A program made the position numbers and the translations under genes. The notes under the pieces were generated by a model that saw nothing but the letters and a program-made list of their open reading frames with translations, had not been told where the DNA came from and searched no databases. From Antedon mediterranea (taxonomy: Eukaryota; Animalia; Echinodermata): DNA of 64,000 nucleotides. Location of the stretch: assembly GCF_964355755.1 (NCBI RefSeq), contig NC_092678.1, positions 22,027,365 through 22,091,364 of the forward strand, in the 5' to 3' direction. How positions within the stretch are numbered: the first letter of the stretch is position 1; every line of letters starts with the position of its first letter. Below, in pieces: positions 1-64,000 of the stretch.

Positions 1-484
1 AAATGTAGTAATGTTTAGTTCAGTAGATGTATTCGACTGGTCCCTCGCATTTCGAAGTGATTTACTCGCACTGCTCAGTTTGCAACAGGAATTTTTTAAA
101 TAGAGCAGTCGAATACGCATGACACCGTACCAGGAAAACACAAAGTCGATGCGCGCGTACGAAACCCGTAAGAGTATCAAGATTTTAACGCGCACAATTA
201 AGACCATAGTTATGTATAGCTAGGCCTACACACGATTGACGTACAGTCACTGGTAAATTATTTAAATCAACTGCTCTGTAATACATGAATATACTTTGAA
301 TTGATAAATTACATTCAGTTTTACATTGCATACATTATCTATTATTAATCTCATATTAAGCCCATACGATGTGGTGATAGTCTCAATGCTGTATTTAAAT
401 ATTTTAGAGAAACCAATGTTTCTAGTTTTCCTCCAACTATCCACACAGAGAGTTTCCTATTGCAGGCGATACACTAACCTCTCT

Positions 485-545
485 CTGATTGGCTGAACCT
501 ATTGACAAAGTTGACCAATGAAATTCCAGTACTCATTGGCCGTAA
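485..545 (+). promoter_or_regulatory. Cluster of CCAAT boxes upstream of the Wnt16 start codon
   Basis: GATTGGCT (~487), GACCAATG (~513) and CATTGGCC (~534) lie 200-250 bp upstream of the ATG. Function is inferred only. Confidence 0.4.
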
Positions 546-737
546 ACTTTGTCTGTAAAATAATATACCACACGGTAAAAACACCCATAGTCAGTTACGC
601 ACGATTGTTGACAGTGTCAGAGCTAGCTAGGCCACCATATTGCCCCGATTATATACACGGATCAGATAATGTGGAAGATTAGGTGATATACTTACATAGA
701 ATTTCTTTTTTATATTGGACATATTAATTTAAACACA

Positions 738-3700
738 ATGCTACTCACAAGAACTTCATGGATTTTTGGAAAATATTGGATTTTATTCTTAACGGTTTTG
801 TTTGTGGCTGTTAAAGACACGACGGTATACGCTTCATGGATGTAAGTAAGCCTATTTCAAAATAGTGGTAACTGTTCAAGTGCTATGACATATTTAAATA
901 GAGTAGAACCCATCCTTTGGGACACCCCTATTCAGGGTACCGTACATCACTATGGGCTATTAACGGGACATTTCTACGTTTTAACGAACAGGTGAAATAT
1001 TATGTTTACAGTATTTAAATATTTTATTGTGTAAACCCTCTAAATTAAGCTGATCCAAAAAGTACGTATGTTTAATTAATAGAAGCAATTTAATTCGTAT
1101 TTCACTGATAAAGTATAGAGCCCCTAGTATTAAGGATCACCTTCGGGACCTAACAAAGTGTCCCTAAATTTAGCCGTAGTATTAAACTGATATTTTCCCT
1201 CGTTCGTTTTACGGAAAAATGTCCCTATGGGTAGGTATAGCGGGGTATATCTGAATAAGGGTGTCTCTAAGGATGGCTTCTACTGTATGTGTTAATCTGA
1301 GCATAGCATTATATTCCATAGAGAAACAGGTGGATTAAATTAACATAGCGCAGATCACATTCAACTTTCATGTTTTTAAATAGACAGACTTACGTATAAA
1401 ACATAATTTACATAGCGTGACTGCTTATAAGTACATGTTTAAACCAATAATAAACAAGCGACATTGAATTATTAAATTATAGATTATTTCCGTCTACTGA
1501 GTACAATTATCCACTTCCTACACGGTACCAATTCGTTATAGACATATAAGATGGTGTTGGAATGAATACATGGTGCCCCTACGTTTTTGTATTATATTTA
1601 TAAACATAATTTGTTTGACATTTATGTACGGTACACTACGTTCAAGCACGATATAAACCGACATCTATAACATGCATTTGAATATTATACAGGCATTTAA
1701 ACTAGGCCTCGGCCTCTTATTAATAAGATCTGAAATGTCATGTTTATAGGTCGATAACACAAACATTGGGGGGAAAAACGATGCGATTGAGTTATAAGGT
1801 CTGGCATAAACGGCCTAGCCAAAATTAGGCCTAGGCCTAAAGTATTCAGCCCTTGTATTGTATAAAACACCTCACTGGTTACCCAGACGATACAATTATT
1901 ATTAGGAGGCCCAATATGATAAGTCAGGTATTTGCTAATTTACGAGATGGCTCTGAAGGTTATAAACTTATTGATAACGTGACTATGTTATGCGGGAAAT
2001 TGGCAGCTATATTGGCCCTAATTATACTAATATAAATGTATACACAATGTTATGACTGCCTGGCAAATATTGCGACAAGATAACACACCTGATTGCTCGC
2101 CAAACAACCAGAATTTAGGCTAAAAATTGATACATGCAATTTGTAAAGACTGACGCCATTGTGGCATATTCTATTATCCGCAATACACTATAAAAATGTC
2201 TCTTGGGTAAATAAACTTGACATTTAGGCGCGCGTTCAAACGTTGATGAAAATAGAACGTTTTTAGTACGCGCGCGTGTTATGTTCGTCTTCATGTGTAA
2301 CCGAAGATTTAATGTGTTCTACGTCATTATTTCCGCGATGAAGTATACGATCATGAGTATTACATTACGCGTAGTATGTTTATACTTTTTAATTGTGTAA
2401 CATATAAAATATTCAACATGATATAAAGTATTTAAATATATACACAAGGTGTGGTGAATGACCGAAATGTTTTAAATAATGATTGGTTAAAGAATGAGAA
2501 AGGGTAAACTTAATGTTACCTATTCCACGGTTCAGACTCGTAAAGTACATCGTAAAAAACGCTATAAGTGGCTTCAACAAACCACCAAACTGATAGTAAT
2601 CATATCGAGTCATTAAAACAAATTACGAAATGGTATACATGGATTTTAAAAGTGAAATTTCCTGCAATATTTCTATACATATGAATTATGATGCAATTCG
2701 GTAAGTAGGCCTACATACTGGGAACCTAGGGGTTTTATAACAGACTTTTTAATAAGAATGCACATAAGGAAACATGGGGTAGAAGCTCTAGCCTGTAAAC
2801 TTTTACACGAAATTACTACCGTACCGTATCACAGCACTAAAGGTAAAGGCTTATGCCGAAACGACAATTACCGGTATTACAAAAAATCAAAAGAGTGTAA
2901 CAGTCTAGTAATTCCGCTTTCTATCAGTTGTCACTATCAATATAATAGTTTGCGTTGGCCCCCACGCTATCATGAACGTTTCACCCCAATAATAAACGAC
3001 AAATAACATTGACTACAAATTTATCATAATAATGATGTCAATCATTTATAAATTAAATAAAAATAATTGTTATTAATATTCGTTTACTACGAAGGCCCTT
3101 AGGTGCTTTTAACTTAAAGTATAATGCGCACTCTGTTGTGATAACGAGGCTGGTGATAGTTCATCCGGTGTGCCCATTTAGGCCTCTGTATAATTTATAT
3201 TAAGGGGATACCTTCAGGACCCAAAGTGTCCTTTTATAGGAGTTTCTCCTTAATAAGTATTGACAAGTTAACAATTTCCCCTCGTTCGTTTCACGTGAAT
3301 GTGGCCCCTTCCCTTAAAACGTAGGGCTGTGTCCTGAATAGAGTCCCCCATGGGCTCTCCTGTATTCGCTTGGTTATGAAATCATACGTAAAGTACATTG
3401 GTGTGCCGGAGTGAAGACCAAATAAGACAGTTAAAAGTGTGAAATGACTGACTGATCCCTCCCAACCTTCTTCCTCCAAATTAGCGTCACCCACATGAGC
3501 TTTCTAAAATCAGAGACTGAAACGAACTCGAATTTGTAATGTGTACGAAATACAATACTGTTTAATTTGTATTGCCTGTTACATATCATGTAGTAGGCCT
3601 ACTTATCCTGACTTATCAATATGTTACAGTATTATAATATTATCAATATAATAATCTGTAACCACAACACACGATTACACCGCTTTAGCCTAGAGCAACA

Positions 3701-6700
3701 ACACGCCTGTCCGGTATAGCGATAAAACATGTATTGACCAAACCAGCATTAACAAGGGTGTCAAACGCAATTAAGAATCGTTCACTTGAATTAAAATGAC
3801 CTCAATCGAACACTGATCATGCGGCCACATCAAAGAACATTTTTATTTGATTAGGATGTCCCGCGTTGTAAACTCCACACCATGACAATTGACTAGGCGT
3901 ATTGTTTCCAGCATAGAGATATGCACTATAATATCTCTATGTTTCCAGTCAAATACGTTATGACAATCGCGCTGGTTTCGTTGAAATTTCTTCGAATTAT
4001 CTAAAATTATTTTTGTGAAGCGAGTTTAAAATTGTAATTTGCATGTACAAATTGTTTTCCTGCCGTCGTGTTATTTTCAGTATTTCTGTCATTATCATAT
4101 TGACGCATTATGCAAGTAAATTGACTTTAATTTAAATAATTATGTTCAATATTTTGTAAATTTGCATATGAGAGCTCGTCACATGTCGGACGCATCTGTA
4201 TCTGTCAATAATGTGTTTAGTGTAGTGTGTGCGCTGTAGAAAATAAAGGCTTAAGTACATCATAGGCCACTGTAGGCCTATGTTATTAAAATACAGCACA
4301 CTGTGACTGTTCTAATATAGTAACCATTACTTGTAATTGTTTAAGGGGTCCTACACATCAGACATAAAGCCTTTAAAATTCATTTTCTACTTGAATTTGT
4401 CACAAACCTGTCACAAAGGACAAGGCCTACTTCTAATGTCACAAAAACATTTTCACTGTTTTGCATGCCAATATTTATAAAGCCGCATTCGAAAATGTTA
4501 GCATTTAATCAATTTATTCACGCAAAGTAAAGGCTATAGATTTCTAGTCTTTCCGTGTTATATTATCCGTCGCGTCTAAACGTTTACCCAGTATGAATAA
4601 GGTGTTACGACTCAAATTGAAATTATTTCTAAATTACTAACGAAAATACAAACCACCGGGGGACAGGCCTAGATCTATATGGAGTCAAACGGAAGGCCTG
4701 TCAGTACTCCCGAGCTCAATTAATTTACTGTAGCAATTGGGACTTGATTCGAACAATATGTCAAAGAGAGCAGGCCTACAACAGTTTCTGAGTTATTTTG
4801 CAACTGTTGCAATTGTTGGCGTTTCATACTAAGAAAATAACCATGGAAAACGGAAGGGGTAATTCAACTATGCCTGTCAAAATTGGGCTTGATACGAATG
4901 ATATATAAAATAGATGTTGGCGACTGTTGCAATTTTAAATAACTTTTTATATTAAAAAAGGTAATTTTTTAGTTTTCATATATAGATGTCGTATAATTAA
5001 ATTGCCTTCATTGATTGAGGGTGGGGGGGGGGGGGGGTGGCGGAATTATGAATAATTTGAGATTGGAACTATTTTAATCTAGTCCTATTATAAGGCACGC
5101 ACCATTTCATACCAAGGCGAATCTTGTTAGATTGATAGTTTGACAAAAAAGTGTTGTGCCCAATATGATAGTGATATTCCCAAATATGGTATAGTGATAT
5201 GACATCATCATGACTGTAGGATTATTGCGATAATCTTATATACGATCGAGTAATATTTGCTGCCACCTACGGTTGTGTGGTACAGTTCAGCTATAGTCGA
5301 GTTACTGTAGACATGTGTAATTGAGCTGTCCGGAAATTCCGTCTATATTTCCGTGATCTGTTCCGTACGATTGCTTGTGTAAATTACAATGATAAATGTA
5401 AGTTTATTATATTTATGTGATACTATTTGTTTAGTCATAGTTACGATATTTTGCCTTTAATTATGAGATTTATCTTGAACATGTGCTGCATCGTGGTAGC
5501 CGCCATTTTGAGTGATACGGTAGACTATATAAGACAAGGTTGTTATGATAATAGACCAAAACATTTTGTAATATTCCTAAAATATATTTAGGCTAAATTT
5601 AGTATCCGATATATTGGTTCACATGATAATGTTGATTCTTTAGATGCTATGTATGTAACTTAGAATTTCTAGGTATAGACCGGTTGCATAAGAATGTTCA
5701 CTCTGAATTTGATCCGTCACGCATGAGTGATTCGTATCTGACCTCGCGTCGACTTAACTTTGCTGTAGGTTAACATTATTTATAGATTAGAGTTGCTTTT
5801 TGTTCTGAATGGAGGTTTGTTTATACGTATGAGTTAAGCAGGGATATTGATACATAATGAATATAATTATATTGTTTTAGGCTATGGAGTTATTCATGTG
5901 CTTTTGCTAACCTGAGAACGTAACTGTAGAAACTGTACGCTGTATAATCTGGAAGTATTTATGCCCGGCAAAGTTGTGAGTCATGTTAAAATCTATGTAA
6001 AATGTGGTATTATGATGAAAGTTACCAAGAACATTAATGACAAGTGTATGAGAAACATTATTGTATCTGTATTTTAATACTTAGTATTGTTTATATTTGA
6101 TTATGCTTTTAACAGTTTATTTATGATTGAATGTTGGTATGGAGATTTGTAAATGATTATTGAGGTTATATGCTATGGTATAAGGTTAAAGGTTGTTTAT
6201 GATTCTTTTCTGTATTTATTTGTAGAATTGAATGAGACGTTTAATAAACAGATTCATCTCAAACTTATTCCCGTGGTATATCTACTCATTTGCTAACCTG
6301 TGTGTAGTCGTCCGACCTTTTCTGTACAATTCAATTAACTGCTGCTAACCAGAGAAGAGCAACGATGGCTACGATTGACCAACTGCGGATAAACAGGAGG
6401 AACCGGAAGGGGAACCTCACGAGGGTGATAAACGAGTTATCACATTTAATGGAAAGGAAAGCTTCTGAAGCGGAGATTTCCACTGCGAAGGCAAAAGCAA
6501 AGACGCGGTTTGAGCTTGTAGAAGAGTCCCATGACAGTTTGGTCGAAAAGATAAATGATGAAGAGGAATACGAGACAGAACAAGAGTGGATGAATCACTG
6601 CCAGGATCAATTCATGACCGCAATGGCAAGATTTGAAGTAACAAGGGATGAGGTAATCCAAGAGAACGTATCTATAGATAATGAATCTGATGATGTACTT

Positions 6701-9700
6701 ATAAGTAATGTAACAAATAATGTGTCTGATAGTGTACCGATAGAAAATATACCTAATGTTAGTGTATCCGATGATGTGTCTAATAATGTAGATAATACAT
6801 CTGATTCTAGTGGTGGTGCTACTGGTGTATCTAACGTAGATAACACTTTAGTAAGTCTGTTTAAAGCATTAACTTTGCCACAGACTCCAATAAGGCAGTA
6901 CGAAGGCGATCCACTGTATTACCATGCATTTATTACTTCTTTTAATAATACTGTCTCTGGTATTCCAGAAGACAAGGTAAAGTTAAACACTTTAATGTCT
7001 TTGTGCGCTGGCAAGGCGTTACAATCGATCCAGTATTGTGTATTGAAGCCCCCTAATGAAGGGTACCAATCAGCTTGCAAAACTCTTAAAGACAGATATG
7101 GCAACACAGCCGTTATTGTGCAAGCATGGATTGGGAAAGTATTGGACCGGCCCAAAATTGATGCATCTAAGCTAGGCGACTTTGCGGATGATCTGGAGAA
7201 CTGCCATGAAGCACTGTTAGCTTTAGGTTTTCTTAATGAACTTAACAATCAGAGTAGTCTAAAGCAGATAATTGATAAGTTGCCGAGATTCCTGCAGAAC
7301 CGATGGCAAGGAGCGAATTACAAGCTGAAGGAAAAGGGAGTTGTACCTGGCTTAAGTGATGTGGTGAAGTTTGTCAAAGCATCGGCAAAGGAGATCAATG
7401 ATCCAGTGTTTGGGAACACTACCAACGCTACGGCTGAAGTTCAACAGTCGAGACAGAAGAAACACCAGGTAAATAACGTTAATGCTTCAGTTCCTTCACA
7501 GAGTTCTGCAAAAGAGAAGTTTCCAAAGTGCTGGATATGCAAGTCTGATGCACATTGGCCAGATGAGTGTGAGAAGTTTAGCCAGATGAAAGTAGAAGAT
7601 CGATTCGAGCTGGCAAAATCTAATCATGCATGCTTTTCCTGCCTCAAGATAGCAGGACGCAACCATCGGCTGAGTAATTGCTCAAGAAAAAAGGTATGTG
7701 GAGAAAAGATGGGCGAGAACAACTGTAACAGGTATCACCACAAACTTCTTCATTTAACAAAGAAAGCTGGTGTCGGCCATGTGAGTGTTATTGGTGATAA
7801 GGAGCCTTTGCTGTGTGTTCTAGACGTAGAAGTGATTGGGAAAAATGGGAGTCATGTGGCAAACGTTATGCTGGATCTTGGGTCACAGGGAACTTTTGTG
7901 AGAACGGATTTCGCCAACAAATTGGGGATTGGTGGAAAGAGTGTGGCTGCAGCAATAACCAAAGTAGGAGGCGTGGAAGAAATCTTCGAGTCACGGTTGT
8001 GTGAAATAAAGTTGCAGGGAATGGATTCGTCTGTTCACAACATCAAAGCCTTAGAAATGCTGACCATCAACGATGTGAACAGTGTCAACATAAAAAATTT
8101 AGAGAAATTTTTTAATATGAAGAATACTCTGAGAAGACGAGGTGGGCCGATAGACATCTTAATTGGAGTCGATCATGCCTATTTGATGACCGGAGAAACC
8201 AAGAAGACTAATGGCCTAGTGGCATTGAAGACGCCATTGGGATGGGCTGTATTTGGTGGTAACCAGAAGGATGCAAGGTTTAACCAGGTTATGAATGTGA
8301 AAGTAAGCAAACCAGTCAATTTAGACAACTTTTGGTCCGTTGAAGCGATGGGTGTCGATGTTGGAAATTGTGAGTGTAAGGCAAGACTTAGCGCAGTAGA
8401 AGACATGGAAGGGAAACTAATTGAAGACTCTAGTTCGAAAGTTGGCAATCAGTGGTTGATTCCCTATCCATGGGCGAAAGATCCATCTCAACTTCCCAAC
8501 AACAGAGGCCAAGCAATTAAAATGCTAAATGGTTTAGAGAAAAGGTTGAAGAAGAATAAGGAGCATGGTGCGGCTTACCAAAAACAAATGGAGGAAATGG
8601 TCAAAAAAGGATTTTCTCGCAAATTAAACAATACGGAAATGAAATTATATCAGGGACCTGTTCATTACTTACCACATCATGCGGTAGTCAGGGCTGAAAA
8701 TAAGAGTACACCCGTGAGGATTGTATTCAACTCGGCAAACCGATGCCAGGGGGGAGCGATCAATGAGTACTGGATGAAAGGTCCAGATCTATTGAACAAT
8801 CTGAGTGGGGTGCTGATGCGGTTTCGTGAAAGAGAAGTTGCTGTCTGTGGGGACATTTCAAAGATGTACCACCGAGTGCTGATACCAGAAATGGACCAGC
8901 ACGTACACAGATACTTGTGGCGAGATCTTAATTCTGATCGAGATCCTGATACCTATGTTATGCAAGTGTTGACATTTGGGGATAAGCCAGCTGCGGCAAT
9001 GGCGCAAACTGCTCTCAGGTTAACCGCCAAAGAGGGTGAGGAAATGTATCCAAGAGCTGCGCATGTGTTGAAGAACGAGACGTACATGGATGACATATGT
9101 GTTTCGGTGACAACGATCGAAGAGGCGAAAACCCTAACCAAACAGATGGATGCCGTGTTAGGCAACGGAGGATTTAATATCAAAGAATGGATATCAAACA
9201 AACCGCTAAACAATGAAGAAAGAAAAGATAAGGAACAAAAGGTTCTGGGTGTCTCATGGAACTACGCGGATGATACACTGAAGGTTAAGGTGAAGCTAGA
9301 TGATGACATTACGAATGCAGTAGTAACAAAGAGAAAGGCGTTGGGTATGATTGCGCAAGTTTTCGATCCAATTGGATTTTTGGCGCCAGTGGTTGTGAAG
9401 CTGAAAATAAAGATGCAAGAACTATGGAAGTCAGGTGTTAACTGGGATGAAGACCTGCCTAATGAAACTCAACAAGAATGGAGAATATTACTAAAAGAAC
9501 TCAACAATGCAAGTGAAATCAAGCTGCCAAGATGTCTGACTCCGGATAATTCTACTGACGCGCAATTGATAATTTTCTGTGATGCATCTGAAAAGGCGTA
9601 TGGGGCCTGTGCTTACCTGAGATGGAGACTGCAGGATGGTTTATTCAAAACAAGATTCGTTACTGCAAAGTCTCGAGTGGCACCGCTAAAAAAGTTGACC

Positions 9701-12700
9701 ATCCCAAGACTAGAGTTACAAGCCGCAGTTATGGCTGCTAGAATGGGTAAATCTATAACTGATGAATCATCGCTGCCATTAACAGATGTATTGTTCTTCA
9801 CAGACAGCATGATAGTGTTGGGTTGGTTAAAAAAGCCATCATGCTGCTATAAGCAATTTGTAGGTACGAGAGTACTGGAAATACAGAACAAAACGAAACC
9901 TGAGAATTGGAGACACGTGTCCGGAGTGGAAAACCCGGCTGACGATGTTTCTAGGGGAATTCCAGTGACAAACTTAAATGGAAGATGGATAAGAGGGCCG
10001 CCATTCCTGCAGAGTCCAATGCATGAGTGGGAACAAGAGAATTTGAGAGTGGAAGACGATGACAGTGAAATAAAGCTTGTAAAATTTACTGGAAATGTAG
10101 AGATAAAGCAAGTGAGACCGGAGGTGGAGATTGATAACTGTGAAACGTGGGAAGAAATGTTGGAAGTCTATAGAAGGAGAATCTATGGTGATGATTCACC
10201 AGCACTGGATGTCTATAAAGTCAGGGACATTGAGTTACTACTTTTGCGAAGGGTACAAAGAGAATGTTTCGCAGAGGAATTACAATTGCTTCGAAATGGT
10301 AAAGGTGTCCAGAGTAATAGCCGTATATGTAACTTGGATCCTATGTTGGAAGCAGAGAATGAAGTGATCAGAGTAGGAGGACGGCTTAGAAATGTAGAGA
10401 AAATAGACTTGGATGTTCACCCAATACTATTGGATCCGAAACATCGCATCACCAAATTGCTAATTAGAAGGGCGGATGCTAATGTATTCAATCACAGCGC
10501 AGGACCTAATCAAGTTTTCGCGTACTTAAGAAGAAAGTACTGGATCCTAAAGGGAAGAAGCCAAATCAAGTCTGAATTAAGTAAATGCATTGAATGTCAG
10601 AAATGGAGGAAGGGACCAGAAACCCCTAAGATGGCAGAACTTCCAGAAGCTAGACTAAGAATTGGTAAACCACCATTTTTTTCTACTGGAATGGACTGTT
10701 GGGGTCCTATGATGGTGAAGGTTAGAAGATCCCAAGAAAAACGATGGGGATTAGTTTTTAAGTGTATGACGACTAAGGCAGTTCATTTGGAGATTCTTCA
10801 TAACATGAATACAGATGCTTTTATCATGGCGTTTAGACGATTCGTGTCTCGCAAAGGAGTCCCGAAGGAATTGTACTCCGATTGTGGAACAAACTTCAGG
10901 GGAGCGGAAAGAGAATTGCATGAGTGCTTCAAGGCTATGAGCCCAGCTTTGCAAGAGAAACTAGCACAACAACAGGTAGAGTTTAAATTTAATCCTCCCA
11001 ACGCACCACACTTCGGAGGCGTCTGGGAAAGAGAGGTTAAGTCGGTGAAGAATGCCATTAAGTGTTCCTTGAAAGATCGAGTAGTAACGGAAGTTGTGTT
11101 GCAGACAGTGATAGTTGAAGTGGAAGGCCTAATGAACTCAAAGCCGCTGGGTTATGCATCATCCAATGTTTCCGATGCTGATCCGGTTACTCCGAATGTT
11201 CTGTTAATGGGTAGGCGTGACCCATCTTTACCATTTTCATTAGTCAGTCCTCAAGAAATCAAAAGCAAGAAGCAATGGCGCCATAGTCAGCTTATCATTG
11301 ACTTATTTTGGAAAAAGTTTGTATCGGAATATTTACCAAGTCAACAAATCAGACAGAAATGGGATAAAGAAACAGAAAACTTGAAGGAGGGTGACCAGGT
11401 GTTAGTTGTTGACAACCAAGCACAGAGAGGAGATTGGTTAACAGGAGAAGTACTGAAAGTTCATCCCAGTGCAGATGGACGAGTAAGGGTAGCGGATGTG
11501 AAAATGAAAGAAAAGGTATACAAACGTCCAGTCGTAAAATTGATCAAACTGGAGGAATGGAAGCATTAAGCTATACTGTATTGAAGTATCACAGCTGAGC
11601 TAAGATGGATTAGTTTCTTTGTATTAAATTATTAATCTGTTTAAGTTTAATACACGACTTGCTTAGTTTAGAGATATTGTATTTGTATCATGTAGTTGCC
11701 TTTATTTAGTTGATCTTTTGAAATGTTATAAATGTTTTGTTATAATGAGATTTCCTCATTATCGGGGGGAGTGTAGGATTATTGCGATAATCTTATATAC
11801 GATCGAGTAATATTTGCTGCCACCTACGGTTGTGTGGTACAGTTCAGCTATAGTCGAGTTACTGTAGACATGTGTAATTGAGCTGTCCGGAAATTCCGTC
11901 TATATTTCCGTGATCTGTTCCGTACGATTGCTTGTGTAAATTACAATGATAAATGTAAGTTTATTATATTTATGTGATACTATTTGTTTAGTCATAGTTA
12001 CGATATTTTGCCTTTAATTATGAGATTTATCTTGAACATGTGCTGCATCGTGGTAGCCGCCATTTTGAGTGATACGGTAGACTATATAAGACAAGGTTGT
12101 TATGATAATAGACCAAAACATTTTGTAATATTCCTAAAATATATTTAGGCTAAATTTAGTATCCGATATATTGGTTCACATGATAATGTTGATTCTTTAG
12201 ATGCTATGTATGTAACTTAGAATTTCTAGGTATAGACCGGTTGCATAAGAATGTTCACTCTGAATTTGATCCGTCACGCATGAGTGATTCGTATCTGACC
12301 TCGCGTCGACTTAACTTTGCTGTAGGTTAACATTATTTATAGATTAGAGTTGCTTTTTGTTCTGAATGGAGGTTTGTTTATACGTATGAGTTAAGCAGGG
12401 ATATTGATACATAATGAATATAATTATATTGTTTTAGGCTATGGAGTTATTCATGTGCTTTTGCTAACCTGAGAACGTAACTGTAGAAACTGTACGCTGT
12501 ATAATCTGGAAGTATTTATGCCCGGCAAAGTTGTGAGTCATGTTAAAATCTATGTAAAATGTGGTATTATGATGAAAGTTACCAAGAACATTAATGACAA
12601 GTGTATGAGAAACATTATTGTATCTGTATTTTAATACTTAGTATTGTTTATATTTGATTATGCTTTTAACAGTTTATTTATGATTGAATGTTGGTATGGA

Positions 12701-15700
12701 GATTTGTAAATGATTATTGAGGTTATATGCTATGGTATAAGGTTAAAGGTTGTTTATGATTCTTTTCTGTATTTATTTGTAGAATTGAATGAGACGTTTA
12801 ATAAACAGATTCATCTCAAACTTATTCCCGTGGTATATCTACTCATTTGCTAACCTGTGTGTAGTCGTCCGACCTTTTCTGTACAATGACCATAAATATG
12901 ATCGCATCACATTTTTATATCACATGAAGTTTGATAGTGTAGACAGAGCTTATTGATTTATGCAGTATATCAATACCCCTTCCCCATTTACGGTAACATT
13001 GTTTAATTAATGAACTGTAACATGAAGCAGCTCATAACAAATTTGAAGAATGTTAATATCTTGTACAGTACATCCTACTAAAGTTTGAGAGTGGGTTGTG
13101 GCAGTGGATATGCGGAAAATCCGCTGTTTATACTATTTAAAAAAACAGATCATTTTCTTCTTAGTCACACATTAACATCACAAAAATGATATAATTATAA
13201 TGTACAGTACATCACACTTGTCAAAGGGGGGGGGGGGGGAGGGCCGGCGAGGAGAGTAGATTTTAGAAAAACCCTTCGCCACCATATTGCCATAAAACAG
13301 ACATTTATGAGTCATAAAATGAAGACCTCACATCTGAGCTTTTCAAATGCAACAGGACATTCAATTGTAAAATTGAGTAATATTGATTTAACTAATTCAG
13401 AGCAGTTATACTAGTCTTCTCCTTTCAAGTGAAGATAATTGCTTTTGACAAGTTCCTATCATCGATTCTTTTTCAAACGCTAACAACCCTTCGTTGCCTT
13501 TCACAAAATAAGTGTATCGATCTAATGAAATGTACACAGTTGGCCAATCGATGAAATATTTTAATACTTTAATAAAGCAAATAAAATATTAATTGATGAG
13601 TGTATAGTTGTATTTTAATTAATTTATTTCAGCCGTAATGATAGAAGCAGTTTTCTTTTTTCAGGATTCCAAATAAGCTTTCAAGCCTGGCACAGTGGCG
13701 TAACGGATATGAGCGCTCACTGGCTAAGCCTATGGCACCGGAGCTTATGGGGGGCCCTGAGAAGTGCCCAGAGGAAAAAACGGTCTCTTACGCCACTGTC
13801 TTGAAATAGATAAAGGCTTATTGCTTCTGCAATAGGTTTTCACAGGACAATTGTTTATTTCATATTTTCGTTGAAATATGCCTTTAGGCTTACAACGAAA
13901 TTAGAACCAATCGAAAACAAAAACCATGTTATTTATTAGGATATGATGTAATGAATACAACATTATTAAAATATGTCTTGGAACGTCCATTCAGTTATTC
14001 TTTCATATATGAGTGAAATCTGGAATAAATTGTTGAATAATTGAATAATTACGACTAATTTAAAGTTATTTAAATAAAAACGAACGATTCAAGAGTGTAC
14101 ACATTATTCAAACATGAACCTGGCAAAGTGTCCACTGCCCCTGCGATATGACTCAACCGATGAAAACTATGTCTATTGAAGTCGGTTCAATGCACCTTTA
14201 ACTCCCTAATGCAAAGTATACTCTATTTTGATACATTTTAATTTCAAAATGTACATTAGAAGCGTCTGACTGTGTACATGCATGATGTGTGCAGTCAATG
14301 TGTACCGAATGAATCATTCTATAGCGTATATACTATATTGTTCCTACAAAAGTGAAATTCGTGATTCCCGAAGAAGGGTAGACACGCGTAAACTTTACTT
14401 CACTTTGCCCTTAGACGTTTGGGGACTTTTGGGGTACCGGTGGTAGATGATTTAACAACTCTCCTTCGTGTGGCCATGTCCTCCGCCATCCCCAGTGTCT
14501 TACTCACTCTTCCCTGGTCTTATTCACAGTTGTTTTGTTAAAGTAACGGAGAACGGTGCCGTATTCCTTTCCGTAAAAAATAGTGTGAATATAAGCTGAG
14601 CGCCGCAGAAACATCCTGTTTTTTCAGTGTCAAACGTTGAATCTATTCCTATGATGAAAATGTATTAACCTCACTGTTGTCATGAATATGGGACCAGCTC
14701 GATTACCGATTACCTTCCTGAGTGTAATAAAAGACTACCGTAAGGTGACTCTGACCAGCATAGAACTTGTAACATTCATGGCAATGGCTTAATATACAAA
14801 AGGCACCAATTAAGTTATGGAAAATCGGAAAATAATTGACCACGATTTCAAACTACAAGAATGATATATTTAGGCCTATCATTACATTTATTCATTTACA
14901 TTGCAGGTGGCTGGGAGTTGCTAGTGTGGGAGTAAGCAACTCTGTAGATGTAAATTACGATCCTAAAGCGTGTAAAAAAGTTCCAGGATTAGTGAGAGAA
15001 CAGAAATCAGTATGTCAGCGGCAACCGGATACAGTTCGAGTTATCGGCGAAGGAGCTAGAATGGGAATATACGAATGTCAGGAACAGTTCCAACACGAAC
15101 GATGGAATTGTACTGTTTTACCAAATGATGAAAATGTTTTTGGAAAAATGATGCAAATTGGTAAGTTAACGATTGATTCTGGGACAACTTGGCATTATAC
15201 ATACTTATGAGGAAGTTCTAGACGGCGATTTTCATACGTATAATACTTAAAAATGGAAACGCCGACTCAAAACACTAACATCATAACATAACCAGATAAA
15301 AGTATGGGTGTCCCAGTGCGAACGGCATGAGTATCAATAGCCAGTGTTTTAGGGCGATCGAAGAGAGCAAAATGATTTGGCACCATCTCCATTATAATAT
15401 TGCACAATAAATACTATGGAAAAAGAAAGAAGGTAATATTTACAGAAAGTTACAGATACAGATTCTGAATATCCTTGGGGACAAGCGATACATTGTTTTA
15501 CTGTATACTGCAAAACAAAAATAAGATTTTAAATGATAAGGAACATCTTTCAACGAAACATCCGTGACCGAGTTTTTATTTTACAAAATTTATTTTATAA
15601 AATCTTTTTGATATTATTATTATAAGATACAGAACAGAGAGCTTTCACTCCACCTGTGTTTTTACTAATTTTGTCACGCAATTTATTTTAGTCATTATTC

Positions 15701-18700
15701 ATTTGATTTTTCTTTAGAAATAGTTGCATTCGATACAGATCTCAACCCGTTCTGGTTCATAACTTCTCGCGAGATAAAGGGATTTTTTTATCTTTATATG
15801 GAATTGGTTGTAGAGAAAACAAAGAATGGTTGTCAAATTATGTTGAAATCATATAACAAATCGATAGAGTTATTTACTGTTATTTTATGATTAGATTAAA
15901 CTAAAGTATATACCGGTACATTATAACACACTACAACCAATCCCAACTTCTTTCCAAAAAAATTACAAATGGGAGGAGACATAGTAATAATTATGGTAGT
16001 CTAATGCAATGTTTCTAAGCACTTTACACACAAATAATCCATTAAATATCCTAAGATATCCACACCGAAAAAAAGAAGAAGCATATAGGAACTATTTACA
16101 CCTCTCCGTTCTCCAGCACTTTGAAGCTCCCATGAGATATTGCTGGAACAGAATAGACCTCACAGAAAAAAAGACACAAAAGACACTTCAGATAGAAATA
16201 CAATACAACGCTTTCCAAAGTACAGAAATTACATTTCTTGAAAAGCCTCCAGTGTTGATAAAAGATATGTATTTCCTTTACGAGTTCGTTCATCTTGACC
16301 CAATTTACTGCGTGTAAAACCAAACCAGTTTCGTGACAATCCGAACATTTATGGTTATCTCAGTAACTTAGCATAAAGCCACCTAGAAAAGCGTCCCGGA
16401 AAATAGGAAAAAAAATAATACTGTAGGCCTACAGGTTGAACAATACATACTCATCTGTGTTTTCAACATAAAAAATGCGTCTCCAAATCTGCGGCAATAC
16501 GATTAAAGCCGATTCTGCAGACTGTGATGTATACAGCACAATATGTGGAGTCTGTATCAGAGCATGCACAACCCTTAACATAACCTTCTATAATACAGTC
16601 ATCACATGTGATACACATGAGATGCTGTATTACGGAATTTGCCTATGATACTGCTTATAATTGTCAGTACTGAGAATTTGGTTGAGGCTAATAGGCCTAA
16701 TGTGAACTCGAACTAAATCTTGCTGTATGTTGAAATAACTACAAAATAAGTAGGCCTACAATAGGATTACCACCAGTGCTTGTGGTAAGTTAATGTTTTC
16801 CTATACTTACAATGGTAACAAAACCATTATTTATACCATACAAAGAGTTTAGTCCAACAAGATATCGGCACCTTTGTAGTTAACATAACCACACAAACGT
16901 TTCATTGAGTTTCGCCGGATTTATTTATTTCTTTTATGCGTTTATTATGCTGTTATTTTATAAACAAATTAAATAGTTATTTATTTCGATAGATCTATAG
17001 TATTTAACTGAAAGTAAAAGATGAAATCGGTATTACAAAGACTTTTACAAGGTTGTTATGGAACGCCAAGTACCAACCTGGTCGAGTTCGGCCCAATGAA
17101 ATACAAAGAAAATCACTTTACTATGATATTTCGGTCGGGTAGAAAGGGGACGGACTAAAGGCAAAACGATGTCATTAAAAGAAGGTTACACTAACAACAA
17201 TCAAAGTTGTCATTTTACAAGGCCATCACATTTTTCAGTGACTAAAGAAATTTAAGATTCAATAAACGAAAAGTTAACGAATATATAATATAATGAGATG
17301 GATCGTTTAATTAGATAGAAGAGGGATTGATAAATTAATTTTTTTTTAAAGACGAATGGAAAACGTAAATCCAGGATAGATACGAAAGTAAAACCAAATG
17401 GTACATAATAAAAAAATATATATTTATTACGATTCTTTTTATTCATAGGTACAAAAGAAACGGCCTTCGTTTATGCAGTAACGTCAGCGGGCGTGGTGTA
17501 CGCAGTTACGCGCTCTTGCAGCCAAGGCAATCTTTCAGACTGTACGTGTGATTCCTCCAAAATAGGAGCTGTAAACGAAGAAGGTTGGAGATGGGGAGGA
17601 TGCAGCGATGACGTAAATTATGGAGTTAAAATAAGTCGAGACTTCATTGACGTGGCAGACGACTCAAAAAGTGAAGATTCCAGAGAAAGGGCGCGAAGTT
17701 TAATGAATTTACACAATAATGAAGTCGGGAGACAGGTAAAGAATTATTTTAAATTATAAATTCAAAATATCAAGTACGATCTAAAAAAAATGGGATCGAT
17801 TAGTTTACCACGGTTGTTTTGTTTAATGCTTTCCATCGATTAAAATTGTTCTCTGTGGCTATAGGCCTAGTCGTTCACGTATCATACTATAATTTAAACG
17901 AGCCTAAACATGTACCTACGGAAGACTAAACTACCACGGAGGTATAACTGATCCGTATCCATACCTTTCCAAAAGCATAAGAAACAAGTTTTCACGATCG
18001 CACCTGCTAAATTAGGGTGATCGTTCTTTCCTAAACGAATGTAACAGTCACGTACAAAAACATGCCGATACGCAAGCCACCTAGGGCTTGAGAAGAGCCA
18101 CCCCGGGGCTTCAAGGGAGCCTAAGCTCGGTAACACCAGTGAACCAGAACAGAAAAACATTGAGAAGACCATAAATTCTTCCGAAGTGCAATTTGAATGG
18201 AACCGTAGTTCATGTTATCGTTTCGTGTCTGAACTATGCTAACATGAGTACATTTGATAACTTAGCACAATAGAGTCGTAATATCAGATGGCGAACCAAT
18301 CCGTCGTTCCCATCAACTTAGACTCCACCAAGAAATTCCTACTAAATGTATAGGCTATGCATGTCATACTTTCAAGATAAGACTTACAAACCTACAGTGG
18401 CGGAGTCCACCTAAACCTAACAAGCAAAAGAAGTCACAACTTGAAATTTTTAGAAGTATTTGTTTGGACTATGATTAACTTTTAATTCATAAATAACCGG
18501 ATATTTTGAAGGGTACCAGTATAGGATCAGGGAGTTGTTATTAATAGGATCTTGTCAATTTGAGAAATGTTATGAAGATGACTGATTCAGAGGAACATCT
18601 CTCTGTCTAAAGCTCTGTCTACACTATCAAACTTTATGTGTGTGATGTGCCCATATATCAATATGATTAATGTCATATCACTACCATATTTAAGCATATC

Positions 18701-21700
18701 AATACCATATTTGGGCACATCAAACCTTTTTTATCAAACTAGTTTGATAGATAGACAGAGCTTAGAATTAGTAGGCCTACGGTGATATTACGGCCATCAA
18801 GTTATAATCCATTTCCATGGTCTTTAAAGGAAAGGAACACCCTGGGCTAAATGTGCCACTGTGCTTATAGATAAATGTAATAAAAACATGATTACAATGG
18901 TTCAAGGTACAATAGTAAGCAATTTAGTTAAAAAATAGACTTTTAAACGACAACATATCGGAAATTGAACAGCGCCATTTTGACAGGTTAAGAGCAATTA
19001 TGTGACGTCAGATTAGGTGGACGCATTCAAGCAAATCCAAGCGCCCATCGTCATAGTACAGTATTTCAATATGGAAGTGCGGGATAACCATAAATAAAAT
19101 CAATTAAATAGCCTAACATACCTAATATTTTCGGAATATGGCTTGGAGTTTTTATAATTCAGAAAATTTGGAACCAGAATATACAGAAAGAGAGTTAGTT
19201 TTGCGTCGTGCTGATGAGGAAAAAAGGAGAGAAGAAGAACATTCTCGAGCATAACAAGCCGTCGAAGAATGGTGTACTTTCGGCCAGTGTATCTGTACTG
19301 TATGCCTTACTAGGCCTAGAACTCGTGTTGAACGAAAATAAAGTAGACACTGCATCGTCAACCAACAGCCTCCGTTTGGAAGGTTTGCCAGTTAATTCCC
19401 CTACCAAATCCCGTTTGAAACAGCTAGGCAATAAAAGTAACAATAGATTAACAATAGCTGAAAGATTTACGAATTGGCTTGCAGAAGAAAAGATCGATCG
19501 AAGGTTTGTTTACCAAGCCAACGCATGCTCATACCGTGTCATCGCCGTCCTGCATGACCGCATGTCGCGTTATTAGCCAATCATATTAGCGGATTCGCTT
19601 AGCCAATAGAAGCGCTGAATGCAACCGCGAATCTTAAAAATTTTCGTCGGCCGTATCTGACGTCACAAACAGGCTGCCATGAGCACAAGATGGCGATTTT
19701 CAAATGTCTTGAAAACAGCTTTAAAATCCTATTTACTAGAAAACTACAAATCCGATTTAAACATAAATTGTGCTGAATATTAAGTTGGTAGGTTTACTTT
19801 TATAATAGTTAGGTAAGATACTAGGGTGTTCCTTTCCTTTAACCAAATGTTTTCATGGGCGTAGATTCGAGCTACGGGGAATGTTTACTCACTTGTAACA
19901 ATTATGGTAAATTGTCATCAGTGCTATAGGCTATGATAATCCAATAGTACATCTCTAATGAATACAATAAAGACGCGTACATATACCTCAAGGTTTCAGT
20001 ACTATTCAAATATTGCAAATTTCATCTACAATAAAACACGAACCTAAAATCATCTGAACTTTGCAATAGCTATAATTATAACTTTTAAATGTCTATATTA
20101 TTGTAACTACTGTTTAAATTAAAATGACTATTCTTGCCTATCCTACATCGAATTAAAATACTACGAAGATTATATATCTATGAATAATTAAAAATTATAA
20201 ATTACTCCGAAACACCTGTGTGGACTTATGTTTAATTACAAAGCCTTGTCCACACCGAATTTCTGATTTTGGTATTTGATGGTGGACTGGATAGGCCTAC
20301 AATCGAAAAACTTTAATTTAATTCATTTGTATTTTCGTCACTAATTCTTAATACTGTTCCATGCGGGAATTAATTAATTAATATACGGATTTGACTAAAC
20401 CTTGGGTTACGTAACTTTATCATTTTTAAGTTATTGAACATCTGGTTGTTTGCGGTCCGCTTTTATCCAAAGTATATTTCTACAAACGCAGGTATTCAAT
20501 GTAATAAATGCTTCATCGTAAAATTGATTTACAAAAAAAGTCCCGACCTTCGTTATATATTAACTACTTTGATGTGTCCACTTCGTAACTGTAACGTCTG
20601 AAAAAATCTAGAACTTTTACATAAAAGTTTATTTATGTTTATCGCTACTTTTGTCATCAGCCTTATTACCACTCAATTAAAATCAAATAAAATATAGTTC
20701 CACATATCTGAACTAATACCGTATACACCTACTCTGGTGTATTCATGTTGGTGTAGATTTGGTATAACTTGTGACAGACTTGATTAGACGGTTTTCCAAT
20801 TCTATCGAATTATAGGCATAAATAGAAAATATGAATGATATGAAACATTTTAAAGTAATATTTCCATTGTTTCTGTTAAATTAATGACTACACAGGAGTT
20901 AATTAGGGTATATTATAGATCAAGTGTCTTTTATTAATTCAGCCCGTCTCGTCTACTTTGACGGACACACGGATTTCCTCCTCCCGAGATGATTAGACCA
21001 AATTACTGATTTATCGATCGAGAATTGAATAAGTGACAACATCAACACCATGTACCATTGGATAATATAAATCCGACAGACTCATAATAAGTATTTGTAT
21101 GTTGAGTCCTGCAGCTTATGAAGGCAAGGGATCTATTTTAGTTTGGGGTCTAATAACATGCAGTATCATCGTATCTTTAGGCTCTCATGGGCGGGTTCAT
21201 CTTACAGCTAAAACAACTTAACTGAAGGCATACTCTATACTACACATAGGTTTTGACCAACTCCACTATTGAAATAATGCTATAGGCCTTACATAGCAAC
21301 AAACAAACATACATTTTTGGGGAAAACGTTATGGTTTAAAAAAAACCTATTGCCTGTCTAGGCCTACAGCGAAGTTTAAACATTAAGCACAGCAATCCAG
21401 AATAGCTGAAACCATTAGAGAATTATCCCTCTGATGAACCAAAATATCCAAAAACTTCATATCGATTTATTGTAGTAGTAATAGGACGGAACAATACACA
21501 AATATAGTAGTAAATTGTATAGTAAGTCTACAAAAAAACCTCAAGGAATTTCACATTTCATTAGACGACTCGGTATGAAGATCTGGAAAACCCGCGTCAC
21601 CTGATAAAATATTAGAGATAATATCTATACTATATTCCTAATCGCGTTTTGATAATAATCTATAGTTAACGTTGTGTATCTTATCTCGTTTTCTAATCGT

Positions 21701-24700
21701 AACTTAAGACCCATTAGTGGATAAAATAACTTGAAATATTTGTAATTCCAACTCGAGAATTCTATCACGCAAATTGACTACAGTCTATTAGTATTGAATA
21801 ATATTTGTGTGAAACGGTTAAAAGGTCAATGATTTATTACAAAATATAAAAAATACATTCATTATTAATATTAGGCCTATTATATTAAGAAAAACAGGAC
21901 AAATATACATTAGGCCTACAAGATAATTTATACTTAAACTAAACTAGGCCTAGCTTCAACAAGTCAAGTTGGCTAGGCCCCCTAGTTAGGCTAGACCTCT
22001 ACTACTACTAGCCTAGGCTACTACCGGTACTACTTTACTAGCTAGGCTACTACTACCCTATAGGGCTAGTAGTAGTAGGCCTAGCTAGTAGGCCTCTAGT
22101 GGTAGGCTAGTATAGTAGGCTATTTTATTTGACAGTCACACACAACGACAACGTTCTCAGCAGCTCGACTTGACGGACGCCGACTATGGCTATCTACTAC
22201 TAGCCCTAGCTAGGCCTACTAGGCTAGTTTGGGCCTTGCTTGCCCTGCTCTTCTCTTGGTAGGCTAGCCTATACGCCACATGCCCAGTATGTCCTACAGG
22301 TAGGCTTTCTACCTAGCCTAGAACCACTAGTAGGGCTATAGCTAGGCCTATGCTAGCCTAGCCCTAGCCTAGTAGGTAGGCTAGGCCTAGTATAGTAGAA
22401 GGCCTAGGCCTAGGCCTACTCTGGGCCTGACTCATTTTTAATACAAATTAACTTAATATAATCTGCGCTATGAGGCCTAGGCTAATATAAAGTAACATCT
22501 TTAAAAGTTACTTACTTTGAAGCATCCAAAATCTTTCGAATCCACACAATTTGCAAACTTTGTTTCGACAAAAATGTGACATCGTAAAAAGTATGGCGGC
22601 TGAAAACTTTTGAAGCAGGCGGGAAGAGTCATGTGATCTACATTATCCAATAAGAATCATGAAACCGTTCAGTTAAACTTCTTAAATTGACCCAATTTTG
22701 TTGGTTTATCCATCCGTTTTTCGGCAACTCATGTTTTGGTTACAATTGACCAAAAACTTGGTTCTCGTGACCCAGAACTGGGTCACAACATTTTGACCCA
22801 AGCGTTTAGTTACGGTACGGTATTTAGAGTGTATCATCTATAGTTAGACATAATATATTGTTGCGTTTATACTAAACGTACGTCAAAAAGTGATATTTAA
22901 TTTGTTTTTAATCAAAAGTTGCAGTAGGCTTAATTTTCGAGAGATTTTGGGCAGAGACTTTTGTTGGTGTCGTTAGCATAGGCTAATCGAACAGTTGCAA
23001 TATAAACTCTCTTTCGATTGTTCTTTTCAGATTCGTTTAAACCATTAATTTAGCAAACGACAATCGCCTTATTTAGTAGGCCTAGGCCGGCCCCATAGGC
23101 CTAGAAAAAAATGATCGTAGAATTAGTTTCCTTAGTAATCCATACGTTTAACCTCTCCCTGGGACGCTTCCCTTTCATGTAAAACGATACTTGCTGATGC
23201 TAACAACTAATTTCACAGATAAATTTTAAAAATGATTTTATGGACAGAATCGGTTGGTGGTAGATGCTTATTGACACTGTATCATAGATAGCCTTCACCT
23301 AATAGGAAAGTACAAGATATAAGTCGGTATACTAAAAAGGAGGATTCTTCCCTTGGTGGTAATTATCATGCTAAACACCGAAGGAGGCGTTGTCAGTCTA
23401 AATAAAAATACGACAAACATCAACATGCCGTGTTCTTAAGATCGAAGATCAGGGTAAATTATGATAGTGGAGTCTGTTAGGGCTGAAATAAGGGTGTTTG
23501 GTTCAGTTTCTTCCAAAAGCATCAAATTTGGTATACAGGTTGCCCACCCTATACAAATTCAATTTTTGATGGGCGCCAAGCAAAATGACCCCTTGGGTCA
23601 CCTAATTTGCATAATTTAAAATGGCGGACATTTTCGCTTAAACAGTCTATATCTCTAAAAATACTGGTCATAGAGAGTTGATTTTTAGCCCAAAATGTTC
23701 AGAACATAAACATTCCTATTTACTCTAATGAAGTTTTTTTGAAAAAAATGACCGGAAGTACCAGTTTTAACCTTTGACCCATATTTTATAGCATTGCCAT
23801 ATCTCAGTAAATAGTTGTCACAGACAGTTTATTTAAGTGTCAAATTGTTCAGAATATATATGTTACTATTTAATTTAATGAAACATTTTATCCAAAAATG
23901 ACCGGAAGTACTCAGTTTTGCCTTTGACCGTTACGATGTAATTACCAGCCTTGTTACGGTTAATATATTTTGATATCCATAAAACTACTTGTCATAGAGA
24001 GTTAATGTTGGTGTCAAAATGTTCAGAACATAAACATTTCTATTTACTATAATAAAGTTTTTTCTCAAATAATGACCAGAAATACCATATTTGACCTTTG
24101 ACCTGTTTTTTCAGGCAAATTGCCATATCTCATTATTGGGTTGGAGTGGAAAGTTCATTTTGGTGTCAGATTGTTCTGAATATATATGTTTCTATTCTGC
24201 TTAATAGAAGACTTTTCAAAAAAATGTCAGGAAGTATAGTTATTGACTTGTTAAATACATAACATTTATAAATGATGAGAGGAAGACGAATAGGCTGGCT
24301 CTGTCTACACAAACTTTATGTGACAAAAAATGTGATGTGCCCATATGGACATGATGATATCATATCACTACCATATTTGGGTATATCACTACCATATTTG
24401 GGTGCATCAAACATTTTTTGTCAAACTAGTTTGATAGTGTGTAGACAGAGCTTTAGCCAACAGGTATAACGTAGAACAAAAGATTCGAACTTTTTTTCCC
24501 ATTGTCAATCTCAGCATAGGGCGCATGTATACAGCACGCAGTTACACGCATATTCAACACGCCTGCGAGAAGTATGTGTGCTAATAGCTCCGCAGAGTCC
24601 AGTATTTTAAATGATTTTTATTAAAGGTTTTCAAGCATTTTGATTACATTTAATGGATCATTTTGACACATGTCACAATCAGTATTACAACCAATTTATT

Positions 24701-27700
24701 TGATACGGTAGTCAATATAGGTCATTAACCAGTCTTCTTTCTGAGTTATTAAAATAGTACTATGCACTTTTGAAGTTCCATTGAGGTTGAAGAACTTGTT
24801 ATAATTATTATCTTTATACAATTTTGAGGATTTAAATCTTCAATAAAATCCTCAGTAGACCATGATATATCTATTCTTCGTTGCGTTTTATTACATAAAA
24901 CCGCCGGTTGTGAAGAATATTGATAGATGTGGGGAAACTGACAAACAAACGAATAAAAGCCAAAAAGGAAATACTGTTCGCAATTATACAGACGAATTCC
25001 AAAGTTGTATAATAATATATTTGATTTATTTCCGTAAAATAAACGTAAATAATGTGGGAAAACTAGAATTAAAAACAACATTTTGTGAATATAAATTGTT
25101 GCTATTACACGCAAACTAAATGGAGTGTGACCGGAATTTGTATAGGCCTACTTAGAAGATTTTTAACACACATAAATCGACTGCTTTTGTTTCGGTAATA
25201 TTATAATAATAAGCTACTATAGTTAATTGAAAATAGGTTTTAGTAATCTTCAGTTCTTTAGTTACGATTGGCCTTCATAAAGGCATGTAACTTATTTGTT
25301 TAATTGGTGTATTTGCTAATAATATTTTATAGTGTTGTTGTAAAATGTTAACTACGGTATACGAGGAAGAACAGTGGACACATAAAAGAACCACACACAT
25401 TGAGATTTTGTGTGGACGGTTTGTGATGATCTGGCCAGGGAGTTGTAAAATATGAACTCCCTGATCTGGCCTTCCTGGCCTACGAAATTCTCATTAAAGG
25501 TTGGTTCCCACTAGAGACGCAACACAAGGACGTAACGCAACATAAGTTAGTTGACCAATGACAAGCGATGGATTATTCAAACTGACGCTTGTCATTGGTC
25601 AACACGCTTGCGTTGCGTTTACGTCCTTGCGTTACGTCCTAGTGGGAACCAAGCTTAAAACTAATAACTGTGTTTTCCCCCGCCTGCGTGAAATCAAACC
25701 TACGATGTTTTTTTAAAATAAATTTAAAATGTTTTTCTTTTATTTTGAAAGAGATATTTAGAGAGTCAAGTTAATTTAGGATAGGCAGAGGCTGGTCCTG
25801 AACACTTAAATTATTTCCATATTTCGACGTCCAATTTCCGGGCACCTAGCAACTCTATTTTTCAAAATTATTAGCTCCACCCAACCATAGTGGGCTTGTA
25901 ATGTAGATTTTTAATTTCTTTTCATATATCAATGTATACGTGCAATTAGTTTCTTTTAACTAAATCTTATCACCTTTGTTAATGGTAATTGATTATGCTT
26001 ATGCTGTTTTTGTTGGCAATAAAGTAAAGTATAATTCCCGGGGACCTAGCAGCTCTATTTTTCAATTTCTCAACTCAGTCTGTGGCTGAAATACTTATTG
26101 CCTGGATCCTCTTTCTTTTAAAGATTCTGGATCCGCCCATGTTGATTCTTGTGTTTTGGCTCCTACGATTTGAACTTTAAACTTAATTCAATATAATAAA
26201 TGCGCACGGACATGACGATATGTGTTTAATGATAAATATTATTTTATTACGGTGTCCTCCACTGTAAAATACAGGGTTAAAACCCTATAAATATAAACAC
26301 TACACTACTTGGATAACACTATTTGTATCCATCATTAATATTTCCGTTGAGATACGTCGATACTCTCATCAACGAATATTATCAGCATCATGTGTTCGGA
26401 TAAATGAACATTGAGCTCATTAAGAAACACATTAAAATGATTAATGACGACTAAGAATGATTAATTAATAAATGTTTATTTCGCAAAATAAATGTTGTCA
26501 TTTTCAGCGCGTCAATAACACTACAAATAGACACAGATAGTTAGCAAGGCAAGCGTTTAAAATGTTAACTTTGACTGATGGTCAGATGTGATCATGAAAT
26601 AGATAGACACGCATTATCTCAAATGTTAATGTGATCATGAAATAGATAGACACGCATTATCTCAAATGTTAATAATGTGATCATGAAATAGATAGACACG
26701 CATTATCTCAAATGTTAATGTGATCATGAAATAGATAGACACGCATTATCTCAAATGTTAATTAAACATATTCATTAAAATGTAGAATGCCTAAGCCAAC
26801 ATTTTAATTGGAATAAATGTATAAATAAAGAGCATTGTATTAATTGCCTAATAAATAATTAAATTGTGCTAAACCACTACCTTGAAATTCTCCAACCTTC
26901 AGTTTAAAACGATCGTTGTCTTTTGTGTAAGATACGATTTTGGTTTACTTTAACCTTTGACATTACAAAGCTAAGCCGCACAAGTACATAAACAAACCTA
27001 TTTTAACAGGATTTGTGAACGATTTAAGTATGTGTATTAACATGCCAAAAAAAGTCCTTAAATAGTCATATAAATAGATCACATGACCTCAGTACCTACA
27101 TCATTGATGATATTGATGTCTGAGGCTTAGTTATTTTCCCGGGTTATCGCTAACTTTGGTGGTGGGTAGAAACAAACTTACCTGGCTAAGATTATCATAT
27201 TAATTCAATTTGTTAATCAATTCTGTTGTTTTTTTATTTTTGTAGGCAGTCGAAAAACAAATGAAAGTTTCATGTCGTTGTCATGGAGTCTCAGGATCAT
27301 GCGCAATGAAAACATGTTGGAATAGTATGCCACATTTTCGAAAAGTTGGAGAATACTTGAAAAAACTGCACAAAAACGCCGTCGAGATTTTACCGCGCGG
27401 TAAGAAGCGACTTCGCCGAAAAGATACGGAAAAACGAAAAGTTCCGATTAAGTTCAACGAAATGGTCCACATTGCCGAGTCGCCGAACTACTGTTCGAGT
27501 GATCCGATACAAGGAATTAAAGGTACAACTGGCCGAGAGTGTAATAAAACATCCAATGGGGCTGATGGCTGCAACCTGCTTTGTTGTGGGAGAGGATACA
27601 ACACACAAGAAGTCCGAATTGTTGAACGATGCGACTGTGTCTTTATTTGGTGTTGTGAAGTGAAATGCAAATCGTGCGAAACAGTTAAAGACGTTCACAC

Positions 27701-27710
27701 TTGTAAATAA
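738..27710 (+). CDS. Wnt16: Wnt16, 4 exons: 738-841, 14907-15160, 17449-17735, 27246-27710 (369 aa)
   Basis: GT-AG junctions with consistent phases (1110 nt total). Signal-peptide-like N-terminus, then ASWMWLGVASVGV, GTKETAFVYAV, WRWGGCSDDV, CRCHGVSGSC, SPNYC, GADGCNLLCCGRGYNT and terminal DVHTCK. WMWLG-AS-GV, GADGCNLL and DVHTCK recall vertebrate WNT16. Confidence 0.93.
902..1285. mobile_element. Degenerate Tc1/mariner-type MITE
   Basis: Inverted ends AGTAGAACCCATCCTT...GGACACCCCTATTCAG and CTGAATAAGGGTGTCTCTAAGGATGGCTTCTACTG. Related fragments occur near 3205-3365 and 53220-53280. Confidence 0.6.
5215..6328 (+). repeat. 5' LTR (1114 bp)
   Basis: TGTAGG...CTGTACA. AATAAA at 6243-6248. Internal splice-like signals: GTAAGT 5398, TTTTAG ending 5880, GTGAGT 5976, TTTGTAG ending 6225. 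Confidence 0.97.
6365..11569 (+). CDS. BEL/Pao Gag-Pol polyprotein (1734 aa)
   Basis: Gag with YEGDP and three Zn knuckles (CWICKSDAHWPDEC, CFSC..H...C, C..C.HH.LLH). Protease MLDLGSQGTF, RT YMDD, RNase H FCDASEKAYG and KSRVAP, integrase GMDCWGP / SDCGTNF / WERE. This is the Belpaoviridae domain order. Confidence 0.97.
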   Translation: MATIDQLRINRRNRKGNLTRVINELSHLMERKASEAEISTAKAKAKTRFELVEESHDSLVEKINDEEEYETEQEWMNHCQDQFMTAMARFEVTRDEVIQENVSIDNESDDVLISNVTNNVSDSVPIENIPNVSVSDDVSNNVDNTSDSSGGATGVSNVDNTLVSLFKALTLPQTPIRQYEGDPLYYHAFITSFNNTVSGIPEDKVKLNTLMSLCAGKALQSIQYCVLKPPNEGYQSACKTLKDRYGNTAVIVQAWIGKVLDRPKIDASKLGDFADDLENCHEALLALGFLNELNNQSSLKQIIDKLPRFLQNRWQGANYKLKEKGVVPGLSDVVKFVKASAKEINDPVFGNTTNATAEVQQSRQKKHQVNNVNASVPSQSSAKEKFPKCWICKSDAHWPDECEKFSQMKVEDRFELAKSNHACFSCLKIAGRNHRLSNCSRKKVCGEKMGENNCNRYHHKLLHLTKKAGVGHVSVIGDKEPLLCVLDVEVIGKNGSHVANVMLDLGSQGTFVRTDFANKLGIGGKSVAAAITKVGGVEEIFESRLCEIKLQGMDSSVHNIKALEMLTINDVNSVNIKNLEKFFNMKNTLRRRGGPIDILIGVDHAYLMTGETKKTNGLVALKTPLGWAVFGGNQKDARFNQVMNVKVSKPVNLDNFWSVEAMGVDVGNCECKARLSAVEDMEGKLIEDSSSKVGNQWLIPYPWAKDPSQLPNNRGQAIKMLNGLEKRLKKNKEHGAAYQKQMEEMVKKGFSRKLNNTEMKLYQGPVHYLPHHAVVRAENKSTPVRIVFNSANRCQGGAINEYWMKGPDLLNNLSGVLMRFREREVAVCGDISKMYHRVLIPEMDQHVHRYLWRDLNSDRDPDTYVMQVLTFGDKPAAAMAQTALRLTAKEGEEMYPRAAHVLKNETYMDDICVSVTTIEEAKTLTKQMDAVLGNGGFNIKEWISNKPLNNEERKDKEQKVLGVSWNYADDTLKVKVKLDDDITNAVVTKRKALGMIAQVFDPIGFLAPVVVKLKIKMQELWKSGVNWDEDLPNETQQEWRILLKELNNASEIKLPRCLTPDNSTDAQLIIFCDASEKAYGACAYLRWRLQDGLFKTRFVTAKSRVAPLKKLTIPRLELQAAVMAARMGKSITDESSLPLTDVLFFTDSMIVLGWLKKPSCCYKQFVGTRVLEIQNKTKPENWRHVSGVENPADDVSRGIPVTNLNGRWIRGPPFLQSPMHEWEQENLRVEDDDSEIKLVKFTGNVEIKQVRPEVEIDNCETWEEMLEVYRRRIYGDDSPALDVYKVRDIELLLLRRVQRECFAEELQLLRNGKGVQSNSRICNLDPMLEAENEVIRVGGRLRNVEKIDLDVHPILLDPKHRITKLLIRRADANVFNHSAGPNQVFAYLRRKYWILKGRSQIKSELSKCIECQKWRKGPETPKMAELPEARLRIGKPPFFSTGMDCWGPMMVKVRRSQEKRWGLVFKCMTTKAVHLEILHNMNTDAFIMAFRRFVSRKGVPKELYSDCGTNFRGAERELHECFKAMSPALQEKLAQQQVEFKFNPPNAPHFGGVWEREVKSVKNAIKCSLKDRVVTEVVLQTVIVEVEGLMNSKPLGYASSNVSDADPVTPNVLLMGRRDPSLPFSLVSPQEIKSKKQWRHSQLIIDLFWKKFVSEYLPSQQIRQKWDKETENLKEGDQVLVVDNQAQRGDWLTGEVLKVHPSADGRVRVADVKMKEKVYKRPVVKLIKLEEWKH
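11772..12885 (+). repeat. 3' LTR (1114 bp)
   Basis: Same length as the 5' LTR with no differences found by eye. Preceded by the PPT and followed by the TSD ATGAC. Confidence 0.97.
18611..18762. mobile_element. PIF/Harbinger-type MITE, family A (TIR AGCTCTGTCTACACTATCAAACT)
   Basis: Terminal inverted repeats with internal CCCAAATATGGTAGTGATATG repeats. About 15 complete or partial copies in the window: ~5130/12950, 24297-24452, 29200-29345, 30934-31081, 31654-31765, 32820-32948, 36052-36170, 36379-36475, 38767-38930, 39107-39291, 43390-43505, 53040-53165, 53327-53504, 55585/56856, 58975-59105. Confidence 0.85.
18828..19838. mobile_element. Non-autonomous Kolobok-type DNA transposon (1011 bp)
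   Basis: Perfect 16-bp TIR AGGAAAGGAACACCCT/AGGGTGTTCCTTTCCT flanked by TTAA at 18824-18827 and 19839-19842. AG...CT termini with a TTAA TSD are characteristic of Kolobok. No transposase ORF. Confidence 0.85.
21940..22430. repeat. CTAG/TAGGCCTA-rich low-complexity tract
   Basis: Dense iteration of CTAG, TAGGC, GCCTA and CTACTA words. Confidence 0.7.
23620..24250 (+). repeat. About four degenerate 150-175 bp tandem units, probably inside a DNA transposon remnant
   Basis: Recurring ATATCTC...GTCATAGAGAGTT...AAATGTTCAGAA...TGACCGGAAGTA...CCTTTGACC. The TGACCGGAAGTA-like word occurs at ~23749, 23899, 24073 and 24225. Confidence 0.65.
25498..25655. mobile_element. PIF/Harbinger-type MITE, family B (TIR AG(G/C)TTGGTTCCCACTAG)
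   Basis: Near-palindromic element with a TAA TSD. Relatives at 28229-28385, ~29398-29510, ~60050-60196 and 60718-61195. Confidence 0.8.
26586..26760 (+). repeat. Tandem repeat, 4 x 43 bp
   Basis: Unit ATGTGATCATGAAATAGATAGACACGCATTATCTCAAATGTTA at 26586, 26629, 26675 and 26718. Confidence 0.95.
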
Positions 27711-30000
27711 ACACATATTGTATATTTGATGACGTCATCAGTAATGTAAACAAAAACGCAGGGAAATTTTTATTGTATAAAATTAATTATAATTTATTTA
27801 TTGGGACTGTTAGACACGTGTTGAAAACCTTACCTTTTTATTGCGCGCCAAAACTCAAAAGCCAGCAGACTTATTGGACAATGCATTGTAGCATAACTAA
27901 AGTAGACCTAATATTTAAATAATTTTGTTTTTGAAATAGCGACTAAATCATGAATTTAAATTAATATCAATTAATATTTTGTCAATAATATGTGGTCCAT
28001 TTATCAGAGTTATAGACCAGTGTAACACACGTGTCCGCAAGCTATAGAAATTTCCTATTTTATCAAATTATATAGTATTATTATCCATTTCACTGTGTCT
28101 ATAGCTAATCTATGCAAATAGGGCCTATAATTTCAGTAAAGTACTCATTTTTTATAGGCGAAATATTTGTGTATATAAACATGTACATATTATAATATAC
28201 TGTATTATCTATTTCAAGTTGCATCTGAAGCTTGGTTGCCATTGGATGCAACACGACGACGCGTAGGCGCAAAGCGAGTTGACCAATCACAAGCGACAGT
28301 TCCGATTATCCATCGCGCCGTGATTGGTCAAATTACCTGCGGTGCGCGTTACATCCTTGCGTTGTGTCCCAGTGGAAACCAACCTTTAACTGATGAAAAC
28401 ATTTGCAGCATTTACATTAGCTATACTCGTCAAAAGTGACGTGAAAATTGCGTCACGTGTTTTCGGACGAAGACCTGATATAGGCCTACTCATATTGTTA
28501 TTTTAGTACTACAGTCTATCAGCATTTAGATTTATTTATGCAAACTTTGTTTTTGTAAAATAACACTTTCGAACTAAACATTTTGTGAATAAATACTTTT
28601 TGTAAAGACATTAAAATAATAGTCTGTTACTGTTATCAGTTTCTGCTGTAATTAATAGAGGGCGCGATGTTAAAAGTTGACGATGTGATACGCACGTACA
28701 GTACATGGAAATTTACATGCAGGTGTCATTATACTATAAACATTTAAATTTCTTACGAGATTAAAAACGATGGCCGTCCACTACTCTTCTTTTCGTTAAT
28801 ATTGATGGATTGATATTGCCGTACAATGCATCTTTAATTATATTTTGAAATTATAATAATTTAAATTTCTGTTGTTCTGTTAAAACACACACAAAGATAT
28901 AAGACTACAATATGTTTCTATTTAACAATATATTTTAAAACAATACCACAATTTGTTGAAAATGAAATGAATTAAAAACTGCTTTGGATAAAATTTGCAT
29001 AAATTAAAATAATTTATCTTACTGTAATTATACAAGCAAATTGTAAGGATTTTTTATAATTATAATATTAATCAACTTAAAATATGATAAATTTCTTTTT
29101 TCATGCTGGGTACATTTGTAACTAGAGATCATTACATCACGATTTTTTCAAACATGCAATATATGCGACACTTCTCTTTGAAAGCAATGTACGCCTGTTA
29201 AACTTTCCAAATATGGTACAGTAGTGATATGCCCAAATATGGTAGTGATATGCCCAAATATGATAGTGATATGACATCATCGTGTCCATATATGGGCACA
29301 TTACATTTTTTTGTCACATCAAGTTTGATAGTGTAAATAGAGCTTTAGACCATATTAAAAAAAATCAACAATAGAAAATATGCTAATGCCAGACTTAAAG
29401 CTTGGTTCACACTAGAGACCTAACGCAAAGTCATAGACAATGCAAGTCAAGTGACCGAATAAAAGCGACAGATTCTTCGCTTCATTGCGTCCCTAGTGCG
29501 AACCAAACATAAGATCACAGCAGAACACAAATTATTTCTTGTGACGTCTTAAAAAGGTGAAAAATATCAAAACACAAAACATGCTGAATTTTGACTGTCA
29601 ACAATGTTGTTACCTCTTTAATACACGCGCGTAACCATCCACTGACTAGGAGTATGCATTTCTCATAACCTGAAATATTTGACGCATTTCTGAAATGTCT
29701 AACTAAATCCCCATTCACACTACTGTCATTCTTGTTAAAAGTCATTATAAAGCACACCACTTATAGCAGGCTTAACATGCTAGTATCCACATACAGTACA
29801 TAAACAGTTTGTTAAAATTCAAATTATTCATCCAATTTTGGGATCAAATCTCACAAAAACTTATCAAAATATTTTTTTTTAATCAAAAAGTTTTCGTGAA
29901 AATAATTATTTGAAATTATGTCTACCAGTTCTTCTAAATATATTGTGTGCGTTTTGCTGATATTGTTCTTAATGTTAAACCCATAACTTATATCGTACCG

Positions 30001-34749
<4,749 letters not shown>

Positions 34750-35250
34750 AACTTTAGAATTAGAATATAATATAATTTATTAGGAATTTTAACTTAAACT
34801 CTTTATTCTTCTAGGCCAGACCTACACCTTCCAGGGACCACATTTCGCACGAACTTCAGCAGGGACAGAATGCATGCACACACGCGAGCAGCAGTCGACA
34901 CATTTTGAAGGCTGGAAAAATGTTTCAAAACTGCGTTCAAAACAACTTTTAATGAATAATGAAATGACTATTAAAAAGCATTTAAAAAAATTTTTTTCAA
35001 TAATATTATATTTTTAATATTTTATGATTACAAATTTATATACAATTTAATATTTTCGTTTTATTAAATATTTTTATTTTTGTGTTTCTTCAAACCATTT
35101 TCTGTTAAAAACCCAGCAAGTAAATATTAAAGTATCACGTGCATTTTCTAGAAAAAAATAACAACACAAGTTTTTGATCACTTGCGCGGTAGCGGTGAAC
35201 ACAACTACAGTCGGAATTCCTTCAAACAAACAATAAATGAACATTTAATT
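34750..35250. promoter_or_regulatory. Probable bidirectional promoter between MetAP2 and the Slob-like gene
   Basis: Start codons diverge ~500 bp apart. E-box CACGTG at ~35136. Confidence 0.55.
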
Positions 35251-38200
35251 ATGTCAGACACATTATGGGTTTGTAAATATTATTTTCATTATTGTTTGCC
35301 ATAAAATATATACCCAGTTTTATTCTTTTAATAGTAAATACCCGCCGTTAGAGTTAGGCCCAGCTAAAGTAGGCCCCCTTATTAGCTGCTAGTCTCGATC
35401 GAGTTCACAGATCCACTTTTGCCTGCATGTGACCGGGCATCCGCTGTATTGTTTGTCGGCCTAGCGTATTTTTTTTAATGCATTTTTAACGCTTTTAATA
35501 AATATTGCTTATATTAAATTTCAATTCGTCAGTTTTCTAAAATATGTTTATATATTCATTTAATTTTTAAGAAGATAATATTAATTTATTCATTACCTGG
35601 CTGGCCCCTACTATACTATAGTACTAGGCCTACTACTAGTTGCCTACATTGTTATTTTATATTTGCTTTTCATTTTTTATATAGATTTCAATTGGCATCG
35701 GTCTAGGCTCAACTGTCGTTCTTTTATTTTTCATAGTACTGTTTGTGTGGTGTTATCGGTATGTCAATATTTCATTTACTGTACACAAAATAACCTCTTA
35801 GTCTTATTATTTTGACTCATAAACTAAATTAAAATACTGTACATAATAATACATTAGAGCATTGTAAAATCCAGGGAATAATTACCAACTTCAACTTTAA
35901 TAAAAAGTCACAAATCTAAAGATTTTAATTTAATATTTTTACATTAATAAATACTAATTGTATAAGTTTAAAAAAAATGTGGTATTGACCAATTTCTACA
36001 TAAAACCATAGAGATATTATAGTTCACTATAATATCTCTATGATAAAACTAAAGCTATGTGTATACAGTCCATACTGTACGGTACTATCAATCTTTGTGT
36101 GACAAAAAAAAATGTGATGTCCTCGTATATGGGCACATCACACTTTTTAGTTTGATAATGTAGACAGAGTTTTAAACAGTAATGCTGTTAAAATAATCTA
36201 TATAAAACTTTACATTTTAGGAGACGGAGTCGCTATGAATATACACCATTAAGAGGGGATGATGTTGCATTACCAACAAAATGGAAAAAGGAGAAAGAGG
36301 CAGAGGAGGACCAGAAAAGAGGTATATTTTTACCAGTATACACAAAAGTATTATTGTAGTTCAAATGCTTATGAGTTAAGCTCTGTCTACACTATCAAAC
36401 TTTATGTGACAAAAAACATATTTGGGCACATCACACTTTTTTTGTCACATAAAGTTTGATAGTGTAGACAGAGCTTTAGCCACTGCAACTAACAAATGTG
36501 TATGATTAATCCCCACAGAAATGATAAAAAGTAAACAAAATGTGGTTGCTGCAGTAACTGCAGTATAATCATTTTGAATATTATTATATTTCAGAATCTG
36601 CACTTTTAAACTGCCAGTTTTTTCTTCGGGCAAATGTGGGAAAGTACTCCTACAGTGAATACTTAAAACAAATTGGTGAGTAAAGACAAATAACTTGTCC
36701 AAACTTACCCAATTTTAATATTATTTATTGATTTAGCAATAGTTACTAGTGTCTATTTTATGCCTAGCTTACCTGGATAAACTGGATAGCCTTTCTCCTC
36801 AAAGAGTGAGATATTACTCAAAAAGTTGAAATTCTTATTCAACACCCCTCTGCACAAATGGTATAGTCCACCGCGGTTGGTTTGTGTAATTCTGTATATT
36901 TACCATATATTACCATTGTATCAATAAACTTTTAAACATGTCTCATTTTTTAGGTAGTAGACTTGATCGACAATGGTTTATTGTTCGCCACGTACAAATG
37001 AGGAAGGACATGTTGCTAACAGTGACACCAAAGTCACCTGATTGTAAACTTCCCTTTGATTCGTCTTCTAATTCGCAAGGGTTGGCTGACTTACTACAAG
37101 CAATAAAGGTTTTTAAATTTCAAAGTTTTTATTTTAGTCAGCCAGATGATTTTTTTTGCAATATTGCTATGATCAAACAATTTTTGTAATATACTGTATT
37201 TTATGCATATATATTTTTTATTGTTATCTTTTAAGTATAAAAAATGTTGTAGAATTGAATTTATTTTCCTTTTTTAACTTGATTGCATTTATAATGTCTT
37301 GTTTATTATAAAAAAATTGAAAAATAACCCCACTTTTTGAAAGTATTAAAATGTCTATAACGCTACGAAAATCTGATAGAACAAAGAGCCTCATTTTGCA
37401 ACGTTTGTTCTGCTTCAACGATAACACAATGAATTGTTCTTTTTAAAAGCCTGAGCTACCCTTTAACGTCTTTGAGGTTAACACAAGATCATGTTAATTT
37501 CTGGGCATTTTTGTAGTGTGTACCATCCCAACTAACAACACATTGATTGTCTTTTTAGCATACATAACACGATGAATTGTTCTTTTTAGCATCCATATAT
37601 TTGGCCAGTCAGCGACCTTGTTTTACAGAAAGAGCAACAGATAGCTATTGTATTACAGCCTTTTAATAGCAAGGGCTCCCTCAAGGACCTTATTAGAAAC
37701 GTAAGTAGTAAACATTATATAATACTCTATTCAACCTTTGACCTTTGAGCATCAAAAACAAGCTTTAAAACAATCAAATATTAAATTCACAGTAACAATT
37801 TTTTTTTTTACTTATTTAAAAAAAATATATTGTGCTGTTTTCAGACGCGTCCACAGTCAGCATGGTCGGCTAAAACTACAACACAAAATAAAGGACTTTC
37901 ATTAAAACAAATTCGATTGTATGGACGTCAAATATTAGAGGTAATTTTCATTTATATAATAATCATCCACAGTTATCACATCATATTTAATAAACTTTTT
38001 AAAGAACTCAATTACATGCATATTTCTTCATAATTTATCTTTCAGGCTCTTATATACTTAAAAGAAAATAATTTTCCACCTCATAAACATTTACATTCTG
38101 GTAATGTAATATACAAGAGTGGTGTTTGTTATTTGTCCGGCCTTGACAACATGTTTCTTGGTTATTCTTCGTCGTTACAACACCTTCTATATCGTAAAAT

Positions 38201-41200
38201 TCGCAATAATATTGAAGCTCTAGATGTTTTGTGTTTTGGTAAGTAATACATTTTTTTGGATTGGCTAATTTTTTTTACAATAATTCTTTAAATTCATAAA
38301 AGATACACAATGAAATACCAGGTCATAGTGCAATCCAGAATACCAGGTCATAGTGCAATCCAGAATACCAGGTCATAGTGCAATCCAGAATACCAGGTCA
38401 TAGTGCAATCCAGAATACCAGGTCATAGTGCAATCCAGAATACCAGGTCATAGTGCAATCCAGAATACCAGGTCATAGTGCAATCCAGAATACCAGGTCA
38501 TAGTGCAATCCAGAATACCAGGTCATAGTGCAATCCAGAATACCAGGTCATAGTGCAATCCAGAATACCAGGTCATAGTGCAATCCAGAATACCAGGTCA
38601 TAGTGCAATCCAGAATACCAGGTCATAGTGCAATCCAGAATACCAGGTCATAGTGCAATCCAGAATACCAGGTCATAGTGCAATCCAGAATACCAGGTCA
38701 TAGTGCAATCCAGAATACCAGGTCATAGTGCAATCCAGAATAGAATTAGAATGTCAACAATCCTTAAGCTCTGTCTACACTATCAAAATAGTTTGAAAAA
38801 AAAAAGTATGATGTGGCAAAATATGGTAGTGGCATGCCCAAATATGGTACTAATATGACATTATCATGTCCATATATGGGCACATCACATTTTTTTTTGT
38901 CACATAAAATTTGATAGTGTAGACAGAGCTTGATATAACATGCATGGCTATAGTATTGTGGAATACTGTATATTACAGGTTCCTGATGTTCGTATATTAG
39001 AGGGATGTACTTGTATTATCATGTCCATATATGGGCACATCACATAAATAAGGGTGTCACCTAAATAGTACAAAGTTAGAACTGCTATTGCTAATAGGTC
39101 ACTAAATCTCTGTCTACACTATCAAACTAGTTTATAAAAAAAAGTTTGATGTGCCCAAATATGGTAGTGATATGCCCAAATATGGTAGTGATGTGCCCAA
39201 ATATGGTACTGATATGACATTATCATGTCCATATATATGGGCACATCACATTTTTTTTGGTCACATAAAATTTGATAGTGTAGAATGAGCTTGATATAAC
39301 ATGCATGGCTATAGTATTGTGGAATACTGTATATTACAGGTTCTTGATGTTTGTATATTAGAGGGATGTACTCCCTACTGGAATACAAAACAATTTTTAC
39401 TTTTGTAGGGCATCTACTTTTTGAGATGACGTGTGGTAGGGAATTAGACTCCGCACATCCAGACAGCGATGATTACGCTCAATGTAAACATCCAGAAGTA
39501 AAAGAGGTAATAATAATGATATTTTAGAAACACTTCCTCTATGTTTTTCCATCAAAAGTAAACAAACAAAATCAACAACATTTTTGGTTGAATTTGAAGG
39601 TAAAATGTGGAGTAATAAACTACTAAAGTTCATCGCAAATAGAGCGCGCGACGCATGATTGGAAGGGTTTGGGAGCAAACGTCATGACCTGTATGTACGT
39701 GATGGATTGTTTGTACGTACACGTCATGACGTTTGCTCTCAAACCTATACCATTATACACTGTGCCATGACGTTTCTCGCGAAATCAAGCTATTTGCGAT
39801 AAACCTTAAATAAGTAGATGGTATTTTAAAGGGTTATCTTATTAAAATAAAAGTTGATAAAATGTTATACTAGTTAGTATTTAAATACCAACGTGTGCTT
39901 TATCTAAATGTTATCTAGACTTCTTTTAGCCTACCAATAAATATGTAGGTACCAGCACATATCCACTACCATATTCTAAAGGATTATTGTCAGTAGAATA
40001 ATACCGTAAAATCTTCTAAAATTGTTTTTGTAATAGCTGTATAAACTAATGGTTTATTAATTCACAAGGATACATATTTCATATTTTACTATTAGTAATA
40101 TTAATAATAATTTATTTGGAAGCTACACTTTTGAAACAGTGGCACACTTATTGAATGAAGTGTCCATTCTGATTTATAAATATCTATAATACAGTAATTG
40201 TATCTGTACCACTGTATAGTTGAATTAAACAAAATTAAACATATAATTATATCAAAAGTTGCGTTTGTTCTGAAATACTGTAATGTTGAACTTTACTAAT
40301 TCATTTTTAAGGTTCTTGAGTTTATCTTCAACAAATCTAAAGAGTATCCTTCAATTGGAGAGGTCGCAGGTCACGACTTCTTCACATCGTGCAATCTGGT
40401 TGAATTGAAAACAAACCCACCACAACCAGTAAGTGTTTGAAACGTTTTGTATTAAACTATATTTTTTATTTATAGTGCAATTCTGGCATGCATGTATTTA
40501 TAGCAAATCATTGGCACAGTACCATATTTCATTTATATTCATGTCCAACAACGATCTATTCTAGGCCCTCATCTTTTAGAAAATAGTTTTTTATTGTATA
40601 ATATTATTGTTATTATATTTCAACATTTATGATATGTTTTTTTTTAATAGATAAAACTGTCTTCTGGAATGAAAAGCATAATGAAAGTAATCCATAAAAG
40701 CAAACTACCAAAGTAAGATATTTTTGTTTTCTGATTAAACAACTACTGTATATCCTCAGGTATAATCCCACTTCAGGTCTAATGCCACCCCCTACTATAG
40801 GTCTGATTTCATAAACGGGCATAATTCCGGGTATAGTCCCAGTATTGCCTTTTTACCTGGTTGTAGGACTCTTTCTAGCCAGTTCTGATGAGTTTTTACA
40901 AGAAATTCTTACCAATAATTTTTTTCCTGAACCAGACTATAAGGGTATTCTCCCACCCACCAAAGTCGGCCCAATTTTGTGTTTTTTTGAGGTGGGATTA
41001 TACGGTATATATTGATTTTTATATTGTGTTTAAATATTTTGTATCTGTGGTTTTTAGAATTAGTACAGAAAATGGGGAGAAGAAGCAAGTGAATGGAGAA
41101 AGCAAACGCCTACAAAGAGAAGCAAGCAAAACGAATGTGAAAGAGTCAAATCAAAACAAGTGAGTCACTCACAACTCTCTCCCCCTCCCCAGATTTATAC

Positions 41201-42131
41201 AGCGCACATATCCACTAAAATGCTCAAGGCGCTTGTGAAAAACCATGAAAACATATTAACCTTAAACCTAAATACAATTGATAAATTTGACAAAAACCAA
41301 AAAAAAATAAACAAGAACAATCGAACCCACATCACTGCTTCCGTTTACCAGCAATTTAAGGTGCATAGACCAGCCAGTACATAACTCACAGGTGTTCTCA
41401 GTGATGTGGGTATCTAGCTAAACAAATTGAATCTTAAAAATTTGAGTGAGTGAGTGGCCGAGCGGTTAAGACAGAGGAACCGTAATCACGTAGCCATAAC
41501 ATCGGCAGGGGTTCGAGGATCACTCACTCCATGGTTCTGGTGGTAGAACGAGTCTTCTCGGATAAGGACTAAACCGTAGGTCCAGTGTACACAACTTGCT
41601 CGTGTGCACTTTAAAGAACCTAGTACATCTTTCGAGACGAGTAGGGGGTTACCCCGGTGTATTAGTACATCACAGCCACTGATCACCAACTGGGCCCTCT
41701 GGGAGATCAGTCTTTGACTGAAGAGGTCTTCCAGTATAAAGATAAAACAAACAAACAAACAAACAAATTGCCAAAAGCAGCCGACTTTCTCCTCCCCTTT
41801 TTCTCTATTTCAAAATCCTTGATCCACCACTGGTTGCCAGCACACTATTATTAGTATAGTATTATACTATTGTAGATCAAAGAAGAAAGGAGACAGCGAA
41901 GGTAGAAAAAGGAAAACAAGTCGCACAACTACAGCCCCACAGATTCATGCTCCGCCACCACCACCTCCTCCTCCACCAGCACCACTAACAGCCCCTCCTC
42001 CTCCTCCAGCACCGCCAGTCAGTATTAAGCAGCCTTCAAGTGGGCCTAGAACTGCTCTACTGACTGACATCAGAAAAGGAATGAAATTAAAGAAGACCGA
42101 CACGTTTGATAAAAGTTCTCCAAAAGTTTGA
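35251..42131 (+). CDS. Slowpoke-binding protein (Slob)/PXK-like pseudokinase with N-terminal TM helix, polyproline and WH2. Exons: 35251-35268, 35685-35758, 36221-36321, 36595-36675, 36954-37108, 37590-37700, 37845-37940, 38046-38238, 39409-39506, 40312-40428, 40651-40712, 41058-41159, 41876-42131 (487 aa)
   Basis: IGSRLDRQWF, HPYIWPV, PFNSKGSLKDLI, YGRQILEAL, HLHSGNV and LDVLCFGHLLFEM match the PXK/Slob kinase-like domain. C-terminal PPPPPPP then RTALLTDIRKGMKLKKT (WH2). Phases are consistent. The first two exons are less certain. Confidence 0.85.
36379..36475. mobile_element. Short family A MITE
   Basis: Both TIRs present. TTA TSD at 36376-36378 and 36476-36478. Confidence 0.88.
38314..38742 (+). 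repeat. Perfect minisatellite, ~17 x 25 bp
   Basis: Unit AATACCAGGTCATAGTGCAATCCAG with no visible variants. Intronic. Confidence 0.97.
39623..39808. mobile_element. Palindromic MITE
   Basis: Ends AAAGTTCATCGCAAATAG / CTATTTGCGATAAACCTT, plus internal IR GAGCAAACGTCATGAC / GTCATGACGTTTGCTC. Confidence 0.65.
40745..41007. mobile_element. Tc1/mariner-like MITE remnant
   Basis: Inverted GTATAATCCCAC / GTGGGATTATAC near TACTGTA and TACGGTA termini. Confidence 0.5.
41444..41767 (+). mobile_element. tRNA-derived SINE with Deu/Nin-like central domain
   Basis: A box TGGCCGAGCGG and B box GGTTCGAGG. The core GGATAAGGACTAAACCGTAGGTCC...TTAAAGAACC...GAGTAGGGGGTTACCCCGGTGT resembles the DeuSINE domain. 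(AAAC)n tail. Confidence 0.85.
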
Positions 42132-42204
42132 TAGCAACAAAAAAAAAAACGTTTATCAAGAATGATCAATTGTATCGTTGTACTGAAAAATTGAACTGTA
42201 TTTA

Positions 42205-42620
42205 ACTTGAACAGTGGTCAATTATAATATTGTATTTGACAATGGTCAATGTTGTATTCAACAATGGTCAATTATAATACTGTATTCAGCAATGGTCAAT
42301 GTTGTATTCAACAATGTTTAATTATAATATTTGATTTGACAATTGTCAATTTATTGAACAATGGTCAATTATAATACTGTATTCAACAATGGTCAATATT
42401 GTATTCAGCAATGGTCAATGCTGTATTCAACAATGGTCAATTATAATAGTGTATTGTATTCAACAATGGTCAATTTATTCAACAATGGTCAATTTATTCA
42501 ACAATGGTCAATTTATTCAACAATGGTGCATTATAAATACTGTATTAAAAAATGGTCAATATTGTATCCAACAATGGTTAATTACAATATTTTATTCAAC
42601 AATGGTCAATTATAATATTG
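42205..42620 (+). repeat. Degenerate 19-30 bp satellite built on TATTCAACAATGGTCAAT
   Basis: More than 15 iterations just downstream of the Slob-like stop codon. Confidence 0.9.
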
Positions 42621-44181
42621 GTTGATTTAGGATTTTTTAAAATGTTAATTATAATGTTATATTCTCCAATGGAAGCACCATCTTTATCTGGGATTTTACC
42701 ATATCCACACGACTAGATGATTGACTGGGGGCACACTAAATGATACAGTGTTTATATTACATTTTAGCCAAGAATTATTGTAGATTTCTAAGTAACTTAA
42801 CTCAATTCAAAAACAAAGTGTTATTTTAAGCAAAATTGTATTATTTAAAGTATGTAAATAAATTCATATTCATTCTGTTGATTTATAAATATTAATAATG
42901 AAAATGAATACCCAGTGTGCTGGACGGTGCCTCGTACATTCAATGCAATCTTAAATTATTCATGGACAATTTGTTTTAAATGTACAGTATTTTAACTGTA
43001 TTATTTCTATGAAAAAAAAATTAAAATTATTTGTAATTGTTTAAAACATGTAACTATGTTGTATAAAACTTTATGTGATTAAATCATAGAATATATAATT
43101 GATGTAATATTTAAAGTGAATTTACTTTCACGATCTCAAATTTTAAAAGAATGGTTATAAAGGCGAGATTACTATTTGAGAAATAAAATTGTATTCGTAA
43201 AATTGTTATTTTCAATGTTTTATTATTGAACATGGTATTGTAATACAGAGTCAATATGTGCTCAACAATGTGTAATATTATATATGGCTTATTTTAATAT
43301 GATTCGTCGAAATAACACCACCTGACCATAAATACGATGGTTGGTTGACATAGCATACAAAATATATATATTGTAACATGTTTTGATACCTCCCTATGGA
43401 CATTATGCTGTCATATCACTAACATATTCGATTATATCCCTACCATATTTGGGCACATCACATTGATTTTGTTTCAAAGTAGTTTGATAGTGTGTAGACA
43501 GAGCTTTAGAGCATCCTAAATGTTATATTACACCTCCAAGCAGGCAATATTTGTATAATACTGACGTTTTCATTATATTCGGTTGAATGTTTGCATAAAT
43601 GTATTTAATCTGTCTCAGTTCTGTTAAATTTTTTTTTTTTTTTTTAATTTGGTTCTTATGTCTACTTTCTTGTTTTGGATTTATATTTAAGTGTGTATGT
43701 ATTATTTTTCACTGTAAACTTGTTGCACATCTCATTGAGACTGTGCCTCTGATTTAAAAGAGATACAATAAAAGTTCAGTTCAGTTCAGTTCAGATATTA
43801 CAAGATCATAATTAAATACTATATTGATTTCGATCCAATTCGGCTCTAAGTCTCTGCAAAACCCTATATTAACATGTTTGGTACTACAATTATTGAGAAA
43901 ATCTTTCCATAAAAAAAAAGATTGTTTTAAAAAAAATGTAAAGAAAACGCGATAGATAAAAATATAGTATTTCACTTCCAAAATCTAAGTACGTTTTTTG
44001 TATCATGATAGGGGGCGCTGTCTAGTTTCTTATTATCGATCGCCGTCTTTTTATTGACCTATCTACAGGCTAGGCCTCTATAGATTAGACAATAATGACA
44101 TGACAAATGTAGGAAAATGGTTGCCATTTAGGTCTAATTCTATCCTTTCCAGTGTACATTTGTTTCTTTAAAATTGTCAAT

Positions 44182-47100
44182 ATGAGTAAGTATGCAATTT
44201 TCTTTTTTTTAATGTGAAAAAATTGATTGATTGAAGAAGGAGGACACAGCTGTTCCAGAAATACAAATTAAGTGTAGCGCCCCCAACGTTCATATCGTTT
44301 TATGGAGTAGCGATTCCGAAAACATATTGTATACAAACCACACGAGGTACCCGGAAGCGATCAAGCATAAAACGACTGTATTTTAATAGCCAATAAAAAC
44401 AAATAAAAACCGCGAAAGCCAGAAAAATAATGAATATTCATTAGAACAACCCTGGATGAAGGTGAAAAAGATGTTGATGTCGTTTTATCACGTGGATTTT
44501 CAGAGGGAATCTAACTGAAAGTTAACCAACATTGTATACCCAACGCCAGTTTTTTTCTCAAGTGATACATTTAAAAAGTAGGTATAAATGTTTTTTTCCA
44601 TATCAGTTTAAAAATAATTTTTTCTGTTGAATTCTTTGATTTAGTTGGATACTTTAGTTATCCTTGAATGTTTTAACAAGGTTCGTATCCATATTGCCTG
44701 GCTGGATTTTTTCCTATGCTAGCTAGGCCCAGGCCCCTTGCGTGGTTAAAACCAGCTGTGTAAGACTAATGGCTGTGTATTTTTAACAGGTAAACATGTC
44801 TATTCTGGGGCCTGAGTGACAGTTTACAGCTGTTTCTAGTAGGCTAGCCTGGTCCTAATTAATAATGAGGCCTAGCCTAGGACCTAGCTAGGCCTAAGAT
44901 ATTTAAAAAATCATATTGGGAGGGGAGTTACACTACAGTAGGTCAGGCTACATGCCTATACTATATATAAAATATAGGCTACATCATCAGCAGGTTAAAG
45001 GCCTAGCAGCCTACCTAAACCTTCTTAGTCAAAGATAATTGTTCTCGGGGGTGTAATATATTAATAGAAAGAAGCTATAGAGTACTGTGACATTAGATAT
45101 TTAATTATAACAAATGTATATTTCTTTCATATTTGTATTGTATATTTATTATTAATACAGTATTTTGATATGCAATCAAAATCTGAATCAGTAAATTACA
45201 TCAATTTCCGTTATCAATCAATTAATATATTAAAACCACATTAATATAAAATAACATTCAAAAAATTCAATTACAATTCATATACCATTTGTTAATGTAT
45301 TTCCAAAACCATTGTTCTAGCAATAAAAAAAAACCACTACCATTCATACAGTATACTGTACATAATATACAATACTGTAACAATTAATTACAACAAATGT
45401 ATATTTCTTTCATATTTGTATTGTATATTTATTTATTCTTATTTTGATATGCAATCAAAATCTGAATCAGTAAATAACATCAATTTCCGTTATCAAATCA
45501 ATTTCTTAAAACCAAATTAAAATAAAAATAACTTCCAAAAAATTAAATTACAATTCATATACCATTTGTTAATATTTCCAAAATCATTGTTCTGGCAATA
45601 ACAAAAAAACCACTACCATTCATAATATGTACAATACTGTAACAATTAAGTGAGTGAGAAATAGCAAACTATTCCTCAACTTTTCTGCACTTGGGCCTAG
45701 TCACCTCATGCTGGATATCGGGTGAAATAAAAGTCAGATGTGACTTCATGATTGACATAAGCTGGTCAAGGTTGCTCTTTAATCCATATACCGCCCTTTT
45801 CCGGCGATTAAATTCTGAGTGGATTAATTCGCCGCCTTGCTCAGCTAAGAGTCCAACTCCTACTCTCCATTCTCTCATGAACGGTATTGTGTGGTGCTCC
45901 AACATGTGCAATTTTGGTTGAATCACATTTGGAGCGATGCGTCTGTATTCTTTGGAGAACAGTTGTATGTGGGTTTCTGTTTTGTGAAAAAAATTTTAAT
46001 ATTTTATTTGAAAGATGTATTGTCTTTTGAAATGACAAAAAATCATGAATTAAATTTTAATGTAACAAGAAAGTTTATAAATGAGAATTTAAATTATACA
46101 GATGTTTGAAGAAATTAATCACACATTAAGAATAAATAAAACCAGACAAAATTCACATAATTTGGTCATCAGTTTTTGCTTACCATATTGATCTATTTCT
46201 GAATCAGTGATGCGCCTCGTATGGTTTATGCATTCATGGACATTAGTAAAGGTTTTGAATACAGGTGTAAATGATTCCTGTATCTTGTGCAATTTTGTTT
46301 CAAGCAGTTGCTTACAGTTTGTAGGACAGTGATGTATCTGTTGCTTTAAAGTCATTGAGACACCATCCATGAGCTTTTCTATGATGTTGAACTAAAAATA
46401 AAATATATAGTTTAAAATAAAACGTTTACAGTATGGCGAGAGTCAATCGCAAATAATTCTTAATTTTATTACTTATTTTGCTGTGTAAAAATTAACGAAC
46501 TTCACATTTTAGAAATTTTAGTTACTCACTTTGCATGCTCTGTATACATGGTTTCCCACAAAACTCTTTCCGTGGTACTGCTGTCGAGGAATTTTATTCT
46601 TCCTCAACACCTCGTCCATTTTTGTACATAGAGGTCCAGTTCCAAATTTTATCTCTTGGTTCATAGTGCTTCGCTATATAAAATATAAAAGAAATATAGC
46701 ATTAATTTTTATAGTATTGTATATTTTAGACATAATTTTAAATTTTAAAGGTGTATACTGTAGTACTGACCAAGTCTTTGACCTCTTGTTCTTTCAGATT
46801 TATTCTGTGGCCAGTCTCTGCAATCTCTGCAATCTTGTTATGCTGTTTTGTCACAAGTGACACTGAGAGCTCGTTTCTTAAATCCTCAAGATTCTCTTCT
46901 AAAGACTGGATTTTAATCATTGTAGCATTTCGATGCGCTGCAGCTTCTGATATGCTTTTCTCAAAGTCTGCTAGATGATCACCTGAGATTAAACAATATT
47001 GGTCAATCAAATAAATTTCAATCTGCATCAAAAATGAGCATCAAAATTAGTATATTTAAAAAATGTTAATGATAATATGGATAATTCATAGAAAAATAAG

Positions 47101-50100
47101 TTTCAGCCAAAGGTTTGTTTATTATGCATAAAAACAGGATAAACAATTTCGAAATTTACTGAATTCTATGCTGAAAGGGACCATGTATATTTTAAAAGCA
47201 ACTTCACCAATTGAGTTTATTTAATGTCAATGTAAAGTTAAAACAACATTTGAAGTTACCAGTCAAGATGTCACCATCCTGTCGCATGTTAAAAATTATA
47301 ACATCAAGATTGTGCACGTCTTTTTCCAGCATATCATAGAGTTTCTTAAACAACCCAAGAGAAATGTGTAATGCTGGTATTGACACCTGGAAAAATAGTT
47401 GAGGAAATATTTAATAAAGAGGTATATTTATAAATTACTGTAACAATTGTTTGTTTTGACAGTTATTTTATACTAACATTGTTATTTAATATGGAAGTAC
47501 AAACACACATTTCATTGTTTGGAGTGTGTATTAAACTTTCTAAATTGAGATTTTAATTAATTTTGAATTTAACCTAACATAAACACTGGGGACCTGTGCT
47601 GTTATGATTATTTACCTACCCTGTTTAATTCGATGTGTACCAGGTATGGCCTAACAACGCTGTGCGATATTGTTTTGCTTTTTTTTTTGTCACTCCCATG
47701 GTCTACAAAAGACTTGTAGTCACGATTGTAGGTCTTGAGACATCTACAGGCTTGAGGAACATTGTTGGTTCTAATGTCATCTTGATTACAAAAACAATAG
47801 ATGCAACTGTACTTTCCTTTAAAAAAATCAATTTTTAAATCTACATAATATATATAGTACTTCAGTTTTGTGTAACAAATGCCAAACAATGAGAGCTAAT
47901 AGCCAAAATATAAAAAAAAAATTGTATTGAAACTGGAAATTGTACTTACCATTTGGGCCAACAAGTCCATATACCTTTGACAAAAAATCATAATCCCCAA
48001 AAAAGAATAGGCGGATATTGTGAGTTCTGTAAAATGAGAAGTTATTTTCATTCAATTACCATGAATTCTAATTAATTACATTAATCATAATTAAAGATAT
48101 ACAAATTATGTAACATTTTCAAATTAAGTTGCATATTATAATTATGTAGCTCTGCTATATACTTAAGTCAGTGTTACTCATTCCAATATTATACTACTGT
48201 ATTTAATATTACTTTTTGGTCTTTGGTGAGGTCCACTGGTTTCCATCTAAATCCATGACTTCATCAAGAACCAGTTTCAAGCCTTTTTCGACATTAACTA
48301 TAAAATCTGGTGCTTGGAATGCCAAAATGACAATAATATTGTGCAGTGCATTGGGTTTAGGTAAACTGCAAATTTGAACTTCAAATTTAGTGGTATCACC
48401 ACCCTTGTCTCCTCCAAACTTGAGAAATATGTCTCCATCTTTGAAGAAGTTCAATTCATCAGACCTACAAAATTTAAAATTGCTTGTTACAAAATTAAAT
48501 ATAATTTAAGTCTTCCCTGACTAGATTTGTAATTATTTTATTCTTATATTTATACCACATGCAATCTATTATAGTATATATAATTTGTGCCAATAATACA
48601 GTACTGATGTATGAAATAGGTTTGTTTAAAAATAACAACAAAAAATGTTACATACATATCATATTTGTTTAGGTAGTCATAGATTAGTTCTTTGATTTTG
48701 GTTAGTCGGACTACTGCAACCTCTTCCAAAACAAGACCTCCTATAGATGTGGCTCCATCTCGTTTGACAAACATGTATTCCATAGAATCTACTATGTGAT
48801 CACCGATAATCTGTTCTTGGCAAATGCGCATTTGCCTTTCAGAAGCCAAAACTCCTGGGCAAAATCTATATTAAAAAAAAAAATGTATATACAGTACTGA
48901 TTAATTATAGTTTTTATAGTTTTCTATAGTATTCTAAATTCAATTAAAAAAAAAGTAAACTGTTGACTGAATAATAGTAAACAGTGGCTGTGTGGCCCGA
49001 CGGAGGTCCACATACCCGACACGAAAAGCAATAATAAAATAAATTACCTCCGCAGTGCTCGTTGCTGGCTCCAATTTATGCGGCAGGCATTCATGATTGC
49101 CAAACATCTTTGGGGGTCCATTTTCTCTTCAGTACTGGTAACACTAACAGTTGTTGTGCACTCTGATTGTTTAACAATGTTGATTGGCTGAATTTGATCA
49201 AATAAAATATTTGTATGATTTATCAAATAATAATGTATAATGAGTGAATCAAGAGTGTAGGCCTACATTATGATAAATTTAAATTAATTGTAATGGGTTA
49301 AAAAACTCACCCGTCCTCGAGTCATAAGTGACACTTTCTTATTATTCATAAGGTCTTTCCGTACTATGTTGTGTGCCATGCTTTTCAATTCTTTTGGCCA
49401 AACCTCATTTGTTTGGGCAGTACATGTAATTTCTTCAACTGCACTTAAAATTTTGGTGAATGCCTGTTCTTTAAACGTTTTGCAAACATGATTGGGGGTT
49501 TCTGACCAAACTAATTGAATTTTACATTGTTTGCATTGCAAAGGGACTCGTTTAAGCGATTGTTCTACAATAAGTGGAACTGGTTTGAGATCTTTGTTAC
49601 TGACAATTTGGCTGCAGTTAAAACAATCAATTGATTCTCGTCCTACTGCCTTAAACAATTTGTTTATGCAAAATGTACAAAAAAAATGTTGACAAGGCGT
49701 CTGCTGGCTGTCAATTGACAACAAATTATTGCATATCTGACATTCATACACTTGATTATCGTAATTTTCAAAAATTTTAAATTGAGGATTTAGTAGCAAG
49801 TGCTCATGAGTGGGAATAAAACTGCCAGTAGTATTGCTTCTGTTTTCGGGAAACTTGCATTTCTTCAGCCTTCGACCAGGTCTTGATTGTTGACTGAATA
49901 AGTAGCAGGCTAAGCATTTGTCTCCATGGTCTTTGAAATTAAATGGTGTTATGTTGTGTCCACCAAGTGCGCTAACGTGACAGCTTCCACATAGCCACTT
50001 AAGATTTGGATCCAAATTATATTCATAAGTGTACTTTACATCTTTTATTTTAAATTTTTTTCCGCAACAGTAGCAAAGGGAACTCAATGCCCTTTCGTGA

Positions 50101-53100
50101 AACTCCATTACTGTATATGAAATAAAATATAAAAAATTTTAAATAAAAATAGCTCCGCAGCTTATCTGTGAAATATATTTGTAATTGTATGTGTAATTTT
50201 TATAAAGGCCTATAATAGTAGTATAGTTACAGTAATGACTGTCACTCAGTCACACCAGCTAGCCTAAAAATGCACCAGAAAAGCAATAATTATTATTATA
50301 AACACATGCCATTAATTATTTGATAACAGTTATAATGATTAAATTTAGGATTAGGATAATTAAAGGTTTTACTACTACGAATTTTCTATGTTTGGGCCTA
50401 GCTTCATCCTAGGCCCACATTACTGTCAAGTTTATCGCCGGCTTCAACGCACTTTCTAAGCCTATCGCCAAACAGTTTTCTCGCCGATAACAATAACAAC
50501 GTATAAAGGGGTTGCAAAATATGCGAGTTTTACTAAAAACTGAACCAGGCTATATTAACATAACTTGTATTATTTTATTTATATAATAATGATGGCCTAT
50601 ATTCTAGTTCGTTCTTTTTCTAAAAAAATGAATTATATCCAAAAAATAAGTTAGGAATACAATGATATTTTCTACTTACGATTGTTTACTATTTCATTAC
50701 ACAGTTTCTATCGACTTCCTGGTTTATGTGTGGGAGATTATTTCAGTAAAATGGACAATATCGTCGTTTATTTATTAATTTATATTAAAGAAACAATAAA
50801 ATATTGATTTTTTAATTGAACATAAACTTTTTTAATCGTTTGGTTTTATATAAAATGTGTTTTCTACATAAAAACTAACGGTAGCAAAATTTAATTTGGC
50901 GTTCGCGAAATAATGGTTTGTGTACAAAATTCATAAGTTCGCGCGGATCGGAGAGCGTCGTCTGCTAACACTGAGGGCGCTTTACTTTTTCTGATATCTT
51001 AACACTAGTTGAAACAGCTGTGAGGACGACTCTATCGACCGACGACGGCCGGAGAGCCCTACTGAACTAGTGAAGGTTAAGGTTAGGCCTAGCTCTAGAA
51101 GCATTTTTTTTTTTCATGATAAAAGTTTCTAAATTTCGAAGAAAACATGGAGTCAAGTATATTATTAAGAAGACAAACTGTGAAATAATAGTATTTTTAT
51201 TATTCTAGCTAGGCCAAGTTACTGACAGGTATATACTATTTATAGGCCAGCCTGTCAGTGTTATTAAATTAAAAAGTTAAAATTCTCTCTTTCGTTTTTG
51301 TATGTAGGTTGGGGACGCCTATACCAACGGTTCATTTGTGTATGCATCATATCAATTTTACTGTGCTTTTTCATCGTTTACCAGCTACAACCTAATCCGT
51401 CAGCAAACAGGTATTCTACAGTAAATTTATTTTATCCAAGTCATGTCGTGTAAGTAAAGTGCCATTTTTGAAGATATTGAAGTTTTAAATTCTTTCTGAT
51501 TTCTCTTTATTTTAGCAGTAACAAAGGAGAAGTGGATTCGTTACTTATACGTGAAATAGAGTACGACAGACCTCCGAAAGAAGACGTAAAAGAATACGAT
51601 AGACCACCGAAAGAAGATGTCGCAGAATATGATAGACCTCCGAAAGAAGACGTCGTAGAATACGATAAACCACCGAAAGAAGATGTCGTGGAACACGATA
51701 AACCACCGAAAGAGGACGTCAATATCACCAGTAATCGGTCCAATCGAGAAAAACCCATTAAAAATAAACCAGAGCTTCTAAGACCTCAACAGTTTGGGAA
51801 AATGGTTCACTTTGCTACCAACGATTCAATGTTTGATTTCAGGACAAAAATAGATTTTAAACCAACAGTAAGAAAGTTTTTAGTTGATAAACAAAACATA
51901 CAAAAATCATTATGACCAGTAGTAATATGTTTAATATTTTTTCCCCCAGACTTGTCCAAATTCCATCCAGAAAAAACTGCAACAAAGTAAATGGGCATCA
52001 GAGATGTTCCTGCCAAATATCACCATGGCGATGCATGAGGGCGCCATGTCTGAAGAGGAGTATAATCGACTGCATGCGTTCGGTATGCCGTTTGGGCTTA
52101 GCTTCCGAGATGACTTATTATACTCAGGTAAATGATGACAAATAGGAGATATATTGTATATTAATATAAAGGCAAATTACTGACAAAAATGACAATGCTG
52201 TCGGTATCAGTGGCTGGATCTCAATGTAGATACAAAATAAAATAAGCAAAAAGCTAAATCAAAACGATAAAGTAAATGAGCCAGAAAAATTAGCGTTTAT
52301 ATATTTATATATAAATATAAATCCAAAGGCAAATTACTGAAAAAAATGACAATGCTGTGGGTATCAGATATATATATATGTATATAAATATATAAACGTA
52401 TCATATCTAAACGTATCAGGCACAGAAACAATTCTAAACCTCCCAGTGATATACTGAAATTTAACTAATTCATTTGAAACGATAAGATGAAGAAATCTGT
52501 GAGAATGAGAAAAATCGCCCCAACCGAGACTATATTTATATATGATACTTACTGTATGCTCAAAATGAGGGTGATTTTCCTTTGTAGAAAAGCCTATTTG
52601 ACCGTGATTGGTTGGTTTCATCTTCCGATCATCTGTAAATTATTAAATGAAAACATTTAACTGTGCTCCATTCCTTAGTTCTAATATGGGTCCAAGATAT
52701 AAATAGAATCTGGGACAGATGGTGTCAATCCAAGATTTTTTCTACAGTATTTTAAAAAGCTTTTTCTTCTGCAGATTTACAAGCAATCCTATCAAAGCTA
52801 CCTCGTGTGGACAGTATATTAGACTTTTCTGGTAAAGAGAGACCATCATGCCTCAGCTGTGCCGTTGTAGGGAATGGCGGCATTCTGAACGGATCTAAGC
52901 TTGGCAAAGAAATAGACGAACATGATCTTGTCTTCCGGTAATTTTATATTCCTCATATAATATTTGTAAAAATACTATTGTTGTTTTATAATGTATGTTT
53001 ACTATACAAATGAACCAATTTATATGTGTTTTCTGAATAGTGGTTGGCCAAACTTTATGTGACAAAAAAATGGACATAATGATGTCAAATCACTGCCATA

Positions 53101-54516
53101 TTTGAGCAAATTACTACCATATTTGGGCACATTTGTCAAAGTAGTTTCATAGTGTAGACAGAGCTTTAAAACATAATATTGTCCTTGTGTTCTTTTTACA
53201 GGAATATTTCCCTTTTATACAGTAGCTGTCCCTGAATAGGAGGTTCCTCTGAATATGGTTGACCCCTAAATAGGGGTGTCACCTAAATATTACAAAGTTA
53301 GAACTGCTATTGCTAATAGGTCACTAAATCTCTGTCTACACTATCAAACTAGTTTGATAAAAAAAGTTTGATGTGACCAAATATGGTAGTGATATGCCCA
53401 AATATGGTAGTGATGTGCCCAAATACGGTAGTGATATGACATCATCATGTCCATATATGGGCACATCACATGTTTTGTCGTATAAAGTTTGATAGTGTAG
53501 AGCTTAAGATTACCATTTTTTATTTTCGTCGTTTTAAGGGTGAACCACGCCATCCGCAGGGGATTTGAGGAAGATGTCGGAACAAAGACAACACATTATG
53601 TAATGATGGACAGATCATTAGCCCACACCAGTAAAGAAGATGTCCCACGAGATAAGGTAGGTATCTATCTTCAATGGCAGCTATCAAAACCATTATGAAT
53701 ATTCTCACAATTTTTGAATGGCTATAAAATTGTTTTAATGACCAGTTATAGGCATCTTGTGAAATACAAAACATGAATAAAATAGTTCAATATAGGATTA
53801 CATAATAATATGTTTTTGTTTTTAAGGGAATCAAATACGTCTTTTTACCGTGCCGAAGGAAAGACTATAACTATATTAACACTGTTATTGGACCACCGGA
53901 CCCAAAACGACAACTGGTTGCAGATGCCAAAGATTTGAGAATTCTCCACCCTGATTTTGTTCGTTACATCCATAGAGTGTAAGTAGGCTACAAGAGGAGG
54001 ACGAAATGCTACATCTCTCTTTTTTTTATAATTTTATTAATTATTATAAAACATATAATTTTATTTTTTGCTTAATTTTTAACTTGAGATTGGCAATGGT
54101 GTTCACTTTTCGTTAAATATCGTTTATTTCAATATTTTTTCATAATAATTCTAAGAAGTTTCAACTTAAAAAATAAAAATGATACAATTTAATTCAAGAA
54201 TAGCCAAATTGTCAGAGGAGAGGCTTGCTATATTGATATTTTTTTGTCCTCTAGTTGGATGAAAGTGCGTGCCTTTCGACCAACGACCGGTGGCATGATG
54301 TTTATGTCGGCACTGCATGCTGGATGCGATTCGCTGGACGTATACGGTATGGGATACACTAGACAGTACTCGGATCATTACTACGACTTGACCTACATTC
54401 CATTTAAGGCATTCCTTGGTAGCCATGACTACAGACGAGAGATTAAACTTATGAAAATGTTAGATGATGATGGTATAATTAATTGGTATAAGCGAGACGT
54501 CAAGGAGTTTTTGTAA
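44182..54516 (+). CDS. GT29 sialyltransferase, ST6GalNAc I/II-like, copy A. Exons: 44182-44185, 51308-51410, 51516-51867, 51950-52127, 52775-52937, 53539-53656, 53827-53978, 54255-54516 (443 aa)
   Basis: Type II TM anchor. Sialylmotif [30 protein letters not shown]...[10 protein letters not shown], motif S RPTTGG...CD...VYG, motif III HYYD, motif VS HDYRRE. The ATGA|GTAAGT first coding exon is mirrored in copy B. Confidence 0.88.
45102..45649. repeat. Tandem duplication of ~283 bp downstream of the transposase stop
   Basis: 45102-45384 is repeated with scattered differences at 45385-45649. Confidence 0.85.
45669..50108 (-). CDS. Chapaev transposase with RAG1-like N-terminal Zn fingers and RING, 11 exons: 50108-49311, 49187-49048, 48865-48656, 48464-48213, 48026-47950, 47816-47620, 47386-47260, 46982-46771, 46673-46530, 46391-46184, 45976-45669 (890 aa)
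   Basis: 2673 nt, phases consistent, no stops. N-terminal [54 protein letters not shown], finger CKQC..HVC. Core motifs KFGGDKGG (D), FGDYDFL (D), [48 protein letters not shown] (E). Confidence 0.88.
51559..51720 (+). repeat. Coding 33-bp repeat x5 ([11 protein letters not shown]) in the sialyltransferase A stem
   Basis: Visible in ORF 51532-51915. Absent from copy B. Confidence 0.92.
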
Positions 54517-54524
54517 GAACACCA

Positions 54525-54766
54525 ATGGCGTACTACTGGTACCGTACTACTGGTGCTGTACCACTGGTACCTTATCACTGGTACTGTACCACTGGTGCCA
54601 AACAACTGTTACTGTACCACTGGTGCCGAACAACTGGTGCCATACCACTGGTGCCATACCACTGGTGCCATACCACTGGTGTCTTACCACTGGTGCCGTA
54701 CAACTGTTACCGTACCACTGGTACCGCACCACTGGTGTCTTACCACTGTTACCGTACCACTGGTGC
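54525..54766 (+). repeat. ~14-bp degenerate satellite (TACCACTGGTGCCA) after the copy A stop codon
   Basis: About 17 iterations of YACCACTGGT/YACAACTGTT. Confidence 0.9.
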
Positions 54767-55600
54767 TAGTAAAGCTATTTTTATCACATCTGCACAACTC
54801 CCCATGACAATTACCCTTTGTCTAGGTGTTATGGTTCGATTCATGGTTAGGGTAGGTTTTAGTGGGTTCTTGTACTAAAGGTTTTTGCAGTAGAAAAGTT
54901 CTCCTTGCATAGTAATTGTCTGGGGTAGTCTTTTTAATAATTTTCTATATTTTATAACCTTTTTTTTTAATTATGCAACACATTTTAGTTTAATGTTTTG
55001 TACTTAATGAATTTAAATGGCAATAACAAACCTGTGCCCATCCTGATAGAGTGATATAATGATGTGTACAGCAACATTTTATGGAAATAACTGCAAAAAT
55101 AGTAGAATTGTAGTAATAACATGTACTTAAGTCACAAAGTTTGTGGGTCTTTAAGGAAATACTGACAATTTGTCGGCAATTTTTTTTTTGCGTCGCAAAA
55201 CATAGCTGGAAATTTGAATATGCATAAATCAAAGCTTTTGATTGGCTGTGAATAATAACCTATAGTATAGTTCTAGTCTTCTATATAAATTCAGAGAAAT
55301 TGTTGACCATACCTTGACATTTACTTGTATGTAAAAATCATTGATGTAAACTATATATTTAGAGTACAAAGTAAAATTCATCAATGAAAATATTTATTTT
55401 ATTATATCGTAATAAAACTCTGAAAATTATTTGGTTGATGTTTGATTTTTTAAATATTTTACTAACCACCCACCTGCTTTATTTAAATGACTTTGGATGT
55501 TTAAAAATGTTTAAAAATCATTTTGTTTTATCAGAGACAAAACAAACAAAAATCTAAAATACAGTTAGATTTGTTAATTGTATAAAGCTCTGTCTACACT

Positions 55601-64000: not shown

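Follow-up and report, generated by a model that had tools for sequence, protein, structure and literature searches.

A BEL/Pao retrotransposon in Antedon mediterranea probably primes its own reverse transcription with an RNA completed by splicing. The element lies in the 64-kb stretch of DNA that we analysed (here called the window), and the 12 nt directly after its 5′ LTR are the exact complement of an exon junction formed when an intron is removed from the LTR. We give the reading that the spliced LTR RNA is the element's own minus-strand primer, replacing a tRNA, a probability of roughly three in four. The match between junction and primer-binding site (PBS) is itself a real, conserved and unusual feature.

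Coordinates of the element are collected in Table 1. The 5′ and 3′ LTRs show no mismatch over their 1114 nt and the reading frame is open; the insertion is therefore recent, and its priming signals should be functional. The Pfam domains of gag-pol are DUF1759, Asp_protease_2, RVT_1, Peptidase_A17, Integrase_H2C2 and DUF5641, and the order protease, RT, RNase H and integrase together with the Pao-specific domains is that of BEL/Pao elements (Belpaoviridae). A protein comparison found the same domain set in the nearest relatives. An LTR within the range of 0.2–1.2 kb, a polypurine tract and a target duplication also agree with the description of the family (PMC8742986). Gag has a triple Cys-His box, with three Cys/His fingers at about residues 389–463, as described in the available part of PMC554778. 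Its third finger, CX8CX3HHX3H, is unlike the Suzu form given there, a difference that does not suffice to assign the element to one of the named clades (Suzu, Sinbad/Sailor, Flow, Tas, Dan). In the RT–RNase H region one protein is 100 per cent identical and has Antedon mediterranea as its source label, and the other 119 among the matches listed are 50–56 per cent identical, with echinoderms, hemichordates and corals as the named sources. The ICTV profile of the family also lists an 18-nt PBS for tRNA-Arg or tRNA-Gly and calls replication poorly understood (PMC8742986). The Antedon mediterranea element has no such tRNA-type site, so its placement in BEL/Pao rests on protein and LTR anatomy rather than on its mode of priming.

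Table 1. Positions of the element's features in the window.
Feature	Position	Strand	Basis or remark
Left target-site duplication, ATGAC	5210..5214	+	Sequence repeat, 5 nt
5′ LTR, 1114 nt, ends TG...CA, equal to the 3′ LTR	5215..6328	+	
LTR intron 1, GTAAGT...TTTTAG, 483 nt	5398..5880	+	Joint 5397-5881, GT..AG, depth 433, X5 only
LTR exon between the introns, 95 nt; its final 4 nt form the 5′ portion of the PBS complement	5881..5975	+	X5 contig depth 791
Predicted second helix, 5′ arm	5954..5968	+	Duplex prediction against 6271-6286, z −1.9
LTR intron 2, GTGAGT...TTTGTAG, 250 nt, splits the PBS complement	5976..6225	+	Joint 5975-6226, GT..AG, depth 422, X5
Remaining 8 nt (3′ portion) of the PBS complement; putative primer 3′ end at 6232 or 6233	6226..6233	+	End inferred from relatives
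AATAAA hexamer; role as main poly(A) signal not supported	6243..6248	+	Depth arithmetic
Predicted second helix, 3′ arm	6271..6286	+	Duplex prediction
PBS position, ATTCAATTAACT, complement of the exon junction	6329..6340	+	Sequence
gag-pol, one intact ORF, 1734 aa, BEL/Pao type	6365..11569	+	
Polypurine tract adjoining the 3′ LTR	11764..11771	+	
3′ LTR, 1114 nt, same introns as the 5′ LTR (intron 2 at 12533-12782)	11772..12885	+	
Right target-site duplication, ATGAC	12886..12890	+	

The surroundings of the element are repetitive. It is inserted in a short, very high-copy interspersed repeat (flanks 5130–5214 and 12886–12951) that is MITE-like and recurs in inverted orientation throughout the window (families D4, D5, D7 and D8). 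Elsewhere the window contains a duplication of about 7 kb (51500–54400 and 59100–61500) with a coding-like 33-nt tandem repeat at 51558–51722, and two perfect tandem arrays, one with a 25-nt unit (38214–38842) and one with an 85-nt unit (55447–56681).

An earlier note on this DNA had proposed self-priming across an LTR splice junction, and the sequence relationships it gave were reproduced when we recomputed them. The 12 nt after the 5′ LTR read ATTCAATTAACT, lack TGG and are not of the tRNA-CCA type, and the gag ATG follows 36 nt past the LTR. Joining 5975 to 6226 yields the exact 12-nt complement, the best result of all GT-AG joins in the LTR. Unspliced RNA pairs with the PBS over 8 nt, the longest contiguous complement in the LTR, and this stretch begins at 6226, the first base past the best-scoring acceptor. 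When LTR sites are scored with approximate weights, the acceptor that ends at 6225 comes first and the GTGAGT donor at 5976 second. In shuffled leaders a 12-nt match was reached in 14 of 3,000 cases if any GT could be joined to any AG, and in 3 of 20,000 cases when joining was limited to the 18 combinations available from the five top-ranked donors and as many acceptors. The 12-nt PBS complement has no contiguous occurrence on the + strand of the 64-kb window. ARAGORN found no tRNA in the window, and both of the two Rfam matches within 5200–6400 were below gathering scores.

Evidence on transcripts comes from the assembled contigs, and their depths, of four (X1, X2, X3 and X5) of the five sequencing runs that contain the stretch, none of the five being on record as RNA; X2, X3 and X5 are from one sample. 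The junction 5975^6226, which was to be sought in sequencing data according to the earlier note, is present in one of the four runs (X5), and LTR intron 2 is removed there. X5 also shows that the LTR has a further intron beyond the single one first proposed, removed by the joint 5397-5881. Both joints are absent from the contigs of X1, X2 and X3. Depth in X5 is exon-shaped, at 791 over the middle exon, 168 over intron 2, 419 over 6226–6329 and 66 from the PBS into gag; in X1, X2 and X3 it is flat, with an LTR-to-internal ratio of about 2 to 4. We read X5 as RNA, on the contigs of one sample from a run whose kind is not on record. X1 was also considered as an RNA run and rejected: its LTR-to-internal depth is 2:1 and it has no joints, and it is read as DNA. 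An X1 contig breaks at 5947–5976, with no joint listed.

The depths also bear on the ends of the transcript. The AATAAA hexamer lies where the earlier note had placed it, but its proposed use as the poly(A) site, leaving a short R, is not supported by the depth over 6226–6329, which is 419 against a rough 236 expected if the RNA ended near 6268 and fits RNA ends at about 6300 or beyond. As a weak measure, depth gives a hint that most spliced RNA ends before gag. The three-exon LTR RNA in X5 is several-fold deeper than the gag contig. A transcription start about 100–130 nt upstream of 5398 would fit a rough depth estimate, because the contig ending at donor 1 has a depth of 86 against 433 for the joint. 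The TATATAAG at about 5527, inside intron 1, seems not to be the main promoter. A start at 5972 with a 4-nt first exon was rejected, as a 95-nt exon with an intron upstream of it was seen.

Relatives were collected by a metagenome scan, of which we used the best 80 of 103 confirmed loci (RT identity 40–57 per cent); a viral contig set gave 43 pattern matches, none confirmed as a relative. The stretch before gag was visible in 45 of those best 80 of 103, by eye and by script, and none of the 45 has TGG at the LTR end by eye. Donor region, acceptor and PBS are all on the contig in twenty-five of the best 80 of 103, which with the window make 26 scorable rows. In the other fifty-five the sites are off the contig, the intron is absent (three loci) or the locus is degenerate. 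Donors were chosen blindly, as the nearest strong GT donor judged by its intronic hexamer alone. Under this rule, the upstream exon lengthens the Watson–Crick duplex with the PBS in 22/26 rows, compared with 0/26 for the unspliced acceptor end. In three of the four misses (L003, L006 and L008) a strong donor that would fit stands at a more upstream position, and the fourth (L014) has a GC donor. At L014:7036 this donor reads GCGAGT and stands at the fitting place. In eight of nine representative rows no PBS gives a more stable duplex than the row's own. The extensions sum to 27, which 6 of 362,880 permutations reach, a value that overstates independence as the rows share ancestry. Because they are related, we count about six independent changes rather than nine. 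The covariation between junction and PBS that should exist in related families if the proposal were right is therefore present.

The commonest type among the best 80 of 103 has ATTCGATTTCT after the LTR. In its LTR a GTRAGT donor is preceded by AGAA and a YAG acceptor is followed by ATCGAAT, and the join of the two is the exact 11-nt complement of ATTCGATTTCT. Between this type and the window both partners have changed: one C-G pair has become T-A, one A-T pair has been added, and AA/TT has become TT/AA. Deeper branches of the tree (40–48 per cent RT identity) have five other post-LTR sequences with the donor on the contig, each of which matches its own junction, over 11 nt in L052, 10 nt each in L057, L055 and L066, and 9 nt in L054. 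The 11-nt pairing of L052 is formed by a different sequence, a private change, and L039 has a private 15-nt match to which the upstream exon contributes 8 nt, with one G-U. There are at least seven kinds of post-LTR sequence, each matched by its own LTR junction. In the relatives the junction and the PBS change together, and the predicted pairing is kept with other letters. A further post-LTR type (TTTGAAC...) occurs at L061:1-47, where the acceptor is off the contig.

Some contigs break at the splice sites themselves. The L007 contig ends exactly at the donor, the L009 contig begins exactly at the acceptor, and at L040:116 foreign sequence is joined at the first exon base, as is expected where spliced and unspliced reads branch. 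The position of the PBS also differs among types. It is flush with the LTR CA in the window and in six deep-branch relatives, as a primer site requires, and in the commonest type an unpaired spacer of 2–5 nt separates LTR and PBS. This spacer implies that integrase would trim the ends of these elements in an unusual way. At the spacer loci L001, L005, L006, L014, L022 and L029, a second CA usually overlaps the first PBS base.

One alternative is self-priming that needs no splicing, with the 7–9 nt past the acceptor sufficient in unspliced RNA and the junction adding strength to the duplex. Unspliced RNA does pair with the PBS over 8–9 nt in most relatives (9 nt including one G-U in the commonest type). 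The upstream exon adds only 1 nt in L054, L055 and L066 and only 3 nt in L043 and L048, and in L054 splicing is predicted to stabilise the duplex by less than 1 kcal/mol. The corresponding figure is 8 kcal/mol in the window, however, and the end of the upstream exon covaries with the PBS over 2–8 nt in 6/9 representative rows. The last exon base before a donor is usually G under the splice consensus, and it is G in 0/20 of our curated rows. Every intron ends in G and the exon ends avoid it, so that spliced and unspliced forms differ at the pairing face. On this balance we consider splicing-free priming unlikely. The 1-nt gain in three loci and the 9-nt unspliced pairing of the commonest type do make the statement that splicing licenses reverse transcription too strong for all families, and from the pairings strict dependence on splicing appears less sure than self-priming.

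A second pairing, of the upstream exon with U5, is also predicted. For the last 27 nt ahead of the junction, U5 is a better partner than its shuffled versions in 19/20 rows (mean z −2.2), with p ≤ 0.05 in 12/20, compared with mean z of +0.3 and 0.0 for control segments. The sequences involved vary between families. A conserved second helix joining the upstream exon to U5 is thus predicted, and in cis it would close a loop that holds the junction, making the pairing between loop and PBS a pseudoknot. With such an arrangement, nested folding would seldom yield the junction–PBS helix. Nested folding of the window gave this helix a probability of 0.04 when spliced and 0 when unspliced; among 16 relatives the spliced form was favoured by more than 0.2 in four and the unspliced form in two (L039 and L066). 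This modelled result counts against a simple fold-back and is no measure of a pseudoknot or a duplex in trans. In L001, L006, L012, L019, L029 and L048 a conserved TTATACGA motif downstream of the acceptor follows A(A/T)TAAA and immediately precedes the second helix's U5 arm, and this region is possibly that of poly(A) cleavage.

If the spliced LTR RNA is the primer, its exon junction, held in the loop of the second helix, would anneal to the PBS, the element's RNase H would cut at the 3′ end of the duplex in the manner of Tf1, and RT would extend from the cut primer into U5. Position 6232, instead of 6233, may be the last base before the cut, since in the six deep relatives the PBS adjoins the LTR CA and the duplex ends on ...GAA(A). 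For progeny to retain the intron, the LTR copy that RT reads across it would have to be unspliced. With priming in cis by the 5′ copy, this would be the 3′ copy; with priming in trans by a short spliced RNA, it would apply to both. For the source of the primer, we give an even chance to fold-back by the 5′ copy within genomic RNA. Supply in trans by an independent, short and spliced LTR transcript seems less probable, and the 3′ copy or a back-spliced circle would be a rather unlikely source.

The pairing could instead be regulatory, masking the 5′ LTR's poly(A) signal or controlling translation or packaging, with an unknown RNA as the primer. The partner sequence follows the 5′ LTR only, and an A(A/T)TAAA hexamer overlaps or abuts the paired region in the commonest type among the relatives. 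There is no such AATAAA overlap in the window or in the deep-branch relatives, however, and the duplex is flush with the LTR end in seven elements, as described above. The 36-nt leader moreover shows no other primer site. We find a regulatory role in place of priming very unlikely. It is less credible still that the junction mainly arises by back-splicing from the 3′ LTR donor (12533) to the 5′ LTR acceptor (6225), with a circular RNA that primes itself. The LTRs are identical, so linear and back-spliced junctions look alike in contigs, and the L016 contig reads in an order that a circle would give (see below), but collapsed repeats produce the same arrangement, copies derived from a circle would lose the intron that nearly all LTRs seen retain, and the X5 junction depth (422) far exceeds that of gag (66). 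Priming by a host RNA such as a tRNA half, a fragment or another small RNA, with the LTR match as coincidence or mimicry, would follow the stated family rule of tRNA priming (PMC8742986) and has a precedent in the half-tRNA priming of copia elements, according to the available part of PMC6317226, yet it is hardly compatible with at least seven post-LTR sequences that lack TGG and match their own junctions, nor with a chance of 3/20,000 for the window alone.

Three LTRs without the intron were found among the best 80 of 103 loci: L075:2279-2633, L046:1-150 and L016:3645-4040. L075 lacks exactly 103 nt, the length of the intron in L022, with the deletion shifted by one base, and non-element DNA flanks its intron-less LTR. 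In L016 a single contig reads pol, intron-less LTR, PBS and gag. Under self-priming by the spliced LTR, a 3′ repeat free of the intron could become a partner of the PBS, be cut and spoil strand transfer. The intron would shield the 3′ repeat from this pairing and cutting, which would explain why introns persist and why intron-less LTRs arise yet are rare.

A bolder form of the same reading is that a deep and widespread clade of marine BEL/Pao elements has swapped the host tRNA for a primer of its own. Here a short, abundant LTR transcript, built by the spliceosome into a hairpin that shows the PBS complement, would be co-packaged with genomic RNA that is unspliced, a cut would give it a conserved 3′ terminus of ...GAA, and splicing would be an obligatory, host-controlled switch for reverse transcription. 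We offer this tentatively, and its full scope is doubtful.

We found no description of a spliced self-primer in the literature searched, a scope without most subscription journals, Repbase, GyDB and supplements. The available parts of PMC3601003, PMC3286476, PMC4580426, PMC8220671 and PMC13524379 contain no mention of a spliced primer, and the term 'PBS' is absent from the available parts of five BEL/Pao surveys (PMC3118150, PMC6238403, PMC8556966, PMC554778 and PMC2774666).

Priming of reverse transcription in LTR elements is a textbook step with few known answers. If the reading is right, a primer sequence absent from the DNA is made by the spliceosome, which would be a new route beside tRNA, half-tRNA and 5′-end self-priming. 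Retrotransposition would be tied to host splicing and independent of both tRNA supply and silencing by tRNA fragments. It would also explain why a large group of marine elements receives 'no PBS' calls, as standard annotation, which seeks a tRNA match or a contiguous LTR match, is blind to a split PBS complement.

Several known systems resemble parts of this arrangement. In retroviral initiation complexes the tRNA primer makes extra contacts with U5. There, the primer segment on the 5′ side of the PBS duplex base-pairs upstream of the PBS, crossed as in the predicted second helix, but the retroviral primer is a tRNA and that of the Antedon element would be encoded by the element. Within Belpaoviridae (Semotivirus), the element shares domain content and order, a single gag-pol ORF, LTR length, the polypurine tract and the 5-nt duplication. 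The ICTV profile nevertheless gives the family a PBS for tRNA-Arg or tRNA-Gly (PMC8742986), and the BEL/Pao element Achilles has one for tRNA-Tyr (available part of PMC4580426), whereas the clade of the Antedon element is without one.

Self-priming has been described for Tf1 and Tf2 of Schizosaccharomyces pombe and for sushi, and predicted for the plant lineages Tcn1 and TAR (Houba, Osr-1); in the available parts of these sources (PMC7175516, PMC6317226 and PMC5341516) the LTR match is always contiguous. Tf2 offers a parallel in that a choice at the RNA level sets whether the transcript holds the self-primer (available part of PMC5341516), although in Tf2 this is a choice of transcription start and in the Antedon element it would be one of splicing. 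The closest likeness is to Tf1 and sushi, where a PBS beside the 5′ LTR complements LTR-derived RNA in a duplex of about 11 nt (PMC7175516 and PMC6317226, as far as available), and an RNase H cut would free the primer. As far as these sources describe them, systems of this type belong to Ty3/gypsy or copia and have an uninterrupted primer sequence in the DNA, which in Tf1 makes up the initial 11 nt of the transcript. The Antedon element departs from them in several ways. It carries BEL/Pao domains rather than those of a Ty3/gypsy chromovirus, the Tf1/sushi lineage, and in place of a contiguous LTR match of at least 10 nt it has 8 nt, with 12 nt reached only across the junction. Its complement is split by a 250-nt spliceosomal intron and becomes whole only after splicing, at least 95 nt inside the RNA rather than at the extreme 5′ end, with the 95-nt exon, and beyond it another intron and exon, lying upstream. 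The Antedon element thus likely works like Tf1 while standing outside the Tf1 group.

Follow-up and report, generated by a model that had tools for sequence, protein, structure and literature searches.

A one-turn offset between the two ends of a crinoid Chapaev transposon and of most relatives checked, and a likely parallel to the 12/23 rule

The time and manner of the origin of the 12/23 rule are debated. According to a review, such asymmetry is found outside V(D)J recombination only in some Transib families (PMC8355894), and later work added RAG-like elements to the systems with asymmetric ends (PMC10629977, PMC9435367). Chapaev transposons form a separate clade that shares the N-terminal zinc/RING region of RAG1. 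A Chapaev element with bipartite ends in the genome of the crinoid Antedon mediterranea, located within a 64,000-nt stretch of contig NC_092678.1 (the window), raises the question whether a comparable pairing of unequal ends operates in this clade.

The element occupies positions 44245-51022 of the window (reverse strand; 6,778 bp), has CAC...GTG termini and is flanked by copies of AGGA, a 4-bp duplication of the target site (TSD), at 44241-44244 and 51023-51026 (both forward strand). An empty-site joint in read run X1 skips 6,782 bp, corresponding to the element plus one TSD. The TSD, the empty allele in the reads and the uninterrupted transposase identify it as an intact Chapaev cut-and-paste transposon. 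This identity, already proposed in the first-pass annotation, is supported by the short terminal inverted repeats (TIRs) with CAC...GTG termini, by a TSD length within the 3-4 bp range of Chapaev (CMC group), by a DDE core in which the motifs C(2)C, LH and H(4)H are present and by a Chapa-like zinc region followed by a RING, the latter combination being credited to Kapitonov and Jurka 2007 and described in PMC4411706 and PMC4079192. An assignment to Chapaev3, for which a 3-bp TWA duplication is expected, was rejected, as was an assignment by TSD to Transib or RAG-like elements, for which 5 bp are expected. Apart from the transposase gene the element has room of just 0.9 and 1.4 kb, and inspection of the open reading frames revealed no fitting RAG2-like gene there.

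The transposase gene comprises 11 exons encoding 890 aa, is uninterrupted (10/10 GT-AG introns, no internal stops) and matches A. mediterranea proteins. Exon 1 (49311-50108, reverse strand; aa 1-266) encodes a Chapa/NZD-like zinc region, a C3HC4 RING with zinc finger and a GRP motif, exon 2 (49048-49187, reverse strand; aa 267-313) a short linker followed by a helix aligning with RAG1 from residue 459 onward, and exons 3-11 (45669-48865, reverse strand; aa 313-890) the RNase H core with D402, D478 and E834. Among 25 aligned sequences, D402, D478, C497, C500 and L564-H565 are invariant, and E834, H812 and H817 are conserved in at least 90%. The RING (PF00097) scored above cut-off, structure comparison matched the zinc/RING region of exon 1 to 1RMD (Z 12.5), and of the two Chapa motifs taken from PMC1131882 the first is present (R to Y) and the second is degenerate. 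All transposase homologues retrieved were unnamed DUF1280 proteins. The predicted fold is closest to RAG1 (Foldseek E 1e-16, VIA Z 26.5) at 12-16% identity by structure alignment, and a profile built from relatives matches RAG1 residues 99-405 (E 1e-17); a search with profile A1 yielded no PDB sequence at E 0.01. These observations support a RAG1-like predicted fold and a distant relationship to RAG1, in accordance with the relatedness suggested beforehand. A Transib-type identity to the RAG1 core (>30% for TransibSU) is not reached.

The end sequences were found where the first-pass annotation had placed them. The outer TIRs at 44245-44257 (forward strand; short end, 3′ of the gene) and 51010-51022 (reverse strand; long end, 5′ of the gene) are identical at 12 of 13 positions. 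An inner block follows at 44270-44290 (forward strand) and 50967-50987 (reverse strand); read inward it begins at 44270 and 50987, i.e., at terminus positions 26 and 36, is 13/16 identical between the ends, with the match extending to 16/21, and thus lies 10 bp deeper at the long (right) than at the short (left) end. Among 3000 random pairs of 60-bp windows, 27 contained a block with an identity of 13/16 or better irrespective of offset, and 4 of 1000 shuffles attained the best block score. A third shared block (44327-44340, forward strand, position 83; 50914-50927, reverse strand, position 96), 13/14 identical with an offset of 13, was seen in the Antedon element alone and in 0/7 relatives. 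When the families are aligned, the long end equals the short end plus an insert of 10-11 bp directly behind a TIR of ~10 bp. The spacer lengths of 12 and 22 bp proposed previously hence hinge on the choice of block edges; their 10-bp difference stands and is the robust measure of the asymmetry. The terminus CACAG, described as similar to the RSS heptamer, shares CAC and 5/7 identity with it, CAC...GTG being the general Chapaev terminus (PMC4079192). An A-rich nonamer matched 3/9 at position 20 of the short end and 6/9 at position 31 of the long end, which is not above the values of other ends.

Contigs of four runs from three organisms showed no indels at the left end over its terminal 43 bp, and the spacer sequence was nearly invariant among these close copies; one low-depth contig differed over 46 bp by 8 substitutions and no gap. 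The right end was represented by one diverged contig spanning 50733-51022 with 23 substitutions and, somewhere within this span, 2 gaps. Viral contigs searched for relatives contained none, and searches for close full-length relatives using the N-terminal or linker part returned the element's own family alone or nothing.

More distant relatives were obtained from metagenomes, with 80 of 91 matches kept and 81 loci fetched. Both ends could be recovered from 11 of these loci, representing seven families, while L081 and the long loci L075 and L077 gave no full pair. Together with the Antedon element, eight families with transposases 22-60% identical were scanned. The best inner block was offset by 10-11 bp in seven of the eight (one being a 9/10 tie), i.e., in 6/7 relatives, and by 0 bp in none. 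The best offset was -10 for the Antedon element, L016 and L018, +10 for L031, tied at 9/10 for L036 and +11 for L073 and L076; the TSD-verified L056 had no significant inner block. As random pairs give an offset of 10 or 11 in 0.089 of cases, the binomial p is 3e-7 for 7/8 families and 1e-5 for 6/8, both values ignoring relatedness. L016 and L018 have no TSD and were chosen after inner motifs had been seen. A search starting from the termini gave the 10-11-bp offset in 5/6 families. Since the four families with the short end at 5′ form one clade, the number of independent lineages is about four rather than seven. A single clade of the three families with the long end at 5′ is rejected (AU p 3e-36), and end polarity switches once on the tree (support 99/98), each element keeping one long and one short end. 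In the family of L074, the 20/31 arrangement is kept in four loci with both ends, three of which have their own TSDs. The one-turn offset is thus a feature of most Chapaev families checked and not a one-off. The free variation of spacer length that had been named as evidence against a constraint was observed neither at the left end nor across families; variation in sequence is evident between families, whose long-end inserts are unrelated, and barely so among close copies. No published description of asymmetric Chapaev ends, nor of the domain-like segment discussed below, was found in literature coverage exclusive of Repbase Reports, most subscription journals and supplements.

In the relatives, the inner block is CACTTAG-like and starts at positions 20-21 versus 31-32, as do the nonamers of RSS12 and RSS23 (20/31). 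When a motif was built by leaving out one family at a time, 20 of 26 ends had their best site at positions 20-22 or 30-32, compared to a chance share of 6/42. The Antedon ends do not score on this motif, and their block is of another sequence and located deeper (26/36). Equating the inner block with the RSS nonamer was rejected, as foreseen in the first-pass annotation, with an identity of at most 7/9, mostly 1-5/9, and a likeness not above chance. The relatives also possess a segment that may correspond to the nonamer-binding domain (NBD) of RAG1 and spans 70-79 aa in 13 complete homologues versus ~75 in RAG1. In the model of L018, residues 70-129 align to RAG1 NBD residues 391-456 (3GNB; Z 4.4, rmsd 4.2, 59 aligned), a match that is weak alone and comes from one model, and residues 70-310 are collinear with RAG1 395-724 (Z 10-11). 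The Antedon transposase has 27 aa in place of these 70-79 and aligns to RAG1 from residue 459 only, so that by segment length and structure alignment it contains no NBD. The element is intact and insertion-polymorphic although it does not contain this segment. As the segment is missing and the ends are off the family motif, a RAG-like NBD route cannot act unchanged in this element, and a RAG-like mechanism is better supported for the Chapaev relatives than for the Antedon element itself.

The one-turn offset has probably been kept because the transposase pairs a short with a long end, as RAG does, and we infer such a pairing rule for Chapaev. The RNase H core would grip the outer 10-13 bp and cut at CAC. 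In typical Chapaevs, the inner block at 20-21 or 31-32 would be contacted by the NBD-like three-helix segment that follows a G-R/Q-P motif; acting as a dimer tethered by a flexible linker, this segment would give preference to the short/long pair. In the crinoid lineage, the segment would have been deleted with the offset retained, and recognition of the block at 26/36 would fall to a different part, probably to the N-terminal zinc region or to a protein of the host. More tentatively, and with somewhat less than even confidence, the 12/23 design, in the sense of an inner block at ~20 and ~31 that is recognised by a dimer of NBD type, might have existed before Chapaev and Transib/RAG diverged and still be obeyed by Chapaevs without RAG2, the crinoid element being an NBD-deleted variant that keeps the rule via another DNA-binding part. 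Against pairing counts the argument that invertebrate RAG-like enzymes are fairly insensitive to TIR asymmetry (PMC7204232), as does L056, which has a TSD yet no significant inner block.

An alternative that we regard as unlikely, though worth serious consideration, is that the inner block is a true site of the transposase with conserved helical phase but without any pairing rule, the long and short states being old inheritance; each end would then merely have to present the site on the correct face of the helix. Conserved phase would by itself account for 10-11 bp, the NBD-like domain of BbeRAGL has a non-essential role (PMC7204232, PMC10629977), the Antedon element remains intact and insertion-polymorphic without the segment, and L056 retains its TSD after loss of the block. 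However, phase alone would allow an offset of 0, which was seen in 0/8 families, and polarity switched once while the asymmetry persisted. Quite improbable is that the Antedon block is a host-factor site unrelated to end pairing, such as a CTCF-like zinc-finger half site or a promoter element. Each of the two blocks corresponds to one 9-bp half of the CTCF consensus, two of the five such 9-mers in the window fall in the element ends, the block is unlike the family motif, and the transposase has no NBD-like segment. The CTCF likeness noted initially thus holds for this half site only; the 5′ half finds no counterpart in the blocks and the relatives' inner block does not share the likeness, and a host site would need no 10-bp offset matching relatives that carry another motif. 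Most improbable is that the ends are what remains of a longer TIR in which a neutral indel of 10 bp occurred. This would fit a long end equal to the short end plus an insert and a block arising by chance in ~1% for one element, but inserts of 10-11 bp, unrelated in sequence, are found repeatedly in lineages that are 22-31% identical.

Asymmetric ends are already known from Transib, RAG-like and P elements, and are described here for Chapaev. With RAG1-RAG2 and its RSSs the Antedon element shares the best structural match, the CAC terminus and bipartite ends differing by one turn, and its relatives the nonamer placement; it differs in the low identity, the 4-bp instead of 5-bp TSD, the outer block of 10-13 bp, an inner block other than the nonamer, and the absence of RAG2-like gene and NBD. 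Asymmetric bipartite TIRs likewise occur in Transib with RSS12/RSS23-like ends (PMC1131882), in subgroup I Transibs and in AanRAGL (PMC9435367), a group for which a GRP-type NBD equivalent is reported (PMC9435367, PMC1131882); these elements differ in their 5-bp TSD, in CACAATG/A-rich nonamer ends and in having no Chapa or RING. PflRAGL-A has a 10-bp spacer asymmetry, as has the Antedon element (PMC10629977), and ProtoRAG a functionally required 27/31 asymmetry (PMC8289069); both have a RING, as does the Antedon transposase, whereas the RAG2L and the CCGHC tail that they possess were not seen in the Antedon element. In the Drosophila P element, the distance between transposase site and TIR is 9 bp at one end and 21 bp at the other, an arrangement already likened to 12/23 (PMC7776569); it differs in its THAP domain, 31-bp TIR, 8-bp TSD and 12-bp offset, and its fold match to the Antedon transposase is weaker (Z 12.3). 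From Chapaev as described, the present families differ in the 10-11-bp end offset and in the NBD-like segment of the relatives that the Antedon member is missing.

A design with one long and one short end, as underlies the 12/23 rule, is likely to be older and wider than described. If true, the one-turn offset and the NBD-like segment in Chapaev would place this design in the clade's common ancestor, without RAG2. The intact, insertion-polymorphic Antedon element can serve as a substrate as it stands, and its lack of the NBD-like segment provides a natural contrast, so that, if the joint reading of Chapaev and RAG ends is true, the origin of the 12/23 rule would become directly testable.

The element at 44245-51022 (6,778 bp), with AGGA on both flanks, fits the definition of a Chapaev transposon in the available parts of PMC4079192 and PMC4411706, that is CAC...GTG termini, a 4-bp TSD and a transposase. 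The transposase gene lies on the minus strand, and its 11 exons, separated by 10 GT-AG introns, yield an uninterrupted 890-aa protein with a Chapa-like zinc motif, a C3HC4 RING (over the Pfam cut-off) and DUF1280, in which D402, D478, E834, C(2)C, LH and H(4)H are conserved over 25 sequences. The Chapaev identity proposed in the first-pass annotation is thus supported by domains, termini and TSD. A database protein, P0005, matches it in length and, judged by eye, in sequence; its cluster comprises five proteins labelled Antedon mediterranea by their sources, on contigs with three distinct lengths. The 3′ untranslated part contains a tandem duplication of about 300 bp (45100-45650), and relatives skip from 45387 to 45655.

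The end sequences given in the first-pass annotation were reproduced on re-reading. The outer 13 bp are identical at 12 positions between the two ends, and the inner block behind them begins, counted from the terminus, at position 26 on the left (short end) and at 36 on the right (long end), with 13/16 identical positions, or 16/21 when extended. Of 3000 random pairs of 60-bp segments, 27 contained a block at least this good. A third shared block (13/14 identical) is located at positions 83 and 96.

In sequencing run X1, a contig uniting the flanks omits 6,782 bp, corresponding to the element and one TSD, and run X6, from a different organism, also contained an empty site. The left terminus was adjoined by several different flanks in all four runs. 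From these empty sites and varied flanks, we infer recent mobility of the element. For 44245-47900 and 50175-51022, the reads additionally gave a diverged, internally deleted relative (joints, e.g., 45751 to 46552), which has a contig depth far above that of the element core and is probably a non-autonomous family. In the interval 44241-51075, about 50 bp separate the element from a possible splice donor behind it. Sialyltransferase exons (PF00777) lie downstream, and the element may interrupt a first exon; the sialyltransferase exons at 52773-52942 and 59785-59954 are duplicated, 7 kb apart, with 99% identity. Further host exons (14836-15210, 27246-27710, 31125-31487) belong to the Wnt family (PF00110 at 27246-27710) and peptidase M24. 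A BEL/Pao LTR retrotransposon at 5212-12068, with an open 1,753-aa frame at 6308-11569 (PF05380, PF18701, PF03564), is likely very young; the two copies of its direct repeat (5212-5511 / 11769-12068) match at every one of the 300 bp shown (100%).

Among 81 fetched loci with distant relatives, both ends were found in 11, representing seven families, and a 4-bp TSD in six of these 11. One further locus, L081, carries a Chapaev transposase with introns (8213-11420) on a contig assigned to a bacterial MAG, which is probably eukaryotic DNA binned into it. Together with the window element, eight families with transposases 22-60% identical were scanned for the offset between the inner-block starts of both ends. 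The best inner match lay at -10 for the window element, L016 and L018 (the latter two without TSD and chosen once inner motifs were already known), at +10 for L031 and at +11 for L073 and L076, while L036 gave a 10/9 tie and L056 no significant inner match. The spacer comparison among related families suggested by the first-pass annotation thus returned 10-11 bp in 7/8, including the tie, with no spread to 0. Offsets of 10 or 11 arise in 8.9% of random pairs. The corresponding p values (3e-7 for 7/8, 1e-5 for 6/8) presume independent families, and the families are partly related: all four with the short end at 5′ fall into a single clade, and the three with the long end at 5′ are separate deep branches (AU p 3e-36), with one change of end polarity on the tree; tree and AU test used 20 of 43 rows. 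A terminus-first search gave a 10-11-bp offset in 5/6 families. In all cases, the long end can be derived from the short one by inserting 10-11 bp of unrelated sequence after a TIR of about 10 bp.

The relatives' inner block is CACTTAG-like and starts at 20-21 (short end) and 31-32 (long end); RSS nonamers start at positions 20 and 31. With a leave-one-family-out matrix, the top-scoring site fell at 20-22 or 30-32 for 20/26 ends (chance share 6/42); the 26 include ten single ends taken by eye from a pattern list, 7/10 of them with the site in place. Both window ends miss the family motif positions in this matrix, and the window block is unlike the family motif and placed further inward. As the first-pass annotation had stated for the window element, the inner block is not the RSS nonamer, which the scored ends match at 7/9 at most and mostly at 1-5/9. 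A terminus that recurs at L074 15670, L075 7234 and L080 1422 begins CACAGCAGTT and has an A-run near position 31; it is possibly another Chapaev-type end, and its partner was not found in these loci.

The AlphaFold model of the transposase (mean pLDDT 79) matched RAG1 best in Foldseek (E 1e-16), followed by BbRAGL (6e-12) and HzTransib (6e-8). VIA placed residues 286-885 on RAG1 459-1008 (Z 26.5, rmsd 4.1, 464 aligned) and the RING on 1RMD (Z 12.5), the P-element transposase being a weaker match (Z 12.3). The fold matches bear out the relatedness to RAG1 claimed previously. As identity to RAG1 is 12-16%, the TSD has 4 bp and the space is too small for a RAG2-like gene, a Transib or RAG-like element was ruled out.

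In RAG, the NBD is the domain that enforces the 12/23 offset. The stretch from the G-R/Q-P motif to the first core helix, about 75 aa in RAG1, spans 70-79 aa in 13 complete homologues among 24 records, of which ten were truncated and one had 32 aa. For relatives with both ends, 74-77 of 77 columns of this stretch are filled in 6/7, and only 43 in L036. In a model of the L018 region (pLDDT 87), residues 70-129 align with the RAG1 NBD (3GNB 391-456; rmsd 4.2, 59 aligned) and run on collinearly into the RAG1 core (Z 10-11); Foldseek alignments are about 60-70 columns longer against RAG1 chains that include the NBD. Position and length, more than the NBD Z of 4.4, which is weak alone, point to a candidate NBD-like segment in the relatives. 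The window transposase has only 27 aa here, disordered in the model, the adjacent 123-bp intron has no space for the missing segment, and the RAG1 alignment starts only behind the NBD. Since the segment is absent and the block is off the family motif, the window element retains the one-turn offset without the domain enforcing it in RAG. Either a different component would read the window block (the zinc region at the N-terminus, or a zinc-finger protein of the host), or the offset is no strict rule. Within the window's clade, the starfish-named homologue P0009 has a 32-aa linker vs 73 in its sister P0008, which may reflect a shared loss or a gene-model error.

The offset is probably under selection because synapsis would favour one short and one long end, a reading whose steps past sequence and fold comparison are inferred. 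That helical phase is conserved with no pairing rule is possible but doubtful; offset 0 was best in none of the eight families. That the inner block is a host site appears improbable: the CTCF likeness noted in the first-pass annotation holds for half of the CTCF consensus, and only for that half. Least probable is a neutral indel. In contigs of four runs from three organisms, no indel fell within the outermost 43 bp at the left end, the first occurring directly behind the inner block, and one substitution was listed in the first 46 bp; these close copies, compared base by base at the left end, are too similar to show spacer turnover. Free change of spacer length, raised as a check in the first-pass annotation, was thus not seen at this end, where spacer sequence is near-invariant as well.

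According to the available parts of the respective papers, RSS12/23-like ends occur in five Transib families (PMC1131882) and in subgroup I Transibs and AanRAGL (PMC9435367), a 10-bp asymmetry in PflRAGL-A (PMC10629977), functionally proven 27/31 ends in ProtoRAG (PMC8289069) and 9/21 ends in the P element (PMC7776569), with Transib named the sole other case of 12/23 asymmetry in PMC8355894. The corresponding parts of PMC4411706, PMC4079192, PMC12730594 and the preprints 10.64898/2026.01.24.700457 and 10.64898/2026.08.26.747230 do not mention Chapaev end asymmetry, and literature searches, with Repbase Reports and supplements outside their scope, gave no report of it. The end geometry in the known superfamily Chapaev is real, conserved and apparently undescribed. 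It widens a design already known from sister groups, to which the window copy adds an intact, polymorphic and NBD-less example.

What the first reader, a model, noticed from the sequence alone, without database searches (positions are those of the whole stretch)
45669..50108. Intact 11-exon, 890-aa transposase combining a RAG1-type N-terminus and RING with a full DDE core
Seen: ten GT-AG introns splice into one open frame that the ORF track shows only as fragments. The N-terminus follows the order of RAG1's non-core region: H..L..LC..CG, C..C, H...C..C, a basic patch, a C3HC4 RING and a following finger. The core has motifs positionally equivalent to the RAG1/Transib catalytic D, D, CxxC, LH..LG, GN, H....H and E, plus a coiled-coil insertion in exon 8. 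With intact TIRs and TSD it is a candidate active element and a usable model for the origin of RAG1's ubiquitin-ligase region.
Basis: partly seen in the sequence, partly recalled or inferred. Interest (0 to 1): 0.7.

Follow-up and report, generated by a model that had tools for sequence, protein, structure and literature searches.

The report
Intact feather-star Chapaev transposon, asymmetric ends
This is an intact, spliced and likely still mobile jumping gene of a feather star, from the known Chapaev family of distant cousins of the antibody-gene recombinase RAG1, and its two ends, like those of several relatives, carry a shared inner motif offset by one DNA turn, which would echo the 12/23 rule of antibody gene assembly.

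Summary
Eleven exons with ten GT-AG introns give an 890-aa frame identical to RefSeq XP_071961268.1 of the crinoid Antedon mediterranea; an RNA-like run bridges 6 of 10 introns. The gene lies in a 6,778-bp element (44245-51022) with 13-bp CAC termini and a 4-bp target duplication, inside intron 1 of a sialyltransferase gene. A public run holds the exact empty site, and near-identical copies are annotated on three contigs. The predicted core superimposes on RAG1 (Z 26.9) at only 15% identity. A RAG1-type N-terminus with RING, a distant core, a 4-bp duplication and no RAG2-like gene mark it as a RING-bearing Chapaev transposon, an architecture published in 2015, not a RAG1-like element. Three extras: it lacks about 50 residues equivalent to RAG1's nonamer-binding domain; its N-terminal zinc domain is about 20 residues shorter; and its ends share an inner block offset by 10 bp. 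Five of seven relatives with both ends found carry a conserved motif at positions 20-21 and 31-32, close to RSS nonamer positions; two literature searches found no report of this for Chapaev. Activity and the function of the asymmetry are untested.

The parts
44245..51022 (-). Whole Chapaev-type element, 6,778 bp
   Evidence: TIR/TSD search; empty-site joint skipping 6,782 bases in run X1
44241..44244 (.). 4-bp target site duplication, left copy
51023..51026 (.). 4-bp target site duplication, right copy
44245..44257 (+). Terminal inverted repeat at the element's 3' end (13 bp, starts CAC)
51010..51022 (-). Terminal inverted repeat at the element's 5' end (13 bp, one mismatch to the other)
44270..44290 (+). 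Inner shared block, positions 26-46 from the 3' end
   Evidence: best match between the ends, 2 of 1000 shuffles reach the score
50967..50987 (-). Inner shared block, positions 36-56 from the 5' end (10-bp offset)
   Evidence: related element in runs X6 and X10 keeps this block and the TIR with a different spacer of similar length
49311..50108 (-). Exon 1 (aa 1-266): shortened Chapa-type zinc domain (aa 4-68), basic patch, C3HC4 RING (123-165), C2HC finger (192-209)
49048..49187 (-). Exon 2: remnant of the nonamer-binding-domain-equivalent region (about 50 aa shorter than in relatives) and start of the core
48656..48865 (-). Exon 3
48213..48464 (-). Exon 4: first catalytic Asp (D402, codon 48409-48407), DUF1280 match
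47950..48026 (-). Exon 5: second catalytic Asp (D478, codon 47995-47993)
47620..47816 (-). Exon 6: CxxC (C497, C500)
47260..47386 (-). Exon 7: LH motif, first long helix
46771..46982 (-). Exon 8: coiled-coil insertion (family-wide)
46530..46673 (-). Exon 9: GN motif
46184..46391 (-). Exon 10
45669..45976 (-). Exon 11: H812/H817, catalytic Glu E838 (codon 45830-45828), stop
45101..45649 (.). Tandem duplication of about 280 bp (85% identical) in the 3' arm, each unit with an AATAAA on the coding strand; shorter relatives lack one unit
   Evidence: joint skipping 267 bases
44182..44185 (+). Host sialyltransferase gene: start codon and donor site just before the insertion
   Evidence: joint 44185 to 51308, GT..AG, in run X5; frame check
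51308..51410 (+). Host sialyltransferase gene: next exon (hydrophobic membrane-anchor-like stretch)
   Evidence: Glyco_transf_29 match further on at 52756-52938

Best explanation
This is an intact, autonomous-type Chapaev DNA transposon (RING-bearing subgroup) that sits in intron 1 of a crinoid sialyltransferase gene and is likely still able to move by cut and paste. Shown: the gene, its ends, the 4-bp duplication, an empty site, partial splicing and several near-identical copies. Inferred from RAG1 and Transib: the transposase would act as a dimer without a RAG2 partner, bind the terminal CAC-led 13 bp at each end, cut with D402/D478/E838 by nick and hairpin, and insert with a 4-bp stagger; it would also move the more abundant deleted derivatives. 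The N-terminal zinc domain, RING and C2HC finger likely serve dimerisation and self-regulation (E3 activity untested). In relatives that keep the nonamer-binding-domain equivalent, an inner motif at 20-21 and 31-32 bp would be its binding site; this lineage has lost those helices and that motif, yet keeps a different inner block at a 10-bp offset, which would be read by another part of the protein or by a host factor.
For: Open 890-aa frame equal to RefSeq model. CAC termini and 4-bp TSD, the stated Chapaev hallmarks (PMC4079192). 8 of 10 related loci checked also have a 4-bp TSD. Empty site in run X1; flanks are unique in the window. Five cluster members on three contigs, 0-5 residue differences. 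D402, D478, C497, C500, H565, H812, H817, E838 invariant in 14 aligned proteins. Model pLDDT 87; core aligns with RAG1 459-1008 at Z 26.9, rmsd 3.8, 465 residues, 15% identity; HzTransib Z 24.0; amphioxus RAG1L Z 24.6. Family profile: RAG1 102-402 at E 1.2e-29, core pieces 0-4 bits. Pfam over 66 members: DUF1280 57, RAG1_imp_bd 14, no RAG1 core family listed. Chapa+RING in Chapaev subgroups is in print, and the RING region resembles Chapaev-2_BF in that paper's alignment (pattern drawn by eye).
Against: No tree with named Repbase Chapaev sequences could be built; none of the fetched proteins matched short motifs of named Chapaevs. P0005 itself does not hit RAG1_imp_bd and its zinc domain lacks the HP motif and about 20 residues. 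In run X5 introns 1 and 5 are unspliced in the listed contigs and intron 8 is not bridged, so a full-length mRNA is not shown. Some annotated copies are partial proteins, one with a 3-residue deletion. TSD length is labile in Transib relatives (preprint), so 4 bp alone does not classify. The loss of the nonamer-binding-domain equivalent could lower activity.
Confidence: 0.86

Rival explanations
1. It is a RAG1-like (RAG1L / 'TransibVDJ') element, a close stand-in for the ancestor of RAG1 with RING and core in one chain.
For: Domain order equals RAG1's; best solved matches of both RING part and core are RAG1; GRP motif kept at aa 265-267; ends offset by 10 bp as in RAGL-A.
Against: Core identity 12-16% against >30% stated for TransibSU versus RAG1; core below threshold in a profile search; 4-bp not 5-bp TSD; no RAG2-like frame in the 1,424-bp and 914-bp arms (longest stop-free frames 74 and 50 aa); no CCGHC tail in the sequence. 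RAG1, RAG1L and Transib score within 3 Z units of each other, so fold does not favour RAG1 specifically.
Confidence: 0.05
2. It is a recently spread but now silenced or defective Chapaev: the frame is open only because the copy is young, and incomplete splicing plus loss of the DNA-binding segment leave it unable to move.
For: Introns 1 and 5 unspliced in X5 contigs; about 50 aa missing; other annotated copies are partial.
Against: The same shortened segment is present in the 48%-identical Anneissia protein P0011, so it is an old lineage trait; the empty site and near-identical copies point to recent movement; a Transib transposase whose solved chain aligns from the same point onward is a known active enzyme (alignment start; activity).
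Confidence: 0.2
3. The inner blocks at the ends are host-factor sites or leftovers of internal duplication, and the 10-bp offset has no role in pairing the two ends.
For: In this element the block differs from the relatives' motif, lies further in, and resembles the CTCF core motif (recalled, not tested); the same 7-mer occurs at 2 other places in the window, one just outside the element at 44013. 2 of 7 relatives lack the motif at one or both ends; one has the long spacer on the opposite end.
Against: Three lineages with 41-50% protein identity and little or no alignable DNA between them keep the motif at 20-21 and 31-32 while spacers differ (background 110 of 6,489 windows); a related element in two other organisms keeps TIR and block with a different spacer 1 bp shorter (one contig each).
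Confidence: 0.4
4. It is a domesticated host gene that only looks like a transposon.
For: Ten introns and a RefSeq gene model.
Against: Intact TIRs and TSD, an empty allele, several near-identical copies, position antisense inside another gene's intron.
Confidence: 0.02

Closest known systems
RING-bearing Chapaev transposons (Chapaev-1/2_BF, -1/2_NV, -4/6/7_HM; Kapitonov and Koonin 2015, PMC4411706)
   Same: Chapa-type zinc domain, RING, following finger and a DDE core only distantly related to RAG1; CAC termini; 3-4-bp TSD; single gene.
   Different: Zinc domain about 20 aa shorter (24 residues between the first two CxxC against 36-50 in 15 relatives); segment equivalent to the nonamer-binding domain 41 aa against 81-93; one-turn end asymmetry not found in the papers searched; an intact polymorphic copy rather than a consensus.
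RAG1 / RAG1L (ProtoRAG, RAGL-A, TransibSU)
   Same: Domain order, core fold (Z 24-27), RING+finger fold (1rmd, Z 11.8, rmsd 4.7, 109 residues, tied with LNX2 and TRAF6), GRP motif; RAGL-A ends have a 10-bp spacer asymmetry.
   Different: 12-16% core identity, 4-bp instead of 5-bp TSD, no RAG2L, no nonamer-binding domain, no CCGHC tail, long coiled-coil insertion, inner motif not A-rich.
Transib (HzTransib; Transib5, Transib2_AG)
   Same: Core fold (Z 24.0, rmsd 3.9, 410 residues), single-gene element, CAC termini; some Transibs have 12/23-like ends (PMC1131882).
   Different: Canonical Transib has no N-terminal zinc domain or RING and a 5-bp TSD.
Chapaev3
   Same: CAC termini, short TIRs, C(2)C / LH / H(4)H motifs.
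   Different: Chapaev3 has a 3-bp TWA TSD and no RING.

Membership tests
Chapaev (RING-bearing) | Termini 5'-CAC ... GTG-3' | tested here: met
   hallmark as stated in PMC4079192
Chapaev (RING-bearing) | 3-4-bp TSD | tested here: met
   4 bp, confirmed by empty-site joint
Chapaev (RING-bearing) | DDE triad with C(2)C, LH, H(4)H motifs | tested here: met
Chapaev (RING-bearing) | N-terminal Chapa zinc domain | tested here: inconclusive
   Eight candidate ligands in type I order (H4, C12, C15, C40, C43, H61, C65, C68) and aligned with relatives that hit RAG1_imp_bd (14 of 66), but P0005 itself does not hit, lacks the HP motif, and the fold searches were filled by the RING
Chapaev (RING-bearing) | RING finger after the Chapa domain | tested here: met
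   PF00097 above cut-off; fold match
Chapaev (RING-bearing) | Core only distantly related to RAG1/Transib | tested here: met
   10-16% identity in fold alignments; sub-threshold profile score
Chapaev (RING-bearing) | Phylogenetic grouping with named Repbase Chapaev transposases | not testable with these tools
   No named Chapaev sequence was available as a tool result
RAG1L / TransibSU / ProtoRAG | RAG1 core fold | tested here: met
RAG1L / TransibSU / ProtoRAG | Core >30% identical to RAG1 over about 600 aa | tested here: not met
   14-16%; phmmer core piece below 0 bits
RAG1L / TransibSU / ProtoRAG | 5-bp TSD | tested here: not met
   4 bp
RAG1L / TransibSU / ProtoRAG | RAG2-like gene inside the TIRs | tested here: not met
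   arms of 1,424 and 914 bp with longest stop-free frames of 74 and 50 aa
RAG1L / TransibSU / ProtoRAG | Nonamer-binding domain (NBD or NBD*) | tested here: not met
   only the GRP motif and about 20 low-confidence residues precede the point that aligns with RAG1 residue 459
Transib (canonical) | No domains besides the core; 5-bp TSD | tested here: not met
   RING and zinc domains present; 4-bp TSD
RSS-like bipartite asymmetric ends | Terminal block, variable spacer, second conserved block, spacers differing by about one helical turn | tested here: met
   offset 10 in this element; 5 of 7 relatives
RSS-like bipartite asymmetric ends | Asymmetric pair required for cleavage or transposition | not testable with these tools
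   needs a biochemical or cell assay

The most novel reading that the evidence does not exclude
RING-bearing Chapaev transposons pair a short-spacer end with a long-spacer end, as RAG does under the 12/23 rule, so the one-turn asymmetry is older than the split of Chapaev from Transib/RAG; and this crinoid lineage is an active element that kept the asymmetry after losing the domain that enforces it in RAG, offering a one-protein system with RAG1's zinc domain and RING in which to test how asymmetry is read.
Probability: 0.35. Interest if true: 0.72.

Novelty: new variant of a known kind. Interest (0 to 1): 0.46.

Why it matters
Chapaev biology was called largely uncharacterised in 2014 (PMC4079192) and a 2026 preprint links its N-terminal domain to RAG1's only by structure prediction. 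An intact, polymorphic copy gives a natural substrate and protein for a first activity test. If the 10-bp end asymmetry is functional in Chapaev, the geometry behind the 12/23 rule goes back further than the Transib and RAGL cases now in print. The protein architecture itself is not new.

Tried and rejected
No whole genome was held for this window, so copies were counted only from annotated proteins. Generic repeat finders missed the short TIR; it was found by eye and then tested. The long inverted pairs at 43395/53389 and 41527/58394 belong to other repeats. The run search listed no holder on record as RNA; X5 is a guess, supported by its splice joints. Contig depth (interior about 1,450, flanks about 250-320, ends 13,000-44,000 in X1) is not a copy number and is used only as a hint of multi-copy deleted derivatives. 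Fold searches with the exon-1 model did not list RAG1's N-terminal zinc domain; the RING filled the lists, so this is no evidence either way. The last homolog search with a profile returned only 2 proteins. A paralogous source for the empty site was looked for in the window only and not found. Of 80 fetched loci, 39, 67 and 48 were screened for ends; 11 loci in 7 families gave both ends; the rest were too short or gave no convincing pair. Three look-ups in earlier findings returned nothing. Yuan and Wessler 2011 was not held. No complex prediction was run.
Full report
1. Observation. The gene is on the minus strand. Eleven exons joined at ten GT..AG introns give 2,673 nt and 890 aa with a single terminal stop. 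A search with exon 1 found one protein, labelled Antedon mediterranea (a crinoid) by NCBI. Its cluster has 5 members on three contigs of 40.9, 39.0 and 26.1 Mb. One member, P0005 (XP_071961268.1), is identical to my model at all 890 residues; the other four are partial, with 1-5 differences, one with a 3-residue deletion. Whether the RefSeq model rests on transcripts is not known from these tools. In run X5, which the tool guesses to be RNA, contigs bridge 6 of the 10 introns (2, 3, 4, 7, 9, 10) at the predicted sites; intron 6 has only loose ends of 11 and 16 letters that fit the junction; intron 8 is not bridged; listed contigs run unspliced through introns 1 and 5. So the model is largely supported, but a complete message is not shown.

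2. The element. The ends are at 44245 and 51022 (6,778 bp): a 13-bp inverted repeat starting CAC, one mismatch, flanked by a 4-bp duplication. Only one CAC-led 10-mer pair with a 4- or 5-bp duplication exists in the flanking 5.7 and 5.9 kb, and 2 of 300 first-order Markov shuffles gave any. Run X1 has a joint that skips 6,782 bases, the element plus one duplication; the flanks have no second copy in the window. The insertion is therefore absent from at least one chromosome copy in that sample. Run X5 has a GT..AG joint from 44185 to 51308 that removes the whole element and gives an open frame for the start of a membrane-anchored protein whose later exon matches the sialyltransferase family. 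The element thus lies antisense in that gene's first coding intron, 59 bp after the donor site. The arms hold no long frame (74 and 50 aa at most). Joints with internal deletions and much higher depth at the ends suggest deleted derivatives; depth is not a copy number.

3. The protein. Pfam finds a C3HC4 RING (aa 123-165) and DUF1280. A HMMER search with the first 467 residues gave 268 proteins at E <= 0.001 (150 listed); full-length relatives are 28-32% identical over the core. D402, D478, C497, C500, H565, G711, N712, H812, H817, E834 and E838 are invariant in 14 aligned proteins. D478 and E838 align with the RAG1 stretches that hold the second and third catalytic residues; the chain carrying the E-to-Q change shows Q opposite E838's position (the D600/D708/E962 numbering is recalled, and D402 is assigned by conservation and position at the end of a strand). 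The AlphaFold2 model (66-sequence alignment, pLDDT 87) aligns over residues 286-885 with RAG1 459-1008 (Z 26.9, rmsd 3.8, 465 residues, 15% identity), amphioxus RAG1L (Z 24.6) and HzTransib (Z 24.0). The RING plus finger matches RAG1's dimerisation domain (Z 11.8), tied with LNX2 and TRAF6. The family profile matches RAG1 102-402 at E 1.2e-29 while the core pieces score 0-4 bits; 14 of 66 members hit Pfam's RAG1 N-terminal family and no RAG1 core family is listed. That split, N-terminus close and core distant, is what is described for Chapaev.

4. What is known. [quoted passage not shown] Zhang et al. 2014 (PMC4079192; passages) give the hallmarks: 3-4-bp TSD, CAC...GTG termini, C(2)C, LH and H(4)H motifs. 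[quoted passage not shown] Amphioxus RAG1L has the ring dimerisation domain (PMC7204232; passages). Another preprint warns that TSD length varies among Transib relatives (10.64898/2026.08.26.747230; passages). Chapaev3 has a 3-bp TWA duplication (PMC3014272; passages).

5. What differs. (a) Between the GRP motif and the first core helix this protein has 41 residues, against 81-93 in the 11 relatives of the 14-row alignment that cover the region (2 rows start later). A profile of that segment hits all 7 related elements with paired ends, but only its last 27 positions weakly hit P0005. The gap is inside exon 2, not at an intron, and the 48%-identical Anneissia protein shares it. This segment aligns, weakly, with RAG1's nonamer-binding domain. 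(b) The N-terminal zinc domain has 24 residues between its first two CxxC pairs against 36-50 in the 15 relatives where the pattern was found. (c) The ends share an inner 21-bp block (16 of 21 identical) at positions 26-46 of one end and 36-56 of the other; 2 of 1000 shuffles reach that score. In runs X6 and X10 (organisms B and C; one contig each) a related element follows the window up to 50989, then has a different spacer, and the 30 letters shown end in the TIR short of its last two bases; the loose piece in X6 is 32 letters against 33 here.

6. Relatives' ends. A scan of metagenome contigs gave 80 loci. Eleven loci in 7 families showed both ends; 8 of the 10 checked have a 4-bp duplication. 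A motif CA(C/T)TTA(G/A) lies at positions 21 and 31 in L019, L024 and L071, at 20 and 32 in L061, and at 31 and 21 (reversed) in L007: 5 of 7. L032 has it at one end only and L058 at neither; the window's element lacks it. Background is 110 of 6,489 60-bp windows. The three lineages involved are 41-50% identical in protein with little or no alignable DNA between them. An unguided offset test gave a best offset of 10-12 in 5 of 8 elements (one by tie-break; a sixth tied between 9 and 10 was not counted) against a shuffle mean of 0.94, 0 of 1000 reaching 5. Limits: the 10-12 range and the motif were chosen after seeing the data, the families are related, and only 2 of 8 are significant alone. 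RSS nonamers start at 20 and 31 (7+12+1 and 7+23+1). Asymmetric ends are in print for some Transibs (PMC1131882, PMC8355894, PMC9435367; passages) and RAGL-A (10.1101/2023.08.20.553239; passages); the last three do not contain the word Chapaev. Searches for Chapaev+nonamer+spacer, Chapaev+asymmetric+TIRs and Chapaev+4-bp+TIR returned 0 papers; the library lacks most subscription journals and Repbase Reports, so this is weak evidence of novelty.

7. Mechanism. Shown: gene, ends, duplication, empty site, partial splicing, copies, fold. Inferred from RAG1/Transib knowledge: dimeric cut-and-paste with hairpins on the flanks, no RAG2 partner, 4-bp stagger at insertion, mobilisation of deleted copies. 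More speculative: in relatives the nonamer-binding-domain equivalent reads the 21/31 motif and favours unlike ends; in this lineage both were lost together and a different block at the same one-turn offset is read by another domain or a host protein. The host-factor reading remains open (the block resembles the CTCF core from memory; the 7-mer occurs 4 times in 64 kb, twice in the ends). Retention of intron 1 would give a 274-aa product with only the zinc domains and RING, which might act as a brake; this rests on one run of contigs.

8. Verdict. Real, intact and probably recently mobile; a new variant of the known RING-bearing Chapaev kind, not a RAG1-like element. Interest 0.46, carried by the testable end asymmetry and the availability of an intact copy rather than by the domain architecture.

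Noticed in passing
window 5212-12887: Full-length BEL/Pao LTR retrotransposon: about 1.1-kb LTRs 99.9% identical, 5-bp duplication, 1,753-aa stop-free frame with Pao peptidase, RT and DUF1759/DUF5641 matches; it appears to sit inside a copy of the local MITE-like repeat.
   Followed up: partly
window 44182-55600 and about 58800-61800 (+): Two tandem sialyltransferase (Glyco_transf_29) genes; one exon pair is 98.8% identical (52773-52942 and 59785-59954) while others are 70-83%, suggesting gene conversion.
   Followed up: partly
window 51558-51722 (+): 33-bp coding tandem repeat (five units of 11 aa) in the stem region of the first sialyltransferase; public runs show a joint that goes back 43 bases here, so unit number may vary.
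   Followed up: no
window 14836-15207 and 27246-27707 (+): Exons of a Wnt gene (Pfam wnt).
   Followed up: no
window 31128-34286 (-): Exons of a metallopeptidase M24 gene, probably methionine aminopeptidase 2 (Pfam match; name recalled).
   Followed up: no
window 18610, 24298, 29207, 30930, 36379, 38763, 39045, 43395, 53049-53501 and others: Abundant MITE-like repeat family with inverted arms and 21-bp internal repeats, more than ten copies in the window.
   Followed up: no
window 55600-56540; 38314-38742; 42200-42670; 54498-54808: Satellite arrays: 85-bp palindromic units, 50-bp identical units, AT-rich 19-28-bp units, 14-bp units.
   Followed up: no
window 41527-41763 and 58146-58394: Inverted pair of about 250 bp, 75% identical, probably two copies of a dispersed repeat.
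   Followed up: no
P0027, P0029, P0174 (proteins): The same species has at least two other RING-bearing Chapaev-like families (951 and 975 aa) that keep the nonamer-binding-domain-equivalent segment; natural controls for the end comparison.
   Followed up: partly
L061:3636-8309, L065:3636-8313, L067:3636-8313, L064:3636-11665: One related family with four copies showing identical ends and four different 4-bp duplications in one assembly; a likely recently active element with the 20/32 end motif.
   Followed up: partly
window 49188-49310 and 47817-47949: Introns 1 and 5 are unspliced in contigs of run X5 whose neighbouring introns are spliced; possible splicing control, one run only.
   Followed up: partly
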